Assembly: GCA_963817915.1 (NCBI GenBank)
Contig: CAWFQL010000006.1
Span: 32,001 to 96,000, forward strand
DNA from: an uncultured candidate division Zixibacteria bacterium
GTDB lineage: Bacteria > Zixibacteria > MSB-5A5 > UBA10806
Length of the DNA stretch: 64,000 nucleotides
Direction of reading: 5' to 3'
Below the pieces are notes generated by a model. That model had not been told where the DNA came from. It searched no databases and saw only the letters and a program-made list of their open reading frames with translations. The position numbers and the translations under genes were made by a program. Positions within the stretch are counted from its first letter, which is position 1. Every line of letters starts with the position of its first letter. Shown one piece after another: positions 1 through 64,000 of this stretch.

Positions 1-183
1 GTTTCGAGCGAGTAAACCTGTAGATTTTATAATAAAATCGCCGCCTTTGGTCAGCTTGAATCCGGCTGTCATAATGCGGTCGAGTTGGATACTATTTAAT
101 TGTACGATAGGTTCGGCTGCAAAACCGATGGCCGACAAAGCCAGAAACAAGGCTATTGCGAACATTGCTTTTCTTGTTGCCAT
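1..183 (-). CDS. Secreted hypothetical protein, 5' part only (runs off the window start)
   Basis: Read manually: ATG at 183 with GGAGG upstream; MATRKAMFAIALFLALSAIGFAAEP... is a Sec signal peptide; frame open to position 1. Confidence 0.7.
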   Translation of the reverse strand, partial: MATRKAMFAIALFLALSAIGFAAEPIVQLNSIQLDRIMTAGFKLTKGGDFIIKSTGLLARN

Positions 184-302
184 ACGCGCCTCCTCGGTTA
201 ACAGGACCTCTTTTTTCCTATTTGATTACGAGATAAGCATTTAAAATGTTTCATCGATAATGATGGCCAATTACTAAATGGCACGAATTGTCACCTAACT
301 TA

Positions 303-328
303 ATGGGGCGTATTAATATACGCCCCAT
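303..328 (-). terminator. Hairpin downstream of rpoD
   Basis: ATGGGGCGTAT-TAAT-ATACGCCCCAT perfect inverted repeat just after the rpoD stop. Confidence 0.55.
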
Positions 329-361
329 ACCATTATTCGTTAATTAAATTCAAAAAATATT

Positions 362-1882
362 CTAAAGCAGGTCCACGCAATCTCTGAGTTTATCCGAACG
401 AGATTTATGGCGCAGTTTCTTCAGCGCCTTGGCTTCAATCTGGCGAATCCGTTCTCGAGTAAGATTGAATATCAAGCCGACTTCCTCCAATGTCCTTGGA
501 AGACCATCAGACATTCCGAATCTCAATCTGATCACTTCCTCTTCCCTATCGGTCAAAGTACTCAGGATTTTTTCGACTTGATCTTGCAAGAATACGAATG
601 ATGCCTTGCCGCTGGTTGTAGAAAATTGCGGGTCGGCGATAAGGTTTTGCATCTGATTGTCTTCATCATCGCCAATCGGCTTCGAAAGAGATACAGTCTG
701 GGGTATCATGCTCAGGATATCCTCGACCTTATCGCTCGGCAAGCCCACATGAGTTGATAGCTCTGGAATGCTTGGCCTTCTTCCGAGCCTCTGGAAAAGA
801 TTCTGCGATGCCTTGGCCACCCGTCCGTACTGATTATTCAGATACATTGGAGTGCGGATTGTCTTGGCCTGCTCCGATAAAGCTCTTGTGATAGCCTGTC
901 TTATCCACCATGAGGCATAAGTTCCGAATTTGAATCCTTTACGATAGTCAAATTTATCAACGGCCTTGACGAGTCCGGAATTTCCTTCCTGGATCAGATC
1001 CATGAATTCCATTCCCCGCCCGATATACTTTCTGGCAATAGAAATCACCAGACGCATATTGGCCTCGATCATGACTTTTTTCGCCTTGGCAAGCTCCGCT
1101 TCGAGATAATCCAGACGATCCTTGATTGTATCTATTTCGGTTTGCGGCAATTCCTCGGCAAAAAGATAATCGGAAAGATCGGTATTGGATGCTTTGGCAA
1201 CATCATTTTGAGGACGGTAGAAACGCCGGTTGCCGTTGACCTGGCCTTTGAACACGACGACCAAGCCGTCGAGAAATTCGAGATTGAAATTGAATTTTTC
1301 GATCTCGCTGAACAATCTCAAACGATTCTTCAAACGTCTTTCGCGGATTTCATTGACGATTTCAGCGGAAAAATCAAGGCTGTCGCTTCGGGAAATTACA
1401 AGCAATTCCTCAATCTTCTTGAGCCTCCCAATTACTTTTTGTTTTTCTCGTTTGATATTTTCAGGCGCGAACCACCTGCAGGTTTCCGGCGAGACAATAT
1501 CCTCGAGCCTCACCTCCTGCACGAGCAGTTTATCCTGGCATGAAATCAGGTTATCAAGAACCACGGTCGATGAGAAAATAATTTTCTTGATACCTCTTTT
1601 CTGCGCCTCGATTCTCTGGGCAACTTTGACTTCTTCCTCGCGCGAAAGAATCTTGAATCGCCCCAAATCCTTGAAATAGACATATGCCGGCCCTGATCCC
1701 CCATCAGCTACCACCGCTGGCAGGACTGGCTCTGGAATTAAGACATCGGCTACCGGCTTTTCCGGCAACCTTTCCCCTCCGGTCACATCACCATTAAGGT
1801 TGATGGCTTCCCGGTCGACTTTGATGTTGGTAGCGCTGAGGCGATTAATCATTCCTTTGCTTTGATCAGCCTCTCGACTCAT
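362..1882 (-). CDS. rpoD: RNA polymerase sigma-70 factor, RpoD-like (divergent)
   Basis: Region 2 ([29 protein letters not shown]), region 4 ([21 protein letters not shown]); directly downstream of dnaG. Confidence 0.88.
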
Positions 1883-3614
1883 TCGTATCCACCTCTAGTT
1901 TTAGGTTTTGAAACTCCCGGGTTAAATTCTCTATTTTAAGTAAATCTTCTTGCTCCTTAGGATCTCCGATCAATTTCTTCAATTCATTGATACGCTTCTT
2001 TATAGAAATTTGCCGGAATTTTTTCAGATGCATTTCGATCATGGAATCGGCGTCGTTGGCCTCGAAATCGATCAATGCAATTTCTGAAAGCCTCTGCCTG
2101 AGACCATTCTGGCCGACTCGATCGAATAAATCGGGAATATTAATATTCAATCCTTCTTCATGCAGGGTCCATATCACATTGAAGATTTGCGCGTTGTCTT
2201 CATCAATAAACAATGATCTATCGACCGTTCCCGCGCATTGCGCGATCAACTCAGGATGCGAGAGCAGCAGGCTGAGAAATTCTATTTCAGGTCTTTTCCT
2301 GCCCGATGAAATTTCTTTCGGAGATTTTTCGTCCGATATCGGGCGGGAATCTTTTATTCCATTTAGTGTATCCAGGTCGATATCTAACCGCGAATAAATC
2401 TTTTTCAAAAGCAATTCGCGGGTAAGGACATCGCTGATTGGAGAAATAGTTTCGATCAAGGCGTTGGCGATACGTTTCTGCATCGATAATGATTGCTCGG
2501 AAAATTTGCCGTTAATCGTATTGCAGACAAAATCGACAATATCCACCGCCCCGGCGATATATTTTTTCAGATTGTCCCTGCCGTTTTCACGCACGAAAGT
2601 ATCGGGGTCGTGGCCCTTGGGCAACGTAACTATTCGCGGATCGCCGGATGAATTATACAGCACGCCGCAGGCTCTGAATGCGGCCTTAATTCCAGCGGAA
2701 TCGGAATCGTATAAAAGAATTATTTTTTCGCAGAAACGAGCCAAGAGTGCGGCCTGGTTTGGCGTAAATCCGGTGCCGGAAACTGCCACGACATTTTTGA
2801 TGCCGCTTTGATGAAGCGCGATCAAATCAAAATATCCCTCGACTACGATAGCTTCATTGCTTTCTCGAATATGATCTTTGGCAACATCGAATCCAAAGAG
2901 CATCTGGCCCTTTTTATAGACTTCGGTTTCTGGCGAATTCAAATATTTGGGATTATCTTGATCGGATAGCGCCCGGCCGCCAAAGCCGATTACCCGGCCG
3001 GAAATTGATTTTATCGGAATCATCAAGCGATGCCGGAAACGATCATAATAGCCTTCTTTTTTTATCGCAAGTCCGGCTCGCTCCAAGACCGATGGTTGAA
3101 TCTTCTGGGCCCCGGCGGCGTTGATAAGACCATCCCATCCCTGCGGCGCGTAACCGATCCCAAAGGCCAGCGATGTAGCCGGAGATATCCCGCGCGATTT
3201 CAAGTACTCGGTGGCCAGTCTTCCCCCGGATGTCTCACTTAAAGATTTGACGAAGTATGAGCCGGCAAATGATAAGGCTTCATAGATTTCATCGAGATCG
3301 GATTTGTGCTCTCTTGTTTCCGGTATTGTGATGCCTGATTTTTCGGCCAGGAATCTCAGGGCATCCGGATAATCGAGCCGTTCGTGTTCCATTATAAAAT
3401 TAACAACATTTCCGCTCTTGCCGCAGCCGAAGCAATGATAAAATCCCTTGGCAGGCACAACAAAAAACGACGGCGTTTTTTCCTGATGGAATGGACAGAG
3501 ACCCTTATAGTCCTTGCCCATCTTCTTAAGGCTGACATAGCCGGAGATAATAGAAACTATGTCAGATTCGTTTTTTATCCTCTCAACGATATCGTCAGGA
3601 ATATAACCTGCCAT
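1866..3614 (-). CDS. dnaG: DNA primase
   Basis: [16 protein letters not shown] zinc finger, [21 protein letters not shown] and YDSDSAG; ATG at 3614 overlaps the mutS2 stop. Confidence 0.96.
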
Positions 3615-5969
3615 CACCAATCCTTCTTCAATGCTACTACGGTCGCGCCGGTGGAACCCTCATTCCAATATCCCAATCTATATGATTCCACTCGAGGATT
3701 ATTCGCCAGATAATCCTGTACCTTTTTACGCAGAACACCTGTGCCTTTGCCATGAATAATGGTTACAGCGTCGAAACCGGCGTTGCAGGCGTCATCGATA
3801 TATCTTTGGAGTATAGGCTCCGCTTCATCGAATGTCATTCCGCGGATATCAACATCGAGTCCCGGCGTAGGATTATAATTGCTTTTGACAGTCGATGTTG
3901 AACGCGATTCCGACGAACCTGACCTCGAAACAAGCTGCTCAAGATCGGTCAGCATAGTAACATTGCCGATCCTGACCCGTACCCTGCCCTCGGAATCGGC
4001 AGGCTCAATCACTTCGCCGTCGGCATCGATTCCCCTGATAAATACCTTTTCACCGGGCAGGCCGTGCGCCGGTTCTTTATGGGTAACAGGTTTCATCTCA
4101 TCGATCTCTGATTGAGTCTTTTCAAGGCGAGTCGATATGGTCTTTCTTATTTCCCTTAATGTCTCGCGATTCTTAGGATTTTCTTTTGCGCTGTCGATCA
4201 GGTTATCCAATTCCTGTCTCGCGGATTTTATCAGTTCTTCCATTTTGCGAAGATGCTCTTTGCGATTTTCTTTCTCGGCCTTGCTGTATGAATCTAATTT
4301 ATCCGTATATATTTTCGCTAATGATTCATATGATAACCTACTGTTTTTGGCATTCTCAAGCTCGGTCGCAATTTCCTGTGATTTCTGATTGAGCTCGGCA
4401 ATAAGCTTGGTAAGGTCGCGTTCTTTGCGGTCGACAAGACTCCAGGCCCGCTCAATGATATCCTTACCAAGTCCCAATTTCTGGGCGATTTCCAATGCAA
4501 ATGAAGAACCCGGAATTCCGATATTGAATTTGAATGTTGGACGAAGGTTTTCGGAATCGAACTCCATGGAGCCGTTAATTACGCCTGGAATATTTCCGGC
4601 AAGCGTTTTTAGTTTTCCCTGGTGCGTAGTGACAACAGCGTAGCATTCCAGTTGAGCCAACGCCTCAATTACCGCTTGCCCAATGGCCGAGCCTTCATCG
4701 GGATCGGTGCCGGCGCCAAGCTCATCGAATAACACCAACGTTCTTGAGTTAGATTCCTCCAACGCGTTTTTAATATGATATAGATGCGATGAATAAGTCG
4801 ACAATGAACTTTCGATCGATTGTTCATCGCCGATATCGGAAAATATTTTGTCAAATAATATGAAGCAGGTGTTTTCATCGGCTGGAATATATAATCCACT
4901 GATAGCCATCAGACGATAGCAATCCGATTGTCTTCAAGGCCACTGTCTTGCCGCCAGTGTTCGGCCCCGTGATAATAATAATTTTTTCGGTGTCATTGAA
5001 ATTGATATTGAGCGGTACCACCTTGGCCCGATCGCTTGCAGGTTTGCTCAAAAGAAGCAATGGGTGACGGCCATTCTTGATATTGATTTCGCCATTATCA
5101 GAAAAAATAGGCCGAGTTGAATTTAGTTCGCTGGATAAGCGTGAGCAGGCGGCGACAAAATCAAAATAGGTAAGAATCGATACATTCTTTTTGATAATCT
5201 CGAAATTCGCGAATATCATTCCGGTGAGCTGCCGAAGAATTCTATTGATTTCCTCGCGCTCGGCGGTTTCAAGTTCGCGGTGACGGTTATTGAGTTCGAC
5301 AGATTCCGACGGCTCAATAAAAAATGTGGCGCCCGATGACGAACGATCGTGAATTATGCCGCTGAATTTGCTTTTTTCGGATTCTTTGACCGGCAGCACG
5401 TATCGGCCGTCTCTTATGGAAAAGACTTTGTCTGAAAGAATCGATGAAGTATCCGAATGCAGATATTGCTCGAACTTCGTGTTAAGTTTCGATTTTACAA
5501 CCGCAAGTTCGCGCCGGATTTTTTTCAATTCCGGCGAGGCCGAATCCTTAATCTCGCCGGAGAGATCGACACTTTGTTCGATTTTGTTATGCAGCTCTTC
5601 GGAATAAACCAGGCCGTTTAATATTTCATGCAAGGCTTTATATTTGGAATTGATCTTCTGACAGGCCAAAACTGTTTTGAAAAAATTCGCGAATTCGAGC
5701 AGAGCCTTGGGCTCGAATATATCACCATTGGCTATGGCGCTTTCAGTTCTCGCCGAAAGATCATCGAATTCCAGATCGGGCGGTCCACCGTCGAATTTGA
5801 ATAAATCGTTCATCTCGGAAACAAGATCGAGATTCCGGCGAATATCATCGATGGATGAAAAAGGTCTATGAGCCAGAGCCCGTTTTTTCCCGGTGACCGA
5901 TTTGGAGAAATTCGATAATCTTTCCAAAATCGAAAAATACTCCAATACCTTTAAGGTATGGCTGTTCAT
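3614..5969 (-). CDS. mutS2: Endonuclease MutS2, split by one frameshift near 4912 (ORFs 4875..5969 and 3614..4909)
   Basis: N-part with SSSGAT and Walker A TGPNTGGKT; C-part with DIGDEQSI..LSTYSSH, DELGAGTDP and Smr domain IIHGKGTG; removing one base restores LLSLMAISG. Confidence 0.92.
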
Positions 5970-5992
5970 CTAAAAATAAAATCCTTCTAATG

Positions 5993-6658
5993 CTATTGCT
6001 GCTCTTGCTTCTTGGCCTTGTTGAAGCATTGATTGAGTTTATCCAGCGTTGCGATGTCCTGGTCTGTCATCCCAATAAGAGTTTTGTCGCCTAGAGCCTT
6101 ATCAGGGCTTTCGGCGTATTCTTTTGTTTTGTCGAATAGAATCCCCTGCTGCACTTCTGAAAGGAATTCGCCCGACTTGGGATGAAGGAACGTTGTATTG
6201 TCGTAGACAAATGGGACGATGGCTCTGACTGTGCCCGCCATCGTTGATGCCTCAATCGAATTGTCGAGATTCCTGAATGGCGTCGGAAAAATGAAGAGTA
6301 AAAACAATAATGACAGAACCACAAGGCCTTTGAATACTCCGAAAATCCCGCCCCCAATCTTATCCGATGGTTTCAATGACGCCAGTTTGACCATCTGATA
6401 AAAATAATGCCCCAAAATTTTAAGAACTGCGAGAGTTACCACGAAAATTAAGATGAAACAAAGCACATACAGGACACTCGCGGACATGCCGATTTTGCCC
6501 TGAAGTTTCAATGCCAGCGCGTCGGAATAATTGACACTGACGATGATGCCAATAAGGAGACCGAGAAATGTCGTCATCTCCTTAAATAGACCGCGTCTGT
6601 AGCCGTTCAGGAAAGCCAGAACGGCGATGATTAGAATCGAAAAATCGATCCAGTTCAT
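5993..6658 (-). CDS. cvpA: CvpA (colicin V production) family membrane protein
   Basis: MNWIDF..GYRRGLFKE, four hydrophobic helices, DKIGGGIFG; ATG 6658 with GGAGG. Confidence 0.88.
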   Translation of the reverse strand: MNWIDFSILIIAVLAFLNGYRRGLFKEMTTFLGLLIGIIVSVNYSDALALKLQGKIGMSASVLYVLCFILIFVVTLAVLKILGHYFYQMVKLASLKPSDKIGGGIFGVFKGLVVLSLLFLLFIFPTPFRNLDNSIEASTMAGTVRAIVPFVYDNTTFLHPKSGEFLSEVQQGILFDKTKEYAESPDKALGDKTLIGMTDQDIATLDKLNQCFNKAKKQEQQ

Positions 6659-6668
6659 GTCCCCTCCG

Positions 6669-7118
6669 TTAGATGGTTTCGAGTTTCGCCTTGACCGCGG
6701 CACTGACTATTTTGCCGTCGGAGCGCCCCCTTACCATAGGCATAAGAGCCTTCATTACAGAACCAAGATCTTTGATTGATGATGCGTTAACTTCAGCAAT
6801 CGCCTTATCAACTATTGTATTGAGTTCCTCCAGCGACAACTGCTCAGGCAGATATTCCTTTATAATTTCATACTCCGCCAATTCCGTTTTCACAAGATCA
6901 GCGCGACCGCCCTTGCCATATTCGTCGGCCGCTTCTTTTCTCTTTTTGGCAGCAGTACTTAAAACCCCAATAACTTCTTCATCAGATAATTCATGCCCGA
7001 GCTCGATTTTCTTATAACGAATATCGGACTTGAGCATGCGAAGAACCTGCAGCCGCAAATCATTCCTAGCCTTCATTGCGGCTGTTAAATCAGCGTCAAT
7101 CTTTTCGGAAAGATTCAT
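6669..7118 (-). CDS. yqeY: GatB/YqeY domain protein
   Basis: AMKAR..LRMLKS, KKRKEA..Y..GGR, YLPEQLS, G.VM; directly after rpsU. Confidence 0.93.
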   Translation of the reverse strand: MNLSEKIDADLTAAMKARNDLRLQVLRMLKSDIRYKKIELGHELSDEEVIGVLSTAAKKRKEAADEYGKGGRADLVKTELAEYEIIKEYLPEQLSLEELNTIVDKAIAEVNASSIKDLGSVMKALMPMVRGRSDGKIVSAAVKAKLETI

Positions 7119-7121
7119 ATT

Positions 7122-7307
7122 TTAGTACTTTGGCCGACGTGATTTTTGCTTGGAAGCATTCATTTTTCGTTTGCGCTTATCAGATGGTTTTTCAAAATGC
7201 TGATGCTTCTTTATATCTGAAAGTATGCCAGCTTTTTCACAAGACTTAGTGAAACGCCTCAACGCTTTTTCAAATGATTCATCATCTCTAACTCTAATAC
7301 CAGTCAT
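7122..7307 (-). CDS. rpsU: 30S ribosomal protein S21
   Basis: [17 protein letters not shown]...KK..HFEKPS. Confidence 0.96.
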
Positions 7308-7397
7308 TTCATTCTCGACCCCCTTTCACCGACCCAACTTTACTAGTTTAAACTTCAAACCCCAAAAAACGGGGCAAAATTCTCTTTAACTGGCAGC

Positions 7398-7426
7398 AAG
7401 TTAATGGATTAGAAAATCTGTGTCAA
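7398..7426 (-). promoter_or_regulatory. Sigma70-type promoter of the rpsU operon
   Basis: Minus strand TTGACA-17 bp-TAACTT. Confidence 0.6.
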
Positions 7427-7674
7427 GCACTTTTTATTGTTAATGGAAAATCATTTCAACAAAGCTAATAGTATGATATTCAATGATTTGCGGGGGCAAC
7501 AGTCGTAGGCGCTCATCTTTCCCCTAAAATTAATTCATTAAATGAGTTACGATTTAAGGGAAATTTTTTCCTAATCAAGTCCATATTAATAAATGTCATT
7601 ATAAGCTTCTCTATTCAAATCAGAAACAGGCCAAAGAATGCGGGGCTATGATTTTTCGCGTTTGATGATATCAT

Positions 7675-8607
7675 TTATATTTTAAGAGATTCATAGATCC
7701 TTACATAGCTTTCGTAGCGAAATCGCGCGATAGGACTCTCGGGATCGTCGATAATCTTTTTCACGGCGCATGACGGTTCATTGATGTGGGCGCAATTTGA
7801 AAATTGACATTCGAGATCAGTGTCAGTGTTGGTAAATTCGGGGAAGAACATTTTTAGATTTTTTCTATTCACTCCCGCGAGACCATATACTTTTATCCCG
7901 GGAGTATCGGCAATCCAGCCATTGGGGAATATTTTGTAGAGTCGTATTCCAGTTGTTGTATGTACTCCGCGATTCGAATAAGCCGATATTTCTTTGGTGC
8001 GCAATTCCAGGCCGGGACACATCACGTTGATGAGAGTTGATTTGCCTACCCCCGAATGTCCGGCGATCGCGGCTGTGCCGTTTTCCATCTTGGATTTAAG
8101 CAGGCTGATTCCATCGCCATTTTTCGCGCTGGTGTAAACAATTTCGCACGAGAGTTTTTTCCAGACATCAAAATAGGGATTCAAATAGTCAGGGGATTTT
8201 AGATCGATCTTATTCAATACAATAATAGGTCTGATATTTTCCTTGAAGGCGGTTACGAGAAATCTATCTACAAGGCCCGGTTTGAAATCCGGATCCGCGA
8301 CCGAGCTTACGATCACCAGACAATCGACATTGGCAACGAATACCTGTAACTGCTGTTCGTTTTCGGTCGAGGGTTTTGATATTATTTTGCCGCGCGGAAG
8401 AATCTTTTCGATCGCATAACGATCCTTGGTATCTTCCGAGTACATGACAAAATCTCCAACTGCAATTGCAGATTTTCCGGCGTCTTCAAATTTCACTTTG
8501 CCGCGCACCACCGCCTCGACAATTTCATCGCCCGCGAGAAGCTCGGCCCTTTGCCCGTGAAGTCCTATTACTCTGCCAATTTTGTCGATTTTGCTTTTAT
8601 CAATCAT
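7675..8607 (-). CDS. rsgA: Ribosome small subunit-dependent GTPase A
   Basis: Circularly permuted GTPase NKIDL, GHSGVGKS, GVHTTT, DTPG; C-terminal CQFSNCAHINEPSC zinc site. Confidence 0.95.
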   Translation of the reverse strand: MIDKSKIDKIGRVIGLHGQRAELLAGDEIVEAVVRGKVKFEDAGKSAIAVGDFVMYSEDTKDRYAIEKILPRGKIISKPSTENEQQLQVFVANVDCLVIVSSVADPDFKPGLVDRFLVTAFKENIRPIIVLNKIDLKSPDYLNPYFDVWKKLSCEIVYTSAKNGDGISLLKSKMENGTAAIAGHSGVGKSTLINVMCPGLELRTKEISAYSNRGVHTTTGIRLYKIFPNGWIADTPGIKVYGLAGVNRKNLKMFFPEFTNTDTDLECQFSNCAHINEPSCAVKKIIDDPESPIARFRYESYVRIYESLKI

Positions 8608-8772
8608 AATATTTCAATTGGCAATTTACGAATTTTATAGGCACGATATCCAGTATTTTCTTCGCGCTATCATGATGAATCCACAATACATCACGCTACG
8701 ATTCATATTTCTTGACATAGCGTGCATTGATGCACATATTCTTGCGGCCTGAATTAACAGGCATATGGAGGA

Positions 8773-9363
8773 ATGATGAAGAGAGAATATCAGATACTTT
8801 CGATTTTAGGGTTAATAATAATCGCTTCTGGTGTTTTGATAGGTATTTCGGGAAGCAAAAAGAGCCCATCTACAGGTCAGATGGATCCTGAATCGCAGGC
8901 ATCACAATCAAATGAAATGGGTATGCCAGAAGTAAATACCGGCGAAATACTTTCCAATATCGCTGAGATGAAGAAGGAATTATCGGCCAATCCCAATAAT
9001 CATGATATTCTTATCAAGCTCGGCAATGACTATTATGATATAGACAGCGCTTCGCAAGCGATCGAATATTATGGTAGGGCGTTAAAGATAAATCCTGACG
9101 ATCCGCCGGTCCTGGTTGATTGCGGCGCCATGTACCGTGTACTCGGCGAAACAGATAAAGCGATAGAGATGTTCAATCGCGCAATCGAACTCAACCCCAA
9201 ACTTTCGCAGGCGTTTTTGAATCTTGGCATGGTGCTTCATATGGAGAAAAAGGACATGCCCGGAGCGATTAAGGCCTGGAAGAAGTATATGGAGTTGGAG
9301 CCGAATTCACCGGTTAAGACCATCCTTGAAGATGAAATAGCCAAGGCCGAAAAAAATCTATAG
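8773..9363 (+). CDS. Membrane-anchored TPR-repeat protein
   Basis: N-terminal TM helix followed by about three TPR units (AIEYYGRALKINP, AIEMFNRAIELNP). Confidence 0.85.
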   Translation: MMKREYQILSILGLIIIASGVLIGISGSKKSPSTGQMDPESQASQSNEMGMPEVNTGEILSNIAEMKKELSANPNNHDILIKLGNDYYDIDSASQAIEYYGRALKINPDDPPVLVDCGAMYRVLGETDKAIEMFNRAIELNPKLSQAFLNLGMVLHMEKKDMPGAIKAWKKYMELEPNSPVKTILEDEIAKAEKNL

Positions 9364-9465
9364 TATCGAATTTGACGAAAACGGCTTCAAGCCGCTTTAT
9401 TTCCCAATAGTGAAAGACCTTAAATACGCTTGACCATTGGCGCGGATAAGATTAATTTGAGCGGT

Positions 9466-9771
9466 ATGGAAAGCCTCTCGTCTTATCTTGTTTTCGGCGC
9501 TCTGGTAGTAGTTGTCATCCTTTTGGTTTGGGCGTTGATATTGATCAACCAGGAACGGCACCGCAAAGTAACCGCGCGCAGCCGTCTGGCGGTCCTGAGA
9601 AAAAAGGTTGAGGAATTGCCGGAAGCGACCGAAGAAGAAAAAGAAAAGAAAGAGACGCTTCATAGAGAATTATATCTCGAGTATTTTGATAATATCCTGG
9701 GGGAAATCGAAAAGATTCAGAACCAGCTTTCAAAAAAGGTTCAAGAATCCAAGAAGGCAAAAAAGAAATAA
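9466..9771 (+). CDS. Small single-TM hypothetical protein
   Basis: Hydrophobic N-terminus then charged coiled coil; ATG 9466 lies 7 nt after TTGACC-17-TAATTT. Confidence 0.7.
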   Translation: MESLSSYLVFGALVVVVILLVWALILINQERHRKVTARSRLAVLRKKVEELPEATEEEKEKKETLHRELYLEYFDNILGEIEKIQNQLSKKVQESKKAKKK

Positions 9772-9836
9772 CCCCAAGGCGATCTTAATTTTGAATTTTA
9801 TCGTTGGAAATATTTTAAAACCTGAAAAGGAGTAAT

Positions 9837-10964
9837 ATGCGAAAATTATTTGCCCTCATTCTGCTTGCCATATCTCTCTTGTCATGCAGCAAAGATAATG
9901 TAACCAATACACCTGTAGGCATTTCAGTTGCTATAAGCCCTGTGAGAATGATTGTCGATCTCGCTGATACGACGAGATTCACTGCCCTGATCTATGGCAC
10001 TAGCGATCGCAGAGCCATATGGAAAGTTGAGGATATTCAGGGAGGCAATTCCACGTTTGGCACAATTGATTCTACCGGCAAGTATACTGCCCCTATCGCC
10101 GAGCCCAACTTGGATTCAGTAAGGATTACGGCTACTTCCCGCGCCGATATCACAAAAATTGGTGCGGCTCGGGTTATTCTGATTAATCCATCGTTTGTTT
10201 ATGTTGATACGTCAGGCTCGGATGTGACCGGCATAGGATCATTGCATAATCCGTTTCGAACGATTAAGAAAGCGGTTACAGAGGTAATTGAAAATCAGAC
10301 GATAAAAATTGGACCCGGTGTTTACGATCAGGCGCATGGCGAAGTCTTCCCTTACACAATCGGCTTAGGTGTCACTATTGAAGGCGCGGGCATGGATTCA
10401 ACACATATTATTGGCCCGGCAAACGGTCATACCAACGCCGACGCAATTATCAAAATTGACGGATTTAATGCGGGATTGGAAAAATGTCGGATATCGACTG
10501 TCAATGGCAACGGCGTAGCAGTCTGGGCTCGTCCAGGGCTGAGGATAATAGCGAATAACCATATCGGACCGAATTATATAGGTATCTATGCTGATGGCGT
10601 CGGTGTTTCCAGTATAGGCCATAATCGCATAATCAGCGATTCGATTGGTATTGTTACGGCTGATTCGGCACGACCCTTTATCAATGATTGCATGATTGAT
10701 AGCGCGAGCATTTATGGAATTCTAATAAAGAATTTTAGCCGTCCGAATTTGGGTGATACTCTGAGCAACGGACGGGATACGATCCTGGTCTATGGTGCTC
10801 CTCCATCGAACTATCTAATACGAAATGAAAGCGCCGACACGATATGGGCTATCGGGAATATATGGCCGTTCGCTTCATTCAGCGCAGTCGACAACTATAT
10901 TTACGACAATGATGAAAACCCATCGTCAGGGCCAGTGATTCTCCAGTGGCCGCCGCTGAAATAG
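9837..10964 (+). CDS. Lipoprotein with Ig-like and DUF1565/pectin-lyase-like beta-helix domains
   Basis: Lipobox LLSC; YVDTSGSD..G.GS..NPFRTI..A..GPGVY motif; AGGAG RBS. Confidence 0.8.
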   Translation: MRKLFALILLAISLLSCSKDNVTNTPVGISVAISPVRMIVDLADTTRFTALIYGTSDRRAIWKVEDIQGGNSTFGTIDSTGKYTAPIAEPNLDSVRITATSRADITKIGAARVILINPSFVYVDTSGSDVTGIGSLHNPFRTIKKAVTEVIENQTIKIGPGVYDQAHGEVFPYTIGLGVTIEGAGMDSTHIIGPANGHTNADAIIKIDGFNAGLEKCRISTVNGNGVAVWARPGLRIIANNHIGPNYIGIYADGVGVSSIGHNRIISDSIGIVTADSARPFINDCMIDSASIYGILIKNFSRPNLGDTLSNGRDTILVYGAPPSNYLIRNESADTIWAIGNIWPFASFSAVDNYIYDNDENPSSGPVILQWPPLK

Positions 10965-10978
10965 ATATAGTGTGATTT

Positions 10979-11056
10979 GTAGAGACGCAAGATATTGCGT
11001 CTCTACCCGGAAATATATTTTATGTTCCGTAGAGCCTTGCTATAACAAGGCTCTAT
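10979..11056. repeat. Two GTAG-type REP palindromes
   Basis: GTAGAGACGCAAGATATTGCGTCTCTAC (10979-11006; exact inverted copy at 26570-26597) and GTAGAGCCTTGCTATAACAAGGCTCTAT (11029-11056; related to about 61769-61796). Confidence 0.85.
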
Positions 11057-11066
11057 GTATTTTAGA

Positions 11067-12289
11067 TCAATATTTATTTATTTTTTTTATCAGCCGTTGA
11101 TGGCGTCTTTTCAAGGACTGAAACAGATGATTATTAAATTTTGAAGATTGAATTTCTCTTTCGAATTCTAACAATCTCATCGCGGCTTCGGTAAGATCAA
11201 GGGCAGATTGCAGGTCTTTCATGCGATGCTCATAATGCTTGGCCAATTCTATATGCGGCAGACATCCGAAACGGCCGATTCGAATCATCTGATTCCAGAC
11301 ATCTATGGCAGTTTCCCAGTCGGATGTTTTCTTGGCGATCTGGGATTTTAGCCGCAATGATTCATCTCCAACATCGGTTGGCGCGAATTGCGATTTGATA
11401 TTGAAAATCAGCGATTTCGATTTTTCATATGCCCTGGCTTTATACAGGATTTGTCCCAGAGATAAAAGTAACAGGTCATCATTGCTGCTGGATGCCAGAG
11501 CCAGCTCGATCCGCGACGCGGTTTCCTGCGCCAAGAGATAGAGGCTGACTATGTCGTCGCGATTGTGATTTAGAATCGGCAAAAGCAGGTTTTCATCGCG
11601 ATTCTGCAAATAATCAAAATATATCCTGGGAATGATATGCGACGGCACATCGTCGATACGCTCGAAAGCCAACCAACATCGCCTCCAACAGCGAAAGTTG
11701 AAACGATTCGTAATGTCGTCTATAAAGATCGTCTGCATGGATGAACAAGATCGAGATGGATATGGTCATTGAAGGGAATCGATATACGGTTGATGCGATA
11801 GCGGGTGCGCAATAGCGGCATATCGAATGTCTTGCCGTTATAGGTCAAAATACAACTGCACGAAGACAGGTCAGCTGTGAAGGCGTCGAGCTGGGCAGGC
11901 TCCTCGAAAAAATCTCTAAGAATATACTGCCTTACAACAAATTTATTCTCGGTCCAGAAACCGATACCAATAATAAATGGATAAGTACCCGTCCCTCCGG
12001 CTAGCCCGGTTGTCTCAGTGTCAATGACCGCGATTTTGTGAAAATCAAACTGTTGGTCGGCACAAATAGGGTCGATAATTTCTAAAGCAGTTCGATCTAT
12101 GGTATCAGATAGTTCAACTCTTCCATGAAGGTATCCTATGTCATATGAAGTTTCTACCATCCAGATAGGGCCGTGCTCGGTTTGACGTAAAATACCGACC
12201 GATGGCTCCTTAAACAAATCGGGCCTGGGAGCCCGCGGATTAGTCTTATGCAGTTTTAATGCTTCGTATAATCGTTTCTCGAGGTCCAT
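11067..12289 (-). CDS. YprB-like RNase H-fold exonuclease with C-terminal TPR region, frameshifted near 11700-11730
   Basis: IDTETTGLAGGTGT, TYNGKTFD, HLDL; second ORF with IPRIYFDYL, HNRDDIVSL, IELAKHYEH. Confidence 0.85.
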
Positions 12290-12291
12290 CG

Positions 12292-13204
12292 TCAATTAAA
12301 TTTAATCGATTTTAGTTTGCTCAGCACGAATGGGTGAGTTTCCAGTGACGCTTGTTTTTGCAATGCCTTCAGCGCGTCTTTCCCCCAATTTTCCCGAGAG
12401 CCTCGACAGCAAAAGCCCGGGCATTATAATCATCTGTTGATAAAATCTTGATAAGAGGTTCAACTAATATCTCGTCCTTCAAATTGCCCGCGGTCTCGAT
12501 GAGAAGGTATAATGATATTTCATCGTTGGGATCGGCGAGACCATCGGCTATTGCTGGAACAGCGGGTGCTCCGATTTTTGTTAACGCCTCCATCGCCGAA
12601 TATCGAACGCCGTAATAAGGATCGGAGAGCGCCTCGACCAAAGGATTGACGGTATTGGAGTCGGCAAGCATTGAAAGCGAAATCGCCGCCGATGTCCTGA
12701 CGAGATAATCATCGTCTTTCAACGCCGCTAATGACGGCCGCACGCCTCGTTTGTCATTGATCTTACCCAACGCCGAGATGACTCCCGCTCTCATGCGGAA
12801 ATCGCGGTCCTCGATATATTCCAACAGACCATATACCGCGGAACTGTCTTTCATTTCACCGAGGACACGAGCCGACAATCGTCGACGATAAGGATCGACA
12901 GACCCCAACGCCTCGACCAACATCGGCACTGCCGGGCGGCCGATAATTTTGAATACGCTTTCGAAGGTCTGCATCTCGCGGGCGTCCTGTGTCTTCATTT
13001 TCTCGACCAGTCGCGGCACGGCCGGTTCTCCCATCGCGCCGAGCGCTTTGGTCGCAGGTTCGACAAGATCGCGATACATAACCATACCGGATGATGCCCG
13101 CACAAAAAGCGAATCGACAATATGATTAATTGAATCCGGCGGCGCTTGTGCAAATGAAACAGATAGCGGCCAAAAGCAATATTATCAATAATCAGCTTTT
13201 TCAT
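12292..13204 (-). CDS. HEAT/PBS-lyase repeat protein, apparently exported, with frameshifts near both ends
   Basis: Repeated VR..AA..LG units in ORF 12369..13103; ATG 13204 coupled to the upstream stop; an alternative frame continues to TGA at 12292-12294. Confidence 0.78.
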
Positions 13205-15066
13205 TTATCTATTCCTATGCCCCATTTGGATGACGGCCCCATCCACCAGGTAGAATCGGCACCATAACCACCGCCGAAACCATCCTTGCCCTGAAGATCG
13301 AGAACTATACCGATCGAGCCGTAATTTCTATCGGGACGGCCATATCCCTGAGTATTATCAGCCGAACGGACTATATAAATATCTTTGCCCTGAATATCGG
13401 CCAGAAGCCCAAAACCATTGGCGGAGCCTGCGCCTTGCGATAGATCGTAGGCGTTGTAGTTGTCGTTACCTGAGAGATCGAGGCAAATGCCGGTAGCGCG
13501 ATCATGACCGACTCCCTGCATCAAACCTTTGCCGAGATAGCTATCGTCTCCAGAAACTTCGTATATAATTCCCAGAGCCATGTGAGTGGCGCATCCCTGG
13601 GCATATTGGAATGATACATACTGGTCGTTGCCACCGCCATCGGATAGCACTCCGAGACCGTACCAATATCCTGTGCCCTGGGCGAAGATATCGGATATAT
13701 AAACGTCATTGCCGGACTTATCTATCAGCGCACCGATTCCGCCTGACATCTTCGGCCGGATACCATATGCGAATCCCTGTGATAATGATAGATAATGATC
13801 TTCATATCGAAGTACATCTTTATATTTCCCGCCGGCGAAATAGGTGTCATTGCCTGAATTATCCATCAGCATTCCGATACCATCGACAAATCCAAATCCT
13901 TGCGCGTACAACGCCGCCTGATAGGAGTCATTACCAGCGTCATCGCGGACTATGCCGACACCGAAACATCCCGCGCCTTGCGTAAATGTATCTCCGAAAT
14001 ATCGGTCATTGCCTTTTTTATCCCACAGAAAACCGACTCCGAAAAGACCTGCTCCCAATGTCCACGAGCGAGCGTTGTAAATGTCATCTCCTGAGAAATC
14101 GACAACCATCTGACCGCCGAAGAAATATGGCGAGATGCGATTCTTTGGCATGTTGTAGGTATCATCGCCGGAGAAATCGAAGATGTAGGTTTGATGACAG
14201 GTGCTATCCATCTGGATATTATAGATATCATTGCCGCCGGGATCGATAACGATGAATAGATTGCCGGTGTAGTTATCTGCGGAAGTATCGCCGATAATAA
14301 CCTGCCCGTATTCGGTTGAGAATGAAACAGGCTTGCAATTTTTAAAAATATCAGCCCAATTGGAATCTCTTAATAGCGAAAGAAACTCCAGATAATCATC
14401 GATAATTTCGCCTCTCCCCTGACAGCCATCCGCTAAGGTCACCAGCGCCTGAGCCCATTGATCCTCATATTGCGCGATGCTGTCGATAGCATCGACTGAT
14501 AAAAATTCGTCTTCGACATTCTCTTCGAGAAGCATAGTAAACCCCAAGGCCAGCGAATCGATTTGCGCCTTGGAATAATTTGTATACGCGGGCCAACTGC
14601 GCGGGTCGACAGCAGCCGCCAATTCAAATATCAATTTTAGAAATACATTTTGATATGGGCTCAGTTGCTTTGCGATTTTGGCCGGAATCATATCGGCATT
14701 GCTATTCTTTACAGGATGGAGAATCAATCCCGAGGTATTTTCTAAATCTGTCGATTGCATTTTTACGTAGCCAAAATCTTTGAGGCTATCGATCTTCAAT
14801 CTGCTGGAAGCATAGTCGATTATCTTCAATGGGTTTTTCATCATGGTATTGATGAATGGCATTCTGTAAACATCCTCTTCGAGATAGTCACCCCTGAATG
14901 TCAGATCGGCACGGGTCATCTTCATCGCCTTCAACGCCATATCGAGACCGTTTTGCAGGGAATCCATGGGGGCATATGCGATTTTTGACGTATCGATTTT
15001 CGCGGTTTGAGCAAAGATGCTTGTAGACATAAGCATGGCAAGAATAACGGCGAATCTGAATCTCAT
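13201..15066 (-). CDS. Secreted protein with many D-x-x-G-x-D-x-Y / QG-x-G repeats (probable Ca-binding beta-solenoid)
   Basis: Signal peptide MRFRFAVILAMLMSTSIFA from ATG 15066; more than 10 DxxGxDxY repeats. Confidence 0.75.
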   Translation of the reverse strand: MRFRFAVILAMLMSTSIFAQTAKIDTSKIAYAPMDSLQNGLDMALKAMKMTRADLTFRGDYLEEDVYRMPFINTMMKNPLKIIDYASSRLKIDSLKDFGYVKMQSTDLENTSGLILHPVKNSNADMIPAKIAKQLSPYQNVFLKLIFELAAAVDPRSWPAYTNYSKAQIDSLALGFTMLLEENVEDEFLSVDAIDSIAQYEDQWAQALVTLADGCQGRGEIIDDYLEFLSLLRDSNWADIFKNCKPVSFSTEYGQVIIGDTSADNYTGNLFIVIDPGGNDIYNIQMDSTCHQTYIFDFSGDDTYNMPKNRISPYFFGGQMVVDFSGDDIYNARSWTLGAGLFGVGFLWDKKGNDRYFGDTFTQGAGCFGVGIVRDDAGNDSYQAALYAQGFGFVDGIGMLMDNSGNDTYFAGGKYKDVLRYEDHYLSLSQGFAYGIRPKMSGGIGALIDKSGNDVYISDIFAQGTGYWYGLGVLSDGGGNDQYVSFQYAQGCATHMALGIIYEVSGDDSYLGKGLMQGVGHDRATGICLDLSGNDNYNAYDLSQGAGSANGFGLLADIQGKDIYIVRSADNTQGYGRPDRNYGSIGIVLDLQGKDGFGGGYGADSTWWMGPSSKWGIGIDK

Positions 15067-15173
15067 GGCGATAAGTATATCGACAAGTGAGAATGCAGTC
15101 AACAAATTATATGAATTTTCTAAGGTATTGCCATCAGAAAATGATTAACCTGTTTCAAATCCTCACTTCAGCG

Positions 15174-15260
15174 GTCATTGCGAGAAGTCCGGCAGCTGCC
15201 GGACGCCGAAGCAATCTGCGGGAAGCATCCTTCAGATTGCTTCGCTTCGCTCGCAATGAC
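15174..15260. repeat. GTCATTGCGAG...CGCAATGAC palindromic repeat element
   Basis: Terminal inverted repeats with internal GAAGCAATCT/AGATTGCTTCG; relatives at about 37385-37440 and 37565-37661. Confidence 0.8.
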
Positions 15261-15302
15261 ACGATCAACAAATTATATGAATTTTTGGATGGAGAAATTT
15301 TC

Positions 15303-16730
15303 CTAATACAGCCCGAATTTGGCGATGCGGTCTCTGAGGGTATTACGGGAAATACCGAGAATATCTGACGCTTTAACTTGATTGGAGCCGGTATATTTCA
15401 ATGCCGCTGATATCAACGCCTTCTCGAATCCTATCTGCAGATGATGGTAAACATGCCTGTCAGATATCGCCACCAGCTTTTCAAAATTCGGGCCGATGAT
15501 TTCATTGAACATCTTGGCGTAATCTTCTTCAACCTGTTCAAGGTCGATCTTCACGGTTTCTCTCTGTTCGGATAATACCGGGAAATGATCGGGAAGCAGT
15601 ACCTCGCTTTTGGCCATGACGACCGCGGTATGAATATTATTTTCCAATTCGCGGACATTGCCCGGCCAGGGATATTTCATCAAACCCTCTAATGCGGATT
15701 TGGAAAGCCCATCGATCTGCTTGCCGGTTTCTTCGGCGTATATCTTTATGAAATGATCTACCAAAAGCGGCAGATCTGATTTTCTCTCTCGTAATGCTGG
15801 CAGAAATACCGAGACGACTTTCAAACGATAAAATAAATCGACTCTGAATTTATCATCCTTGATCATATTGACCAATGATTTATTGGTGGCGGCTATAATT
15901 CGAACATCGACCTTGATAGTCTCTGTCCCGCCGACTCGTTCAAACTCCTGCTGCTGGAGGACTCGTAATACTTTCGATTGTGTCAATGGAGACATGTCAG
16001 CTATTTCATCGAGCAGTAATGTCCCGCCGTTGCAGACTTCGAATTTGCCTAATTTGCGGGTGTAGGCGCCAGTGAATGATCCTTTTTCATGGCCGAATAA
16101 TTCCGACTCCAATAATGTCTCCGGCAACGCGGCGCAATTGACCGACAAGAACGGTTTATCTTTGCGAAGCGAATTTTTATATATCGAACGAGCAACCAAT
16201 TCTTTACCGGTTCCGGATTCTCCCATAATCAGTACCGAAGCATCGGTTGCCGCGACCTGCCCGATAATTTTGGCAATTTCCACCATTTCGGGTGAACGGC
16301 CTATCAGTTCGCCGGGAATAAATTGCGGGTCGCGCGAGAATGGCTCCAGCCCTTTGAGGTGGGGTGTCTTTTTCATTACTCTATTTACGATTCCGGCGAT
16401 TTTGTCGAGATCGAACGGCTTGGTTACAAATTCATAAGCGCCCATCTTCATGGCTTCGATAGCGGCTTCAGTCGATACGAATCCGGTCATTATGATAACC
16501 GGCATGGAGGCATTGCCCTCTTTTATCTTGCTTAATATTTCAAGGCCGGAAAAATCAGGCAGGTTAACATCGAGCATGATAAGTGAAATATCGGGATCGG
16601 CTATTTTATTGAGCGCCTCAGCGCCGGTATTGGCGATTTTGATTCCGTAATCGAAATTATTTAGACATTCGCCAAGAGCCGAAATTATCTGAGGATCATC
16701 ATCAACGACCAAAACTGACTGCTTATTCAT
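15303..16730 (-). CDS. Sigma54-dependent response regulator (NtrC/AtoC family)
   Basis: REC domain (VVDDD, LDVNLP, KPF), GESGTGKE, ESELFGHEKGSFTGA, WPGNVREL, Fis HTH. Confidence 0.95.
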   Translation of the reverse strand: MNKQSVLVVDDDPQIISALGECLNNFDYGIKIANTGAEALNKIADPDISLIMLDVNLPDFSGLEILSKIKEGNASMPVIIMTGFVSTEAAIEAMKMGAYEFVTKPFDLDKIAGIVNRVMKKTPHLKGLEPFSRDPQFIPGELIGRSPEMVEIAKIIGQVAATDASVLIMGESGTGKELVARSIYKNSLRKDKPFLSVNCAALPETLLESELFGHEKGSFTGAYTRKLGKFEVCNGGTLLLDEIADMSPLTQSKVLRVLQQQEFERVGGTETIKVDVRIIAATNKSLVNMIKDDKFRVDLFYRLKVVSVFLPALRERKSDLPLLVDHFIKIYAEETGKQIDGLSKSALEGLMKYPWPGNVRELENNIHTAVVMAKSEVLLPDHFPVLSEQRETVKIDLEQVEEDYAKMFNEIIGPNFEKLVAISDRHVYHHLQIGFEKALISAALKYTGSNQVKASDILGISRNTLRDRIAKFGLY

Positions 16731-16868
16731 TCTATTCTTTCTCCGGATGATGAAAATTGAAGATTTTATTTATACTAAATATCTATGAAATTCTTGCCTG
16801 TCGCCAGGTTGAATCTATATCATCATCCAATAAGATAATCGGCAGATTAGACGGAATAATTAATCAGA

Positions 16869-18368
16869 CTAAAGCCCGGAAATCGGTAAAAAGGCATTTT
16901 GGATATTGACTATATCGTCGGACAGAATTCTATCGCCTGAATGTGGAGGCACATGTCCCCTTACCTCTTTGTATGCCCTCTGCAATATTGGCCCTGGCTT
17001 CAATGGAGATAGAAAATCAATACCGGCGCAGGCCGCCATCAATTCAATCGCCAGCACTGATTTAAGATTGGATATTATAGAGCGAGCCATACGGGCGGCA
17101 GTATATGACATGCTTACATGATCCTCCTGCCCTGCCGATGTCGGGATGCTATCTACAGCAGCCGGATGCGACAGAATTTTGCATTCGGATACTAATGCCG
17201 TGGCCGTAACATGGGCTATCATCATACCTGATTCCAAGCCGGGCTGTTTAGCCAGAAAAGGCGGCAATCCCGAGAATGATGAATCAATGAGAAGCGCAAT
17301 GCGCCGTTCGGAAATAGAGGCTAATTCAGTCATGGCGGCATTGAAATATGCCAATGTCAAACTCAGCGGCTCACCATGGAAATTCCCGCCGGACAAAATC
17401 TGACCATTCGATGGAAATACCAACGGATTATCGGTGGCCGAATTTATCTCGATTGAAAGCACGCGTTCAAGCTGCATTATGGCATCCCGCACCGCGCCAT
17501 GGACCTGCGGTATACAGCGCATTGAATACGGCTCCTGGATTTTCCCGCAGTTTTTATGTGAACGATTAATTTCCGAATTCTTAAAAAGCCTTCGAATATT
17601 CGCGGCGGTCGCTATCTGGCCAGGATGCGGCCTGACTTCCGAAATCTCTTTTGAGAATGGCTTGCAAGAACCGCGAACAGCCTCGATAGATAAAGCGCCA
17701 ATAATGTCAGCGCATTTGATCAACATGCGGGCATCGAGCAATGCCAGACTGGCAACCGCCGCCCCCGCCTGTGTGCCATTGATTAAGGCCAATCCTTCTT
17801 TGGGCTGAAGGATTAATGGTTTAATCCCAGCTGTTTGCATAGCAATGTTGCCGGAATATTTTTTGCCTTTGTAATGTCGCCTTGCCTTCGCCGATCAATA
17901 CCAACGCCAGATGAGCCAATTGCGCCAGGTCTCCCGATGCTCCCACTGAACCTTTTTCCGGAATCAGTGGATGGACACCCTTGTTCAGCATCCTTATCTA
18001 GTATTTCCGCCATTAACGGCCTTACGCCGGAATAGCCGCATGCCAGAGCATTGGCGCGCAAAAGCATCATCGCTCGCACTTCCTCTTCCGGCAGTGACGG
18101 CCCAACTCCGGCCGCGTGGCTTCTCAATAGATTTTTCTGCAATTTGGAAAGATCGGATAATGATATTTTTTTATCGGCCAATTTACCGAAAGCCGGTATT
18201 GAGTCCGTATACCGCAGTACCTGATTTGATAGCCTTATCAACCATCTTTTTGCTTTTGTTCATTTTGGCGATGGCAGATGCAGCCAGGGATGCCCGGGCA
18301 TTTTTTCTGGCGACTTTATCAATTTGTTCGAGTGAAAGATTATTTCCGTTTATCGATATTGATTTCAT
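16869..18368 (-). CDS. hutH: Histidine ammonia-lyase, interrupted by at least three frameshifts
   Basis: [19 protein letters not shown] motif [10 protein letters not shown] in an alternative frame near 17930-17960, [36 protein letters not shown]. Confidence 0.92.
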
Positions 18369-21244
18369 TATGATTTTTCCTTCTTCGCGCTATTCGATTT
18401 GGCGCTGAGCCAGCTATCAATGGTTTTAACTATCTCGTCGACACTACCCGGCTCTTATTTTTTTCCCGCCGACCGAATTTAAAAATATTCTCCCGAACGA
18501 GCTTTTTTCCAATCTGCTATCGAGAGCCACCACACATCCACTATCATTGGCAGTCCGAATTAATCGCCCGAATCCCTTGCCTGAATTTCACCACCGCCTC
18601 CGGCAATGACAGCATCGCGAAGGCGCTTCCGCCCTCTCGTTCGATTTTATCCAGATTCGCCTTGAACCAGGGACGATCGGGCACCGTGAACGGCAATTTG
18701 AACAATACCAAAAGCTCCAATAGTTCCCCCGGCAGATCGACACCTTCCCAGAATGTGTCTGTGCCGAAAAGCACGGCTCGTTTGGCGGCCTTGAAACGAC
18801 TTAATATCCTTTGGGAATTGTGCGAGCCATCTTGCGAAAATAGCTCAATGCCATTCTCGCTAAGTTCTTCTCTCAGGCTTTCGGTCGCGTTCTTCAATGA
18901 TCTATATGATGTAAATAAGACCATCGATTTTTTGGCCTTGGAGCATAATATTTTGCCCAATGATTCGATGGCGATATCTTCGAATGATTTTTCTTTCGGC
19001 GATGGCAGATATCCCGCCGATATTACGGCAACCTCGGAATCAATATCAAACGGCGAATCGAGACTTATCGACAGCACTCTTTCCTTCGAGGCTAAATCGA
19101 GCCCCAGACGTTGCCTGATATAATCGAAGTTTTTATTTACGGTCAATGTCGCCGAAGTGAATATGGCAGTTTTCAGATGATCGTAGAATTTTTTATCAAG
19201 TAATTTGCCGACCTCAAGGGGCGCGGACATTATCCGCGGTGAATGTCTCGGCGATGATGGCTTTTCGATCCAATATACATATTCGTTATTATCCGCAAAT
19301 AAAAGATCGTTGGCGGTCGCGTGAAACGTCTTGATATCCGATACAAAAGCGCCCGAGTCTGGAAATTAATTCATGCTTTTTGGGGATATCATTTGATTCG
19401 CCCAATGATTCAAGAAGCTTCTCCAGCCGCTCTAATAATTTGGCCAGGTCGCCGATGAATTCATCCCGCTCGGGAAATTTGCAGAGATTGGTTTCGCTGG
19501 TATAGGGAATTTCACGGGATTCGGTATTTGAATAAGATGATTTAATGGCTTCAGACAATTTTTCGAAAAACCGTCCGGCTGTATGGGTGACAGCCGTAAT
19601 AGAATCGATAACCGAATCGGTATCGGCGACAAGTTCCAGATTGCCCATGCCATGAAATACAATGGCGGATTTGAGATTGATCAAAAATCCGGTCTGTGTC
19701 GGCCGCGATGAATACATATCAGATAGCAGACCATCGAGATTCCGCCGGTCGAAAGAACTGCCCAGATATGAAGCCGCTACTTTCTCCAGATTATGGGCTT
19801 CGTCGAAAATTATATTGCCGGAATTAATCACCATTTCGCCGCCCGATGAAAAATCCGCGAAGGTCAGGTAATGATTGACTACTGTCACCTGGGCGGTCTG
19901 AGCTTCCTTTTTGATACGAAGCAGAAAACATTTATCGGCGTATTGACATCCCTGACCCAGACAGAAGCTTCCCTCGCATGAGATTCGGCTCCAGAGATAA
20001 TAATTTCCCGCGGGATTGAAGCCATTGCATTCGGAGATATCGCCGGTTTTGGTTTTATTCACCCACAATGTCAAACTTGCCAGTGCCTCCCGGTCCTGCC
20101 TGGCGAATGATGCCTCAGCTTCTACGAGGAGCTCATGAAATTTATAAAGACATACATAATTTCCTCTACCCTTGAGCAACGCCGCCTTGAATTGATATCC
20201 GACCGCTTTTTGGATTTGCGGAATATCTTTATAGAAAAGCTGTGATTGCAGGCTCTTGGTCTGGGTCGAGATAATTACATGCTCCCTATTTTGCGATGCC
20301 CACCACGACGCAGGCAAAAGATACGCTATCGATTTACCAACTCCGGTCGGAGCCTCAGCCAGTAGAAATTCGGAACGATTGAACGCGGCGGCGATATTGA
20401 CCGCCATATCTTTTTGCTGAGGGCGATACTCATACGGGGCTATCGACTTTGATAATATTCCGCCCGGCAGGAAATGATTTTCGACAGCCGCCAGATCGAC
20501 AGGGATAAAATCATCGTATTTTTCAGGCGGCGATTGGCCTATAATATTTTCCGGATATAGATCATCGATCGATTCGATAATATCAATTTTTTCATCGGCA
20601 TTAATGAGAAGCGATTTTTCCTCGATATTGAGCGGGGCAATCCCTTCCAACGATTGATAGAAATCTTTTATATACTCCGAGCCGAGCAAAAGGCGGCCGA
20701 CAGTATCTTTCGAAGGTGTAGGCAATGATGCCAGAAATCCGATTAATTTAAGATATATCGCTGAAGTCGCCAGAGCGTCATCGAGCGAGCGATGAGCACG
20801 CTTTCGTTTGATGACGAAATAATCGGAGAGACTTCTCAGACTGTAGCGCGGCAATCTCGGATACAGAATCCTGGCAAGAACTCCCGTATCCATTACGCGA
20901 GCCTCGTATTTTAAAGCTTTCTGTTTGGTTAGATGAGGCTTTAGAAATCCCAAATCGAATGCCACATTGTGACCGACCAGCCAGGGAGCTTTGTCAAGTA
21001 TCTTGAGAAATTCGTCGAGAGCATCGTCAATAGAAGGCGAATCCTCAACCATAGCATCATTGATACCGGTAAGCGCGGTAATCTCCGGCGGAATCTCAGA
21101 GCCGGGATTAATCAGCATTGAATATTGCTCGACGATGACGCCGTTTTCATAGCGGACAGCGCCTAATTCGATTATCTCACAGACTTTCGGATCGAGTCCT
21201 GTGGTCTCGAAATCTATAGCGACAAAATTATCGAATCTGCTCAT
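18368..21244 (-). CDS. dinG: DinG family helicase with N-terminal DEDDh 3'-5' exonuclease, at least three frameshifts
   Basis: IDFETTGL, HRSLDDA, EAPTGVGKS, FeS cysteines, DEAH, TSATL, FWEGVDLPG; QGFGRLIR in a shifted frame; reconstructed stop overlaps the hutH ATG. Confidence 0.9.
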
Positions 21245-21266
21245 TTGCTTTATAAATCATTAAATG

Positions 21267-22319
21267 CTAATTCTCGAATCCGCCTTTGGATTTCAATTTC
21301 TGATAATATTTGATAAGAATGTCGTTTGATTTCGACGCGCGACCGGCCGCACCTACAAGCCGTATTACATCGGCACGCGAAATCTTTACAGGTGGGCCCG
21401 TCAATGTCTGCACCGGATGTTTCCGCACAAGCCCCAATGTCACCACGGCAAGAAACAATGGCACGATCAGAAACATCCTGATCCCTTTATACTTTGTTGG
21501 GAAAATAGTCGAATAACTAATCGCGTCATCGAGATGGGAAATCGCATTGGTAGAAAGCTCATCAATCAATGCGGCAGCGGACCGATTATCGATTTTGAGT
21601 CCTGAGAAATCCGGTTTCAAGTCGTATTTTTTTATTATGTCAGACGGCAGGAAGCAGACACCCCGTGAACGGTCAACCGGAACGTCCTTGATTACATTAA
21701 CTTTCTGCAGGCCCAGTCCGAATGAATCATCGAAACGCCTTAATTGCGACGATATGGAATCATCGAGATTATAATGATCCACGAATAATTCTGTCATCAT
21801 ATGCCCGACCGTACCCGCTACATAATAGCAGTAACTATCCCAATCGGCGATATTTTCGAGGGCGCAGATATTGTCGGGGTTGCCCGACGGCAGCTGCGAA
21901 TATTCGGCCATACCGCCAGCCATTTCCGCTGCCCAATGATATATTATTTTTTTCTGTTCGGTTGGGAGTTCATCGAGAATTTCAAATAGCCTTTTAGAAT
22001 TTGCCAAAAGTCTGTAGTCATCACCGAGCGATAATTCAATTGACTCAAACAACGGAGAAATATTATCAGCCGATATCTTATTCCCATTGTAACCACGTTC
22101 GAGGATTTCCTTTAAATAAATCAGCTTTGCTTTCTTATCGAATTTGGGAATTATATCCGAATCCTCGATCGTATCCGCTACCCTGCACAAAAGGTAAGCC
22201 GTATTTACAGGATGTCTCAATCCCGGCGGCAGGAATTTTATCGCCAGCGCGAATGTGCGGCTAACCTTCGGCATGAATTCACGTACGAATGATTTACTAT
22301 CGGACCCAACAGCTTTCAT
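21267..22319 (-). CDS. Squalene/phytoene synthase family protein (squalene-synthase-like)
   Basis: VSRTFAL, YLLCRVADTIED, YCYYVAGTVG, GLGLQKVNVIKD. Confidence 0.88.
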   Translation of the reverse strand: MKAVGSDSKSFVREFMPKVSRTFALAIKFLPPGLRHPVNTAYLLCRVADTIEDSDIIPKFDKKAKLIYLKEILERGYNGNKISADNISPLFESIELSLGDDYRLLANSKRLFEILDELPTEQKKIIYHWAAEMAGGMAEYSQLPSGNPDNICALENIADWDSYCYYVAGTVGHMMTELFVDHYNLDDSISSQLRRFDDSFGLGLQKVNVIKDVPVDRSRGVCFLPSDIIKKYDLKPDFSGLKIDNRSAAALIDELSTNAISHLDDAISYSTIFPTKYKGIRMFLIVPLFLAVVTLGLVRKHPVQTLTGPPVKISRADVIRLVGAAGRASKSNDILIKYYQKLKSKGGFEN

Positions 22320-22404
22320 CGAGCGTAATTTAGCAATACGAAATTTCTAAATCCAGCCCTAAAGTATAAAATATTAAGACGAATAAGCTTGCGAATTATA
22401 TTAT

Positions 22405-22470
22405 GGGCGGCAGTCGTCATCGACTGCCCCCGAAAATAAATTTATAAAGGGCAGCCGGGACGGCTGCCGC
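22405..22470. repeat. GGCAGTC...GACTGCC paired palindromes
   Basis: GGGCGGCAGTCGTCATCGACTGCCCC plus GGCAGCCGGGACGGCTGCC; relatives at about 61692-61752 and 63960-63982. Confidence 0.65.
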
Positions 22471-22491
22471 TCAGCTATATCAGCTTGCGAA

Positions 22492-23223
22492 TTATTTTTC
22501 TAAAACCGCGATGGGGCTGAAATCGGTTTCGGTATCGTAATAATCTACTTTTTCAGATCGTTTGAGCCTATTGACAACCAAATATGTGATCGGAGTCGCG
22601 AATATCTCGTAACCAACCTTAAAGAACCATTGCGATAATATTGTCACCATAAGGGCCTGAGTACTCATTACATCAAAAAAGGCAATTGTAGTAAATATAG
22701 CTGAATCCGCGGCCTGCCCTACGATCGTTGAGCTGATCGTGCGCATCCAGAGATATCGTCCCTTGGTTTTGATCTTGAGTTTGGCAAGCACGAATGAATT
22801 TAAAAATTCCCCGATAAGATACGCTATGAATGACGCCAGTAACAACCGGGGAGTAAATCCTAAAATCGCGTCGAATGCCCTCTGCGCTTCCACAGGTGAA
22901 TCCAAATAGCCGGCTCTCCAGAATGGCGCGGCAGGAATCATCCCGGCGGCCAAAATCGCGAGTACCGCCATCAAATTGCAAAAGAATCCAATCCAGATTA
23001 CCTGGCGCGCCCGCGCGTATCCATAGACTTCGGTCAAGACATCGCCGATTATATATGTAATAGGAAATAATATCACTCCGGCAGGGAGAAATATCCCCTT
23101 GATAGATATAATTTTGACCGCGATAATGTTCGAGATAATCAGCGCGGTAACAAAAAGCCCGGCTATATATATGAACCAGCGATAATTTTTGTTGTTCGAT
23201 GAATTTTCTTTTTGAGTACTCAT
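22492..23223 (-). CDS. yhhQ: Queuosine precursor transporter (YhhQ/VUT family)
   Basis: SNIIAVK, FP..Y..GDVLTEVYG, R..LASF.AY, W.RTI.ST.VGQ..DS; adjacent to queF. Confidence 0.92.
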   Translation of the reverse strand: MSTQKENSSNNKNYRWFIYIAGLFVTALIISNIIAVKIISIKGIFLPAGVILFPITYIIGDVLTEVYGYARARQVIWIGFFCNLMAVLAILAAGMIPAAPFWRAGYLDSPVEAQRAFDAILGFTPRLLLASFIAYLIGEFLNSFVLAKLKIKTKGRYLWMRTISSTIVGQAADSAIFTTIAFFDVMSTQALMVTILSQWFFKVGYEIFATPITYLVVNRLKRSEKVDYYDTETDFSPIAVLEK

Positions 23224-23657
23224 AAACCCAAAGCCTTCCTGGCCGCCGGGGTCTTGGTATGCTCAGCATCTACATTGATACCGATGCCACCGCGAATATT
23301 GAATTGCCCCGTGATCTTGCACCAATGGGGATCGACTACTTTGATAAAATCATCGAGCATTCTATTTATCACATGCTCATGGAATGCCCCTTCATTGCGG
23401 AATGACCAGAGGTAGAGCTTGAATGATTTCGATTCGACTATCTTTTTATCCGGTATATATTGAACTGTAATATTGGCGAAATCCGGCTGGCCCGTGACAG
23501 GACAAAGGCAGGTGAATTCATCGGTCTCCAATGTCACCAGATAATATCTATGCGGTGCTTTGTTCGGAAACGCCTCGAGTTTCTTGCTCGGCGCGGCCTT
23601 GCGACCCAGGGCTATCAGCCCCTCGTTTTTTGATTTAGTTCTTTTCTTTAGCATCAC
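23220..23657 (-). CDS. queF: NADPH-dependent preQ0 reductase (type I)
   Basis: EFTCLCPVTGQPDFA, VESKSFKLYL, FHE, RGGI. Confidence 0.95.
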   Translation of the reverse strand: MMLKKRTKSKNEGLIALGRKAAPSKKLEAFPNKAPHRYYLVTLETDEFTCLCPVTGQPDFANITVQYIPDKKIVESKSFKLYLWSFRNEGAFHEHVINRMLDDFIKVVDPHWCKITGQFNIRGGIGINVDAEHTKTPAARKALGL

Positions 23658-23673
23658 TATTTTCCAACTCTGA

Positions 23674-23773
23674 GTAGGTCGGTGTTTGATCCGGCTCTGC
23701 CGGAGAAAACCCGACAGCTTGATTTAATGTCGGGTTCCTCTCCGCTTAAGGCGGATTCGGAACGCCGACCTAC
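23674..23773. repeat. 100-bp nested inverted-repeat (REPIN-like) element
   Basis: GTAGGTCGG...CCGACCTAC ends; internal AACCCGACA/TGTCGGGTT arms. Confidence 0.75.
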
Positions 23774-23950
23774 AGCTGCACTACCTACCATAAATCTTCG
23801 GCGTCAAGCGGCTTAACCTGACTTTTTCCGCTCTCGGTGGTTTCATTTCAGCAACATGGCAAGTTAACAAATATCTCAGCCGTGCCATGGCGCCCGACTG
23901 TCACCCAATACGCAACGAGCAAATTACTCAATTGCTTTGATATTCGCCAT

Positions 23951-23984
23951 AAAAAAATCAGGGGCGGTTTGAAATCCGCCCCTG
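23951..23984 (-). terminator. Intrinsic terminator of rocD
   Basis: CAGGGGCGG-loop-CCGCCCCTG followed by a T-run on the minus strand. Confidence 0.75.
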
Positions 23985-24031
23985 CTGAATATTTCTGCTC
24001 TTAATAGAACTAACCTATCGATTTGCTGTCT

Positions 24032-25321
24032 TCAATCCACCAATATCTTCTCTAATCTTTCGACAAGATATTCGATCTCATCATCGTTGATGATGAGCGG
24101 CGGAGAAATACGGATCGTATGGCCGTGGCTGTCATTGGCCAGTATGCCAAGATCGAGCAGCTTGCGGCAATAACCCATGGCGTCGCTGTTGTTCACCTCG
24201 ATACCGATGAATAATCCCTTGCCGCGAACTTCCTTTACATGCGTAGATCGTTTGGCGATATCCACGATCTTCTTTTTGAGGATTTCGCCCTTCGATGCCG
24301 CGCGACCCGGCAGGTTCTCGTCAATCAAGACATCGATTGCGGCGTTGCCCGCTACGCAGGCCAATGGATATCCGCCGTATGTGGAGCCATCGGAGCCGGG
24401 TTGGAACGCCTTATCCATTATCTTGGAATTAGTCAGGAAAACTGACACAGGCACCAATCCGCCGGAAATCGCCTTGCCCAATATCAAGCCGTCGGGAATA
24501 ACATTCTCGTGCTCGAAACAAAACATCTTGCCGGTTCTGCCAAGTCCGACCTGGATTTCATCGAATATCAAAAACAAATCATTGGTATCGGCGAGATTGC
24601 GCAGACCCTGCAGGAATCCGGCCGGCGGTTGATACATGCCGCCTTCGCCCTGCATCGGCTCGACGAGGATACCGCAAGTGTTCTTATTGATTAATTTCTC
24701 GACTTCTTTGAGATTGCCATATTCAGCCGAGACAAATCCGGGGGTCAACGGCCCAAAGCCGGTCTTGTACTTTGCAGTAGTTGAGAATGATATTACGGTA
24801 ATCATTCGGCCATGGAAATTATTATTGAAAACGATTATTTCCTGTTTGCCATCTGGAATACCTTTGGCTTTATAGCCATAATAACGAGCCATTTTGATTG
24901 CCGTCTCTACCGATTCCACTCCGCCATTTTTCGGCAGTACCTTATTGCCATTATTTCCGAAACGGGGTCCGAGCTGTGGCGGCAGAGTAGCGATTTTCTT
25001 CAGGAATACGCCGAGCGCATCGGTATATACGACATTGGAAATGACAGAGGCATAATCGCCTTGCAGAGCATCAACTAACGCTTTTACGATTCGCGGATGA
25101 TGGTGACCCTGATTGGCCGCGGAATATGCCGCCAGACAATCGAGATATTTTTTATCATCGATACCGGTCAGCCAGGCGCCCTTGGTTTTGCGAACTACCA
25201 GTCCCAGACGACCATAATGATGCGCGCCAAATTTGCTTTCAAATCCGTAAATTTCCTCGTCCGGAATCTGCGAAAAACCAAATGTATTTTTATTAATGAC
25301 GTTAATGTTCGTCATAGCCAA
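24032..25321 (-). CDS. rocD: Ornithine aminotransferase (class III PLP enzyme)
   Basis: GAHHY, YLDCLAAYSAANQGHHHP, EPMQGEGG, DEIQVGLGRTG, LGKAISGG, GSTYGG. Confidence 0.85.
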   Translation of the reverse strand: MAMTNINVINKNTFGFSQIPDEEIYGFESKFGAHHYGRLGLVVRKTKGAWLTGIDDKKYLDCLAAYSAANQGHHHPRIVKALVDALQGDYASVISNVVYTDALGVFLKKIATLPPQLGPRFGNNGNKVLPKNGGVESVETAIKMARYYGYKAKGIPDGKQEIIVFNNNFHGRMITVISFSTTAKYKTGFGPLTPGFVSAEYGNLKEVEKLINKNTCGILVEPMQGEGGMYQPPAGFLQGLRNLADTNDLFLIFDEIQVGLGRTGKMFCFEHENVIPDGLILGKAISGGLVPVSVFLTNSKIMDKAFQPGSDGSTYGGYPLACVAGNAAIDVLIDENLPGRAASKGEILKKKIVDIAKRSTHVKEVRGKGLFIGIEVNNSDAMGYCRKLLDLGILANDSHGHTIRISPPLIINDDEIEYLVERLEKILVD

Positions 25322-25730
25322 CTCCTTGCTAATAGAACTAATTATGTTTGCTTTTGACTAAAAACAGATATGTATTGGGCGAGGAATTAAAGCTGTCCTT
25401 TGAGGTAAATACGCCAAAGGATTCGACGTTGCAGCCTGTTGCAGGCTTCGCTATTTTTCATCAGGCTTTTCATGTCATTAACTTACTATCATTCAAGGTC
25501 TTTGTCAAGTACTATCGCCTCTTAAGCCGATGTCTATAATACTATTATCGGCCTTTTTTACATCTATATTTAATACGAAATATGGGCAAGAAAGGTTTCC
25601 GAGAGCATAGACCTGCCGGCGTGAGTCTCTATATTTGAACATGTATATGCTACTGTGGAGACACAAGATTTCGCGTCTCCACAGGTATTAGATTTCTTAT
25701 TTTTAACTAATGAAGGGCTAATGTTTTTGG

Positions 25731-25955
25731 TTATCTGCCTGCTTTGAGCCTTTCTCTAATCTGCCTTAATAAGAGCACAACCACGAATATCATCAGCATC
25801 GATGAAAATTCGAAAAGCCTTCCGGGTGTATATGTCAGCCATGACACGGTCCAACCAAAGACACCCAATATCCAGTTCACGATTGCCATAACCAGGATGA
25901 TTAATGCTATCGCGAAAAATATCCTGGAAAATACGCTGGTTAATTTATCAATCAT
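25731..25955 (-). CDS. Small two-TM membrane protein
   Basis: Two hydrophobic helices; GAGG RBS; co-oriented with the next gene. Confidence 0.7.
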   Translation of the reverse strand: MIDKLTSVFSRIFFAIALIILVMAIVNWILGVFGWTVSWLTYTPGRLFEFSSMLMIFVVVLLLRQIRERLKAGR

Positions 25956-25980
25956 ATATTTACCTCTTGAAAAAATGGCG

Positions 25981-26259
25981 TTAATTTCTGGTTACGGTCC
26001 AGACATCATTGAGCATCTTTTTGGCTCTAAAATCGACACGGACAATCTTGATGTTGCCGGCATTGTCCTGAAACCACATCTGAACCCATTCCGGATAGGC
26101 CGGGATCGATGTCACGGATACCAATGTCCCATAGGAAAGCGGGATCGTTTTAATATCCGAATAATCCGCCGCGTTTGTTGGCGGATTAATCTTTTGACAT
26201 GTGAAAACAACGCTGCACATCACCAATGAGATCACGAGCACTGCGATTTTTATTTTCAT
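25981..26259 (-). CDS. Small putative lipoprotein
   Basis: Signal peptide ending VFTC; AGGAGG RBS. Confidence 0.7.
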   Translation of the reverse strand: MKIKIAVLVISLVMCSVVFTCQKINPPTNAADYSDIKTIPLSYGTLVSVTSIPAYPEWVQMWFQDNAGNIKIVRVDFRAKKMLNDVWTVTRN

Positions 26260-26641
26260 AAATCCTCCTTTGGGCTTTGAGGTTTTTAACTATGTTTAAA
26301 TTATTTATGATTCATGGCAAGATGGCAGAATAACCAATTAATCATATTTGGCTTTCGAGCAGAAATCTGATATGAGCATCGACTGATAAAATAGTGCCGC
26401 CCCGGTAAATATTTATATCTTTCTAAAGAGACCCTGATGCGAATTAAGCTATGCGCAAAAAAACTATCTTAATGGCGCAGGCTTGTCAAGAGAATATGGA
26501 CTTCTGAAGGCAATTAAGTAAGGACTTGCGATCGCGGGTATTTATGTCTCTACAGATCATATCTTATCCGTAGAGACGCAATATCTTGCGTCTCTACCGC
26601 GGACAGGCAATATCGACTGGACAAACTGGATGATCTGAGGT

Positions 26642-27514
26642 ATGAATTATTGTGTTGATTTAAAGGGGATAGATTGGAGCAAGCCCAAAAAAATCGTCAT
26701 TATATCGGATGGCACCGGCCAGACCGCCAAAAGACTTATGGATGCCGTGTTGTCCCAGTATTCTAATAAACAGGTCGAATATTCTCTCGTGGATATTTAT
26801 CGTGAGATAAGAAGCAAACGCGCCTTGGATAAAGTTTTGGGCGATATCGACAATGAATATCTGGTAATTTATTCGATTATTTCAGAAGACCTCAGCAGTT
26901 ATTTCAACAAAAAACTTTCAGAAAAAGGCATAGTAAGTATTAATGTCCTTACTCCGATGCTGGAGACAATGTCAAAATTCCTTGGGGTGCATCCCGATTA
27001 TCATCCGGGGATACTACAGATTATCGATGACAGATACTATAAGAAAATAGATGCCATAGGATTCACGGTCGAGCACGATGATGGCCGCGGACAATCGCAT
27101 CACGAAGCCGATCTAATTTTATTAGGCGCATCACGAACCTGCAAGACTCCAATAAGCATGTATCTGGCCTGCAATTTCGGGTTGAAGGCGGCCAATATCC
27201 CGATTTTCAGCCATCCCACAATGGAAAGCAATCTGCTGGCAAAATTGTCATCGACTAATCCTAAGAAAATTATCGGGCTTACAATGCAACCGGAGGTTCT
27301 GGCGCGGATCAGACAAGAACGTTCGCAGTATCTGGCAGCACCGGGAGCTCAAAAAGATATCAAATCATATTTCGATTTGCGGGATATCCGGGATGAATTG
27401 CGGTTTTGCCAGGAGATTTTCACAAACCACGGCTGGCAAATTCTGGATGTGACCCGGCGAGCTATCGAAGAGGTCTCCATAGAGATTGTAGATAAGCTCT
27501 CTTACGAAAAATAA
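26642..27514 (+). CDS. ppsR: PEP synthase/PPDK regulatory kinase-pyrophosphorylase (DUF299)
   Basis: ISDGTGQTA, HDDG, GASRTCKTP.SMYLA, DVTRRAIEE. Confidence 0.92.
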   Translation: MNYCVDLKGIDWSKPKKIVIISDGTGQTAKRLMDAVLSQYSNKQVEYSLVDIYREIRSKRALDKVLGDIDNEYLVIYSIISEDLSSYFNKKLSEKGIVSINVLTPMLETMSKFLGVHPDYHPGILQIIDDRYYKKIDAIGFTVEHDDGRGQSHHEADLILLGASRTCKTPISMYLACNFGLKAANIPIFSHPTMESNLLAKLSSTNPKKIIGLTMQPEVLARIRQERSQYLAAPGAQKDIKSYFDLRDIRDELRFCQEIFTNHGWQILDVTRRAIEEVSIEIVDKLSYEK

Positions 27515-27640
27515 TTTGCTTCTATGGACAGCAAGAGCATTTGGGATCTAAAATCGAATTTATTACTTCTATTTTGGGATTTTCGATAAATAAAACTATC
27601 GGCTAAACAGCTTGCCTGGCGGGGATATAATTTAAACCCC

Positions 27641-27685
27641 TTGACACATTCTCAAAATGAGAATATATATTCTCAAAATGAGAAT
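27641..27685 (+). promoter_or_regulatory. Toxin-antitoxin promoter with tandem palindromic operators
   Basis: TTGACA at 27641; ATTCTCA-AAA-TGAGAAT at 27648-27664 and again at 27669-27685. Confidence 0.8.
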
Positions 27686-27697
27686 GGAAGATTAGAC

Positions 27698-28279
27698 ATG
27701 CTGAACAGTTTATTTTCAAAGACCAAACGCAGGCTTCTAGCCCTCATTTTTCTGAATCCCGATAAACAATACTATCTGATAGAGATCGCCCGCGTGACAG
27801 GAATTAGTCAGGGCACGTTGCATCGAGAAATAAAACCGCTCATTTATGACGGAATTCTGCAATCTGAAAGACGGGGCAGCCAGATATATTATTCTGTCAA
27901 CAAATCCAATCCGATTTATGCTGAGCTTCGAGGCATTATCTATAAAACCTTTGGCGTTTCGGATGTCTTAACTTCAGCCCTTAAACCGCTCAAGAAAAAA
28001 ATAAAAGTTGCTTTCATTTATGGCTCAATCGCCAAAGGCGAAGAGACGGCTCACAGTGATATTGATCTGATGGTAATCGGCAGTGTTAAATTTGGCGATG
28101 CCGTGTCGGCAATTTCCAAAGCGGAAAAATCGCTTGGCCGAGAAATCAATCCGACTGTCTATCCGCTCGAGGAATTTAAGAAAAAGTTAAGCGAACAACA
28201 TCACTTTCTCACTGCCGTGATTAAAGGCCCAAAGATAATGCTGATAGGCAAAGAAGATGACATTAGAAAGTTGGAATAA
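27698..28279 (+). CDS. HTH plus minimal nucleotidyltransferase (MNT) antitoxin
   Basis: N-terminal winged HTH; GSIAKGEETAHSDIDL fits GS-x10-DxD. Confidence 0.85.
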   Translation: MLNSLFSKTKRRLLALIFLNPDKQYYLIEIARVTGISQGTLHREIKPLIYDGILQSERRGSQIYYSVNKSNPIYAELRGIIYKTFGVSDVLTSALKPLKKKIKVAFIYGSIAKGEETAHSDIDLMVIGSVKFGDAVSAISKAEKSLGREINPTVYPLEEFKKKLSEQHHFLTAVIKGPKIMLIGKEDDIRKLE

Positions 28280-28700
28280 ACAAAATCACTGGCTCAAGAA
28301 AGAGGCTACCAGCAAATCCGAAATTTCTGACCTGCTGGGTTTAGTTGATCGTCATCTAAAGGATGCTTCAATACCACAGCTTAGCGCCGATGCCCGATTA
28401 TCGATTGCATTTTTGGCTGTGTTGAGTTGCGCCACGATCGCGTTAAGAGCGGAGGAATACAGGCTGAAAACTGTGCCGGGACATCATCAAAAAACAATCG
28501 ATTCTCTGCAATTTACTCTAAATCCCGGTTCTGATATCATCGACAAATTACGCGTCTTTGCGAGAAAGCGAGCGGATTCAAGCTATGATGTTTCCGGATC
28601 AATTTCGGATATCGAAGCGGCCGCGATTCTAACCATTGCCAGGGATATGCGAAGCAACCTCATAAATTGGCTTTCGGTTAATCATTCCAGTTTATTATAA
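28257..28700 (+). CDS. HEPN-domain toxin
   Basis: Helical protein overlapping the MNT gene; GHHQ and RKRADSSY (R-x4-Y variant of the HEPN motif). Confidence 0.75.
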   Translation: MTLESWNKQNHWLKKEATSKSEISDLLGLVDRHLKDASIPQLSADARLSIAFLAVLSCATIALRAEEYRLKTVPGHHQKTIDSLQFTLNPGSDIIDKLRVFARKRADSSYDVSGSISDIEAAAILTIARDMRSNLINWLSVNHSSLL

Positions 28701-28863
28701 AAAAATCAATTTTGGGAATTTTAGACGCCCCGTCAATTAATTGATAGTCGCAACCAGAAGCTGTCACGCAAGATAAGTCTCCAGATTGAGCACACTTCCC
28801 AGGCCGAGATAAAAGAGACGAAAACTTATGAAATTAAAGGACAGTATTTTTAATAAAAAAAAG

Positions 28864-28936
<73 letters not shown>

Positions 28937-28999
28937 CCATTTTTATGTCGGCACGAATATATATACCGTTAAATCATGAGTCAAGGCGATAAATTAAAT

Positions 29000-29785
29000 T
29001 TATTGATTTTGATAAAAAATATAGCTGATGGTCGCCAGAACATCGTCACCCTGCTTGCGAATATATTCAATTTTTAGTGAGGCGTGTCCGAATTTCGTCT
29101 TTATATTAACACGGTCGCCCAATATGATTACAATGGTCTCGTCATATTTCTCTTTGCTATCGGCTGGCTGAAATCCGGTTTTGCGCAGTCCCGCGCCGAG
29201 TCTATGCGGTGACGATATTCCAATTCGGCCATTGGCGGCGTAAAGATAAATATCGCATTGGGGATCGCGCGCAGGAACCGAATTTTCGGTATCAAAACAA
29301 AAGCCGCCGTTCTCTGCCTCGTGTATCGATGATAATTTGAATTCCCCTTTTGCCAACGGCATGAAGCGAATTTCATTGGATGGCGCTGATTCGACTCCAT
29401 CAACCCCTAATGTCCGTATAGACGCAAAATAGGTCTTACCGCTGATAAGATTATCGAGTGGAAATGATTCGCTTTTTATATTGCCATCGGTATCGCCGGG
29501 GTAAGGAGCATGATTGTAGGGCTCGGGATGATTGGATACCCAATTCTTGAAATTATCCTTTAACGACTTCTCTGAAAGGTAAATATTATAGCCCGATATC
29601 GGCTTATCCGGTTGACGGTTTATCGCCCATCTAAGCGTGGCTTTATGGCTGGTGACATCTGCAGCCAGGTCGTAGGGAACAGGGATAATTACCGATGGTT
29701 TTATTTCCGGCTTGGGTTTGGGCCCGCACGCGAATACAGTCCATAGCGCAGCCATCGCCAATAATGACAGTATCCTGAATTTCAT
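29000..29785 (-). CDS. Lipoprotein with fibronectin type III-like domain
   Basis: Lipobox VFAC; P.DL...ATLRW, GYNIY, NL.SG.TY..S...ES.PS. Confidence 0.78.
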   Translation of the reverse strand: MKFRILSLLAMAALWTVFACGPKPKPEIKPSVIIPVPYDLAADVTSHKATLRWAINRQPDKPISGYNIYLSEKSLKDNFKNWVSNHPEPYNHAPYPGDTDGNIKSESFPLDNLISGKTYFASIRTLGVDGVESAPSNEIRFMPLAKGEFKLSSIHEAENGGFCFDTENSVPARDPQCDIYLYAANGRIGISSPHRLGAGLRKTGFQPADSKEKYDETIVIILGDRVNIKTKFGHASLKIEYIRKQGDDVLATISYIFYQNQ

Positions 29786-29824
29786 GATTATTTTGTCAAA
29801 ATATTAATGATAGGCAATTGATAT

Positions 29825-30532
29825 CTAACGGAAATAATACACTACTCCGGCTTCAAGCTGAGTGACATTTTGTTTAATATTAAAATCATTCGGCGCTTCC
29901 AATGTAGTCAATCGCCCCGATCCGGTATGCCATCTGCCGCGGCCGGTAATCCAAAATTGACGCGTTATTCTGACATTCGCGCCCGCCTCGAAATGAGCGC
30001 CGACTGCTGTTCTGGAATCGCGGTAATATTCGGTGATAGTCCCATCGTCGCGCATATCATCTAATCTCATCGAAAATATAGAGAGTCCGATACCAACATA
30101 CGGTACCACTGGCTGCCTCGGAGCAAAATCCAGAATCACGGGAAGGGTCGCCGTAAATATACCGGCCTGATAATCGAGACTATGCCTCACGAATGTTGTC
30201 GAATTCGCGCCATCTCTGATAGTGCCCACTGCCTTCAATCCATAAATCGAAAAACCGGCATCGAGCGCGAAATTCCTATGAAAACGAGAAATATATCCGA
30301 CGCTGAATGATACATTAGAGCCGAATTTACCCATATTGCCGGTAGCAGTGGGGATTTGGCTATAGTAGAAGTCATGCATATAACTGGAGAACTCTGAGAA
30401 GCTGGGGCCGATTGCGCCACCAATTAAAACATACAGCCCGTTATTGCGGATAAAATCCTCGCGATCCTTACGCTGAGCGTAAGCGGATGTCGCGATAAGA
30501 AGACAGACTAATAGCATTACATATTTTTTCAT
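29825..30532 (-). CDS. Outer-membrane beta-barrel protein
   Basis: Signal peptide, PYVGIG strand, C-terminal GVVYYF. Confidence 0.8.
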   Translation of the reverse strand: MKKYVMLLVCLLIATSAYAQRKDREDFIRNNGLYVLIGGAIGPSFSEFSSYMHDFYYSQIPTATGNMGKFGSNVSFSVGYISRFHRNFALDAGFSIYGLKAVGTIRDGANSTTFVRHSLDYQAGIFTATLPVILDFAPRQPVVPYVGIGLSIFSMRLDDMRDDGTITEYYRDSRTAVGAHFEAGANVRITRQFWITGRGRWHTGSGRLTTLEAPNDFNIKQNVTQLEAGVVYYFR

Positions 30533-30766
30533 GCGGTTAATCTATCAGGTGAAAAAAAATAAATCAATCAAAAAATATTCGCTACGAATCACGTTTTAAT
30601 TTGGCTATGCGCAATTTGCGTATAGCGGTCAGGGCAAGCCCTGACTCGCAATGAAATAAATCAATCGAAAATTTGAATGCGGGGCCGGAGATGGGTTTCC
30701 GATTTGGCTGAAAATGCGTATTTAGTAAGACGCAAAATCTCGCGTCTCTACCGTCATTGGGCCAAT

Positions 30767-30802
30767 AAAAAAGGCGATTGGGCTCTGCTTCCCAACCGCC
30801 TT
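30767..30802 (-). terminator. Intrinsic terminator
   Basis: AAGGCG.TTGGG-loop-CCCAA.CGCCTT with a T-run on the minus strand, after 30824. Confidence 0.65.
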
Positions 30803-30823
30803 GAAAAGAAACTTATAAGGGGA

Positions 30824-32083
30824 CTATTTCAGCATTGTCAATTTAATGGATTGCGCCGAATGTCCATTCAAAACTTTGGCAAAATAAATTCCGGTAGAGA
30901 CACCAATTCCGGCCTCGTTCTTGCCATCCCATAATATCTCGCTATCGGTCATTGAAACCGGCAGCTTGCGGATCAATCGTCCCGCAATATCATAGATTCC
31001 AACCGATCCATCTTGTTTCAGGTCTCCAACCGATAGCATCACCTGAGCATTGAACGGATTCGGATAGGCGGATAACGAAATCGTCTTGGGCTGTGGTGTA
31101 GGTTCATTGGAAACTGATGTGATCAAATCGAAATATTCCAGCATGCGCCGGAAATATTGAAGACGAGTCCCGGTTTGCTCGTTGTCTAATAATAAATGCA
31201 ATGGCACCGAATTCACGACCGCCTTATATCCATCTCTTTCGGCCTGAATGTCTGCGTCTCCGCAGTAGAGACCGTTCTCGATCAGGACTTCCCGAGAATA
31301 ATATCCGAAGCCTCCGCCGAGGATAGTACCCCATTGCGAGTCGGCAAATTGGTAAGATAGTCCATCGGCAAATGTCTCCGGTGAACCCTGGATCGAAATA
31401 TATTTATCCGGCGTGCATGTGGATATTTCGAAAAATAAATAATGGCTACTCAGAGAATCATGATAAACTTCAGTATAGTCATTAACAAAAAGGCGACCCT
31501 GACGATTCAAGTAGTCCATTAAAGCCAGATCCTTGGGAGTGCTTTCCCAATAATCTCCATCGTTGTTTCCTAATGTCACTACCCACAAGAGCGGCAAATT
31601 TGCCAGCATATCGCCACAGTACGGCAGGACATCGGATACAATGGCGCCATGAAATCCCAATGAATCGAGAACGCTCTGATACCATAGATTCAGGTCATTC
31701 GATCCTGCATTGCCGACAATGAAATAATCGAAATTGGCCGGATCGGGCAATAACATTGGATCGCTGATCGCCCAGCCTCCCTCGAATTCGCCGTAATCGC
31801 CTCTAATCCCATAATAGAATGTTTGGCCAATGATGACCTCATTATCTTCAAATGAGAGATCGACCAATCCGTAATTCCTTAATTGCCATTCGCCATCCTC
31901 GCCAATTCTCCGGTAAACATTGTACCCAACCGGACGGACAAGACCCGAATCCGCGGCTGACCATGTAAGAGCGATAAAATTACATCCATATGCGATATTC
32001 AGGTCATGAGGGGCTGGAAGTTGCGCCAGGGCAGCTCCCGCAAATAATAATACGAGAGCAGTTGCTATTACGATAATCCTCAT
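30824..32083 (-). CDS. Secreted FN3-domain protein with C-terminal YPNPFN (T9SS-type/FlgD-like) sorting domain
   Basis: ATG 32083 with GGAGG; signal peptide; SAYPNPFN..IYDIAGRLI..WDG..STGIYF. Confidence 0.82.
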   Translation of the reverse strand: MRIIVIATALVLLFAGAALAQLPAPHDLNIAYGCNFIALTWSAADSGLVRPVGYNVYRRIGEDGEWQLRNYGLVDLSFEDNEVIIGQTFYYGIRGDYGEFEGGWAISDPMLLPDPANFDYFIVGNAGSNDLNLWYQSVLDSLGFHGAIVSDVLPYCGDMLANLPLLWVVTLGNNDGDYWESTPKDLALMDYLNRQGRLFVNDYTEVYHDSLSSHYLFFEISTCTPDKYISIQGSPETFADGLSYQFADSQWGTILGGGFGYYSREVLIENGLYCGDADIQAERDGYKAVVNSVPLHLLLDNEQTGTRLQYFRRMLEYFDLITSVSNEPTPQPKTISLSAYPNPFNAQVMLSVGDLKQDGSVGIYDIAGRLIRKLPVSMTDSEILWDGKNEAGIGVSTGIYFAKVLNGHSAQSIKLTMLK

Positions 32084-32231
32084 TTTTTGCCTCCATTTTT
32101 GAAGGTTAGAGGTGCTTAAAATCACGACAAATCAATTTCTGATAAATTATGATATATTTGAAAAATATTGTCAAGGGAAATATTGATGAAATTGGTCATT
32201 TTTAATTTTTTTCGGCTTATATTAATAAAAA

Positions 32232-32994
32232 CTAAAACTTATACCCCAATCCGAATTTCAGCGAAATACCGCTGAGGTTGACATCCATGCGATCCTGTAC
32301 AACGCCGTGGTCAATTCGCCATTCACCGGAAACTCGCATATATCGGAATTCGCTATTCAAAAATATCCTGGAGCCTAATGGCGTTTCAAATCCCGCAAGT
32401 ATATGAGTTTCGACAGCATAATCTCTGGCATATTTTGCCAGGGGAACTCTCGGACTTCGCTGGTAATAGTTGTCAAGAAAAGCTCCGGTTACAAAGGCCG
32501 CCTTCCATGTCGCGATATAGACCCCCGTGCCGATTCCGAAGTACGGCATTAATTTCGAACCCGAATTTCTATGATGATAAATAATGCTGAAATCTACTGG
32601 AATAATTTCTAAACCATTTTTGTAATATTGGTATCCATTTGATGTCATAATATGATCGTTTCTGAAACCTGATTCAATCCTCATTTCGAAATTCGAAATA
32701 TAATAGCCTAGATATCCGCCAATGACGTACGATCCGCTCGTTCTATCCGAGTTTCCAAAATAAATATACTTCTCTTCATTTTGATTATTCAGCGGGGCGA
32801 ACATGCCGCCCTGCATGCCGAACGTAAAATGAGCTTGCGCCGGAAGCCGCGAATATTGTCGCAATTATTAATATCATTGAGCAGTAAAGTAAAACCCTGT
32901 TTGCCGTGTTGGCAGGTCTCCGTACCTGCCACGGCCAGGCATCTGGTCGGGTGCGGAGACCCGACCACACACTATTATTCTTATTATTTCTCAT
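32232..32994 (-). CDS. Outer-membrane beta-barrel paralog 7, with in-frame REP insertion and one frameshift near 32840
   Basis: ATG 32994 with GAGGGG RBS; removing one base gives IFAASAQAHFTFG, matching the neighbour's FANSAQAHFTFG; ends KFGLGYKF. Confidence 0.8.
32906..32970. repeat. Double-hairpin REP family copy (GTGGCAGGTCTCCG.ACCTGCCAC / GTCGGG..CGGAGACCCGAC)
   Basis: Other copies at 37446-37511, 59768-59833, 59884-59949, 61832-61897, 61985-62050. Confidence 0.9.
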
Positions 32995-33005
32995 CTTATC
33001 CCCTC

Positions 33006-33701
33006 TCAGAAATTATATCCAAATCCGAATTTTATTGATGTTCCGCCGAGGCCATTCTTATTTCGATCTTGATAGGCGGTGCCATTCCAAACATCATTTT
33101 TTGTCAGCCAACTTTTATATATATGAGAATGTTTCAATTCGCCGCTGAAGTAGAATTTTGAACTAATCGGCATTTGAAAACCCGCAATAAAATTGGCTCC
33201 GACGGGATAGGAAATGCTTTTGGTTTTCCAGTTTGTGCCGTCGATATCGCTACGCTCTCGTTTCCAGGACGCTTGATTGATACCTGCCCCAACTCCAACA
33301 TAAGGCTCAATATTCTTATTTCGAATTCTTATATGATAGATAGCATTGAAGTCGAGCGTGATAACCTTAAATTCGTCCTCGGTATAATTGTAGATTGTAT
33401 TGACACTACTGGAAACAGTATTTTTCATTCCGCTTCCGATCCTTAATTCAAAAGCCGAAATACGATATCCCAAAAATCCCGCAATTTCATAGGTATTGCC
33501 GAATACATTCCGTGATTCCAACGGGGGCAGATTGGGAGGTATAACCCATTGGTTAACCGGCCTTTGGTCAACCTTTTGATTGTTTGGGGCAAAAATTCCG
33601 CCCTGCAAGCCGAATGTAAAATGAGCCTGTGCGGAATTCGCGAATAGGAGTGAGACTAGCATAAACGCCAAGCAATAAAAAAATATCCTCTTATTTTTCA
33701 T
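33006..33701 (-). CDS. Outer-membrane beta-barrel paralog 6
   Basis: Signal peptide, FGLQGGIFAP, PYVGVGAG, GGTSIKFGFGYNF. Confidence 0.85.
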   Translation of the reverse strand: MKNKRIFFYCLAFMLVSLLFANSAQAHFTFGLQGGIFAPNNQKVDQRPVNQWVIPPNLPPLESRNVFGNTYEIAGFLGYRISAFELRIGSGMKNTVSSSVNTIYNYTEDEFKVITLDFNAIYHIRIRNKNIEPYVGVGAGINQASWKRERSDIDGTNWKTKSISYPVGANFIAGFQMPISSKFYFSGELKHSHIYKSWLTKNDVWNGTAYQDRNKNGLGGTSIKFGFGYNF

Positions 33702-33714
33702 CTATAAACTCCCT

Positions 33715-34389
33715 TTAGAAACGGCGTCCCAATCCTAATCTCAATGATGCTCCGCCGATGCTGATATTATTGGCCCGTTCACGAATGATGTTATCAGCTA
33801 TTTCTAATTTCCAATCGCTTGAAATATAACTATATCCAAATTCGCTGCTGAGATAGAAATTGTGGTTGAGAGGAAATTCACACCCCGCCAGGAAATGAAT
33901 ACCTATCGGATAAGTGGTACCTTTCAAAATAGTAGCGCCTTCGTAATATTGGTCAAGGAAGTCCCGCGATTCTGCTTTCCAATTCGCCACATTGAGTCCA
34001 GTACCAAAGCCAAGATAGGGCCGATAGTTTTTATTCTGTAATTTCATATGATAGATAAAACTGAGATCAAAAGAGACTACTTGAAGAATATTTCTTTGAA
34101 AATTCGTATATGAATTTCTCAGCTTCTTTTCCGTAACACTTTGCCTTGTGGCCGATTTAATTCTAATCTCAAAATCATTAATATAATATCCGCAATATCC
34201 CCCAAGTTCAAATGCTCTTCCAAACCCTCCGGTCCAACTTTCGACTTGATCCTGAATTGGCCAATTTTGCGGCATAAACATCCCGCCCTGCAAGCCGACT
34301 TCGAAGCGGCTGGGACCGGCAATGGCGAATGATGGCAAAGACGCAATTATTGCCGCACAGAATAATAATGATGCTATTCGTTTCATCAT
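33715..34389 (-). CDS. Outer-membrane beta-barrel paralog 5
   Basis: ATG 34389 with AAGGAG; GLQGGMFMP, PYLGFGTG, GGASLRLGLGRRF. Confidence 0.85.
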   Translation of the reverse strand: MMKRIASLLFCAAIIASLPSFAIAGPSRFEVGLQGGMFMPQNWPIQDQVESWTGGFGRAFELGGYCGYYINDFEIRIKSATRQSVTEKKLRNSYTNFQRNILQVVSFDLSFIYHMKLQNKNYRPYLGFGTGLNVANWKAESRDFLDQYYEGATILKGTTYPIGIHFLAGCEFPLNHNFYLSSEFGYSYISSDWKLEIADNIIRERANNISIGGASLRLGLGRRF

Positions 34390-34399
34390 ACTCCTTGAA

Positions 34400-35122
34400 T
34401 CAGAACCTGTATCCAATCCCGAATCGCATTGAGGTGCCGCCAATAGTAATTTTTATTCGATCTCGAACGGTATATAGGTCACCGCCCCATGGAGCAGGTT
34501 GAACCGTATATTTTATCTGCCAGTTTGCCGATACTCTGGTAAATTTAATATCTCCACTCAAAAATATTTTGGAAACCAAATTCCATTCGGCTCCGGCAAT
34601 TAAATGAGCCCCAATCGCCTTGTCCTCGTACGATTGGGCTGCCACTGGGTCAATGACCTGTAAAAAATCGCCATGGGGATCATTTTGCAAACTTTTGATA
34701 ATCCCGGTATTCCATTTTACCCAATAGATCCCTGCCCCGATTCCGATATAAGGCTCAATCTTCCCGATAAAATATTTGGAGTGGTAAATCGCGCTCAACT
34801 CAAAAGGAATAATTTTAAAAGTATTTAGTGATCGAGTATTATTCCATATTTCCGCCTGGAATTTATCTCTCCTGTATCCCGACTCTAATCGCATTTCTAT
34901 ATCAGAAAAATAATATCCAAGATAACCGCTGATATCATCTGTACTTCCCAAACCGTTCCAGTTTCCGAAAATAGATAGCTGATTATCGGCCTGGTCATTT
35001 TGCGGCATAAACATCCCGCCCTGCAAGCCGATTACGAAGCGGCTCGGGCCGGAAATCGCTAATGATGGCATAGACGCAATTATTGCCGCACAAATTAATA
35101 ATGATGCTATCCGTTTCATCAT
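34400..35122 (-). CDS. Outer-membrane beta-barrel paralog 4
   Basis: ATG 35122; GLQGGMFMP, PYIGIGAG, GGTSMRFGIGYRF. Confidence 0.85.
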   Translation of the reverse strand: MMKRIASLLICAAIIASMPSLAISGPSRFVIGLQGGMFMPQNDQADNQLSIFGNWNGLGSTDDISGYLGYYFSDIEMRLESGYRRDKFQAEIWNNTRSLNTFKIIPFELSAIYHSKYFIGKIEPYIGIGAGIYWVKWNTGIIKSLQNDPHGDFLQVIDPVAAQSYEDKAIGAHLIAGAEWNLVSKIFLSGDIKFTRVSANWQIKYTVQPAPWGGDLYTVRDRIKITIGGTSMRFGIGYRF

Positions 35123-35132
35123 ACCTCTTGAA

Positions 35133-35858
35133 TCAGAACCTGTATCCAATCCCGAATCGCATTGAGGTGCCGCCGAGACTGACTCGAATCGGCTTTCCGT
35201 AATCGTCTATTTTGCCATTATCGTCTTTGAAACTCCAGCTGCTCGAAATATAACTATACTTGATTTCGCCGCTGAAGTAAAGCCTCTGATTTACCGGAAC
35301 CTCGCATCCCGCTCTAATATGGACTCCCAATGGCTGGGAATTGCCTTTTACCTTTTGATTTATAAAGTCTTCAGCGTGCGGATATGAAGGATCGTTGATA
35401 TCCCCGTAATTTGGATTCGCATATGATAAATTATGTTGCCACGACGCAAAATTTATCCCGGTTCCGAATCCGAGATAAGGAATAATTTTGTTATTTGAAG
35501 TATTAAAGTGGCAAATAAGGCTGAGATCGATCGAAGTTACCTGAAGTCTATCCTTTCCATCACGCACAAATGAATTAAAATGAGAGTAATCAGATTTAGA
35601 ATTGGCCCATTTCTGAGCGGCCTCTAATCTTAATTCAAAATCGGAAATATTATAGCCAAGATAACCATCCAATTCATATGATCTACCGAAACCGCTCCAA
35701 TAATCCAGATAACCTGACATCCCTTGAATTGCCCAGTTCTTCGGCGAAAATAGACCACCTTGCAATCCGAATGTATAATTACCTGGCTTCGAATTCGCGA
35801 ATGAGGGAAGGATAATAACTATCGTCAAACAATATATTAATAATTTGCTTCTTTTCAT
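35133..35858 (-). CDS. Outer-membrane beta-barrel paralog 3
   Basis: ATG 35858; FGLQGGLFSP, PYLGFGTG, GGTSMRFGIGYRF. Confidence 0.85.
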   Translation of the reverse strand: MKRSKLLIYCLTIVIILPSFANSKPGNYTFGLQGGLFSPKNWAIQGMSGYLDYWSGFGRSYELDGYLGYNISDFELRLEAAQKWANSKSDYSHFNSFVRDGKDRLQVTSIDLSLICHFNTSNNKIIPYLGFGTGINFASWQHNLSYANPNYGDINDPSYPHAEDFINQKVKGNSQPLGVHIRAGCEVPVNQRLYFSGEIKYSYISSSWSFKDDNGKIDDYGKPIRVSLGGTSMRFGIGYRF

Positions 35859-35871
35859 TCCTTCTCCAATA

Positions 35872-36510
35872 TCAGAGCTTATACCCAATCCCAAATTTCA
35901 ATGATGTGCCGCCCAAGCCGAAAACTTTTCCGCCATCGTAGCTATGAGTGCTATCTCTGAATCTTATATAGCTATAACAAAGCTCGCCACTAAAAAATAA
36001 GCTCTTGTTCATGCTGATATCAAAACCACCCAAAATGTGGAAACCTTTCGGAAAATGCGATTTGGCCGCCGTCAAATTACGCCACATGTCCTGCTGATTT
36101 CCATCGGGAATAATTCCGCTGACGCCCAATCCTAAATAGGGGACCCATTTTGGATTCATCATTCGAAAATGATAAATTGCGCTTAAATTCAATGTAATTA
36201 ATTGATAATGTCCTTCACCACTTAGGCGATACCCAAATTGGTTATAAAGCCTAACAAAGGTATCATCCTTTCTCAGGAATGCTGACGCCCTTACCTCTAT
36301 GTCACTTTCCCTGCATCCAAAATATAGTCCATACTCATAAGTGCCGCTGAAATCTTGCCCAAGATTGGAATAATCTGACGCGGCCCAATTCGGCGGAGCA
36401 AAAAAGCCGCCTTGAACTCCAAATGTGAACGATCGATCCCCGGCGATTACAGTCGAAGCAAGGAATAAAATCGGAAACAAAAGCCAATATATCGGTTTGA
36501 CTAATTTCAT
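35872..36510 (-). CDS. Outer-membrane beta-barrel paralog 2
   Basis: FGVQGGFFAP, PYLGLG, GGTSLKFGIGYKL. Confidence 0.85.
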   Translation of the reverse strand: MKLVKPIYWLLFPILFLASTVIAGDRSFTFGVQGGFFAPPNWAASDYSNLGQDFSGTYEYGLYFGCRESDIEVRASAFLRKDDTFVRLYNQFGYRLSGEGHYQLITLNLSAIYHFRMMNPKWVPYLGLGVSGIIPDGNQQDMWRNLTAAKSHFPKGFHILGGFDISMNKSLFFSGELCYSYIRFRDSTHSYDGGKVFGLGGTSLKFGIGYKL

Positions 36511-36523
36511 TTATTTTCCCTTC

Positions 36524-37198
36524 TCAGAATCTTCGTCCAATCCCGATTTTCAGAGATGTGCCTCCCAGGCTGACATTATCCAATTTTTTCAATATGGAGC
36601 CGGATGAATATCGAGAATTGAATTTCCAGGTAGTGGAAACATAGCTGTATTTGATTTCTCCATTTATAAATACATTGTCATTAATCGGAAATTCGATTCC
36701 TCCGAGAAAATGAATATCCAAGGGGTATGAAGTACTCTTTGTAGAATTATTATCATAATAATAATCGTGATATTTGGGCTTCCATTGAGCGAAATTGATA
36801 CCGGTTCCAATGCCTAAATAGGGGGCTACTTTCGAGTATTGATATTTTATATGATATATATAGCTAAAATCAAAAGAGACTACCAGAAGATCATTCCTAT
36901 CTATTTTAGGTCCCCATGGTATCTCTGTTGAGAAAATAGATCGACTCTGCCTCGTGCCAATTTCGAACCTTAATTCTGAATCGGAAAAATAATGGCCCAT
37001 ATACATTGCGAAATCGAAGGCGCTGGTATAGCCTGTCCAGACGCCAGGATATCTCAGCTCTCCCTGCATTGGCCAATTTTGAGGCATAAAAATTCCGGCC
37101 TGCAAACCGAAAGTATTTCGGTTATTATTTGCGCTGGCGCCAAATGTCAGCAATATCATGAGCGCGAGAGTCCCCGTTATAACCTTAAATGCCTTCAT
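36524..37198 (-). CDS. Outer-membrane beta-barrel paralog 1
   Basis: FGLQAGIFMP, PYLGIGTG, GGTSLKIGIGRRF. Confidence 0.85.
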   Translation of the reverse strand: MKAFKVITGTLALMILLTFGASANNNRNTFGLQAGIFMPQNWPMQGELRYPGVWTGYTSAFDFAMYMGHYFSDSELRFEIGTRQSRSIFSTEIPWGPKIDRNDLLVVSFDFSYIYHIKYQYSKVAPYLGIGTGINFAQWKPKYHDYYYDNNSTKSTSYPLDIHFLGGIEFPINDNVFINGEIKYSYVSTTWKFNSRYSSGSILKKLDNVSLGGTSLKIGIGRRF

Positions 37199-37379
37199 TT
37201 AATCTCCCCGCGAAATGGCATTGCCGGACAAGTTCACAGAATCATTTGCAAAATACAACTATGATAAAGATATGTTAATACGTAAAAGTATGTCAATAAT
37301 AATTTTCCGTTATGCGCCGGGAAAGGGTTCCCGACGCCGCGGGGAATACGTAAAAGTATGTCAATAATAATTTATGCAA

Positions 37380-37790
37380 TTGTCGTCATTGCGAACGACT
37401 GAAAGGAGCGAAGATTCCGTGTCAAGCACGGAATGACAAGCAGTTGTGGTGGCAGGTCTCCGAACCTGCCACACCATGGTAAAGTCGTCGGGTGCGGAGA
37501 CCCGACGACACTTTAATAATTTCTACAATTGTTGTCATTGCGAGCTACTGAATTTTAATTATGCGTCATTGCGAGGAGTTCGCCACGGCGAACGACGAAG
37601 CAATCTGTGGGTGGCTCTTTTCAGATTGCTTCGTCCGGCAGCTGCCGGACTCGCAATGGCCACTTTTTTTAGAGTGCGGTCGGGTCGCCTGACCCGACCG
37701 CTTAACTATGAAAAGTCGTCATGTCAAGCGACCTGACGACACTCCCGACAAAAAAAGTAGGGGTTTGATTAATCAAACCCCTACAAAAAA
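37380..37790. repeat. Mosaic cluster of REP-like palindromes (BIME-like)
   Basis: GTCATTGCGA elements, double-hairpin REP 37446-37511, GGTCGGGTCGCCTGACCCGACC, GTAGGGGTTTGATTAATCAAACCCCTAC. Confidence 0.8.
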
Positions 37791-37841
37791 TACTAGCTAA
37801 ATATTAATTGCGTGTCACAGCTTGCTGTGACCGCAATGCAT

Positions 37842-39131
37842 CTACGCCTTGGGCGCGTTGGCGGCTTGGGCCTTGAGCCATTTTGTCGTAACGGATTTTG
37901 GCCGTTCGATAGGCGCGCCGGTCGCGCGATCGACTATCAATTGAGCGCATAACCCCATCGCTCTCGAAACCGAGAACAACACGGTGTAATACGAGAACTC
38001 AGTCATGCCAAAATGATACAACAATCCGCCGGATGCCGCGTCAACATTCGGCCACGGGTCCTTGGCCTTGCCCTGTTCGCGAAGAACATCGGGAACAATA
38101 TTGAAGACCTTATCGACAATCTGGAAGATCGGATCATCCGCCATTACCTTCCTGCCGAATGCGCGGAAAGCATCGAATCTGGGATCTGTTATACGAAGCA
38201 CGGCGTGGCCGTAGCCCGGAATAACCTTGCCAGAGCTCAATGTATCCCACGCGAATTTGCGAAGCTCCTCGTCACTCGGTACACCTTTGAATTTCTCATG
38301 TACCATCAACACCCAGCCGAGACATTCCTGATTGGCCAATCCGTGCAATGGGCCCGCGAGACCGTTGAGGCCGGCGGAAACCGCGTAATACGGATCGGAT
38401 AAGGCGCTGCCGACGCAATGCGCCGTATGGGCGGAAACATTGCCGCTCTCGTGATCGCTATGCAAAACCATATACAATCTCATCAGGTTGGCGAAATTGC
38501 CGGTCTTATCTTTGATTCCCAGCATATGAGCATAATTGGCGGCCCAATCCAGATTCTTTTTGGGAGCGATTTTCGGACCTTTTTTGAATCTCATTCTATA
38601 GATGCCCGCCGCGATACCCGGTAATCTGGCCAACATATTGAGCGAATCCTCCAATGTCGGATTCCAATAATCGACCTTCTTCATGCCTTCATCGTATTTC
38701 TTGCGAAACGCCGATTCTTTTTCCATCACCAAAATAGCAGTGCTAAACATGACCATCGGGTGAGAATCCTTGGGCATCGCCGCCAAGACCTTCCATACAT
38801 AAGCAGGCACTTTGGCCCGTTTCTGGAATTCTTTTTGGATCGCCGCAGTCTCCGCCTTATCGGGAAGCTCGCCCGTGCAAAGCAGATAAAAAACCTCTTC
38901 GGGCAATTTATCGACTAACTGCGCCACCGGGATACCCCTTATCAAAAGACCCTTATCGGGCGGGACTTCCGAAGTATCGCAAACCAGCGATTTCACGCCT
39001 CTGGCGCCGCCGTATGCCGCACCCAGTGTGACATCGCCGATCTTCAATTCACCAAATTGCTTATTGAGTGTTGAAATTTCCTCTCTCCAAGCCGGAATTA
39101 GCGATGCTAATTTCTGCTCTAAACCTGCCAT
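37842..39131 (-). CDS. gltA: Citrate (Si)-synthase, eukaryote/Geobacter type
   Basis: HSDHESGNVSAHT, GLAGPLHGLANQE, PGYGHAVLRITDPR, WPNVDA, ERPKS. Confidence 0.93.
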   Translation of the reverse strand: MAGLEQKLASLIPAWREEISTLNKQFGELKIGDVTLGAAYGGARGVKSLVCDTSEVPPDKGLLIRGIPVAQLVDKLPEEVFYLLCTGELPDKAETAAIQKEFQKRAKVPAYVWKVLAAMPKDSHPMVMFSTAILVMEKESAFRKKYDEGMKKVDYWNPTLEDSLNMLARLPGIAAGIYRMRFKKGPKIAPKKNLDWAANYAHMLGIKDKTGNFANLMRLYMVLHSDHESGNVSAHTAHCVGSALSDPYYAVSAGLNGLAGPLHGLANQECLGWVLMVHEKFKGVPSDEELRKFAWDTLSSGKVIPGYGHAVLRITDPRFDAFRAFGRKVMADDPIFQIVDKVFNIVPDVLREQGKAKDPWPNVDAASGGLLYHFGMTEFSYYTVLFSVSRAMGLCAQLIVDRATGAPIERPKSVTTKWLKAQAANAPKA

Positions 39132-39349
39132 ATGGAATCTCCTCTCAAACTGATTATTGATTCTGAGACGGTGATGATTATCACCGTTTTATCGTTATTT
39201 GTTTCCACGCAATCCAAATCTAAATCCACTCATCGCTCCTAAACTAACGCGTACTGTTCGATACATATAATTATCATGGGATACGATGTCAATGAAAAAA
39301 GAAAATTAGAATAGTTGCTAATAAGGTAAAGAGATTTGGCCAAAAAGAG

Positions 39350-39525
39350 TGCAGTCGGGTCGCCTGACCCGACTGCTCAATTGGTAAAGTCGTCGGGTGG
39401 GGCCACCCGACGACACTTTATTATCTATTTGCGGGCAATGCTATTAATTGGGGGTAGGCCCGAACCCCTGCGGTTCGGGCTCTTCAAAGGCGGAACCATC
39501 CGCCCGCGGCGGATTCCGCTCTACA
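39350..39525. repeat. REP-like palindromes between gltA and the capsid module
   Basis: GCAGTCGGGTCGCCTGACCCGACTGC, GTCGTCGGGTGGGGCCACCCGACGAC, GTAGGCCCGAACC..GGTTCGGGC. Confidence 0.7.
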
Positions 39526-39531
39526 GCTATG

Positions 39532-39924
39532 CTATTGATTGGGCTTGGAGGCGGGAGCCATCGAAGTCTCCCCTGATTTTCTCGATACCGCCGCACGGGC
39601 TGCTCGGTCGGCGACCTCTTTGCCTACCCCGGTGATCTCGATAATCTTGTCAACAGCCCTATCGAGCCAGACCGACCAATGGGAATTGGGGAATTTCAGC
39701 TTGAAATAATCGGTGACATCATCGGCTATAACCAGAATATACTCAGCGACTTCCCTGTTTTGCTTGACCTGCAGTAACGGCAGGATTTCCTTCTTAATCA
39801 GAAATCCGAGATAGACCATTAAAATTGCCCCTAAAGCCGCCAGCGATTTTTCAGTCAATAGGCCGCCAAGCCATGAAAATATGCTGGCGTTCAAATGGGT
39901 CGGATAAAATGCGAATAAAAACAT
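39532..39924 (-). CDS. Holin-like membrane protein (N-terminal TM plus amphipathic helices)
   Basis: LAALGAILMVYLGFLIKK TM segment, helical tail ending ARAAV; last gene of the phage-like module; LL-H holin-like architecture is an inference. Confidence 0.5.
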   Translation of the reverse strand: MFLFAFYPTHLNASIFSWLGGLLTEKSLAALGAILMVYLGFLIKKEILPLLQVKQNREVAEYILVIADDVTDYFKLKFPNSHWSVWLDRAVDKIIEITGVGKEVADRAARAAVSRKSGETSMAPASKPNQ

Positions 39925-39948
39925 GATAAATCTCCTTATGGTTTGAAA

Positions 39949-41412
39949 TTATTGTAATTGCCAACTTGATAAATCTGGCACGGCCACTTTCGATTTGTAG
40001 ATCACTCCCGATGGATATTCGATCGTGAAGAGATATTTGGACGAGGTTTTAGAAAGTAGAGAATTGGGGATTAAATCGATTTGCCAGTAACCATGAATAT
40101 CTGTCTGGGTAGTTTTCTTGAATGGCGTGATTATAACATCATCGTATTTGACCGGCTGATATTCCGATGGTATCTCGACAGTTACAACGATATTTGCCAG
40201 GCTATCGCCAACTATATCATATACTCGGCCATAAACACGGCACAGGTTCGGCGATGGTGGATCGCCGGGATTGAAATCCGTAATCCAGAGGATATCAGTC
40301 CCTCCACCGCTAACAACGTTGATAGTATCCAGATCGGTTTGGATGTAATTATTTGCCCGCAATGCCACTACATAGCTGCCGGGATCGAGCTCGGTTATTA
40401 GCCGTCCATTTGAATCTGTCTGAAGGCCGGGCACCTTTGTGGAAGTCTGAGCGAGATTTCTGACAGTAACAGAAACGCCTTCAAGCGCGGTGGTATCATT
40501 ATCAAAAACATAAAGAGTCTCGGCCTCGCTTCCGCTGCCGCTAATTGAAAGCGCCGCGATATCATCCTTGATATTTTGGTTATCGCCGTTCCCACCGGCA
40601 TAGGCCCCAATTTTAGAATGCAGATCGATTGACGACCCTTTCCATCCGAGCGAAGCCATTATTGAGTCAACCCTGGATGTCAATGATGGCGGGATCGTGG
40701 CCGTGCCGCCGTGATTATCGAGCATGGTTTTGAAATTCGGCTTCACATCCAAGGAATCTAAGCTCGCTGAATCTGGATTCGACAAAACGGCGTTCCTGGC
40801 GTCGAATGTCAATTTGTCGGTTTTCGTTTTTATTGCTGTAAGATCTGAATTGGAATTGATGTTGACGTTGTTAATTACTCCGCCGACATTGCCGGTTGTC
40901 ATAAAGACCTGTGAGTCAGCAAGCGAATAACCAGATTTGTCATAAACATATTTCGATCTGAGATAAGACGCTCCGGTCGATCCGCTGTCCGATGTCGCCA
41001 GAAAATCCTCTATCGGATCGGAATTGACATAATAGCTGCCATAATGCATTTGATGGGTGTCGGTGCCGTTATTGTTATCTACCAATAACGCCCACCAGGT
41101 GTAAGCCCCAAGGTCGCCATTGGAATTTGACGCCTTAAGGCGATATTCAAACATCAATGTTCGTGGATAAGTTGAATTCAGATCATAGCCGGAAGCCCCC
41201 GTGAGCGTATCGATATTAAAATCGGTTCCGCCGTAAGCCTGAACAATATAGGCCGTATCCCATGTCGTATACTGCCGCCCAGAGCTGTCGATAAGGCAGA
41301 ATTGTATAACGAGGGTATCGTTTTTCTCGCCCGAGCCATTATCGAAAATAAGCCCTGCCCTGGCTGAACAAGCTGAAAGCCAGATTATAATTGTAATCAA
41401 TAATTTATTCAT
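39949..41412 (-). CDS. Signal-peptide protein with C-terminal transthyretin/carboxypeptidase-regulatory-like domains, virion-protein-like
   Basis: MNKLLITIIIWLSACSARA; QTDSNGR..LDPGSY and TQTDIHGYWQIDLIPN motifs. Confidence 0.6.
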   Translation of the reverse strand: MNKLLITIIIWLSACSARAGLIFDNGSGEKNDTLVIQFCLIDSSGRQYTTWDTAYIVQAYGGTDFNIDTLTGASGYDLNSTYPRTLMFEYRLKASNSNGDLGAYTWWALLVDNNNGTDTHQMHYGSYYVNSDPIEDFLATSDSGSTGASYLRSKYVYDKSGYSLADSQVFMTTGNVGGVINNVNINSNSDLTAIKTKTDKLTFDARNAVLSNPDSASLDSLDVKPNFKTMLDNHGGTATIPPSLTSRVDSIMASLGWKGSSIDLHSKIGAYAGGNGDNQNIKDDIAALSISGSGSEAETLYVFDNDTTALEGVSVTVRNLAQTSTKVPGLQTDSNGRLITELDPGSYVVALRANNYIQTDLDTINVVSGGGTDILWITDFNPGDPPSPNLCRVYGRVYDIVGDSLANIVVTVEIPSEYQPVKYDDVIITPFKKTTQTDIHGYWQIDLIPNSLLSKTSSKYLFTIEYPSGVIYKSKVAVPDLSSWQLQ

Positions 41413-42658
41413 TGAAATCTCCTATTACTAATTTCCTCCTTCTGAATCCTGAGCAAGTGGCAGATGAATATTTCATATAGATGCTATATTTCCTATTGCC
41501 CCCGGCGCCTGTGCCCATCGTAATATCGAAAGGAAGGGGGTCTGCAATATCTGTCTGGCTCGAGTCCGAGCCTGCGGTTCCGTTATCATAATAAAGATAA
41601 AGATTCAAATCTTTGGTGGAGCATTGGAGTGTGAGCCAGATTGTATCCTGACAAACCAGAGACTTACTAACCAATGAAAACCCCTGCCATGATGCCGATG
41701 TATTTGAAATAGTCCTCACCCCAGAACTGTCGGCAAAAGTCGCATTTACAGATCCGCCTTTATAGGCTGCGGCTGAAGCGCTGGGGTATGGAGTAGAGCT
41801 TGCCCGCACGTAAGCGAAAATCGAATCTGCGATAGCTGTCTCAGGCAGAATAAACCGGCTTGCCATTTTACCATCCGCCTTGAAGCTCTGAGAAGATGCG
41901 CCTGCTGATGTATAACCGACTGTAGGGTCGATCGTAACAGGAAAAACTGCCTGATTCAAAAAGCCGGCGGGGACATCAATGGAAAGGATGTTATTGGATA
42001 TTTTCAGATCGCACCAGGCGGAATTTCCAATTGAGTCGAATGCCTTCGGCCTGTAGATGTGAAAGGCTTTTGCATAAATCTTACGATCTTCTGAATTTGA
42101 GGTCGAATAGGCCGCATAACTCCCCACTACGCTATCGGGTCGATTGGCTCCACGAGCTATTTCGTATAGAGTCAGCGGCGGCTGATAAAATAATTCCATG
42201 TTGGACACATCAATTGGAAAATTAAATGAATTGCAGCCTGGGAGCGAATTTAAAACGATTTCCCATTCAAATTCGACAGATGATTTCCAATACCATCGAT
42301 AATAGCCGCCATTAAATTTCGAAATGATCGTGTCTAACGACACATTTAGCTGCTCCAATACTGAATTTAATGCGGGCAGAGTCTGTAGTGGCTTTGCAGT
42401 GAATTCGTGCGGCAATTTTATTTCGAAAAACGAATTATCCGGCCCATTGATGGAAAATAATTGCGGCGCCGATGATGATGCGTCATTGATTGATATGGAC
42501 ATTCCTTTTACTGAATCGCCATATGAATAACAATTTCTATCACCTTCAGATGTTTTTTGCCAATGATTGCTTAGCGGACTTTCCACACCTGCGTAAAGAT
42601 GTGCACTTCGAATGAGGATTAGGCTGACAACACCAATAACAAGTCTGTTTAATTGCAC
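41405..42658 (-). CDS. Signal-peptide protein with a phage-structural-like domain
   Basis: GTG 42658 with AAGGAG RBS (the track's longer N-terminus overlaps the next gene); FYQPPLT..RPDSVVGSYA..KAFHIYRPK..FPVTIDPT. Confidence 0.6.
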   Translation of the reverse strand: MQLNRLVIGVVSLILIRSAHLYAGVESPLSNHWQKTSEGDRNCYSYGDSVKGMSISINDASSSAPQLFSINGPDNSFFEIKLPHEFTAKPLQTLPALNSVLEQLNVSLDTIISKFNGGYYRWYWKSSVEFEWEIVLNSLPGCNSFNFPIDVSNMELFYQPPLTLYEIARGANRPDSVVGSYAAYSTSNSEDRKIYAKAFHIYRPKAFDSIGNSAWCDLKISNNILSIDVPAGFLNQAVFPVTIDPTVGYTSAGASSQSFKADGKMASRFILPETAIADSIFAYVRASSTPYPSASAAAYKGGSVNATFADSSGVRTISNTSASWQGFSLVSKSLVCQDTIWLTLQCSTKDLNLYLYYDNGTAGSDSSQTDIADPLPFDITMGTGAGGNRKYSIYMKYSSATCSGFRRRKLVIGDFNE

Positions 42659-42671
42659 GTTATTATCTCCT

Positions 42672-43496
42672 TCACGCGGAAGCCGGGCTATTGAATGATC
42701 CCAGGCGGCCGGCAAATTTGGAGAGGATATTGTACGCTTCTTTCTTGTACATGTCGGAGAGAGCGGTCCAGGATCGTGCCTCGTTGCCGCCATCGGTCTT
42801 GCCTCTCGATGGCGAAATAGATTCCATGGCGCGGATTCTGCAGATAATCGCGACCGACATGTAAGTCTCTGCGGTAACAAGCAGTCGGTCAGCCGATTCC
42901 CGATAAACCTCATCGATAAACGAGAGCACCTGATCATTGGCCTCGGCAATCGCGTTTTCAATAGAAGCATCATCAAGATTTCCATATTCGGTTGTGTAAT
43001 CGACCTGAACCCATTGGCCGGATTCTATCGCTCCGCCCGAACGGCGCTTAAGTGTTCCTGCCTGATATTCTATGTCATAATCGCTTCCGCGCTGGTAAAT
43101 TCGGTAGTTAAGATACCAGACGACTATCGATCCAGCCGCCGGAATTGAGCCTGATGCGATTCGCATAATCGTCCCCTGAATGTAGTCGATTTGAAAATCG
43201 ATATTTTCGATATAGATTTTCGAAAGAGAGCTATTATTGGCGGCGACCACCGTATTTGGAATAATCTGATTATGCGACAGCGCAACAGAATCGGATGAAG
43301 CAAAACTGATATTCTCTTCATTCGGTTCATTCTGCTCTCTGGCCTTGACTCGTTCAGATTCCGGCAAAATCATCCGCTTTTCCAGTTGGCTGGAGTCATT
43401 GGCATTCAATTGGATTTTTTCATCATAAATTTTGGCGGAACCGATATGATGGTCGAGGATATGTTTTTTGACTATTTCCTTGGTTGTAAATGGCAT
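42672..43496 (-). CDS. Putative head-tail adaptor/head-completion protein with inserted beta repeats
   Basis: MPFTT.E.V start; helical DDASIENAIAEA...YKKEAYNIL; two Y..G.DY.I.Y..G...R repeats; located after the capsid gene. Confidence 0.5.
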   Translation of the reverse strand: MPFTTKEIVKKHILDHHIGSAKIYDEKIQLNANDSSQLEKRMILPESERVKAREQNEPNEENISFASSDSVALSHNQIIPNTVVAANNSSLSKIYIENIDFQIDYIQGTIMRIASGSIPAAGSIVVWYLNYRIYQRGSDYDIEYQAGTLKRRSGGAIESGQWVQVDYTTEYGNLDDASIENAIAEANDQVLSFIDEVYRESADRLLVTAETYMSVAIICRIRAMESISPSRGKTDGGNEARSWTALSDMYKKEAYNILSKFAGRLGSFNSPASA

Positions 43497-43867
43497 CAGT
43501 TCATCTCCAATATTAAGAGGTCAACAAGCGAATTGGATGGTTCTTCTTTCTTGCGAGCGATACGGAATGAGGTAGGTCCGACAGCGCCGAGGATAAAAGC
43601 CCCGATCTGATTTTTGGGAATAATAATTACGAGGGGTTTATTGATTGTCGTTGGCAACTGATTGCCGCGATGGTCTAGCAGGTCGGCAAAATCAACGATT
43701 TGGGAATTGCCGCCGGAATATTCATGCATGAATACGACTCGATTCTCCCCAGATTTATATTCAGTCAGCATCAGGTCGCCATCGAGAGAACCGGCGTCAC
43801 CCCATACGGTATAGTCCCTGATCAACCATTTGCGGTTGCCGGTAAGATAGTCCAATGTTATATTCAT
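43496..43867 (-). CDS. Hypothetical beta-rich protein of the capsid module
   Basis: Translationally coupled on both sides. Confidence 0.7.
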   Translation of the reverse strand: MNITLDYLTGNRKWLIRDYTVWGDAGSLDGDLMLTEYKSGENRVVFMHEYSGGNSQIVDFADLLDHRGNQLPTTINKPLVIIIPKNQIGAFILGAVGPTSFRIARKKEEPSNSLVDLLILEMN

Positions 43868-45303
43868 ACGCCCTCCCTCACCAGAACAAGATCATCGGCC
43901 TTAACTCCAGCGACGATCTGAGAGCCGACCGGTTCAGCGGAAAATCCCAATGTCACGCGCGCCCGCACCCAATAATTATTGGAGTCATCGACCATTCCGA
44001 TCTGCCAATCTGACGGTGTCGATTCGCCATCCTGCCAGAAATAGACAAGAGCATCTAGCGAATCGAAATTGTAGCTTCCGGAAGATGGAATAAATTCCAC
44101 CCAATTCGAGCCGTTAAAATATTCCCAGACTACTGTCCCCGAGACTCCCGCGGTCGAAAGCAGAATGGCCGCGCTGAAGAATTTCGATTGTTTTCCGAAA
44201 TAGATACAATCGTCAATCGAATCGATTAGCGCGGATGATTCGGAGTGAAAAATATCAGCCAGAGTCGGGTTGGCGGCAACGGATGACCTATCTTGGAATT
44301 TTGTCGTACCGAGATTATTGTATAGGATTATCTTATCGAATGCGCCTATCGCGGGAGTATAGTTTGAAAGCGAAAATGATTCGCCGGATTTACCCGCGTA
44401 TCTGGGGATATAATAATTTTCCGCGATAAGCCTGGCATAGAAAATATGCGGAATATTATTCACATATCCGATTTGGGGCGATCTTGCCTGGACAGTCTCG
44501 ACTTCATATAGCCCACTCCAAAAGGAACCGTCATTCTCCTTGAAATAAACCTTATTTTCACCTGAGACTATAAAAACAACGCCAAGTTTCTTTTCAGGGC
44601 TCGGCGCGATATCAAAATCATCATCGATATAATTAGCGCTGTGGATTGCGGTTTCCGCTCCCCATGTAGGACCGGAAAGATCGCAGATTCGATAATTCAA
44701 ATCGGATCTATTGACACAATAAACGGCGTATAGCTTTGACGATATCTGGCAGGCGCCGACATAAGCGTTGACAGCGTAGCCCGAGGAAAGCGCGGTGCCA
44801 AGATCGGCGTCGCCAGTACCCCAGGTCGCGCCATCATCCGTTGACGATTTGACTCGTACATAATAATTGGAATCGAGCGAGGTTCGATGATTAACGAAAA
44901 AACACCAGAGCTTGCTATCGCTGTCTTTGATGACTGTTGGATTGTAGTTGTTATCGACAGCGACTACATTCACTTCGGAACCTGCTGTCCAAACCCCTGC
45001 ACCAAACAACAGCTTCACGAATTTAATTTTCCGGTCGGTATTGGTATAAACCAGATAGATATTGCCTGCCGCATCCATATGCGCCCCGAATGGCGAATCA
45101 TAAACGTCGGTAACAATGGCCTGCGGCGATGACCATGATTGATAGGGGTAGTCGGAATAGACGAGAGCGATCGCAGTCGCCGAGCTCATATACAATGCCG
45201 CAGTCCTCCCCTTGAATACACCCGATGGTATTCGAAGGAGCTTCCGTTGGCAGGGCGACCCGGTAGGCCGGGTCGCTGTCGATGTTGTCAAAAGCTTATG
45301 CAT
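43864..45303 (-). CDS. Beta-propeller (BNR/Asp-box) protein with virion-like C-terminal domain
   Basis: SSTDDGATW Asp-box, W-spaced blades, WEYFNGSNW and YWVRARV motifs. Confidence 0.6.
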   Translation of the reverse strand: MHKLLTTSTATRPTGSPCQRKLLRIPSGVFKGRTAALYMSSATAIALVYSDYPYQSWSSPQAIVTDVYDSPFGAHMDAAGNIYLVYTNTDRKIKFVKLLFGAGVWTAGSEVNVVAVDNNYNPTVIKDSDSKLWCFFVNHRTSLDSNYYVRVKSSTDDGATWGTGDADLGTALSSGYAVNAYVGACQISSKLYAVYCVNRSDLNYRICDLSGPTWGAETAIHSANYIDDDFDIAPSPEKKLGVVFIVSGENKVYFKENDGSFWSGLYEVETVQARSPQIGYVNNIPHIFYARLIAENYYIPRYAGKSGESFSLSNYTPAIGAFDKIILYNNLGTTKFQDRSSVAANPTLADIFHSESSALIDSIDDCIYFGKQSKFFSAAILLSTAGVSGTVVWEYFNGSNWVEFIPSSGSYNFDSLDALVYFWQDGESTPSDWQIGMVDDSNNYWVRARVTLGFSAEPVGSQIVAGVKADDLVLVREGV

Positions 45304-45315
45304 CTATTCTGCTTT

Positions 45316-46422
45316 CTACCAGACCGAATCCAGTATCAATGATGCTTCTTTGATGAATTTGGCGTAGGAGAGGGATTCTGATATAACCGCCTCCTCGATT
45401 TTCTGCTCGATAACCTTATCGTATTCAATCATCAATGGCTGGCTGATGACCTCCTCGATCGCGAATCGATTGTCGAGGCCGATCACGTAATCGGTCGGAA
45501 CTTCGTCGCAACGAATCAATGATGCCCCGAGCGGAGATGTTATCTCGCCATTGGTCTGGAAATTGAATCCGATCAACGGATCCTTGAATTCGGCCAAAGT
45601 CAGAATGCTTCTGATTTTGTCTTTATGGCAGATCAGGATATTGGGTTGATATGGATAGAATTCGCTCCAGAATCTGACCAGGTCATCATAATCAAGAACA
45701 CTGGTGACATCGGTATTGATTACCTGGGCGGAGTTGGAATTGCCGTCGCCGTTGATAATAGTATTGACAATCATGGCGATCTTGTCAGATTGCAGACGAT
45801 AACCGATGTACCACAAAAGCACTTTGAATTGCGCCATCGAACGATAGCGAAGCGCCTTGTAGGATACCTTCAACGTCAACCCGTAATCCTGGATCGTGAT
45901 CGTATTGTTTTGTTCGGTGACATTGACCGATGGAATCATGGCCGCCTCGCCGACCGGCCTGAGCGACAGAGCCTTATCCCCGACACCATAGCCGACATGG
46001 ATCGGTGAATAACGAGACGATGATACATTGGAGCTCGATGACAAGAGCCGTCCCAATTCAGGGCGCATCTCCATGCCTCGTCTGATTTCGCGAAGCATGA
46101 ATTCAGGCATTAATGCCGGCGCGCCGCGATAAAATAACTCGACTGTAACGGGGTTCTTGCCGCCGGTGCGAAGCCCCTTCATTGCTAATTGCCGTTCGAA
46201 AGCGTCGAGCGGCGAGCCGGCCGGGCTGGGATCGAATTCGGGCAGTTCCAGAAGCTCAGTAAGCGATATTCCGCGAGCCTGGGCTTCGAGATATGTATCG
46301 CGTGTGACATCTATCTTCTTCGCGCGAGAGAAATCGACCGATTTCCCTCCGCTGTTTTTGGATTCGCCGGCTGTAGCCATGGCGATATTGAAATCAGATG
46401 ATAACAGTTTTTCAAATTCCAT
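45316..46422 (-). CDS. Phage-type major capsid protein (HK97-fold predicted)
   Basis: 368 aa; LDAFERQL, PEFMLREIRRG, VGEAAMIP, YG..L.VSY.ALR, IINGDGNSNSA, LDNRFAIEEV...IEYDKVIEQ; follows protease and decoration genes. Confidence 0.82.
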   Translation of the reverse strand: MEFEKLLSSDFNIAMATAGESKNSGGKSVDFSRAKKIDVTRDTYLEAQARGISLTELLELPEFDPSPAGSPLDAFERQLAMKGLRTGGKNPVTVELFYRGAPALMPEFMLREIRRGMEMRPELGRLLSSSSNVSSSRYSPIHVGYGVGDKALSLRPVGEAAMIPSVNVTEQNNTITIQDYGLTLKVSYKALRYRSMAQFKVLLWYIGYRLQSDKIAMIVNTIINGDGNSNSAQVINTDVTSVLDYDDLVRFWSEFYPYQPNILICHKDKIRSILTLAEFKDPLIGFNFQTNGEITSPLGASLIRCDEVPTDYVIGLDNRFAIEEVISQPLMIEYDKVIEQKIEEAVISESLSYAKFIKEASLILDSVW

Positions 46423-46456
46423 TATTTTCTCCTTAATGGTTTAAAATTGATATTGA

Positions 46457-46879
46457 TTAATTGAGGATAAGAGTCACATCCGATGTACCATTGACGTCGA
46501 TAACAGTCCCGCGGGCGACATTGCCGCCTGCCGGATCATAACCGGCCAAAACGGGCGCCTGCCTGACAGCACCCGTGCCGCTGACAACCACACGATTGCC
46601 AATTGCGGGTGTAGTAGCCGCTGAAGGCAACTTACAAATTCCACCGATTTGTACAGTGGCTACTCGCTTCCCGTTATCAGCATCGGTGAGTGAAAGATCG
46701 ATAAGCTTGCCCAACAACATTCCGCCGCTGGCTCCTAGCCCGACTTCGTAATTGGCTATGATGGTCACAGCCTTTCCGATATCGGTATCCCTGAGGTCAT
46801 CGACCCCCGCGGTCTGGTGCACCTTGAATGTCGCGGTTAAAAATCCGATTGTTTCCAGGTTTTGATCTCTTACTGCCAT
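46457..46879 (-). CDS. Capsid decoration/cement-like protein
   Basis: 140 aa Gly/Val-rich; DIGKAVT, GKL, ATVQ.GG, G.VRQA; immediately upstream of the capsid gene. Confidence 0.65.
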   Translation of the reverse strand: MAVRDQNLETIGFLTATFKVHQTAGVDDLRDTDIGKAVTIIANYEVGLGASGGMLLGKLIDLSLTDADNGKRVATVQIGGICKLPSAATTPAIGNRVVVSGTGAVRQAPVLAGYDPAGGNVARGTVIDVNGTSDVTLILN

Positions 46880-46917
46880 GAATTCTCCTTTTCTGTTATA
46901 AATTTAGGGTGATATTT

Positions 46918-47163
46918 TTAGCGATAATCTTCTACTGCCAGCAAGGGCAGACGAATTGAACTTTCAGATCCTTTGGTTATCCCTCTGGACTTTTCTTTGG
47001 TCAATTCGGGTCTGAATGATTTTTCTTTTATGTCATTCAGAATGGCAGGCAGAGAATCTAATTTAGATATTATCGCATCCATGTCGAGCTTGCCAGATGA
47101 AAAGCCGTCGGTCAATCCACTTTTGATTTCATTTAGCCTCGTTAAGATTTCATCAAATTCCAA
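46918..47163 (-). CDS. Small helical protein, possibly a scaffold fragment
   Basis: TTG start with AAAGGAG RBS; coiled-coil-like; lies between protease and decoration genes. Confidence 0.55.
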   Translation of the reverse strand: MEFDEILTRLNEIKSGLTDGFSSGKLDMDAIISKLDSLPAILNDIKEKSFRPELTKEKSRGITKGSESSIRLPLLAVEDYR

Positions 47164-47194
47164 TCGATACTCCTTTCATTTGAATAGTTTTTGT

Positions 47195-47500
47195 TCAGTG
47201 ATTTGCTTCGCTTTTTAGAATCGCCTTGTCTTCTTTTGCCAGCACAGTCTCGATAGCAGTCAGCTTACCGATAACCTCATTCTTGAATGTCGAAAGGTCT
47301 TCCTTGGTGGCGAATCGTTCATTGATGACAGATTCCAATCTTGCCAGTCTGACATTCATTTCAGTCACATAACGTTCTTCTGCTTTCCCGGCGAGCTCGA
47401 CCCGCAATCCGGTGTAAATCGCGAAATATCCCGACAAGGCCGCGGCCAGCGAAATCGCCAATGTTATCAAATACTTTATCAATGAGTCTTTCTCGGGCAT
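47195..47500 (-). CDS. Single-TM coiled-coil protein (holin/XhlA-like architecture)
   Basis: TM LITLAISLAAALSGYFAIY then coiled coil with ATKEDL; GAGG RBS. Confidence 0.6.
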   Translation of the reverse strand: MPEKDSLIKYLITLAISLAAALSGYFAIYTGLRVELAGKAEERYVTEMNVRLARLESVINERFATKEDLSTFKNEVIGKLTAIETVLAKEDKAILKSEANH

Positions 47501-47515
47501 ATAAGCCTCACTTCG

Positions 47516-48334
47516 TTAATTAGACTTAATAATCAGGAATGATTCGCTGTTATAATTTGCTATGGCGGCTTGATAGTTTGGTGGATATGCTATCAGCTTC
47601 GCGGTTTTGTTTTCGGCTTTCAGCGGTAGAATGCGAACCAACCTTTTCGATAAATAGGTGAGCGGAATTTCGACAAATCTTGAAATACCGTCGATTTCAA
47701 TTTCGATCTTGTTATCATCCTCGCGAGATAATTTGTCGGTTATGAATGTGCCCTTGACCGAGCCGCGATAGACTAATGATGTTTCCAATACTTGCGTAAT
47801 ACCATTATAGATGAAATGCGCTTTCTCGGCGGATTGGCCTGACGAATAATCGATATCATGCGGGCAACCGCGCATATCCTGGCCGCAGATTGAGCATTCG
47901 GGGAAATTATATGAGAATGATATCGAGCATTCCTTGAGAACACCGGAATCGATTTTGGTCAATAGATCGTCGGGCTCATCGGCTTTAGTTGTCGGCCAAT
48001 AGAAATAGGCTTTGAGCCATTGAACACCATTTTTCTCTTCGATCTCTGCATGAAATGTGCGTGCCAAAGGCGCCTGCGAATGATCATGACCGACTAATAC
48101 GGGCGTATCAATAATCAGGCTTTTCAATTTCGATAAATCCTCTTTTCGAAATCGGCCGCCATGGGAATTGACAAGATTATTGACAACATACATGGCGCGG
48201 ATATTGACATTTTTCGGAGCTACGAATCGCGGCGGCTTGATATTATCGTTAATCAATGACGCCAGATAATTGAGTCTGACATTCGGGCTATCCAATGTGA
48301 GCTCACAAGTAAGCATTTCAGTTAATTTTTCCAT
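47516..48334 (-). CDS. Prohead (capsid maturation) protease-like protein with CxxC...CxH zinc motif
   Basis: ATG 48334 with GGAGGA; PVLVGHDH, IDSGVLKECSISF, CSICGQDMRGCPH, LETSLV. Confidence 0.72.
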   Translation of the reverse strand: MEKLTEMLTCELTLDSPNVRLNYLASLINDNIKPPRFVAPKNVNIRAMYVVNNLVNSHGGRFRKEDLSKLKSLIIDTPVLVGHDHSQAPLARTFHAEIEEKNGVQWLKAYFYWPTTKADEPDDLLTKIDSGVLKECSISFSYNFPECSICGQDMRGCPHDIDYSSGQSAEKAHFIYNGITQVLETSLVYRGSVKGTFITDKLSREDDNKIEIEIDGISRFVEIPLTYLSKRLVRILPLKAENKTAKLIAYPPNYQAAIANYNSESFLIIKSN

Positions 48335-48421
48335 TAATCCTCCATTCTCCACCTCTCGGGGGTTTTCAAACCAAATGCTCATTGAACCAGTTTATGAGAG
48401 TGATAAGGATGAATCCCGACC

Positions 48422-48545
48422 ATGCAATATGCGCATGAAATTGCATAAATAATTGACAAATAGTCAGGCAGCCGATGTCCATCATATTAAATATCAATGA
48501 GTTATGTGACTGTAAAAAAGAACTTACATCGGCACGGATATTGCA
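48422..48545 (+). promoter_or_regulatory. Sigma54 promoter with enhancer palindrome and IHF site
   Basis: ATGCAAT-N11-ATTGCAT (48422-48446); TATCAATGAGTTA matching IHF WATCAANNNNTTR (48492-48504); CGGCACG-GATA-TTGCA -24/-12 (48530-48545). Confidence 0.8.
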
Positions 48546-48555
48546 TTTTCTATGG

Positions 48556-48710
48556 TTTGCATGGGTGTTTAGATTTTAGATAGATTTCTCCGCTTAGTGC
48601 CCTCCCCGCCAAGCGAGAAACGCGCCAGTCCTAAGAGGAACGGTCCCCAATACGTTCCAATTGAAGGCCGGTCTTTCACTCCCTCCTTGAGATCGGTCTT
48701 CTTTTTTTTT
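48556..48710 (+). ncRNA. Candidate small RNA with three hairpins and C-rich loops
   Basis: Starts at the predicted sigma54 +1; hairpins 48585-48620, 48637-48658, 48663-48701; ends in a U9 tract; no credible ORF. Confidence 0.65.
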
Positions 48711-49148
48711 CGCATATATTTTTTCGATACCGCATCGTCGACATTCTCCATAAAGCCTGTCATTCCGGCCCCCGAGCCCGTCAAGGGCCGGGCCGTTGAC
48801 GGCCGGAATCCATCTTCTCTTGTGAGTGGCAGAAGCTCAAATTTATTCCGTTATCTGCCAAAGATTATCTAATTGCCCGATTTCCTTTTGGGATTATCTT
48901 ACGCGTCAAGCCTTGCCCGCCAAACAAACGGCGGATATACCCTGACCACAAAAAAAGCGGGATGCGGTCACGGCAAGCCGCGACTCGCAGGATTGGGACA
49001 GAGAATAATGATTGCGAAAATCTACATCTTAGTATATAATTATATTATATTAAGTATTATTGAAGGAGCCTGAGATGGCGGAAATCCGAATAGCTGGAAT
49101 TAGAATATTGCGTCATTCGCGATTCGCCTGAGATTAGCGAGGGAAGAA

Positions 49149-51272
49149 ATGAAGAAATTTTATTTCAATTTGATTGTGCTTGTAATCTTGGCCAATGCTG
49201 TATTGACGCCTTTGCCAGCTTCCGCCCAGAATGTTGAATATATCGGCTCAACTCTGTGGGCCGGAGTCAATGATGTTAAGGCAGTTGGCAATTACGCTTA
49301 TTGCGCTTTTGCGAATGGCTTAATGGTGCTTGACATCTCAAATCCAGATTCTCCTTCATACTTGAGTCAATGTTATCTTCACGGAGAAGGTGAGGGAATC
49401 GATATCTCCGGAAATTATGCTTACGTGGCGGATGGGTATTCCGGCCTTCAAATAATAGACATAACCGAACTGGCTAATCCAGTATTTGTAGGGCGCTACG
49501 ATACGCCGGGCTCCGCTATGGGAGTCTTCGTCAGGAATGATTACGCTTATGTGGCAGATAGTTCTTCAGGCCTTCAAATAGTAAACATATCCGATCCGGC
49601 TAATCCGGTTTTGGCAGGAAGTTATGATACGCCTCATTGCGCTTTTGGAGTAGATGTCTCGGGCAACTATGCTTATGTAGCGGATGGGAGTACCGGCCTC
49701 CAAGTGATAAACATTGCTGACCCGGCCAACCCCTTATTGGCAGGAAATTGTCATACGTACGACTGGGTTTACGCGGTTTTTGTCCAAGGGGATTACGCTT
49801 ATGTCGCTGAATCGGAAGCTGGAATTCGAGTGATTAGCATAGCCGATCCGACCAACCCATTTGTCGTCGGGAGTTATGATACGTGGGGCTATGTAAATGA
49901 CATTTTTGTTCTTGGCAATTACGCCTATTTGGCGGCCAGATCAACTGGCCTTGAAGTGCTCAACATCTCCGATCCCGCCAATCCATTGCTGGTCGGGAGC
50001 TATGTTACGCAAGGCTATGCCAACGAAGTTTATGTCCAGAACAATAGCGCTTATGTTGTTGATGAATATTATGGCCTTCAAGTGATAAATATATCCGACC
50101 CGGCAATTCCTGAGTTGGCTGGCAGTTATGTCACGGCAGGCCGTTCCAATGGGGTTTTTGCTTTGGGGGAATATGCCTACGTTGCAAAAGGCGATGCAGG
50201 TCTGCAGGTGATAAATATTTCCAATCCTGTCAATCCAGTGTTAACCGGAAGTTTTGTTACTCCAAGTAATGCTCTGGCGGTTTTTGTCCAGGGCAATTAT
50301 GCTTATGTTGCTGATTATATCTCTGGACTTCAGGTAATAAACGTGGCCGACCCAGCTAATCCGATACGGGTTGGAATCTTTGACCCGTCTGGCGGTTGTC
50401 TTGATGCTTTTGTGCAAGGCAATTATGCATATCTCGCGGATGAATCTTCCGGTCTTCAGATCGTCAACATTACCGATCCGAACCATCCCGCATTAGTTGG
50501 TAGTTTTGACATGCCTGGCATGGCCGAGGCAGTCTTTGTCTCTGACATTTATGCATATGTAGTTGCCAGTTATAGTGGTTTGGAAATTCTCAACATCTCT
50601 AATCCGGCCAATCCGTTATTAATAGGGACATTTGCTACCCCTCGTGACGCCGTTGATGTTTTTGTGGCCGGTAATAATGCTTACCTAGCCGAGGAATTCG
50701 GCGGAATACAAATTGTAAATATTTCTAATCCGGCTAATCCCATATTGGCCGGAAGCATTAGTCCGCCGGGCTATGCCTATGGAGTAGTTGTCGATGGCAA
50801 TTACGCTTATGTAGCGGATTGGACTACTGGTATCCAAGTGATCAATATATCCAACCCGGCCCATCCAGTGCTGGCCGGAGGTTATGATACGCCCGGCTAT
50901 ACTGGAGAGGTTTTTATCATGGGCGATTATATTTATGCAGCGGATTTGACCTCGTTAATGATTCTTGTAAATAGCACGACCGGAATTGATGATGCCGAGG
51001 AAATACCAAATAGATTTTCTCTTTCTCAGAATTACCCCAACCCCTTTAACGCCCAAACTGTGATTCAATATTCATTGCCAACCCAATCGGAAGTCTCAAT
51101 CGACATCTTCGATATACTTGGACGCATTGTTAAGAATATTGCCGAAGGGATGAAACCAGCGGGTGATCATCAAGCGATATGGGATGCTGGAGATCAGGCA
51201 TCTGGGATATATTTCTATAGAATTAAGGCCGGGGATAAGGTCGAGACGAGAAAAATGACGCTGCTAAAGTAG
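49149..51272 (+). CDS. LVIVD-repeat beta-propeller protein with C-terminal YPNPFN sorting domain
   Basis: About 13 repeats of V.V.GNYAYVAD...GLQVINISDPANP...G; signal peptide; SQNYPNPFN. Confidence 0.92.
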   Translation: MKKFYFNLIVLVILANAVLTPLPASAQNVEYIGSTLWAGVNDVKAVGNYAYCAFANGLMVLDISNPDSPSYLSQCYLHGEGEGIDISGNYAYVADGYSGLQIIDITELANPVFVGRYDTPGSAMGVFVRNDYAYVADSSSGLQIVNISDPANPVLAGSYDTPHCAFGVDVSGNYAYVADGSTGLQVINIADPANPLLAGNCHTYDWVYAVFVQGDYAYVAESEAGIRVISIADPTNPFVVGSYDTWGYVNDIFVLGNYAYLAARSTGLEVLNISDPANPLLVGSYVTQGYANEVYVQNNSAYVVDEYYGLQVINISDPAIPELAGSYVTAGRSNGVFALGEYAYVAKGDAGLQVINISNPVNPVLTGSFVTPSNALAVFVQGNYAYVADYISGLQVINVADPANPIRVGIFDPSGGCLDAFVQGNYAYLADESSGLQIVNITDPNHPALVGSFDMPGMAEAVFVSDIYAYVVASYSGLEILNISNPANPLLIGTFATPRDAVDVFVAGNNAYLAEEFGGIQIVNISNPANPILAGSISPPGYAYGVVVDGNYAYVADWTTGIQVINISNPAHPVLAGGYDTPGYTGEVFIMGDYIYAADLTSLMILVNSTTGIDDAEEIPNRFSLSQNYPNPFNAQTVIQYSLPTQSEVSIDIFDILGRIVKNIAEGMKPAGDHQAIWDAGDQASGIYFYRIKAGDKVETRKMTLLK

Positions 51273-51283
51273 GGAGAGAGAAA

Positions 51284-52918
51284 TTGAGAACTATTATATT
51301 ATTGGCTGCGTTCACGTTGGTCTCTACGGTACAAACATTGAGATCGCAAGAACAAATTTCCCTCCTGCCTAATGGCGGTCATTATATAGCAAATAAAATC
51401 ATAGTCACCAATAAATATGGCACGGCTAACTATGCTATCGGAAAGAATATATCGGGTTTCGCAACGACGGGGATAGCATCGATCGATAAATTATGCAGTG
51501 AAATTGGAGTAATCGCTATCGAACCTTTCTATCCAGGCCGCCTTACCAAGCCTAACCTTAAACGGGAACTTGCCAGGATTTATATTTTCACGTTGAAGGA
51601 TGGCATTGATGCTCAAAATATCTTGGGTAGATTTGGTGACGATCCTAATATCGAATTCGCGGATTTGTATGCTGTTCCGGAAGTCTGCTATATTCCCAAT
51701 GACCCGCGTTTCGCCGAGCAGTGGTTTTTGTCGCGCATCCAAGCAGATGATTGCTGGGATATAGTCAGGGGCGACGCCACGCGTTCTGCTGTAATTGGAA
51801 TCGATGATACGGGAGTATATTGGGACCATCCCGATCTTTTCGCCAATATCTGGGTCAACGCGGCTGAAGATGTCAACCATAACGGAATATTTGACCCAGG
51901 CGACAATGATAATATTGACGCTGACAGCAATGGTTATATCGATGACGTAATCGGCTGGGATTTTGGAAACCACGATAATAATCCAAGAGAGGACACCCCC
52001 ATTCATGGCACTATGATTGCCGGATGCGCGTCCGAAGTGACAGATAATGATATCGGCGGCGCCGGGATCGGCTTTTCCGCAAGGTTGATGTGCGTGAAAG
52101 GATCAAATTCGCAGGGTGATCTCGTAGCTGTTTACCTGGGCATTATATATGCGGCTGAGAATGGCGTTAATGTTATAAATTGTTCCTGGGGTTCACCCAA
52201 TTATGTCGGTGCTTACCAGGCGATTATTAACGCCGCATATCAGGATGGAGTTTTTATCGTGGCCGCGGGAGGCGGCACCTCCAATTTAATCTACCCTGCT
52301 GCCTATGACCATGTATTGGCTGTTACCGCTTCTGATCAATATGACCATCTCCTTCCAGGGTTTGGATTCGGATACTGGGTTGATGTTGCCGCGCCGGGCG
52401 AAGCCATTCTCTCGACCTGGGGGCAATCAGGTTATCAATTCACTTCAGGATCGTCATCTTCATCCGCCATTACTTCCGGATTAGCCGGGCTGATCAAGGC
52501 TTGGCATCCTTCGTATAATCCCGATCAGCTGGATACGTTGATTAGGATTTCGGCAGATTCTATCGGTAATCAAAACCCGAACTACCCGAATGCGATTCGT
52601 ATCAACGCCTTCAATTGGCTCAACTTCACAAAAATTGAAGATGCCAAGATTCCCGAAAATTTTTCATTTTCCCAGAACTACCCTAATCCTTTCAACGCCC
52701 AGACCATGATTCAATACTCGCTGTCGGAGCAGGCTGATGTTTCAATCGATATCTTTGATATACTTGGACGTAATGTTGTGAATATTGCCGAAGGATTAAT
52801 GCCGGCAGGAAAGCATCTAGCGGTTTGGGATGCAAGTGAGCAGGCATCGGGAATATATTTCTACAGAATCAAGGCCGGGGATAAGATTGAGACAAAGAAG
52901 ATGGTTTTGATGAAATGA
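51284..52918 (+). CDS. S8 (subtilisin-like) peptidase with C-terminal YPNPFN sorting domain
   Basis: IDDTGV, HGTMIAG, NCSWG, YPAAY, DVAAPG, SGSS; SQNYPNPFN. Confidence 0.88.
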   Translation: MRTIILLAAFTLVSTVQTLRSQEQISLLPNGGHYIANKIIVTNKYGTANYAIGKNISGFATTGIASIDKLCSEIGVIAIEPFYPGRLTKPNLKRELARIYIFTLKDGIDAQNILGRFGDDPNIEFADLYAVPEVCYIPNDPRFAEQWFLSRIQADDCWDIVRGDATRSAVIGIDDTGVYWDHPDLFANIWVNAAEDVNHNGIFDPGDNDNIDADSNGYIDDVIGWDFGNHDNNPREDTPIHGTMIAGCASEVTDNDIGGAGIGFSARLMCVKGSNSQGDLVAVYLGIIYAAENGVNVINCSWGSPNYVGAYQAIINAAYQDGVFIVAAGGGTSNLIYPAAYDHVLAVTASDQYDHLLPGFGFGYWVDVAAPGEAILSTWGQSGYQFTSGSSSSSAITSGLAGLIKAWHPSYNPDQLDTLIRISADSIGNQNPNYPNAIRINAFNWLNFTKIEDAKIPENFSFSQNYPNPFNAQTMIQYSLSEQADVSIDIFDILGRNVVNIAEGLMPAGKHLAVWDASEQASGIYFYRIKAGDKIETKKMVLMK

Positions 52919-53073
52919 TCGTTTTTCCCGAAATAGAATAATCGATCCTGCATTTTAAGGACAAGATAGATTCCGCATCAAGTGCGGAATGACAGAATGT
53001 AAAGATATGCAGCGGTCAAAGGGTACCCCGCCTCAGGAGGACGAGACATTACTCGCTGGAAACAAGCCAGCCC

Positions 53074-53793
53074 TTATTTCCCCAGTACATAAATCACCCA
53101 CGGCGCAATCTTAGTTTCATTCACCCACTGAAATGGTTCAGCATCATTGGCCAACGGCTTGAACATCTCGAGCAATTTTAGGCCGGATTTTTGATAGACC
53201 TCGCGGTAAGCATCATCGAACCAAACTATATCCTCCACGGGCCTGCGATCATCGACATCGGTCATAATGATTTTCACGATGTCACCAGATTTGGCATTTC
53301 TATTTTCAGGAAAGTCTTCTGTAGTAAATGACGCCCACTCATTAACATAAATATCAGGCGAAGAAACCAAATTGACGATTATGCCGTCTTTATCCAAAAG
53401 CTTCTTGATACCGGAAAATAATTCGATTTTCTTTCCCGACGTCGGGATATTATCAAAAGTAAAAGCACTCAATACCATGCCATAATGATTACCATCGAGG
53501 AAGCTGACACTATTCGCGGACATCAAACGGTAGTCTCCATACGGATCAATTTCCTCCGCTTTGGATATCATTTCCGGAGAGATATCAATGCCAATGACCT
53601 GAAACCCCAAATTTCGCAGAAATCGGGTTGAGCGGCCAGCTCCGCAGCCAAAATCGATCGCCGTTTTGCCCTTAACATAATTGGAGATAATTTCGGGCAG
53701 ATCACGATAAGCCAGATAATATGTGCCGGGGAATTCCAGCTTGGAATAGGCATCGGCGCGCCTGGAATCCTCGTAAATATTTTCGAATTGCAT
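53074..53793 (-). CDS. Class I SAM-dependent methyltransferase
   Basis: AIDFGCGAGRS, GIDISPEMI. Confidence 0.9.
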   Translation of the reverse strand: MQFENIYEDSRRADAYSKLEFPGTYYLAYRDLPEIISNYVKGKTAIDFGCGAGRSTRFLRNLGFQVIGIDISPEMISKAEEIDPYGDYRLMSANSVSFLDGNHYGMVLSAFTFDNIPTSGKKIELFSGIKKLLDKDGIIVNLVSSPDIYVNEWASFTTEDFPENRNAKSGDIVKIIMTDVDDRRPVEDIVWFDDAYREVYQKSGLKLLEMFKPLANDAEPFQWVNETKIAPWVIYVLGK

Positions 53794-53937
53794 AAGATTA
53801 TTATAACTTAATGAATTATAATCGTCAATAGCTCCAGTTAACTTCTCCGATTTATGTTGACAACAAATCGAAACATGGATAAATTATGCTTGTTAAATAT
53901 GTAAATGCCTCTGTTACTTGAAAAAGGAAGATAAATT

Positions 53938-55539
53938 ATGAAAAGCGCTATCGCAGTAATAGTTGCATTTTTTGTCTTAACTTGCGCTTCAATGGGAACT
54001 GAATTACAAGGCGATTTAACTGGCACGCTACTGCGGGCCAACAGTCCCTATCAGGTTATTGGTAATATCAATGTGCCTCGATACGCAGCATTGATTATCG
54101 AGCCCGGAGTTGTATTTGATTTTCAAGGTTATTATGAGTTCGTTATCAATCAGGAGGCCACCCTCACTGCCATTGGCAATGAAACTGATTCCATAATCTT
54201 TACGTGCGATACATTGGTAAATATAAACAGATGGCGCGGAATTCGATTTGATCGATCATACTATACATCGGTTCTCCAATATGGCCGTGTTGAATACTCC
54301 AAGGATACTGGCATTGAATGCTACTACACACATCATAAAATCGCAAATTGCACAATCCGATATAATGCCGGCATTGGCGGTGAATTCGATGGCGGCGGGA
54401 TACGATGTGACTATTTTGCTACTCCCATTATCATCGATAATATAATTACAATGAATACCGCGTATAATGGAGGGGGAATTTGTCTGAATACTTACAGTGC
54501 ACCCATCATAAATAATAATATTATCAGCAATAATACTGCCGAAGCCGGCGGTGGAATTTTCGCGACTGGCGGCGAAAATAGCGAAATCATAAACAATCAA
54601 TTCGATCATAATTCAGCCAGAAACGGAGGTGGAATTTATCTATCATTTCAAGGAATATTTTTAGTCGAAAGCAATGTATTTTTAGGTAATCACGCGGACA
54701 GCGGGGGCGGCGGGTTGTATTCAAAAAGATGCGTTAAAATTACGGTAGATAACAATCTCCTTACTGATAATCACGCCGATTCTTCAGGCGGGGCCGCATA
54801 TTTTGATTTTTGCGATTCAGTTCGATTTTTCAATAATTTGGTGGTCGAAAATTCCGCCTATTTAAATGGGGCTATTGGAATCGGTCCGCCATGCCCGGTA
54901 AAGATGTTTAATAATACTATTTGCAACAATATCCAGACCGATCAAGAATCAAGCGCGATCTACTGCGATTCATGTAGACTTGTAAATAATATAATCTGGA
55001 ATAACGGGGCGCACGAGATAGGCGGCAATGCAATTGTCAGATACTCCGATATTCAGGGCGGTTATCCTGGCGACGGTAATATAAACACCGATCCGATGTT
55101 CCGCGATACGGTCAACAGTGATTATCATTTGATGTCAACTGCGTGCGGCGATTTGTACGATTCGCCATGCATCGATACAGGCAGCCGAGTGGTTTTGGAC
55201 GACGCACTCAATTGTGATCGAGGATTAGGTACCGAAGCATCTGATATGGGGGCTTATGGAGGTGGTATTTATCCTCGTTCTTATATCGAAGGTGATGTCA
55301 ATGGATCTTATTCGTTTAATGGACTTGATGTCACCTACTTGGTAAATTACTTCAGGGGCGGGGCTCCACCGCTATTTAGTTGTGAATGCGGGTCGAATCC
55401 TCATTTTTACGCAACCGCCGATGTCAATGGCAGCTGTACGGTAAATGGCCTCGATGTCACATATATGGTAGGCTATTTCTTCGATCCTCATAGATTTCCT
55501 CCCAGATCTTGCGACGATTGCCCGGCAACGGAATATTAA
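53938..55539 (+). CDS. Secreted right-handed beta-helix protein with C-terminal dockerin-like domain
   Basis: N.A..GGGI repeats; GNINTDPMF..SPCIDTG..DMGAYG; two (G/A)DVNGS...NGLDVTY.V.YF repeats. Confidence 0.85.
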   Translation: MKSAIAVIVAFFVLTCASMGTELQGDLTGTLLRANSPYQVIGNINVPRYAALIIEPGVVFDFQGYYEFVINQEATLTAIGNETDSIIFTCDTLVNINRWRGIRFDRSYYTSVLQYGRVEYSKDTGIECYYTHHKIANCTIRYNAGIGGEFDGGGIRCDYFATPIIIDNIITMNTAYNGGGICLNTYSAPIINNNIISNNTAEAGGGIFATGGENSEIINNQFDHNSARNGGGIYLSFQGIFLVESNVFLGNHADSGGGGLYSKRCVKITVDNNLLTDNHADSSGGAAYFDFCDSVRFFNNLVVENSAYLNGAIGIGPPCPVKMFNNTICNNIQTDQESSAIYCDSCRLVNNIIWNNGAHEIGGNAIVRYSDIQGGYPGDGNINTDPMFRDTVNSDYHLMSTACGDLYDSPCIDTGSRVVLDDALNCDRGLGTEASDMGAYGGGIYPRSYIEGDVNGSYSFNGLDVTYLVNYFRGGAPPLFSCECGSNPHFYATADVNGSCTVNGLDVTYMVGYFFDPHRFPPRSCDDCPATEY

Positions 55540-55600
55540 AATTCAAAGGCCAGTTCGGCAGGAGTCTTCGACTCCTTCCCTACACATGCAAGTAATAAAT

Positions 55601-55634
55601 AAAAAGGGGCGTCAGTGCATGATGACGCCCCCTT
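55601..55634 (-). terminator. Terminator between convergent genes
   Basis: AGGGGCGTCA-loop-TGACGCCCC with an A-run on the plus side. Confidence 0.7.
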
Positions 55635-55648
55635 AGAACGATGGATCG

Positions 55649-58255
55649 TCAGAGGGGATTTGACGAAGCATCATCAAGATCAAATGAAAGCCTATAGGCG
55701 CCGCGGCCATTGGATAGAATAGTCAGCCCGGAATCAATTTCATCAATCTGACACCTGAGCTTACTGATATATTTTGTCTGATTGAATCCCGGTTCGAGAA
55801 TTTCTTTGTCGACCCAAGGCTTTTTGTCGATAAATCCGCTCCAGAGCCTCTGCAAAAATTGATATAATTTCGGTTGAAGATAGATCGATTTGCCATTTAT
55901 TAGAACTTCGGAGAGCATTTTCTTTGTTGATCCGGTGAAGACAAGTGATGGCTTGATCGCCTTGACGCATTCTGATTCAAAATGATTTTCAGATGATTTA
56001 GGTTTTGCAGTTTCTTTGAATCCGCCGTTTTTGATATCTTTTTCGCGCCATTTCCTGATAATTTCCTGAACAGGCGTCGGAACGATACTGTTCAATGCCA
56101 CAAATTCGATATTGCGCAGATCGTTTTCGTCGCGTATTCCAAAGTCGTATAGCCGTCGAATAAATTCCCTATCGATTTTCAAAGCCTTCGCCAATGGCAG
56201 CCGAGATTCGTCAACACCTAATCGCAATCGTTCAGCAAATTTCCCCAGTTCTGACGATAAATCATCGCTGAAGCGATTTAAATCGGAAAACGATCTGCCG
56301 AGTTTATCGATAGCGCTTACCAGCCAGGCCAGATTCAGGGCATCTCGTTTGAGCCGCCCCGCGCCCTTGCGGAAAAATATCTCTATATCACGTGTTGGCA
56401 TACCTGAAATCCATTCGGTAATAAAAAGCAATACGCCAAGCCGCCCATTCTCACTTGGATTGTCGAAATTATGGAGTGACGTCCTGAGTATTTTGGAATC
56501 ATCAATTGTCTTTGCGCCCCAGAATTCATTCAAACGCGAGGCCAGATACTCCCCTGATGACTCATCCAGATAATAACCGCCGGAAGATTCCGCCCATTCG
56601 ATAAGGTCTGTAGAAAAGAAGAGCCACTCGAGCGCGGAATTTATCCCACACCCGGCGATAGCCTCTTTGATTTTGATAGCTGATATAACTGACAATGACG
56701 ATGAACTGGCTGCCTTGCCGAAATTCGTAAGCTCGATCTTCCCCCAGCTTTGGAACAACGAAAGCCCGCCTTTTTCAAGGATCGATACGGCTTCTTCAAT
56801 ATTATTGGAAAGATCTTCGCCGATATTTCCGCAGTAAGAGGCATAAAGCGTTCTGCAGATATTCGCGATATTTTCAGGCTTTTGAGCCGCCCCGCATGAT
56901 ACCAAATGTAATATAAAATCAGTTAATTGATCATTACTGAATCCCGAGCAAGGATCGTCGGTCTTCCCATATATATATTTATCCCAGAGAATCTCATGTT
57001 CATAAGGTGATTCGGCGGTCATTATCGCGCGACCGTACTTCTCCCCCGTTCCCAATCGTCCGGCCCGTCCAGCGGCCTGGTGATAATCGATACTTGTTAA
57101 TGGTACCAGATGCTCGCGGCAATTGGATGACTTCTCGCCGGAGTATTTCATGGCATCGATAAAAACATTTTTGGCCGGAAGATTCACTCCCCAGGCCAAT
57201 GTTGAAGTTGAAGCCAGCATCTTAATGTCACCATTTCGAAACCCCTGCTCGACCAACTGCCTTTGATGCTGATCGAGATCGGCGTTATGGAACGCGACCC
57301 CGTGGGTGAGGCAGCGCTCCAATTTATCATTCTGTATAGATGGCGGAATGTCGGAAATCATTTTAAGAGATTCGGACGCGGCAGGGAGATTCATGTTTAC
57401 GGCCAAATAATAGGCCATATTTTCCGATGATTTGCGCGAATTCGTGAAAATTAGTATTTGTTCGTTCTGGTCCGAAAGATGTTTGATAGCGCAAAGGCTC
57501 TGGGCATTGAATGGACCCTCGGATTCGGTATCGATTTGAGCCAGCCAATGCTCATCACCCTCGCAAAGATCATTGAATCCTCTGAAATGAAATGTCCCTC
57601 GATGAAGAACTCCTAATCTGAGATCGACTGGTCGTCTGTTCTCTTCTATTAATGGCAGATTCAACCATTTGGATATTCTTTCCGGCGATGATCCGCTGCC
57701 AATCAATATGATAATTTGCGCCTGGGGGTTGAATATCCTGATTTTTAGAATTGCCAGTTCCAATTCGATCCCCCGTTTTGGATCTGATATCAACTGGAAT
57801 TCATCAAATATGAATACCGAGGTATTCCTGATAAGCGAAATATCACATGACGTTAATGCGTTGAATTTTTCATATATGAGAATACCAAGATCGAAATCGC
57901 CCTTACCTATCTTAGAGTCATCATCGGTATGATCTCTCGTAGAAAGTCGAATTTTAACGCCCAGCGGCGCATATCTTGGTCGGAAAAGCCGGTATTTTTC
58001 CTCGGCGATTGCCTTTAAAGGTAGTAAGAAGATCGCTTTTTGCCGTTTAACAGCCCTCGACATCGCGGCCATTTCGCCGCAGAATGTTTTGCCCGATGTC
58101 CCCGGCCCGCTGATGACAAGGCTCTTGCCGTCAATAAGCCCAAATCGCATAACGGCTTCAGCTTGTATCGGCAAGAGAGAGCTGATACCGTCATCGAACC
58201 ATCGCCTGACAAGTTGGCCAGTCAGGCCGTGTCTTTCCAGTGTTTCTATTTTCAT
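55649..58255 (-). CDS. Ski2/Hel308-like SF2 helicase with C-terminal winged-helix-like extension
   Basis: LLPIQ, GTSGKT, PLKAIAEEK, DEFQ, GVAFHNADL, STSTLAWGVNLPA, QAAGRAGR. Confidence 0.88.
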   Translation of the reverse strand: MKIETLERHGLTGQLVRRWFDDGISSLLPIQAEAVMRFGLIDGKSLVISGPGTSGKTFCGEMAAMSRAVKRQKAIFLLPLKAIAEEKYRLFRPRYAPLGVKIRLSTRDHTDDDSKIGKGDFDLGILIYEKFNALTSCDISLIRNTSVFIFDEFQLISDPKRGIELELAILKIRIFNPQAQIIILIGSGSSPERISKWLNLPLIEENRRPVDLRLGVLHRGTFHFRGFNDLCEGDEHWLAQIDTESEGPFNAQSLCAIKHLSDQNEQILIFTNSRKSSENMAYYLAVNMNLPAASESLKMISDIPPSIQNDKLERCLTHGVAFHNADLDQHQRQLVEQGFRNGDIKMLASTSTLAWGVNLPAKNVFIDAMKYSGEKSSNCREHLVPLTSIDYHQAAGRAGRLGTGEKYGRAIMTAESPYEHEILWDKYIYGKTDDPCSGFSNDQLTDFILHLVSCGAAQKPENIANICRTLYASYCGNIGEDLSNNIEEAVSILEKGGLSLFQSWGKIELTNFGKAASSSSLSVISAIKIKEAIAGCGINSALEWLFFSTDLIEWAESSGGYYLDESSGEYLASRLNEFWGAKTIDDSKILRTSLHNFDNPSENGRLGVLLFITEWISGMPTRDIEIFFRKGAGRLKRDALNLAWLVSAIDKLGRSFSDLNRFSDDLSSELGKFAERLRLGVDESRLPLAKALKIDREFIRRLYDFGIRDENDLRNIEFVALNSIVPTPVQEIIRKWREKDIKNGGFKETAKPKSSENHFESECVKAIKPSLVFTGSTKKMLSEVLINGKSIYLQPKLYQFLQRLWSGFIDKKPWVDKEILEPGFNQTKYISKLRCQIDEIDSGLTILSNGRGAYRLSFDLDDASSNPL

Positions 58256-58274
58256 TGATTACGATATTTGAAAA

Positions 58275-58469
58275 CTAAGCGCATGCGCTCCAACCGCATA
58301 CCGGACATGAAAAGCATCCACCATCGGTGCCCACGCGATTGAAACAGCTCGGGCAATAGATTACGTAACAGCCGACACACACCATTAAGTCACCATCGTA
58401 CACAAGGTTGCCACCGCAATGACAATGCTTTTGAGCGGCGAAGAGGTCATATTCCATCTTTCTGGTCAT
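58275..58469 (-). CDS. Small double zinc-ribbon protein
   Basis: CHC..CVGC..CPSC..GGCFSCPVCGWSAC; AAGGAGG RBS. Confidence 0.75.
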   Translation of the reverse strand: MTRKMEYDLFAAQKHCHCGGNLVYDGDLMVCVGCYVIYCPSCFNRVGTDGGCFSCPVCGWSACA

Positions 58470-58510
58470 CTTGCCTCCTTTATTAGGTTATCGACCAAAT
58501 ACTGCACTTA

Positions 58511-58539
58511 ATTATACTGCACATTTGAATAGTTGTCAA
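58511..58539 (-). promoter_or_regulatory. Perfect consensus sigma70 promoter of the Zn-ribbon/helicase operon
   Basis: Minus strand TTGACA-ACTATTCAAATGTGCAG (17 bp)-TATAAT. Confidence 0.85.
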
Positions 58540-58690
58540 GGTGTTTTTTGATTTTTTAATATTTTTTTCTATCACGATCATTATTTGTGGAATCTGCGGC
58601 TAGGTATTTTTGTTTAGCGTTTTTAATATAACTGGAGATTTTAGTAAGTTTTTCTTGACATAGAAAATTATGCACATTATATTAGACTGT

Positions 58691-58891
58691 ATGAAATTGA
58701 TTGCTAAAATACGGCCACACAGGCGTAAGACGGGGCTGACTCAGGCTGACTTGGCAACCGAGGTCGGTGTATCGCGCCAGACCATTATCTCGATCGAAAA
58801 AGGCACATGCGTGCCATCTACATATCTGGCGCTCAAACTTTCTCGCGCTCTTAAAAGACCTGTGGAAGAGCTATTCACGATTGAAGAATAA
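58691..58891 (+). CDS. XRE-family HTH transcriptional regulator (leaderless)
   Basis: LTQADLA..VGVSRQTI.SIEKG..PS..LA.KL; ATG 7 nt after TTGACA-17-TATATT. Confidence 0.9.
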   Translation: MKLIAKIRPHRRKTGLTQADLATEVGVSRQTIISIEKGTCVPSTYLALKLSRALKRPVEELFTIEE

Positions 58892-58910
58892 AAACTTAAG
58901 AGGAGGACCG

Positions 58911-59663
58911 ATGATTAAAACGCTTATTAGAGCGTTAGCGGTTGTGTTAGTTTTTTCATTTTTGACCGCTTCTGCCGATGAAAATTGCGCATCCAAATGT
59001 GCCGCCGCCAAGGCCGGAGCATGTGCAACTGCAAAAAAGACCGCAGATACCAAAGATACCAAAGCTTCATGCTGCCCGTCGTCCGCAAAAGCTCAGACTA
59101 TTGGCATGACCATGAATACCGATGAAATTAAGACTGACGATAAAGCGGCCCAGGTAACTACTCAGGGCGCGGCCACAGCCACAGCAGTTGAACCGGCAAA
59201 AGAAGAAGCCAAGGCAGTCAAGGCCAGCGATGCAACCGCTACAGCCAAAGCAGCCGATGCCACTTGCCCGGACGTAAAGGGTCAATCGACATTAGAGAAT
59301 TTCCACAATGTGCTTCACAAGATGCACACTGCTTATAAAGATAAGAAATACGACGAGATCCGCGGCTTGATGCCGGCTATGATCGAAAAATCAGATCCTT
59401 TCAAGACCTATGTTTGCCCGATGTCCGGCGGCAAATGCTCGGCTGAATGTCTGAAAAATTTCGAAACCAAGAAGACAGCCTTCCTGACCTCTATCGAAGG
59501 TCTTAATAAGGCTTGCGGAACCAAGGATAACGCGGCGGTTGATGCCGAATTCATGAAGGTGCATGAATCGTATGTGACATTCGCCTCCACATGCAACCCA
59601 GCGGCCGAGACTTCAAAAGAAGCTCCCGCTACCGAAACCAAAAAGGCGACCGAGACCAAGTAA
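58911..59663 (+). CDS. Exported Cys/His-rich protein with Ala/Thr/Lys linker and helical-bundle C-terminus
   Basis: AGGAGG RBS; signal peptide; C..KC, SCCP, FHNVLHKMH, VHESY. Confidence 0.78.
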   Translation: MIKTLIRALAVVLVFSFLTASADENCASKCAAAKAGACATAKKTADTKDTKASCCPSSAKAQTIGMTMNTDEIKTDDKAAQVTTQGAATATAVEPAKEEAKAVKASDATATAKAADATCPDVKGQSTLENFHNVLHKMHTAYKDKKYDEIRGLMPAMIEKSDPFKTYVCPMSGGKCSAECLKNFETKKTAFLTSIEGLNKACGTKDNAAVDAEFMKVHESYVTFASTCNPAAETSKEAPATETKKATETK

Positions 59664-59684
59664 ATCATTTTAGATAGTTATATG

Positions 59685-59879
59685 AAAGGCAGCGAATCGA
59701 GCGCTGCCTTTTTTTATTGCCATATATAGACGCGAAATCTTTTCTGCGTGTCGAAGTTTACTTTCCAGTGGTGGCAGGTCTCCGCACCTGCCACAAGACC
59801 CGGCTATCATCGGGTATGGAGACCCGACGACACATGCAATCTTGCTATAAATTGAATTCAGATTCTCTATATCTTCTTT
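59685..59879 (+). repeat. 195-bp direct repeat, copy 1 (terminator, REP and 3' end of methyltransferase gene)
   Basis: Identical by eye to 61902-62096. Confidence 0.9.
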
Positions 59880-59982
59880 TCCAGTGGTGGCAGGTCTCCG
59901 CACCTGCCACACGACCCGGCTATCGTCGGGTACGGAGACCCGACGACACGAGCAATATATTGTCAAAATCTGATTTTTTTCA

Positions 59983-61575
59983 TTATTTTAAAAATAGGAG
60001 TTTTTTTGAGATTTTGCCCTGGGGCGTCTCAACATGTGCGAAGTAGATCCCAGAAGATACTCTTCGTCCAAAGTTGTCGGTGGCGTCCCAGGTTGTTTTT
60101 CCCTCCTTGTCTAAGTCCCCAATTGACCTTACAAGACGACCCGAGATATCATATATTCTTATTGCCGCATCACCTCCTTTATAATTCTGTATAGATATTT
60201 TAACATTGGAATTGAATGGATTTGGATATGCGCTCAATGATATTCGATCCGGAACAGGATTGCGTTCGGCTATTCCTGTTACTCCGTCGTCACGCATGTA
60301 TTTCGCGTATTCAGTAAGGTGAACCGAATCGGTCCAAACTCTTTCTTCCCAGACAAGATGAATCCTGTCATCAAATTTCACCATCCGAGGCCCATTATGA
60401 CTCGATCCAGTGCTTAATATTTGATCACCGCCCCAGGTAAAACCACCATCCCAGCTTTCACGATAATGGAGCCGCGAATTGCGGGTCAGATTGGCGGACG
60501 ACCAAATTACTCCTACGTAATTGCCATCCACAGCCAGCGTTACTCCCACTTCACCGAGATAATCGTCATCCAGCCTGATAGGCTCCTCCCATGTTTGGCC
60601 AAAATCATGGCTTATCCTAACCCAGATGCCGCCAGTACTGAAATAGGGCGAACCCCAATAATCCATCCAGCAGACAGCGATATTGCCATAATCATCAGCA
60701 GCTAACTCCGGACATTGACCCCAAATATCATCATATAGCAAGCCGATATGCTGAGGCTGATTCCAGCTTGTTCCATGATCGGCGCTGTTTATATAGTAAA
60801 CGCTCAGGTTATTATTAAAACTATACGTAAAGGCGATACTCGCGACACCGGCCTTATAGGCAAGAGAGGGAGGATATGCCTGGGGCGTCTCGGCTATTGG
60901 CCCCGCATTATACCAATGACGGCCCATATCAAAGCTCCGAGAACATGATAAATGACCCCAGGCTTGCTCGAAGCTGACAAACACCGTGTCACCATGACCA
61001 GCGATATTGCTTTGCATCACATCGGTCTCGGGCCGCGCCATTCGTATCCGAGCTGTTATTGGCCAGGTCTGGCCATAATCGCTGCTGGCCTTGAAATAAA
61101 TAAATGTGTTAAAATCCTCTCTATGTCGTCCAAGCCAAACAGTATAAACTTTATTACCTTCGCTTAAAATATTATAATAATCTTGCGAAACATTCAATGA
61201 GGTATCAGAAAAATCCGCCGCAAAATGCCATGAATCTCCCCCATCCGTGCTCTTATAATAATCTAACATAAGATCGGGTTTTTGCATTAAGACATGCAAA
61301 ATGCTGTCGCTGACAGCCACCATCGGATGCCAATAATGCCGTGAGGAATCACCTATAAACGCTTCCTCACCCCAATCGACGACTACCGGCCAGCCAGGCT
61401 GAGTAGGAGCGCCATTATCTGCATAAATTGCATGAGGGTTGGCATAGAGGATATTATTGCCGATATGGCGATGGGGCCTGTCGGTCTCAGGAGCCTTTTG
61501 GGAATAGGCCAAATCCGCGAAGACAAATAACAATATACAATACAGCAATACTGCATATTTCATTCTGATTTGCAT
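59983..61575 (-). CDS. Secreted BNR/Asp-box (sialidase-like propeller) protein with YPNPFN sorting domain
   Basis: Six S.D.G..W Asp-boxes; signal peptide; SAYPNPFN..SSGIYF. Confidence 0.85.
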   Translation of the reverse strand: MQIRMKYAVLLYCILLFVFADLAYSQKAPETDRPHRHIGNNILYANPHAIYADNGAPTQPGWPVVVDWGEEAFIGDSSRHYWHPMVAVSDSILHVLMQKPDLMLDYYKSTDGGDSWHFAADFSDTSLNVSQDYYNILSEGNKVYTVWLGRHREDFNTFIYFKASSDYGQTWPITARIRMARPETDVMQSNIAGHGDTVFVSFEQAWGHLSCSRSFDMGRHWYNAGPIAETPQAYPPSLAYKAGVASIAFTYSFNNNLSVYYINSADHGTSWNQPQHIGLLYDDIWGQCPELAADDYGNIAVCWMDYWGSPYFSTGGIWVRISHDFGQTWEEPIRLDDDYLGEVGVTLAVDGNYVGVIWSSANLTRNSRLHYRESWDGGFTWGGDQILSTGSSHNGPRMVKFDDRIHLVWEERVWTDSVHLTEYAKYMRDDGVTGIAERNPVPDRISLSAYPNPFNSNVKISIQNYKGGDAAIRIYDISGRLVRSIGDLDKEGKTTWDATDNFGRRVSSGIYFAHVETPQGKISKKLLFLK

Positions 61576-61901
61576 CAACCCCCTTTTACCATTACGCTTC
61601 CGCAATAGCATCAAATGCCCCGCTTTCCAAGATTTTAAATGAACTGGAATCAATATAAATTACAATTGTGTTATGTCAAGGCCATTATGTTGGGCGGCAG
61701 TCATCTTTGACTGCCCCAAATGTTGCCGCCGATGGGGCAGCTACGGACAGCCGACATCCAATATCCAGGTAGAGACTTGCTATAGCAAGTCTCTACGATA
61801 AATTTTTCTGCGTGTCGAAGTTTACTTTCCAGTGGTGGCAGGTCTCCGCACCTGCCACAAGACCCGGCTATCATCGGGTATGGAGACCCGACGACACGAG
61901 C

Positions 61902-62096
61902 AAAGGCAGCGAATCGAGCGCTGCCTTTTTTTATTGCCATATATAGACGCGAAATCTTTTCTGCGTGTCGAAGTTTACTTTCCAGTGGTGGCAGGTCTCC
62001 GCACCTGCCACAAGACCCGGCTATCATCGGGTATGGAGACCCGACGACACATGCAATCTTGCTATAAATTGAATTCAGATTCTCTATATCTTCTTT
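61902..62096 (+). repeat. 195-bp direct repeat, copy 2 (partial third copy at about 61804-61897)
   Basis: Identical by eye to 59685-59879. Confidence 0.9.
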
Positions 62097-62707
62097 GCCA
62101 CAATAAATTGTTGTTGTCCTTTTTGACTCAAACATTCCGTTTCAACAATTTCAAAATTTCCATTAGCTATTGAATTTTCTAAATCAGATATTTTAAATGA
62201 CTTTATATCTGGAACTAATCCAATTTTATTTCCAAGTGATAGTAATATATTTAGGAATGCCGTCTCTCCTAAGCAAGGTGTCGCGGAGATAAGCAACCCG
62301 CCAGGCGTTAATAATTCATTCATCCGCATTATGACTTTTGGTGTATCTTCTACTAAATGCAGGATATAAAAACCTAAAATCACATCAAATGAACCTTTTT
62401 CTAATTTCTTATCGAATATTGTTAATTGTTCAAAATCTGTATTACTTATATTGGCTGCATTTATTTTTGCGGCTTCGATCATTTTGGAAGAGATATCGAT
62501 GCCATGAACCTTTTTCACCTTGTCCGCAATCTCAATAGCCATTCTGCCTGTCGCGCATCCAAAATCTAACACAACATTATTTACATCGAGGTGCTTTTGG
62601 GTCATTTCAATAATCTTGAGATAGGTTGGTTCATCTGATCTTTCTTCGCGATCAAAATAATTCGCCTTTTTATCCCAGAACTCTTCTGATTTATTAATTT
62701 TTTGCAT
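62084..62707 (-). CDS. Class I SAM-dependent methyltransferase
   Basis: FWDKKA, VLDFGCATG, GIDISSKMI, FDVI, LTPGG. Confidence 0.9.
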   Translation of the reverse strand: MQKINKSEEFWDKKANYFDREERSDEPTYLKIIEMTQKHLDVNNVVLDFGCATGRMAIEIADKVKKVHGIDISSKMIEAAKINAANISNTDFEQLTIFDKKLEKGSFDVILGFYILHLVEDTPKVIMRMNELLTPGGLLISATPCLGETAFLNILLSLGNKIGLVPDIKSFKISDLENSIANGNFEIVETECLSQKGQQQFIVAKKI

Positions 62708-62857
62708 CCTCTTTGTCTTGTTAATTATTTGTCATTATTAATATATTTCTGTTTTTGCGAGCGATTGGTGATGGAATGACGGACAGGTCGCGCCCCGACA
62801 TTTTATGCCGTTACGCGACCTGCTCGATCAGGATTATTGCCTAAAGCAATGCATAAA

Positions 62858-63772
62858 CTATTCTTTGAATTTCTCGATGGCTGTAGCGGCGACCCAATAT
62901 ATGCTGTTCCCCTGCGCGGTGTGGCGGGTAAAGAACAGATATTTTCCATCGGAAGATAGGTGAGCTCCGTACTCATCATTCGTGGTATTGTACTCAGCGC
63001 CCAAATTGATTGGCGTCCCCCACGCACCGGCGCTATCGACAAAACTCACGAAGAGATCGGCGCTAACACCGTTCCGGCATGAATAAAAAATTAGATAATG
63101 CCCATCAGGAGCAATGCACGGATCACCATCGTAGGCTCGAATATTAATTGGAGCACCCAATAATTCTACAATTAGTGTTTGCGTTGTATCGGTATATGCT
63201 TTGTAAATCTGCATAACCCCGGAACGATTAGAGCAGAAATACATAGTCCCATCGGTCATAGTGCAGCCGCGAAATTCATTACGATTACTGTTAATTGGAG
63301 ATGGCAGTGCAACAGGTACCCCCCATCCGCTATCGCCATGGACTACGTTCCAGAGATCCTTGGATCCGGTTGCTTCTATCCCCGTGAATGTGAGGGTATC
63401 GCCATCGCTCGAAAAGACCGGTTCGTTTGAATAGACGAAATCCGATGTGAAAGGTGCTCCAATAATTGGAGTCCAGACGCCATTCTCGAGTTTGGAATAG
63501 TATAGAGTTGCGCCAGAATAGTCTGCGGTTCCAACTGAAAAGAAAAACTGAGTTCCATCTGGAGATAAGGCAGTGGCTTCTACCCACACACCCGCCGAAT
63601 CCAGCAGATCAGGGGCAAAAACAATCGGCGTTTCGTTAGGTGGTGTCAGCCCCAGATATTTTGGTGCATCTGGAATTACGTCATCTTTCGGTTTTGTTGA
63701 TTCGTGAGCGCACGAACTCATGAAAGTTAGCAGGAACAGGCACATCCAGGCGGCTGCAAGTTTTCTTTGCAT
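62858..63772 (-). CDS. PD40/TolB-like beta-propeller lipoprotein
   Basis: Lipobox MSSC; YLG.TPP..TP.VFAP; SPDG, SSDG, APDG blades; W..P.NLG. Confidence 0.85.
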   Translation of the reverse strand: MQRKLAAAWMCLFLLTFMSSCAHESTKPKDDVIPDAPKYLGLTPPNETPIVFAPDLLDSAGVWVEATALSPDGTQFFFSVGTADYSGATLYYSKLENGVWTPIIGAPFTSDFVYSNEPVFSSDGDTLTFTGIEATGSKDLWNVVHGDSGWGVPVALPSPINSNRNEFRGCTMTDGTMYFCSNRSGVMQIYKAYTDTTQTLIVELLGAPINIRAYDGDPCIAPDGHYLIFYSCRNGVSADLFVSFVDSAGAWGTPINLGAEYNTTNDEYGAHLSSDGKYLFFTRHTAQGNSIYWVAATAIEKFKE

Positions 63773-64000
63773 ATCCTCTTTCTCCTAAGACTTGTTGTCA
63801 CTAATCCCCTCTCAACCGCTGGACAATATCCAACTAAGTGAAGTCGAGCACCTTGAACTTCGAATACGGATTACAATTCCATTTTGTTTCAATTATAAAT
63901 TAATGTGAGTAAAATTAGGCCATCAGCCGTCATTGGAGATTCCTAATTGAAATTCACCGGCGGCAGTCGTTGGCGACTGCCGGCCGTGTGAATTAGCATT

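Follow-up and report, generated by a model that had tools for sequence, protein, structure and literature searches.

The 64,000-nucleotide stretch of DNA analysed here (the window), from an uncultured Zixibacteria bacterium, contains an operon for an HK97-type capsid in which two large downstream genes, g9 and g10, begin with Sec-type leaders. Tailed-phage fibres are normally made and assembled in the cytoplasm and have no signal peptide. The locus raises the question of what such leaders do in a head operon, and where the proteins that carry them would meet a particle, if they meet one at all.

All genes of the cluster lie on the minus strand. The first, g1 (47516..48382), encodes a protease/scaffold-like protein of 288 residues, whereas distant relatives reach about 500; it matches phrog_16951 (E = 9e-16) and, weakly, the head-maturation protease family phrog_80 (E = 0.04), and its homologues in two phage contigs (L001 and L046) are placed between portal and capsid. 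The 101-residue product of g2 (47195..47500), in the usual position of a scaffold, has an N-terminal membrane helix with its hydrophobic stretch at residues 10-18 (9-mer heuristic), which is probably followed by a coiled coil, as read by eye from the sequence. Family searches of the window's open reading frames (ORFs) gave no family assignment for g2 and no match for g3 (46918..47163), an ORF call of only 81 residues that is poorly conserved across related loci. The head decoration or cement-like protein g4 (46457..46879), which retains 58-82% identity among related loci, matches phrog_4588 (E = 2e-7) and the head decoration family phrog_122 (E = 2e-4), and g5 (45316..46422) is the HK97-type major capsid protein (phrog_3922, major head protein, E = 5.5e-61). 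The leaderless 479-residue protein g6 (43864..45303), whose synteny is kept in related loci, is weakly sialidase/BNR-like (BNR_2 at E = 1.8e-5, below the cut-off; profile A3 against exo-alpha-sialidase at E = 5.6e-4), which implies a beta-propeller. The conserved 123-residue protein g7 (43496..43867) is syntenic in related loci at 31-62% identity and found no family match in phrog and Pfam/NCBIfam searches. The 274-residue g8 (42672..43496) is adaptor-like by position only: short repeat motifs in its N-terminal half match families of phage tail type, its C-terminal part is conserved, and the matches are to phrog_20240 (E = 2.7e-8), phrog_807 ("major tail protein with Ig-like domain", E = 1e-3) and the tail-tube-type motif NF052337 (E = 2e-10, below the cut-off). 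Family searches of the window's ORFs identified no terminase, portal, tail or endolysin gene in the cluster, and since there are no genes for a tail tube or tape measure, the particle would be podovirus-like or tailless.

The two leader genes belong to this same operon. The 417-residue g9 (41405..42658) starts at a GTG at 42658, and its Shine-Dalgarno sequence AGGAG (42667..42671, minus strand, read directly) lies 8 nucleotides ahead of it, directly after the g8 stop at 42672; an alternative start, ATG-42985, was rejected because the longer frame would overlap g8. The 487-residue g10 (39949..41412) starts at an ATG at 41412 with AGGAG ahead of it and shares 8 nucleotides with the end of g9. 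The last gene of the operon, g11 (39532..39924), encodes a single-pass membrane protein that is holin-like by position only, sits after g10 in related loci as well, and matches phrog_11448 (unknown function, E = 2.6e-3). A terminator-like hairpin at 39351..39376, with an 11-bp stem, 8 GC pairs and a T-run, ends the operon and is the sole long GC-rich one on the minus strand between 39000 and 49200. From the capsid genes to g10 no strong terminator-like site precedes it, and the genes overlap or are closely packed, which bears out the placement of g9 and g10 inside the capsid operon in a preliminary description of this DNA.

Both N termini open with a basic n-region, continue with a hydrophobic core of about 11 uncharged residues (mean Kyte-Doolittle value of 3.1 over 9 residues) and then have small residues followed by Gly, LYA|G in g9 and ARA|G in g10. 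The leaders comprise residues 1-23 of g9 (42590-42658, minus strand) and 1-19 of g10 (41356-41412, minus strand), as called from a hydrophobic-9-mer heuristic, the -3/-1 rule and conservation. Within the window the heuristic flagged g9, g10 and the membrane proteins g2 and g11, and none of g1 and g3-g8. Among homologous ORFs it flagged 13/13 in the g9 family, 27/30 for g10, 30/34 for g2 and 17/22 for g11; the other families gave 0/34 (g1), 0/5 (g3), 7/39 (g4), 1/45 (capsid), 2/42 (g6), 6/36 (g7) and 2/40 (g8). In the g10 subfamily whose mature protein starts with G[LM]IFDN, allowed -3 and -1 residues stand exactly before the motif in all 21 relatives, and in these the leader sequence varies while the mature N terminus is conserved. 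A further 120 of 139 representatives of the g10 family are leader-like, most of the remainder appearing 5'-truncated, and in all but one of 28 related loci the gene directly upstream of g10 bears a leader. For g9, L-Y-A|G can pass as a cleavage site, though a weaker one, and sites of the AFA|Q and SQA|Q types stand in its homologues. The window's g10 leader can also be read as the lipobox-like L-S-A-C, and as none of 20 close g10 relatives has a lipobox ([LVI][ASTVI][GAS]C) at that position, cleavage by signal peptidase I is more likely. By these sequence features the leaders of g9 and g10 are a conserved family trait, and some components of a particle system of viral origin apparently leave the cytoplasm. 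The preliminary description had held that g9 and g10 start with Sec-type leaders and that the capsid, decoration and adaptor-like proteins do not, and both statements are upheld, the former by starts with ribosome-binding sites, the n/h/c architecture and conservation, and the latter by the heuristic.

Relatives of g9 occur in phages. Its AlphaFold2 model (pLDDT 80, pTM 0.78) predicts a beta-supersandwich at about residues 30-252 and a jelly-roll domain like a carbohydrate-binding module at 253-400. In VIA-align the C-terminal domain aligns with chain 9jwb_Z of the cyanophage A4 capsid at a Z of 13.9, and the model as such matches the Bxb1 tail tip (Z 12.8) and supersandwiches of lyases and mutarotases (Z 8-10.7). 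According to the paper on cyanophage A4, gp25 cements the capsid and bears a carbohydrate-binding module, and chain Z of 9jwb is presumably this protein. Patterns built on RPDSVVGSY and GKAFHI, motifs that the preliminary description had likened to structural proteins of uncultured phages, found the g9 core in 185 confirmed viral stretches; the motifs are real and linked to phages. The circular podovirus MW202647 encodes a homologue without a leader (27% identity across residues 111-401) as its last structural gene, followed by a small membrane/coiled-coil protein, an endolysin and a holin; in another homologue (P0090) the core is fused to the baseplate-hub domains PF09931 and PF09356, and two viral contigs (L074 and L096) carry the g9-like gene among the head genes and not at the tail end. 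Where the 5' end is complete, 68 of 79 viral homologues lack a hydrophobic stretch ahead of the matching region, in agreement with the earlier statement that leaders are unusual on such proteins. Across lineages the g9 slot is occupied by unrelated leader proteins of 190-845 residues.

The g10 model (pLDDT 75.9 overall, above 90 in the C-terminal module) predicts a variable beta-sandwich (residues 20-130), a low-confidence linker (135-290) and paired C-terminal beta-sandwiches (295-487), with a mean pairwise identity of 0.55 in the C-terminal module as against 0.30 in the N-terminal domain. The sequence matches CarboxypepD_reg (E = 5e-8). Residues 390-487 align with a neck/neck-fibre chain of cyanophage A-1(L) (Z 10.7, r.m.s.d. 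1.7, 89 residues aligned), the last domain with a Bxb1 tail-tip chain (Z 8.7), and matches of the model in BFVD are to baseplate-J-like and tail or tail-collar fibre proteins. T9SS cargo, abundant in this genome, resembles g10 in having an N-terminal leader, a variable passenger and a conserved C-terminal beta-sandwich; it differs in that the conserved part of g10, of about 200 residues, is twice the length of a sorting domain and g10 has no Por_Secre_tail match (Pfam, E up to 0.1). With an hhalign probability of 2% between the g10 family and five T9SS sorting domains of this lineage or genome, g10 was rejected as type-A T9SS cargo.

The patterns LCRVYGW and D..GYWQ.D, the latter representing a second motif of the preliminary description, located g10-like proteins in five viral loci, two of which were read in context, L051 (IMGVR_UViG_3300033148_004824) and L052 (IMGVR_UViG_3300038466_000012). 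Both belong to real, temperate phages, with integrase, repressor or endolysin genes, and like g10 their proteins have a leader, an "NNS...EDS" N-terminal domain, the C-terminal module and a place in the tail-fibre region; they differ from it in length (802 and 1691 residues, the longer one with a polysaccharide deacetylase domain), and their C-terminal modules share only 25-35% identity with that of g10. In the temperate phage contig L051 the g10-like gene follows genes of the size of a tape measure and a hub; in L052 it lies ahead of the endolysin, where three successive leader proteins stand in the place expected for fibres and no leaderless fibre candidate was found within the 20 kb seen. 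Whether phage homologues also carry the leader thus has a divided answer: most viral g9 homologues do not, and a few phage contigs do, including L051 and L052. The preliminary description's view of g9 and g10 as phage-type virion proteins is supported by the g9 homologues in phage structural modules and by the folds and tail-fibre-position homologues of g10; from sequences and predicted models, both are probably sugar-binding, fibre-like proteins. Their beta-sandwiches are generic ones that occur also in pilins, adhesins and accessory domains of glycosidases.

The cluster is spread across the phylum. The capsid gene is present in 255 of 285 Zixibacteria genomes, almost always as a single copy, including 189 of 198 high-quality genomes (about 95%) and 118 of 130 genera, and g10 is found in 259 of the 285. 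Capsid identity follows host rank, at 75-80% within families, 65-71% within orders and 54-67% within classes, and the same gene order, including the leader protein, g10 and g11, recurs in loci across the phylum. The window's flanks hold citrate synthase and T9SS cargo genes, many of the flanking genes coding for secreted T9SS proteins, and in 14 loci the cluster is followed, at a distance of 2.2-3.3 kb, by lipA. Gene-by-gene annotation for phage lifestyle genes covered three loci, and among the ORFs scanned in the window and the related loci L030 and L012 no integrase or replication gene was found (Pfam, PHROGs). Portal and TerL adjoin g1 in 20 of 44 loci; in this genome the portal and terminase genes lie 31 kb from the cluster, intact and amid host genes. 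A single deletion in one genome (G086) took out g2 through the N-terminal half of g10. Another genome (G073) has g8-g7-g9-g10 with no capsid gene within 13 kb, and two queries found none genome-wide at 84% completeness. The cluster, judged from its genes and distribution, is not a prophage or phage operon but looks like a domesticated, chromosomally fixed element resembling a gene transfer agent (GTA), and full-text literature searches turned up no publication that connects the Zixibacteria to an element of this kind.

We consider that g9 and g10 may be the fibre/receptor-binding-type proteins of a domesticated, phage-derived DNA-packaging particle system. Its gene set, which occupies two loci in this genome, would provide portal, small and large terminase, protease/scaffold, decoration protein, HK97 capsid, propeller and adaptor-like protein. 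Both proteins would be made with a cleavable Sec leader, exported to the periplasm and held in the envelope while DNA-filled heads are built in the cytoplasm. At release, upon a breach of the inner membrane for which g11 is the candidate holin, their conserved modules, the C-terminal tandem sandwich of g10 and the N-terminal supersandwich of g9, would attach them to the heads, and their variable parts would then recognise the surface of a recipient cell, to which DNA might be transferred. We put at about 0.35 the probability that the exported proteins, as fibres or receptor-binding proteins, attach to the heads no earlier than the breach of the inner membrane. Counted in favour of the link to the particle are the shared operon, the co-distribution of g10 with the capsid and the G086 deletion, and in favour of fibre-like modularity the contrast between the two parts of g10 and the exchangeable g9 slot.

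Several observations count against this proposal. No tailed phage or GTA is known to send virion proteins through Sec, and those products of phage late operons that are known to be exported serve in exclusion or conversion and do not belong to the virion. The polarity of g10, conserved at the C-terminal end and variable at the N-terminal end, is opposite to that of most tail fibres; the swapping of the g9 slot for unrelated genes is also typical of accessory cargo; and the folds are generic, with Foldseek TM scores of only 0.1-0.2 for both g10 and g9. The head-module position of the g9-like genes in L074 and L096, the cluster without an identified endolysin, and the retention of g8-g7-g9-g10 in G073, where no capsid gene was found, are counted on the same side.

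The alternative that survives best, though we hold it to be somewhat unlikely, is that g9 and g10 are exported and stay in the envelope of the producing cell, never becoming part of a particle, where they might mask or modify the receptor of the particle or of related phages, capture incoming particles on recipient cells or act as plain adhesins or glycan binders encoded in a late operon. T5 Llp, phi80/N15 Cor and lambda Lom are exported proteins coded beside receptor-binding genes that serve in exclusion or conversion, and with lambda Bor they resemble g9 and g10 as signal-peptide genes among or beside tail and receptor-binding genes. They differ in being small lipoproteins or outer-membrane barrels, whereas g9 and g10 are large, consist of several sandwich domains and have homologues among phage structural proteins; multi-domain proteins of 400-1700 residues are unlike small exclusion lipoproteins, and Pfam and NCBIfam gave no match to an exclusion-protein family. 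The conserved leaders, the folds like those of adhesins, pilins or carbohydrate-binding modules and the cargo-like exchange of the g9 slot would all suit an envelope role. A paper on DGR targets of Bacteroides phages points the same way, describing phage proteins without signal peptides, unlike surface-displayed bacterial ones. Against it stand the mostly leaderless viral g9 family, drawn from phage structural modules, the strong conservation of the g10 C-terminal module together with its co-distribution with the capsid, and L052, where leader proteins fill the place of the fibres.

Considerably less probable is a reading in which the N-terminal segments stay uncleaved and tether g9 and g10, and the head by way of g2 and g11, to the inner membrane, with the particle assembled on that membrane or leaving through it, the envelope-associated, non-lytic idea of the preliminary description. 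Membrane-associated prohead initiation is known from T4, the operon encodes two conserved single-pass membrane proteins, g2 being at the scaffold position, and the absence of an identified endolysin would agree with non-lytic release. The hydrophobic cores, however, have the length of a signal peptide and not of a membrane span, the residues before the conserved mature N terminus of g10 obey the -3/-1 rule in all 21 relatives, the AlphaFold2 models are unstructured immediately past the helix, and neither a lipid envelope nor an extrusion machine finds support in the sequences.

It is very improbable that g9-g11, rather than encoding fibres, are a cassette for lysis or disruption of the envelope, an analogue of spanin plus holin. 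Their place at the 3' end of a late operon, the order of N-terminal hydrophobic segment, lipobox-like L-S-A-C and small membrane protein, and the genes that follow the g9 homologue in MW202647 would fit such a cassette; spanins, however, consist of a small coiled-coil inner-membrane protein and a small proline-rich outer-membrane lipoprotein, unlike all-beta models of 417 and 487 residues, the lipobox is not conserved, and family and structure searches recognised no catalytic domain. An ordinary, possibly defective prophage, with g9 and g10 as unrelated cellular secreted proteins or morons beside it, would account for a window cluster that has no terminase, portal or tail genes and for flanks rich in secreted T9SS proteins, but is largely refuted and just as improbable, contradicted as it is by a single-copy capsid and by g10, each in about 90% of the 285 genomes, by a gene order kept phylum-wide, by the conserved host-gene flank, by the failure to find an integrase, by the phage homologues of both proteins and by the rejection of g10 as type-A T9SS cargo.

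To return to particles with exported fibres, the closest known systems are the GTAs of Rhodobacter capsulatus (RcGTA) and Bartonella (BaGTA). These share with the Zixibacteria cluster a phage-derived head and packaging set of about 14 kb from which integrase and replication genes are absent, fixation in the chromosome with clade-wide inheritance, a division between two or more loci in some genomes and variable fibre-type genes at the cluster end. The Zixibacteria cluster differs in belonging to another phylum, in having no tail tube or tape-measure genes, in that its particles and their transfer of DNA are predictions and in the Sec leaders of its fibre-type proteins. In PMC5026251 the term "signal peptide" appears nowhere but in the methods and the references. 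With the fibres, receptor-binding proteins and capsid-bound carbohydrate binders of tailed phages (MW202647, A4 gp25), g9 and g10 share the distal position in a structural operon, folds of the beta-sandwich and carbohydrate-binding-module type and the combination of a conserved module with variable parts, g9 being directly homologous; they differ in their cleavable-looking leaders and, for g10, in carrying the conserved module at the C-terminal end. The fullest version of the proposal, a Zixibacteria-wide, GTA-like, podovirus-derived particle whose Sec-exported fibres are mounted on the heads outside the cytoplasm and which is therefore armed only at release, is one that we regard as doubtful; the arrangement would be shared by a few real phages, namely L051, L052 and those with some of the leader-bearing g9-like genes.

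If exported proteins do join the particle, this would break the rule that tailed-phage virions are assembled wholly in the cytoplasm. Assembly would take place in two compartments, with adsorption-competent particles arising only at release, and Sec-exported fibres on heads would be an assembly route for tailed particles not described before. Virus-prediction pipelines are likely to label the cluster a prophage in every Zixibacteria genome. Whatever g9 and g10 do, the cluster is a candidate new domesticated phage element in an uncultured phylum; as a candidate GTA-like system it would extend such systems beyond the few lineages in which they are known, and it offers a testable handle on gene exchange in the Zixibacteria.

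Genes g9 (41405–42658, minus strand, 417 aa) and g10 (39949–41412, minus strand, 487 aa), both leader-bearing, occupy positions nine and ten of an eleven-gene operon (39532–48382, minus strand). The GTG start of g9 at 42658 is preceded, 8 nt on its 5′ side, by AGGAG and lies just past the stop of the preceding gene, while g10, whose 5′ end overlaps the 3′ end of g9, starts with ATG at 41412 and also has AGGAG in front. The operon is transcribed in the order g1 (protease/scaffold-like), g2 (a small membrane protein, probably with a coiled coil), g3 (a small protein, role not assigned), g4 (decoration protein), g5 (HK97-type major capsid protein; phrog_3922, E 5.5e-61), g6 (479 aa, weakly sialidase-like), g7 (123 aa, role likewise not assigned), g8 (adaptor-like, by position), g9, g10 and g11 (a single-pass membrane protein), all on the minus strand. 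A terminator, formed by a strong hairpin and a T-run (39351–39376, minus), stands 3′ of the operon. Three strong hairpins fall between citrate synthase and g11 (39164–39414); the one at 39351–39376 (minus) faces another at 39389–39414 (plus), their GC-rich stems are near-identical, and the pair could be a terminator acting in both directions or a repeat element.

The N-termini of g9 and g10 have one or two basic residues, an uncharged hydrophobic core of about 11 residues, small residues and then a glycine. A heuristic that requires an uncharged 9-mer with a mean hydropathy of at least 2.0, beginning within the first 45 residues, was positive for g2, g9, g10 and g11 of the window's cluster and negative for g1 and g3–g8, in keeping with the preliminary description, which saw no leader on the capsid, decoration and adaptor-like proteins (g5, g4 and g8). 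Among homologous ORFs from 45 related loci it was positive for all 13 of g9 and 27 of 30 of g10, compared with 0/34 for g1, 1/45 for the capsid protein, 2/42 for g6 and 2/40 for g8. The subfamily of g10 whose mature protein begins G[LM]IFDN has permitted residues at −3 and −1 directly before the motif in 21/21 proteins, and the leaders of these 21 are dissimilar in sequence; permitted residues and unlike leaders before a conserved start form the classical pattern expected where a signal peptide is cleaved. A g10-family profile search of 1.84 billion representatives returned 2776 members at E ≤0.001, and leader-like N-termini occur in 120 of the 139 new members among the best 150, while most of the 19 exceptions look truncated, as they begin without Met or in mid-leader. 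The Sec-type leaders of g9 and g10 are thus confirmed at the level of sequence by the heuristic, the −3/−1 rule and their conservation across the family, and from them we infer export. Two other routes were considered for g10 and rejected: a lipoprotein, as relatives of the window's g10 do not share its lipobox-like L-S-A-C, and a type-A T9SS sorting domain in its C-module (residues 295–487), an idea that was put to the test.

The structure model of g9 (pLDDT 80, pTM 0.78) places a beta-supersandwich at about residues 30–252, 3′ of the leader in coding order, and a jelly-roll at 253–400. The supersandwich is similar (Z 8–10.7) to domains without catalytic function in polysaccharide lyases and galactose mutarotases. 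The jelly-roll aligns best with a chain from the capsid structure of cyanophage A4 (Z 13.9, rmsd 2.6, 138 aligned), followed by a Bxb1 tail-tip chain (Z 12.8). We infer the A4 chain to be gp25, a protein to which the cyanophage A4 paper assigns a cementing role on the capsid and a carbohydrate-binding module. In the model of g10 (pLDDT 75.9 overall, rising above 90 in its terminal domains), a linker predicted with low confidence connects a variable sandwich at the N-terminus to two transthyretin/CnaB-like sandwiches at the C-terminus. The second of these two resembles a cyanophage A-1(L) chain named by its entry title as neck or neck fibre (Z 10.7, rmsd 1.7, 89 aligned), as well as a chain of the Bxb1 tail tip (Z 8.7). 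The best named matches of the g10 model in a viral structure library are baseplate-J-like and tail or tail-collar fibre proteins. As such folds are common, they indicate the kind of protein and not membership of a family. Foldseek searches of the PDB with both models gave generic sandwich matches alone (TM 0.1–0.2), among them, for g9, low-probability ones to T7-type nozzle proteins, and we do not take such matches as evidence of membership. No catalytic domain was recognised in either protein. PDB sequence profiles gave no meaningful match for g9 or g10 (best E 0.16 and 0.54), none for g8 and a weak sialidase match alone for g6; all cluster proteins fell below the NCBIfam cut-offs, and tblastn of g10 against phage GenBank records returned zero matches.

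Conservation is unevenly spread along g10, with a mean pairwise identity of 0.55 in the C-module but 0.30 in the N-domain (residues 20–130), and the slot before g10 holds a leader protein in 27/28 loci, drawn from differing families of 190–845 aa. Such a design, a constant anchor joined to changing distal parts, is that of fibres and receptor-binding proteins. The reading that we prefer, at a probability of roughly 0.35, is that g9 and g10 would be exported across the inner membrane, would wait in the periplasm and, when the inner membrane opens at release, would attach to heads through their conserved modules. The main rival, which we hold to be only slightly less probable, shares the leaders and has both proteins act in the envelope, for example by masking receptors, capturing particles or mediating adhesion, and never become part of the particle. 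An uncleaved membrane tether with assembly at the membrane, which would correspond to the envelope-associated particle or non-lytic release proposed in the preliminary description, is in our view improbable, given the pattern of cleavage in g10.

Capsid relatives are found in 44 genome loci at 54–80% identity, nearly all labelled Zixibacteria, and in one viral contig at 33%, and the order g1 to g11 is wholly kept in related loci; a chance position of g9 and g10 beside a prophage is accordingly hard to credit. Across the phylum the capsid gene was found in 255/285 genomes, almost always as a single copy (189/198 high-quality genomes, 118/130 genera), and its identity tracks host rank. The genes around the cluster are housekeeping genes, and no terminase, portal, tail, integrase or replication genes were found within the 64-kb window. 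In 20 of the 44 loci, g1 is immediately preceded by the portal and large-terminase genes. In the window's own genome they are intact and lie 31 kb away from the capsid cluster, with host genes around them, in a minus-strand packaging module on the same contig, outside the window (contig positions 111729–115010), that comprises the portal (429 aa), a 202-aa zinc-finger ORF that is possibly the small terminase, and the large terminase (447 aa). Lipoyl synthase follows g10 by 2.2–3.3 kb in 14 loci. Taken together, the missing phage-lifestyle genes, the single copy in most genomes of the phylum, the synteny, the host flanks and the packaging genes make the cluster, known here from its genes, look like a domesticated, gene-transfer-agent-like element. 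A full-text literature search found no report of such an element in Zixibacteria.

The g10 profile matches 259/285 genomes of the phylum, the nearest relative being 48% identical, and g10 is present in 14 of 20 listed capsid-negative genomes. One apparent loss of the capsid gene (G076) is an assembly gap, marked by stretches of N next to g1. G086 (contig C4 150000–169900; locus L139), a genome of 99% completeness, has a decayed copy with a deletion from g2 through the N-terminal half of g10, so that the remaining C-terminal half comes immediately after portal, terminase and g1; G073 is a further capsid-negative case. In the large family f7, most genomes give two separate g10-profile matches and may hold a second gene with the C-terminal module.

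Several features of the surroundings were also recorded. Six loci of the window's family (L004, L005, L006, L007, L012 and L043) have a conserved lipoprotein of about 420 aa, with a Cys in its leader, about 0.3–0.8 kb past g10, in place of which the window has citrate synthase. Just downstream of the latter (29825–37198, minus) is a tandem array of about eight paralogous outer-membrane beta-barrel genes (OMP_b-brl/OmpW-like), each of 210–253 aa and with a leader. Several window genes are apparently split into adjacent or overlapping ORFs (11067–12295, 16869–18241, 18544–21244): RNase_H_2 and an aromatic amino-acid lyase are each broken in two, and the C-terminal domain of a helicase is detached from the exonuclease/DEAD part. 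Such splits point to frameshifts introduced by assembly errors, or to pseudogenes, and call for care with ORF boundaries in the assembly. In a distant relative's cluster (L030, 6314–6715), the large terminase and a long form of g1 are separated by a gene for a peptidase inhibitor of the chagasin family (I42), an odd neighbour for a protease/scaffold-like protein.

The phage-like motifs noted at the outset are borne out for g9, whose core motifs are present in 185 confirmed viral stretches. Whether phage homologues share the leader has a divided answer: mostly not for g9, but yes for g10. Of 80 g9 stretches kept, 79 have a complete 5′ end, and 11 of these 79 have a hydrophobic 9-mer upstream of the match; about six read as true leader-like N-termini (e.g. 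L059, L068, L102, L113, L130), the remainder being unconvincing, and in its typical phage form the protein begins with conserved, hydrophilic residues. The circular podovirus MW202647 has a leaderless homologue as its last structural gene, followed by a small membrane protein, an endolysin and a holin. Membership of g9 and g10 in a lysis cassette, for which such neighbours might speak, is nevertheless very improbable in our judgement. Two other viral contigs hold the g9-like gene in the head module, and one homologue (44% identity, residues 130–259) has baseplate-hub domains fused to the g9 core.

The g10-like proteins occur in two temperate phage contigs. That of L051 (802 aa, with a leader) accompanies a tape-measure-like gene, a minor-tail-like gene, an integrase and a repressor, and that of L052 (1691 aa) has a leader and a polysaccharide deacetylase domain, its gene following those of two other leader proteins and preceding an endolysin. 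More leader-like N-termini occur in genes around the g10-like gene (L052 2198–5549; L051 5902–7542 and 11311–11877), and among the genes of these contigs is one small membrane/coiled-coil protein with a layout like that of g2. The predicted leader is a trait of the g10 family, these two phage contigs included, so domestication alone does not account for exported fibre-like proteins. In this phage lineage, genes at the tail end may generally encode exported proteins.

Follow-up and report, generated by a model that had tools for sequence, protein, structure and literature searches.

Qrr1-5, which act under LuxO, and MmgR are small RNAs (sRNAs) driven by sigma-54 and an activator, and both use Hfq. 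In the accessible part of its report, Dv_sRNA2 of Desulfovibrio is described as a further sigma-54/activator-driven sRNA (PMC3333781). Available excerpts on the cuckoo or alpha-r14 RNAs of Alphaproteobacteria (CcsR, NfeR1) describe two to four adjacent hairpins, each with CCUCCUCCC (PMC4615179, PMC10746234), and present NfeR1 as an Hfq-independent RNA that blocks ribosome-binding sites by pairing (PMC10746234). CJnc230 (FlmE) of Campylobacter jejuni, as portrayed in part of the published account, is RpoN-dependent, carries an anti-Shine-Dalgarno stretch, is processed from the flgE mRNA and controls flagellar genes (PMC11187230). For the PrsR regulon, the excerpted account gives a 17-nt motif ending in TTTACA that precedes PEP-CTERM genes (PMC1569441).

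We analysed a locus within a 64,000-nucleotide stretch of DNA (the window) from an uncultured Zixibacteria bacterium, for which an initial annotation had proposed a small RNA under sigma-54/IHF control with three C-rich, anti-Shine-Dalgarno-like loops. Like the cuckoo RNAs as excerpted, the Zixibacteria RNA presents an anti-Shine-Dalgarno motif in hairpin loops on variable stems, but in place of several hairpins with CCUCCUCCC it has one universal loop, CCCUCCUU, located in the terminator. It belongs to a different phylum from NfeR1, has no Rfam match and bears a sigma-54 signature, which NfeR1 lacks. With CJnc230, compared by its partial description and with no sequence relation seen, it shares the combination of RpoN, an anti-Shine-Dalgarno stretch and a tie to a gene for an exported structure; the origin of CJnc230 from the 3' side of a gene resembles the 3' UTR element of family f9 described below, whereas the Zixibacteria RNA has its own enhancer and promoter. 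As with Qrr1-5, MmgR and Dv_sRNA2, a stand-alone small RNA would be the output of an enhancer-binding response regulator, but Hfq, which Qrr and MmgR use, was found in none of 41 genomes here (the search control was positive in 5 of 14), and the MmgR model, with its gathering score of 41, reached 13.1 bits. An enhancer and sigma-54 box before PEP-CTERM genes, together with an exosortase, recall the PrsR regulon; the enhancer here reads TGCA-N6-TGCA/TTCAC, however, and the PrsR account, in the part available, names no RNA member (PMC1569441). A CsrB/RsmZ-type sponge needs several GGA loops on the transcribed strand, whereas the plus strand here has C-rich loops. We found no description of the RNA in the main texts of the literature, although large screens for non-coding RNA motifs could list it in their supplements. 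The RNA is a new family of a known functional kind (NfeR1/cuckoo, CJnc230-like) without the membership features of those RNAs.

Structure and conservation of the RNA

Comparison of sequences among relatives established the conservation, promoter anatomy, strand, structure and independence of the unit, and we are highly confident that the RNA gene is real. The non-coding RNA is about 155 nt long and lies on the plus strand (48556–48710; both ends are predicted, with +1 at 48556), and its copies in relatives measure 111–189 nt. Its longest ATG-to-stop ORF has three codons, and no ORF is common to the copies compared from relatives. A 5' domain (48564–48626, plus strand) is closed by a short helix of GGUGU (48564–48568) with GCGCC (48622–48626) and encloses the first C-rich site (48600–48607). 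A middle hairpin (48637–48658, plus strand) with its loop at 48643–48652 follows, and the RNA ends in a terminator hairpin and U tract (48663–48710, plus strand), in which a 13-pair stem (48663–48701) presents a C-rich loop (48676–48688) and is followed by U9 (48702–48710). All three loops fold on the plus strand as the initial annotation drew them, but their presumed equivalence did not survive comparison. Conservation across all copies holds only for the third, a loop of 12–14 nt with a CCUCCUU seed; the first C-rich site is shared no further than the window's family and is absent from the sister family, and the middle hairpin recurs in relatives with a loop whose letters vary.

CCUCCUU was invariant in 23 of 23 aligned copies and has the same letters as the 3' end of the genome's own 16S rRNA. 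Its predicted probability of being unpaired is 0.99 in the window's RNA and 0.81–1.0 in 21 of 23 copies (0.57–0.59 in two paralogues), and just 1 of 305 other terminator-like hairpins of the genome holds CCUCC in its loop. By alignment and predicted folding, the RNA has an accessible, conserved seed complementary to ribosome-binding sites.

An Rfam search and a covariance model, the follow-up that the initial annotation had suggested, bore the RNA out as a family of its own with a covarying stem. In Rfam 15, only a tRNA reached threshold in the window; the best matches in the RNA region scored 12–17 bits (E 2.6–8.1), and the loci of four relatives gave no match on the RNA. A covariance model trained on terminal hairpins, 15 from the order and two from family f4, recovered 25 copies in 23 of the 24 genomes of the order, 10 of the 25 lying outside the training set. 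Twenty-four copies scored above 40 bits and one syntenic copy 32.5, with the next match at 27.3. Across 150 genomes of the phylum outside the order, an f4 training sequence alone exceeded 35 bits; matches below that value were set aside as generic terminators, the two inspected both being without a promoter. Of 13 family relatives, 11 gave a BLAST match to the RNA, as did 1 of 10 genomes from the sister family, and no second copy was found in the window's own genome. A pattern scan of species genomes returned 17 records, among them seven titled Zixibacteria and five titled Ignavibacteria by their depositors, plus one Ruminococcaceae match that had neither promoter nor hairpin, and viral contigs yielded no pattern match. 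One genus holds diverged second copies off the cluster (L150, L153), with the loop GAGCAUCCUCCUU and intact promoters. Just beyond the RNA, the window carries a REP-like palindromic repeat (48755–48809), of which the genome has at least six further, nearly identical copies.

In the terminator stem, 303 of 312 cells were paired across 26 distinct hairpins, a count that leans high, partly by construction, because these hairpins were picked by a pattern that favours pairing; G-C/A-U and C-G/U-A swaps occur between copies. Covariation was 0.258, a value reached by none of 500 shuffles, and by three of five measures the structure in a plain MAFFT alignment surpassed every one of the 500 shuffles, the short alignment being weaker. 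In the 5' closing helix, 91.7% of cells were paired, with two-sided changes at one pair and one-sided changes at three (13 sequences), and RNAalifold did not recover this helix. Folding against shuffles gave z = −2.3 for the plus strand and z = +0.4 for the minus strand, and the terminator stems contained 61 G-U against 2 A-C oppositions. The promoter, the U tract and this G-U excess identify the plus strand as the transcribed one.

Promoter, enhancer and candidate activator

The palindrome, IHF consensus, −24/−12 box, loops, hairpin and U9 of the initial annotation were all found where it had placed them. The palindrome (48422–48446, plus strand), which it had put about 120 bp upstream of the predicted start, could be narrowed: the conserved part is its right half, a predicted enhancer or activator site (48431–48446, plus strand) about 100 bp before the GG of a sigma-54 −24/−12 promoter of the GG-N10-GC type (48530–48545, plus strand). 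Between the two lies an IHF-like bending site with the exact IHF consensus (48492–48504, plus strand). The enhancer follows the consensus TGCA-N6-T(G/T)CA; its GCA and T-C are invariant or nearly so in the promoters of 45 relatives, at a distance of 86–142 bp. These elements exceed chance expectation. Of 100 relaxed sigma-54 boxes in the 3.3-Mb genome, only that of the RNA locus is preceded, at 70 bases or less, by an exact IHF consensus, and with matrices trained on the 45 relatives' promoters, the window's own site left out, the RNA promoter ranked first of 43 combined promoter and enhancer matches genome-wide. An IHF-like site (at least 7 of 9 matches at −58 to −30) was present in 34 of the 45 relatives' promoters, compared with 11 of 45 in a control window.

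This architecture travels with the RNA. The sigma-54 box was present in all 23 copies of the order with upstream DNA (the other two begin at contig ends), the enhancer scored at least 7.8 in 21 of these 23, and promoter and enhancer accompany the RNA in relocated copies. Of 23 metagenome matches, three had too little upstream DNA, and 17 of the remaining 20 showed both box and enhancer. Present in the genome are rpoN, csrA and genes for a dozen intact enhancer-binding proteins, as well as one IHF-like and one HU-like gene, each scoring under its curated cut-off. With its conserved box, fitting enhancer distance, rpoN and activators, the RNA has the genomic features of a sigma-54-dependent sRNA. 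Comparison thus upheld the initial proposal of a separate, non-coding sigma-54/IHF-type unit with an exposed anti-Shine-Dalgarno loop. Nor is the RNA a leader of the gene at 49149, because it ends in a conserved terminator, its downstream neighbour differs between genomes and gene 49149 has sigma-70-like sites of its own.

The same enhancer was found at 7 of 38 strong intergenic sigma-54 boxes, compared with 1.5% of random intergenic positions. Apart from the RNA, these sites precede two PEP-CTERM genes, a subtilase, an LVIVD-type protein and two unknowns; the enhancer–promoter pair stands before two of the genome's three PEP-CTERM genes and several secreted enzymes, and one enhancer-bearing PEP-CTERM gene is divergent from the exosortase. 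Two related proteins of 126–161 aa are encoded behind sigma-54 boxes (G000:C12:680862 and C9:310643), the first of which has no Pfam match and also lies behind this enhancer.

The E. coli AtoC site, in the accessible part of its description, has the same form as the enhancer TGCA-N6-T(G/T)CA (PMC3118216). A candidate activator whose top-scoring match is AtoC (G000:C11:101898-103295; L209) is encoded in 47 of 48 genomes and a second activator (C9:235065-236480), equally widespread, in 48 of 48, so distribution singles out neither. In three genomes of other families, the ones looked at and chosen for being close, the AtoC-like activator lies 12–17 kb from the capsid cluster in a shared block. 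PrsR itself was rejected as the activator: its motif differs, and the best TIGR02915 score was 450.9 against a cut-off of 502.6, with AtoC scoring higher.

The RNA site beside the capsid cluster

The RNA is divergent from a capsid operon whose first gene is head-protease-like (47516–48334, minus strand; weak PHROG hits), with a start at 48334 rather than 48382 when aligned with relatives. The remaining operon (39532–47500, minus strand), comprising decoration, major capsid protein and other genes, is phylum-wide and separate from the RNA, and the major capsid protein occurs in 190 of 201 phylum genomes, nearly always singly. The ancestral position of the RNA is between the terminase end and the head protease, antisense to both, and the terminase ends convergently at the RNA hairpin in 10 genomes; in the window's genome, the packaging genes lie 31 kb from the RNA. 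Constant co-occurrence with the capsid module, a possibility raised by the initial annotation, was not borne out: 19 of 25 copies are linked (within about 3.5 kb) to protease and/or terminase, five are unlinked with their promoter intact, and one could not be judged. Elsewhere, the window holds seven tandem small outer-membrane-barrel-like genes of similar lengths (32232–37198) and three genes that look split across frames, possibly through sequencing errors (3614–5969, 17813–18241 and 18544–21244), which we take to be MutS2-like, histidine-ammonia-lyase-like and DinG-like, respectively.

Across the phylum, 56 of 60 further loci contained the protease, three of them too short, leaving 53 assessable loci; the same promoter and enhancer were found at the protease-side site in 40 and no promoter was called in 13. 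The 40 promoters drive a PEP-CTERM gene in 24 loci, a shorter ORF, mostly with the same leader type, in 13 and RNA only in three. In most other families, a PEP-CTERM gene is what the promoter at the RNA site controls. Under the same promoter and at the same site, family f4 carries a minimal RNA, about 70 nt long and with two C-rich loops (L055:2028-2097 and L068:2151-2223, both minus strand). Families f16 and f13 (L094, L103, L104, L077) have a sigma-54 unit that encodes only a PEP-CTERM-leader-like peptide of about 40 aa.

Family f9 shows, as the 3' UTR of its PEP-CTERM gene, a conserved and strongly covarying C-rich element, an analogous anti-Shine-Dalgarno element that comprises a C-rich single strand and a terminator with a C-rich loop, with 7 of 11 pairs compensatory (for example L072:865-959, minus strand, a candidate 3' UTR-derived sRNA). 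Of 54 f9 genomes, 39 contained it, compared with 3 of 96 other genomes, and 17 matches outside the training set, compared by coordinates, lie 3–8 kb upstream of the capsid gene. Cross-scores between this element and the RNA of the order reached at best 10.5–13.2 bits (E 0.12–0.52), a match weak enough that the two are analogous rather than demonstrably homologous.

The PEP-CTERM genes driven from this site in other families, the convergent terminase and an encoded csrA with a minus strand that reads GGA would fit a different account, in which the locus is a leftover promoter and bidirectional terminator after PEP-CTERM loss, or else a minus-strand CsrA sponge or small-ORF ribosome-binding site. 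We consider this very improbable, since three f2 genomes hold the PEP-CTERM gene and the RNA in tandem with the RNA under its own promoter, an arrangement that also led us to reject the RNA as a mere PEP-CTERM 3' UTR remnant. The loop is invariant even in relocated copies, and the G-U to A-C ratio favours the plus strand; moreover, most copies' hairpins have no start codon after the minus-strand AAGGAGG, and a 71-aa minus-strand ORF is absent from the relatives' ORF lists.

Predicted targets and mode of action

Gene starts (2855 genes) and export leaders were called with our own simple callers. The initial annotation had pointed to the neighbouring capsid-module genes as targets, a role as main targets that the ranking did not bear out: with the terminator loop as probe, 10 of 11 module genes ranked 373–1596 of 2855 or were no better in RNA-bearing genomes. 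The decoration, capsid, 101-aa, BNR, terminase and portal sites were ordinary and no better in RNA-bearing genomes, and the BNR gene was poorly matched at its true start. The exception is a 123-aa gene, which ranked 80 of 2855 and has a G-rich site in most relatives, although that site overlaps the coding end of the upstream gene. For the protease site, the f1 mean is about −15 kcal/mol, which places it in roughly the top tenth; in f2 this site is ordinary. A type I antitoxin role towards the 101-aa hydrophobic gene was rejected because the site of that gene is not complementary to the RNA.

Deep positional conservation nonetheless leaves room for control of the capsid cluster. The unit could be a switch for a domesticated capsid cluster that holds particle production down while the surface programme runs, acting through antisense sigma-54 transcription, an activator just upstream of the head operon and the loop on the protease or the 123-aa gene, all three together. 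Besides the sites of these two genes, the linkage of most copies to protease and/or terminase and the promoter and enhancer at the site in 40 of 53 further loci, often with the enhancer just about 50–130 bases from the protease start, speak for such a switch. We judge it unlikely, given the ordinary sites of the other module genes and of the f2 protease, the overlap at the 123-aa gene, the five copies relocated intact, an operon that persists in the 13 loci without a promoter call and the finding of no sigma-54 box before the portal gene in the window's genome.

The best complements of the RNA loop, (U/C)CAAGGAGGG, instead precede genes for exported proteins. The perfect complement, UCAAGGAGGG, lies before five genes here, all five with export leaders and including a TonB receptor (C17:437276), an outer-membrane barrel (C17:8226) and a C25 peptidase (C17:364506). 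Leaders were found in 12 of 15 genes with AAGGAGGG, compared with 34 of 72 with AAGGAGG plus another base (p = 0.025), and in 10 of 13 real genes bearing the site in family relatives, in motif tests that were picked after inspection of the data and among related genomes that are not independent. The letters CCUUGA of the f1 RNA are CCUUGG in family f2, and the base that would face the differing position shifts between the families in the direction expected from pairing: before ATG, its T:C ratio was 26:3 in f1, 16:12 in f2 and 50:30 outside the order, against 102:60 (f1) and 92:40 (f2) at control sites. The interaction (p = 0.004) involves kin that are not independent and is weakened because about half of the fetched pattern hits, and 4 of 12 in f2, were not real gene starts; the f2 excess of C alone was not significant (p = 0.27).

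The UCAAGGAGGG sites numbered 42 in 24 genomes with the RNA and 50 in 37 genomes without it, hardly an excess; target sites were mostly not kept across orthologues, leaders were found in only three of eight real f2 genes with CCAAGGAGGG, and the leader fraction in the top 100–200 predicted targets equalled that obtained with a 16S probe. CAAGGAGGG is carried by 3 of 36 sigma-54 genes against 3 of 1555, but a target enrichment among sigma-54 genes was rejected because their pairing energy was no better than that of other leader-bearing genes; no sigma-54 box was seen near the fetched sites in relatives. The best conserved target candidate encodes a protein without a Pfam match (G000:C12:323380-324573), with a site in about the top 5%, and its homologues in three f2 genomes (L339-L341) keep CCAAGGAGGG. 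Four f2 genomes (L203, L206, L243, L334) retain (T/C)CAAGGAGGG at the gene of an 87–91-aa membrane protein, which does not have it here.

The RNA likely acts in trans as an anti-Shine-Dalgarno RNA; exported proteins may be its main targets, a proposal that we put forward tentatively. Weak conservation of the predicted target sites, the failure to find Hfq and the conservation of a 5' helix and GCGCCAGUCC block for which no pairing role is obvious could alternatively mean that the RNA binds a protein, either a C-rich-loop binder or ribosomal protein S1 through mimicry of the 16S end, rather than mRNAs. Protein binding is quite improbable, given a seed exactly complementary to strong Shine-Dalgarno sites, a family-specific base shift that is mirrored in mRNA sites and the precedent of Hfq-independent anti-Shine-Dalgarno RNAs such as NfeR1, which act by pairing (PMC10746234).

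We favour, with moderate confidence, a sigma-54 RNA under an AtoC-like activator that would exert trans shut-off through (U/C)CAAGGAGGG-type ribosome-binding sites, probably of outer-membrane or secreted proteins; for its expression, activator, base-pairing and target class, we infer from sequence. An activator phosphorylated by some signal would bind the enhancer, an IHF-like protein would bend the DNA, and sigma-54 would transcribe the RNA together with PEP-CTERM surface proteins. The open terminator loop and two weak closing pairs would then pair with ribosome-binding sites that are strong and G-rich, and translation would be shut off for exported proteins other than these in the main. The activator would run an envelope programme in which one surface set is turned on and another off, with the RNA doing the repressing. 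A broader scenario, which we think rather doubtful, is that the antisense sigma-54 unit between the packaging and head halves is a phylum-old switch coupling the surface coat to particle production, with the RNA having begun as the 3' UTR of a PEP-CTERM mRNA, as it would still be in f9, and having become independent by promoter duplication in this order.

Within the literature searched, this is the first base-pairing-type sRNA family for the uncultured, Hfq-less Zixibacteria phylum. Its promoter is defined and its enhancer motif is phylum-wide, and both a candidate activator and a small regulon go with it. As a conserved regulatory unit within a phylum-wide domesticated capsid cluster, it offers a way into the question of when the cluster comes into use. 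The arrangements found at this single site, which range from a PEP-CTERM gene with an anti-Shine-Dalgarno 3' UTR through gene plus separate RNA to RNA alone and a 70-nt minimal RNA, provide a natural test case for the origin of sRNAs from 3' UTRs.
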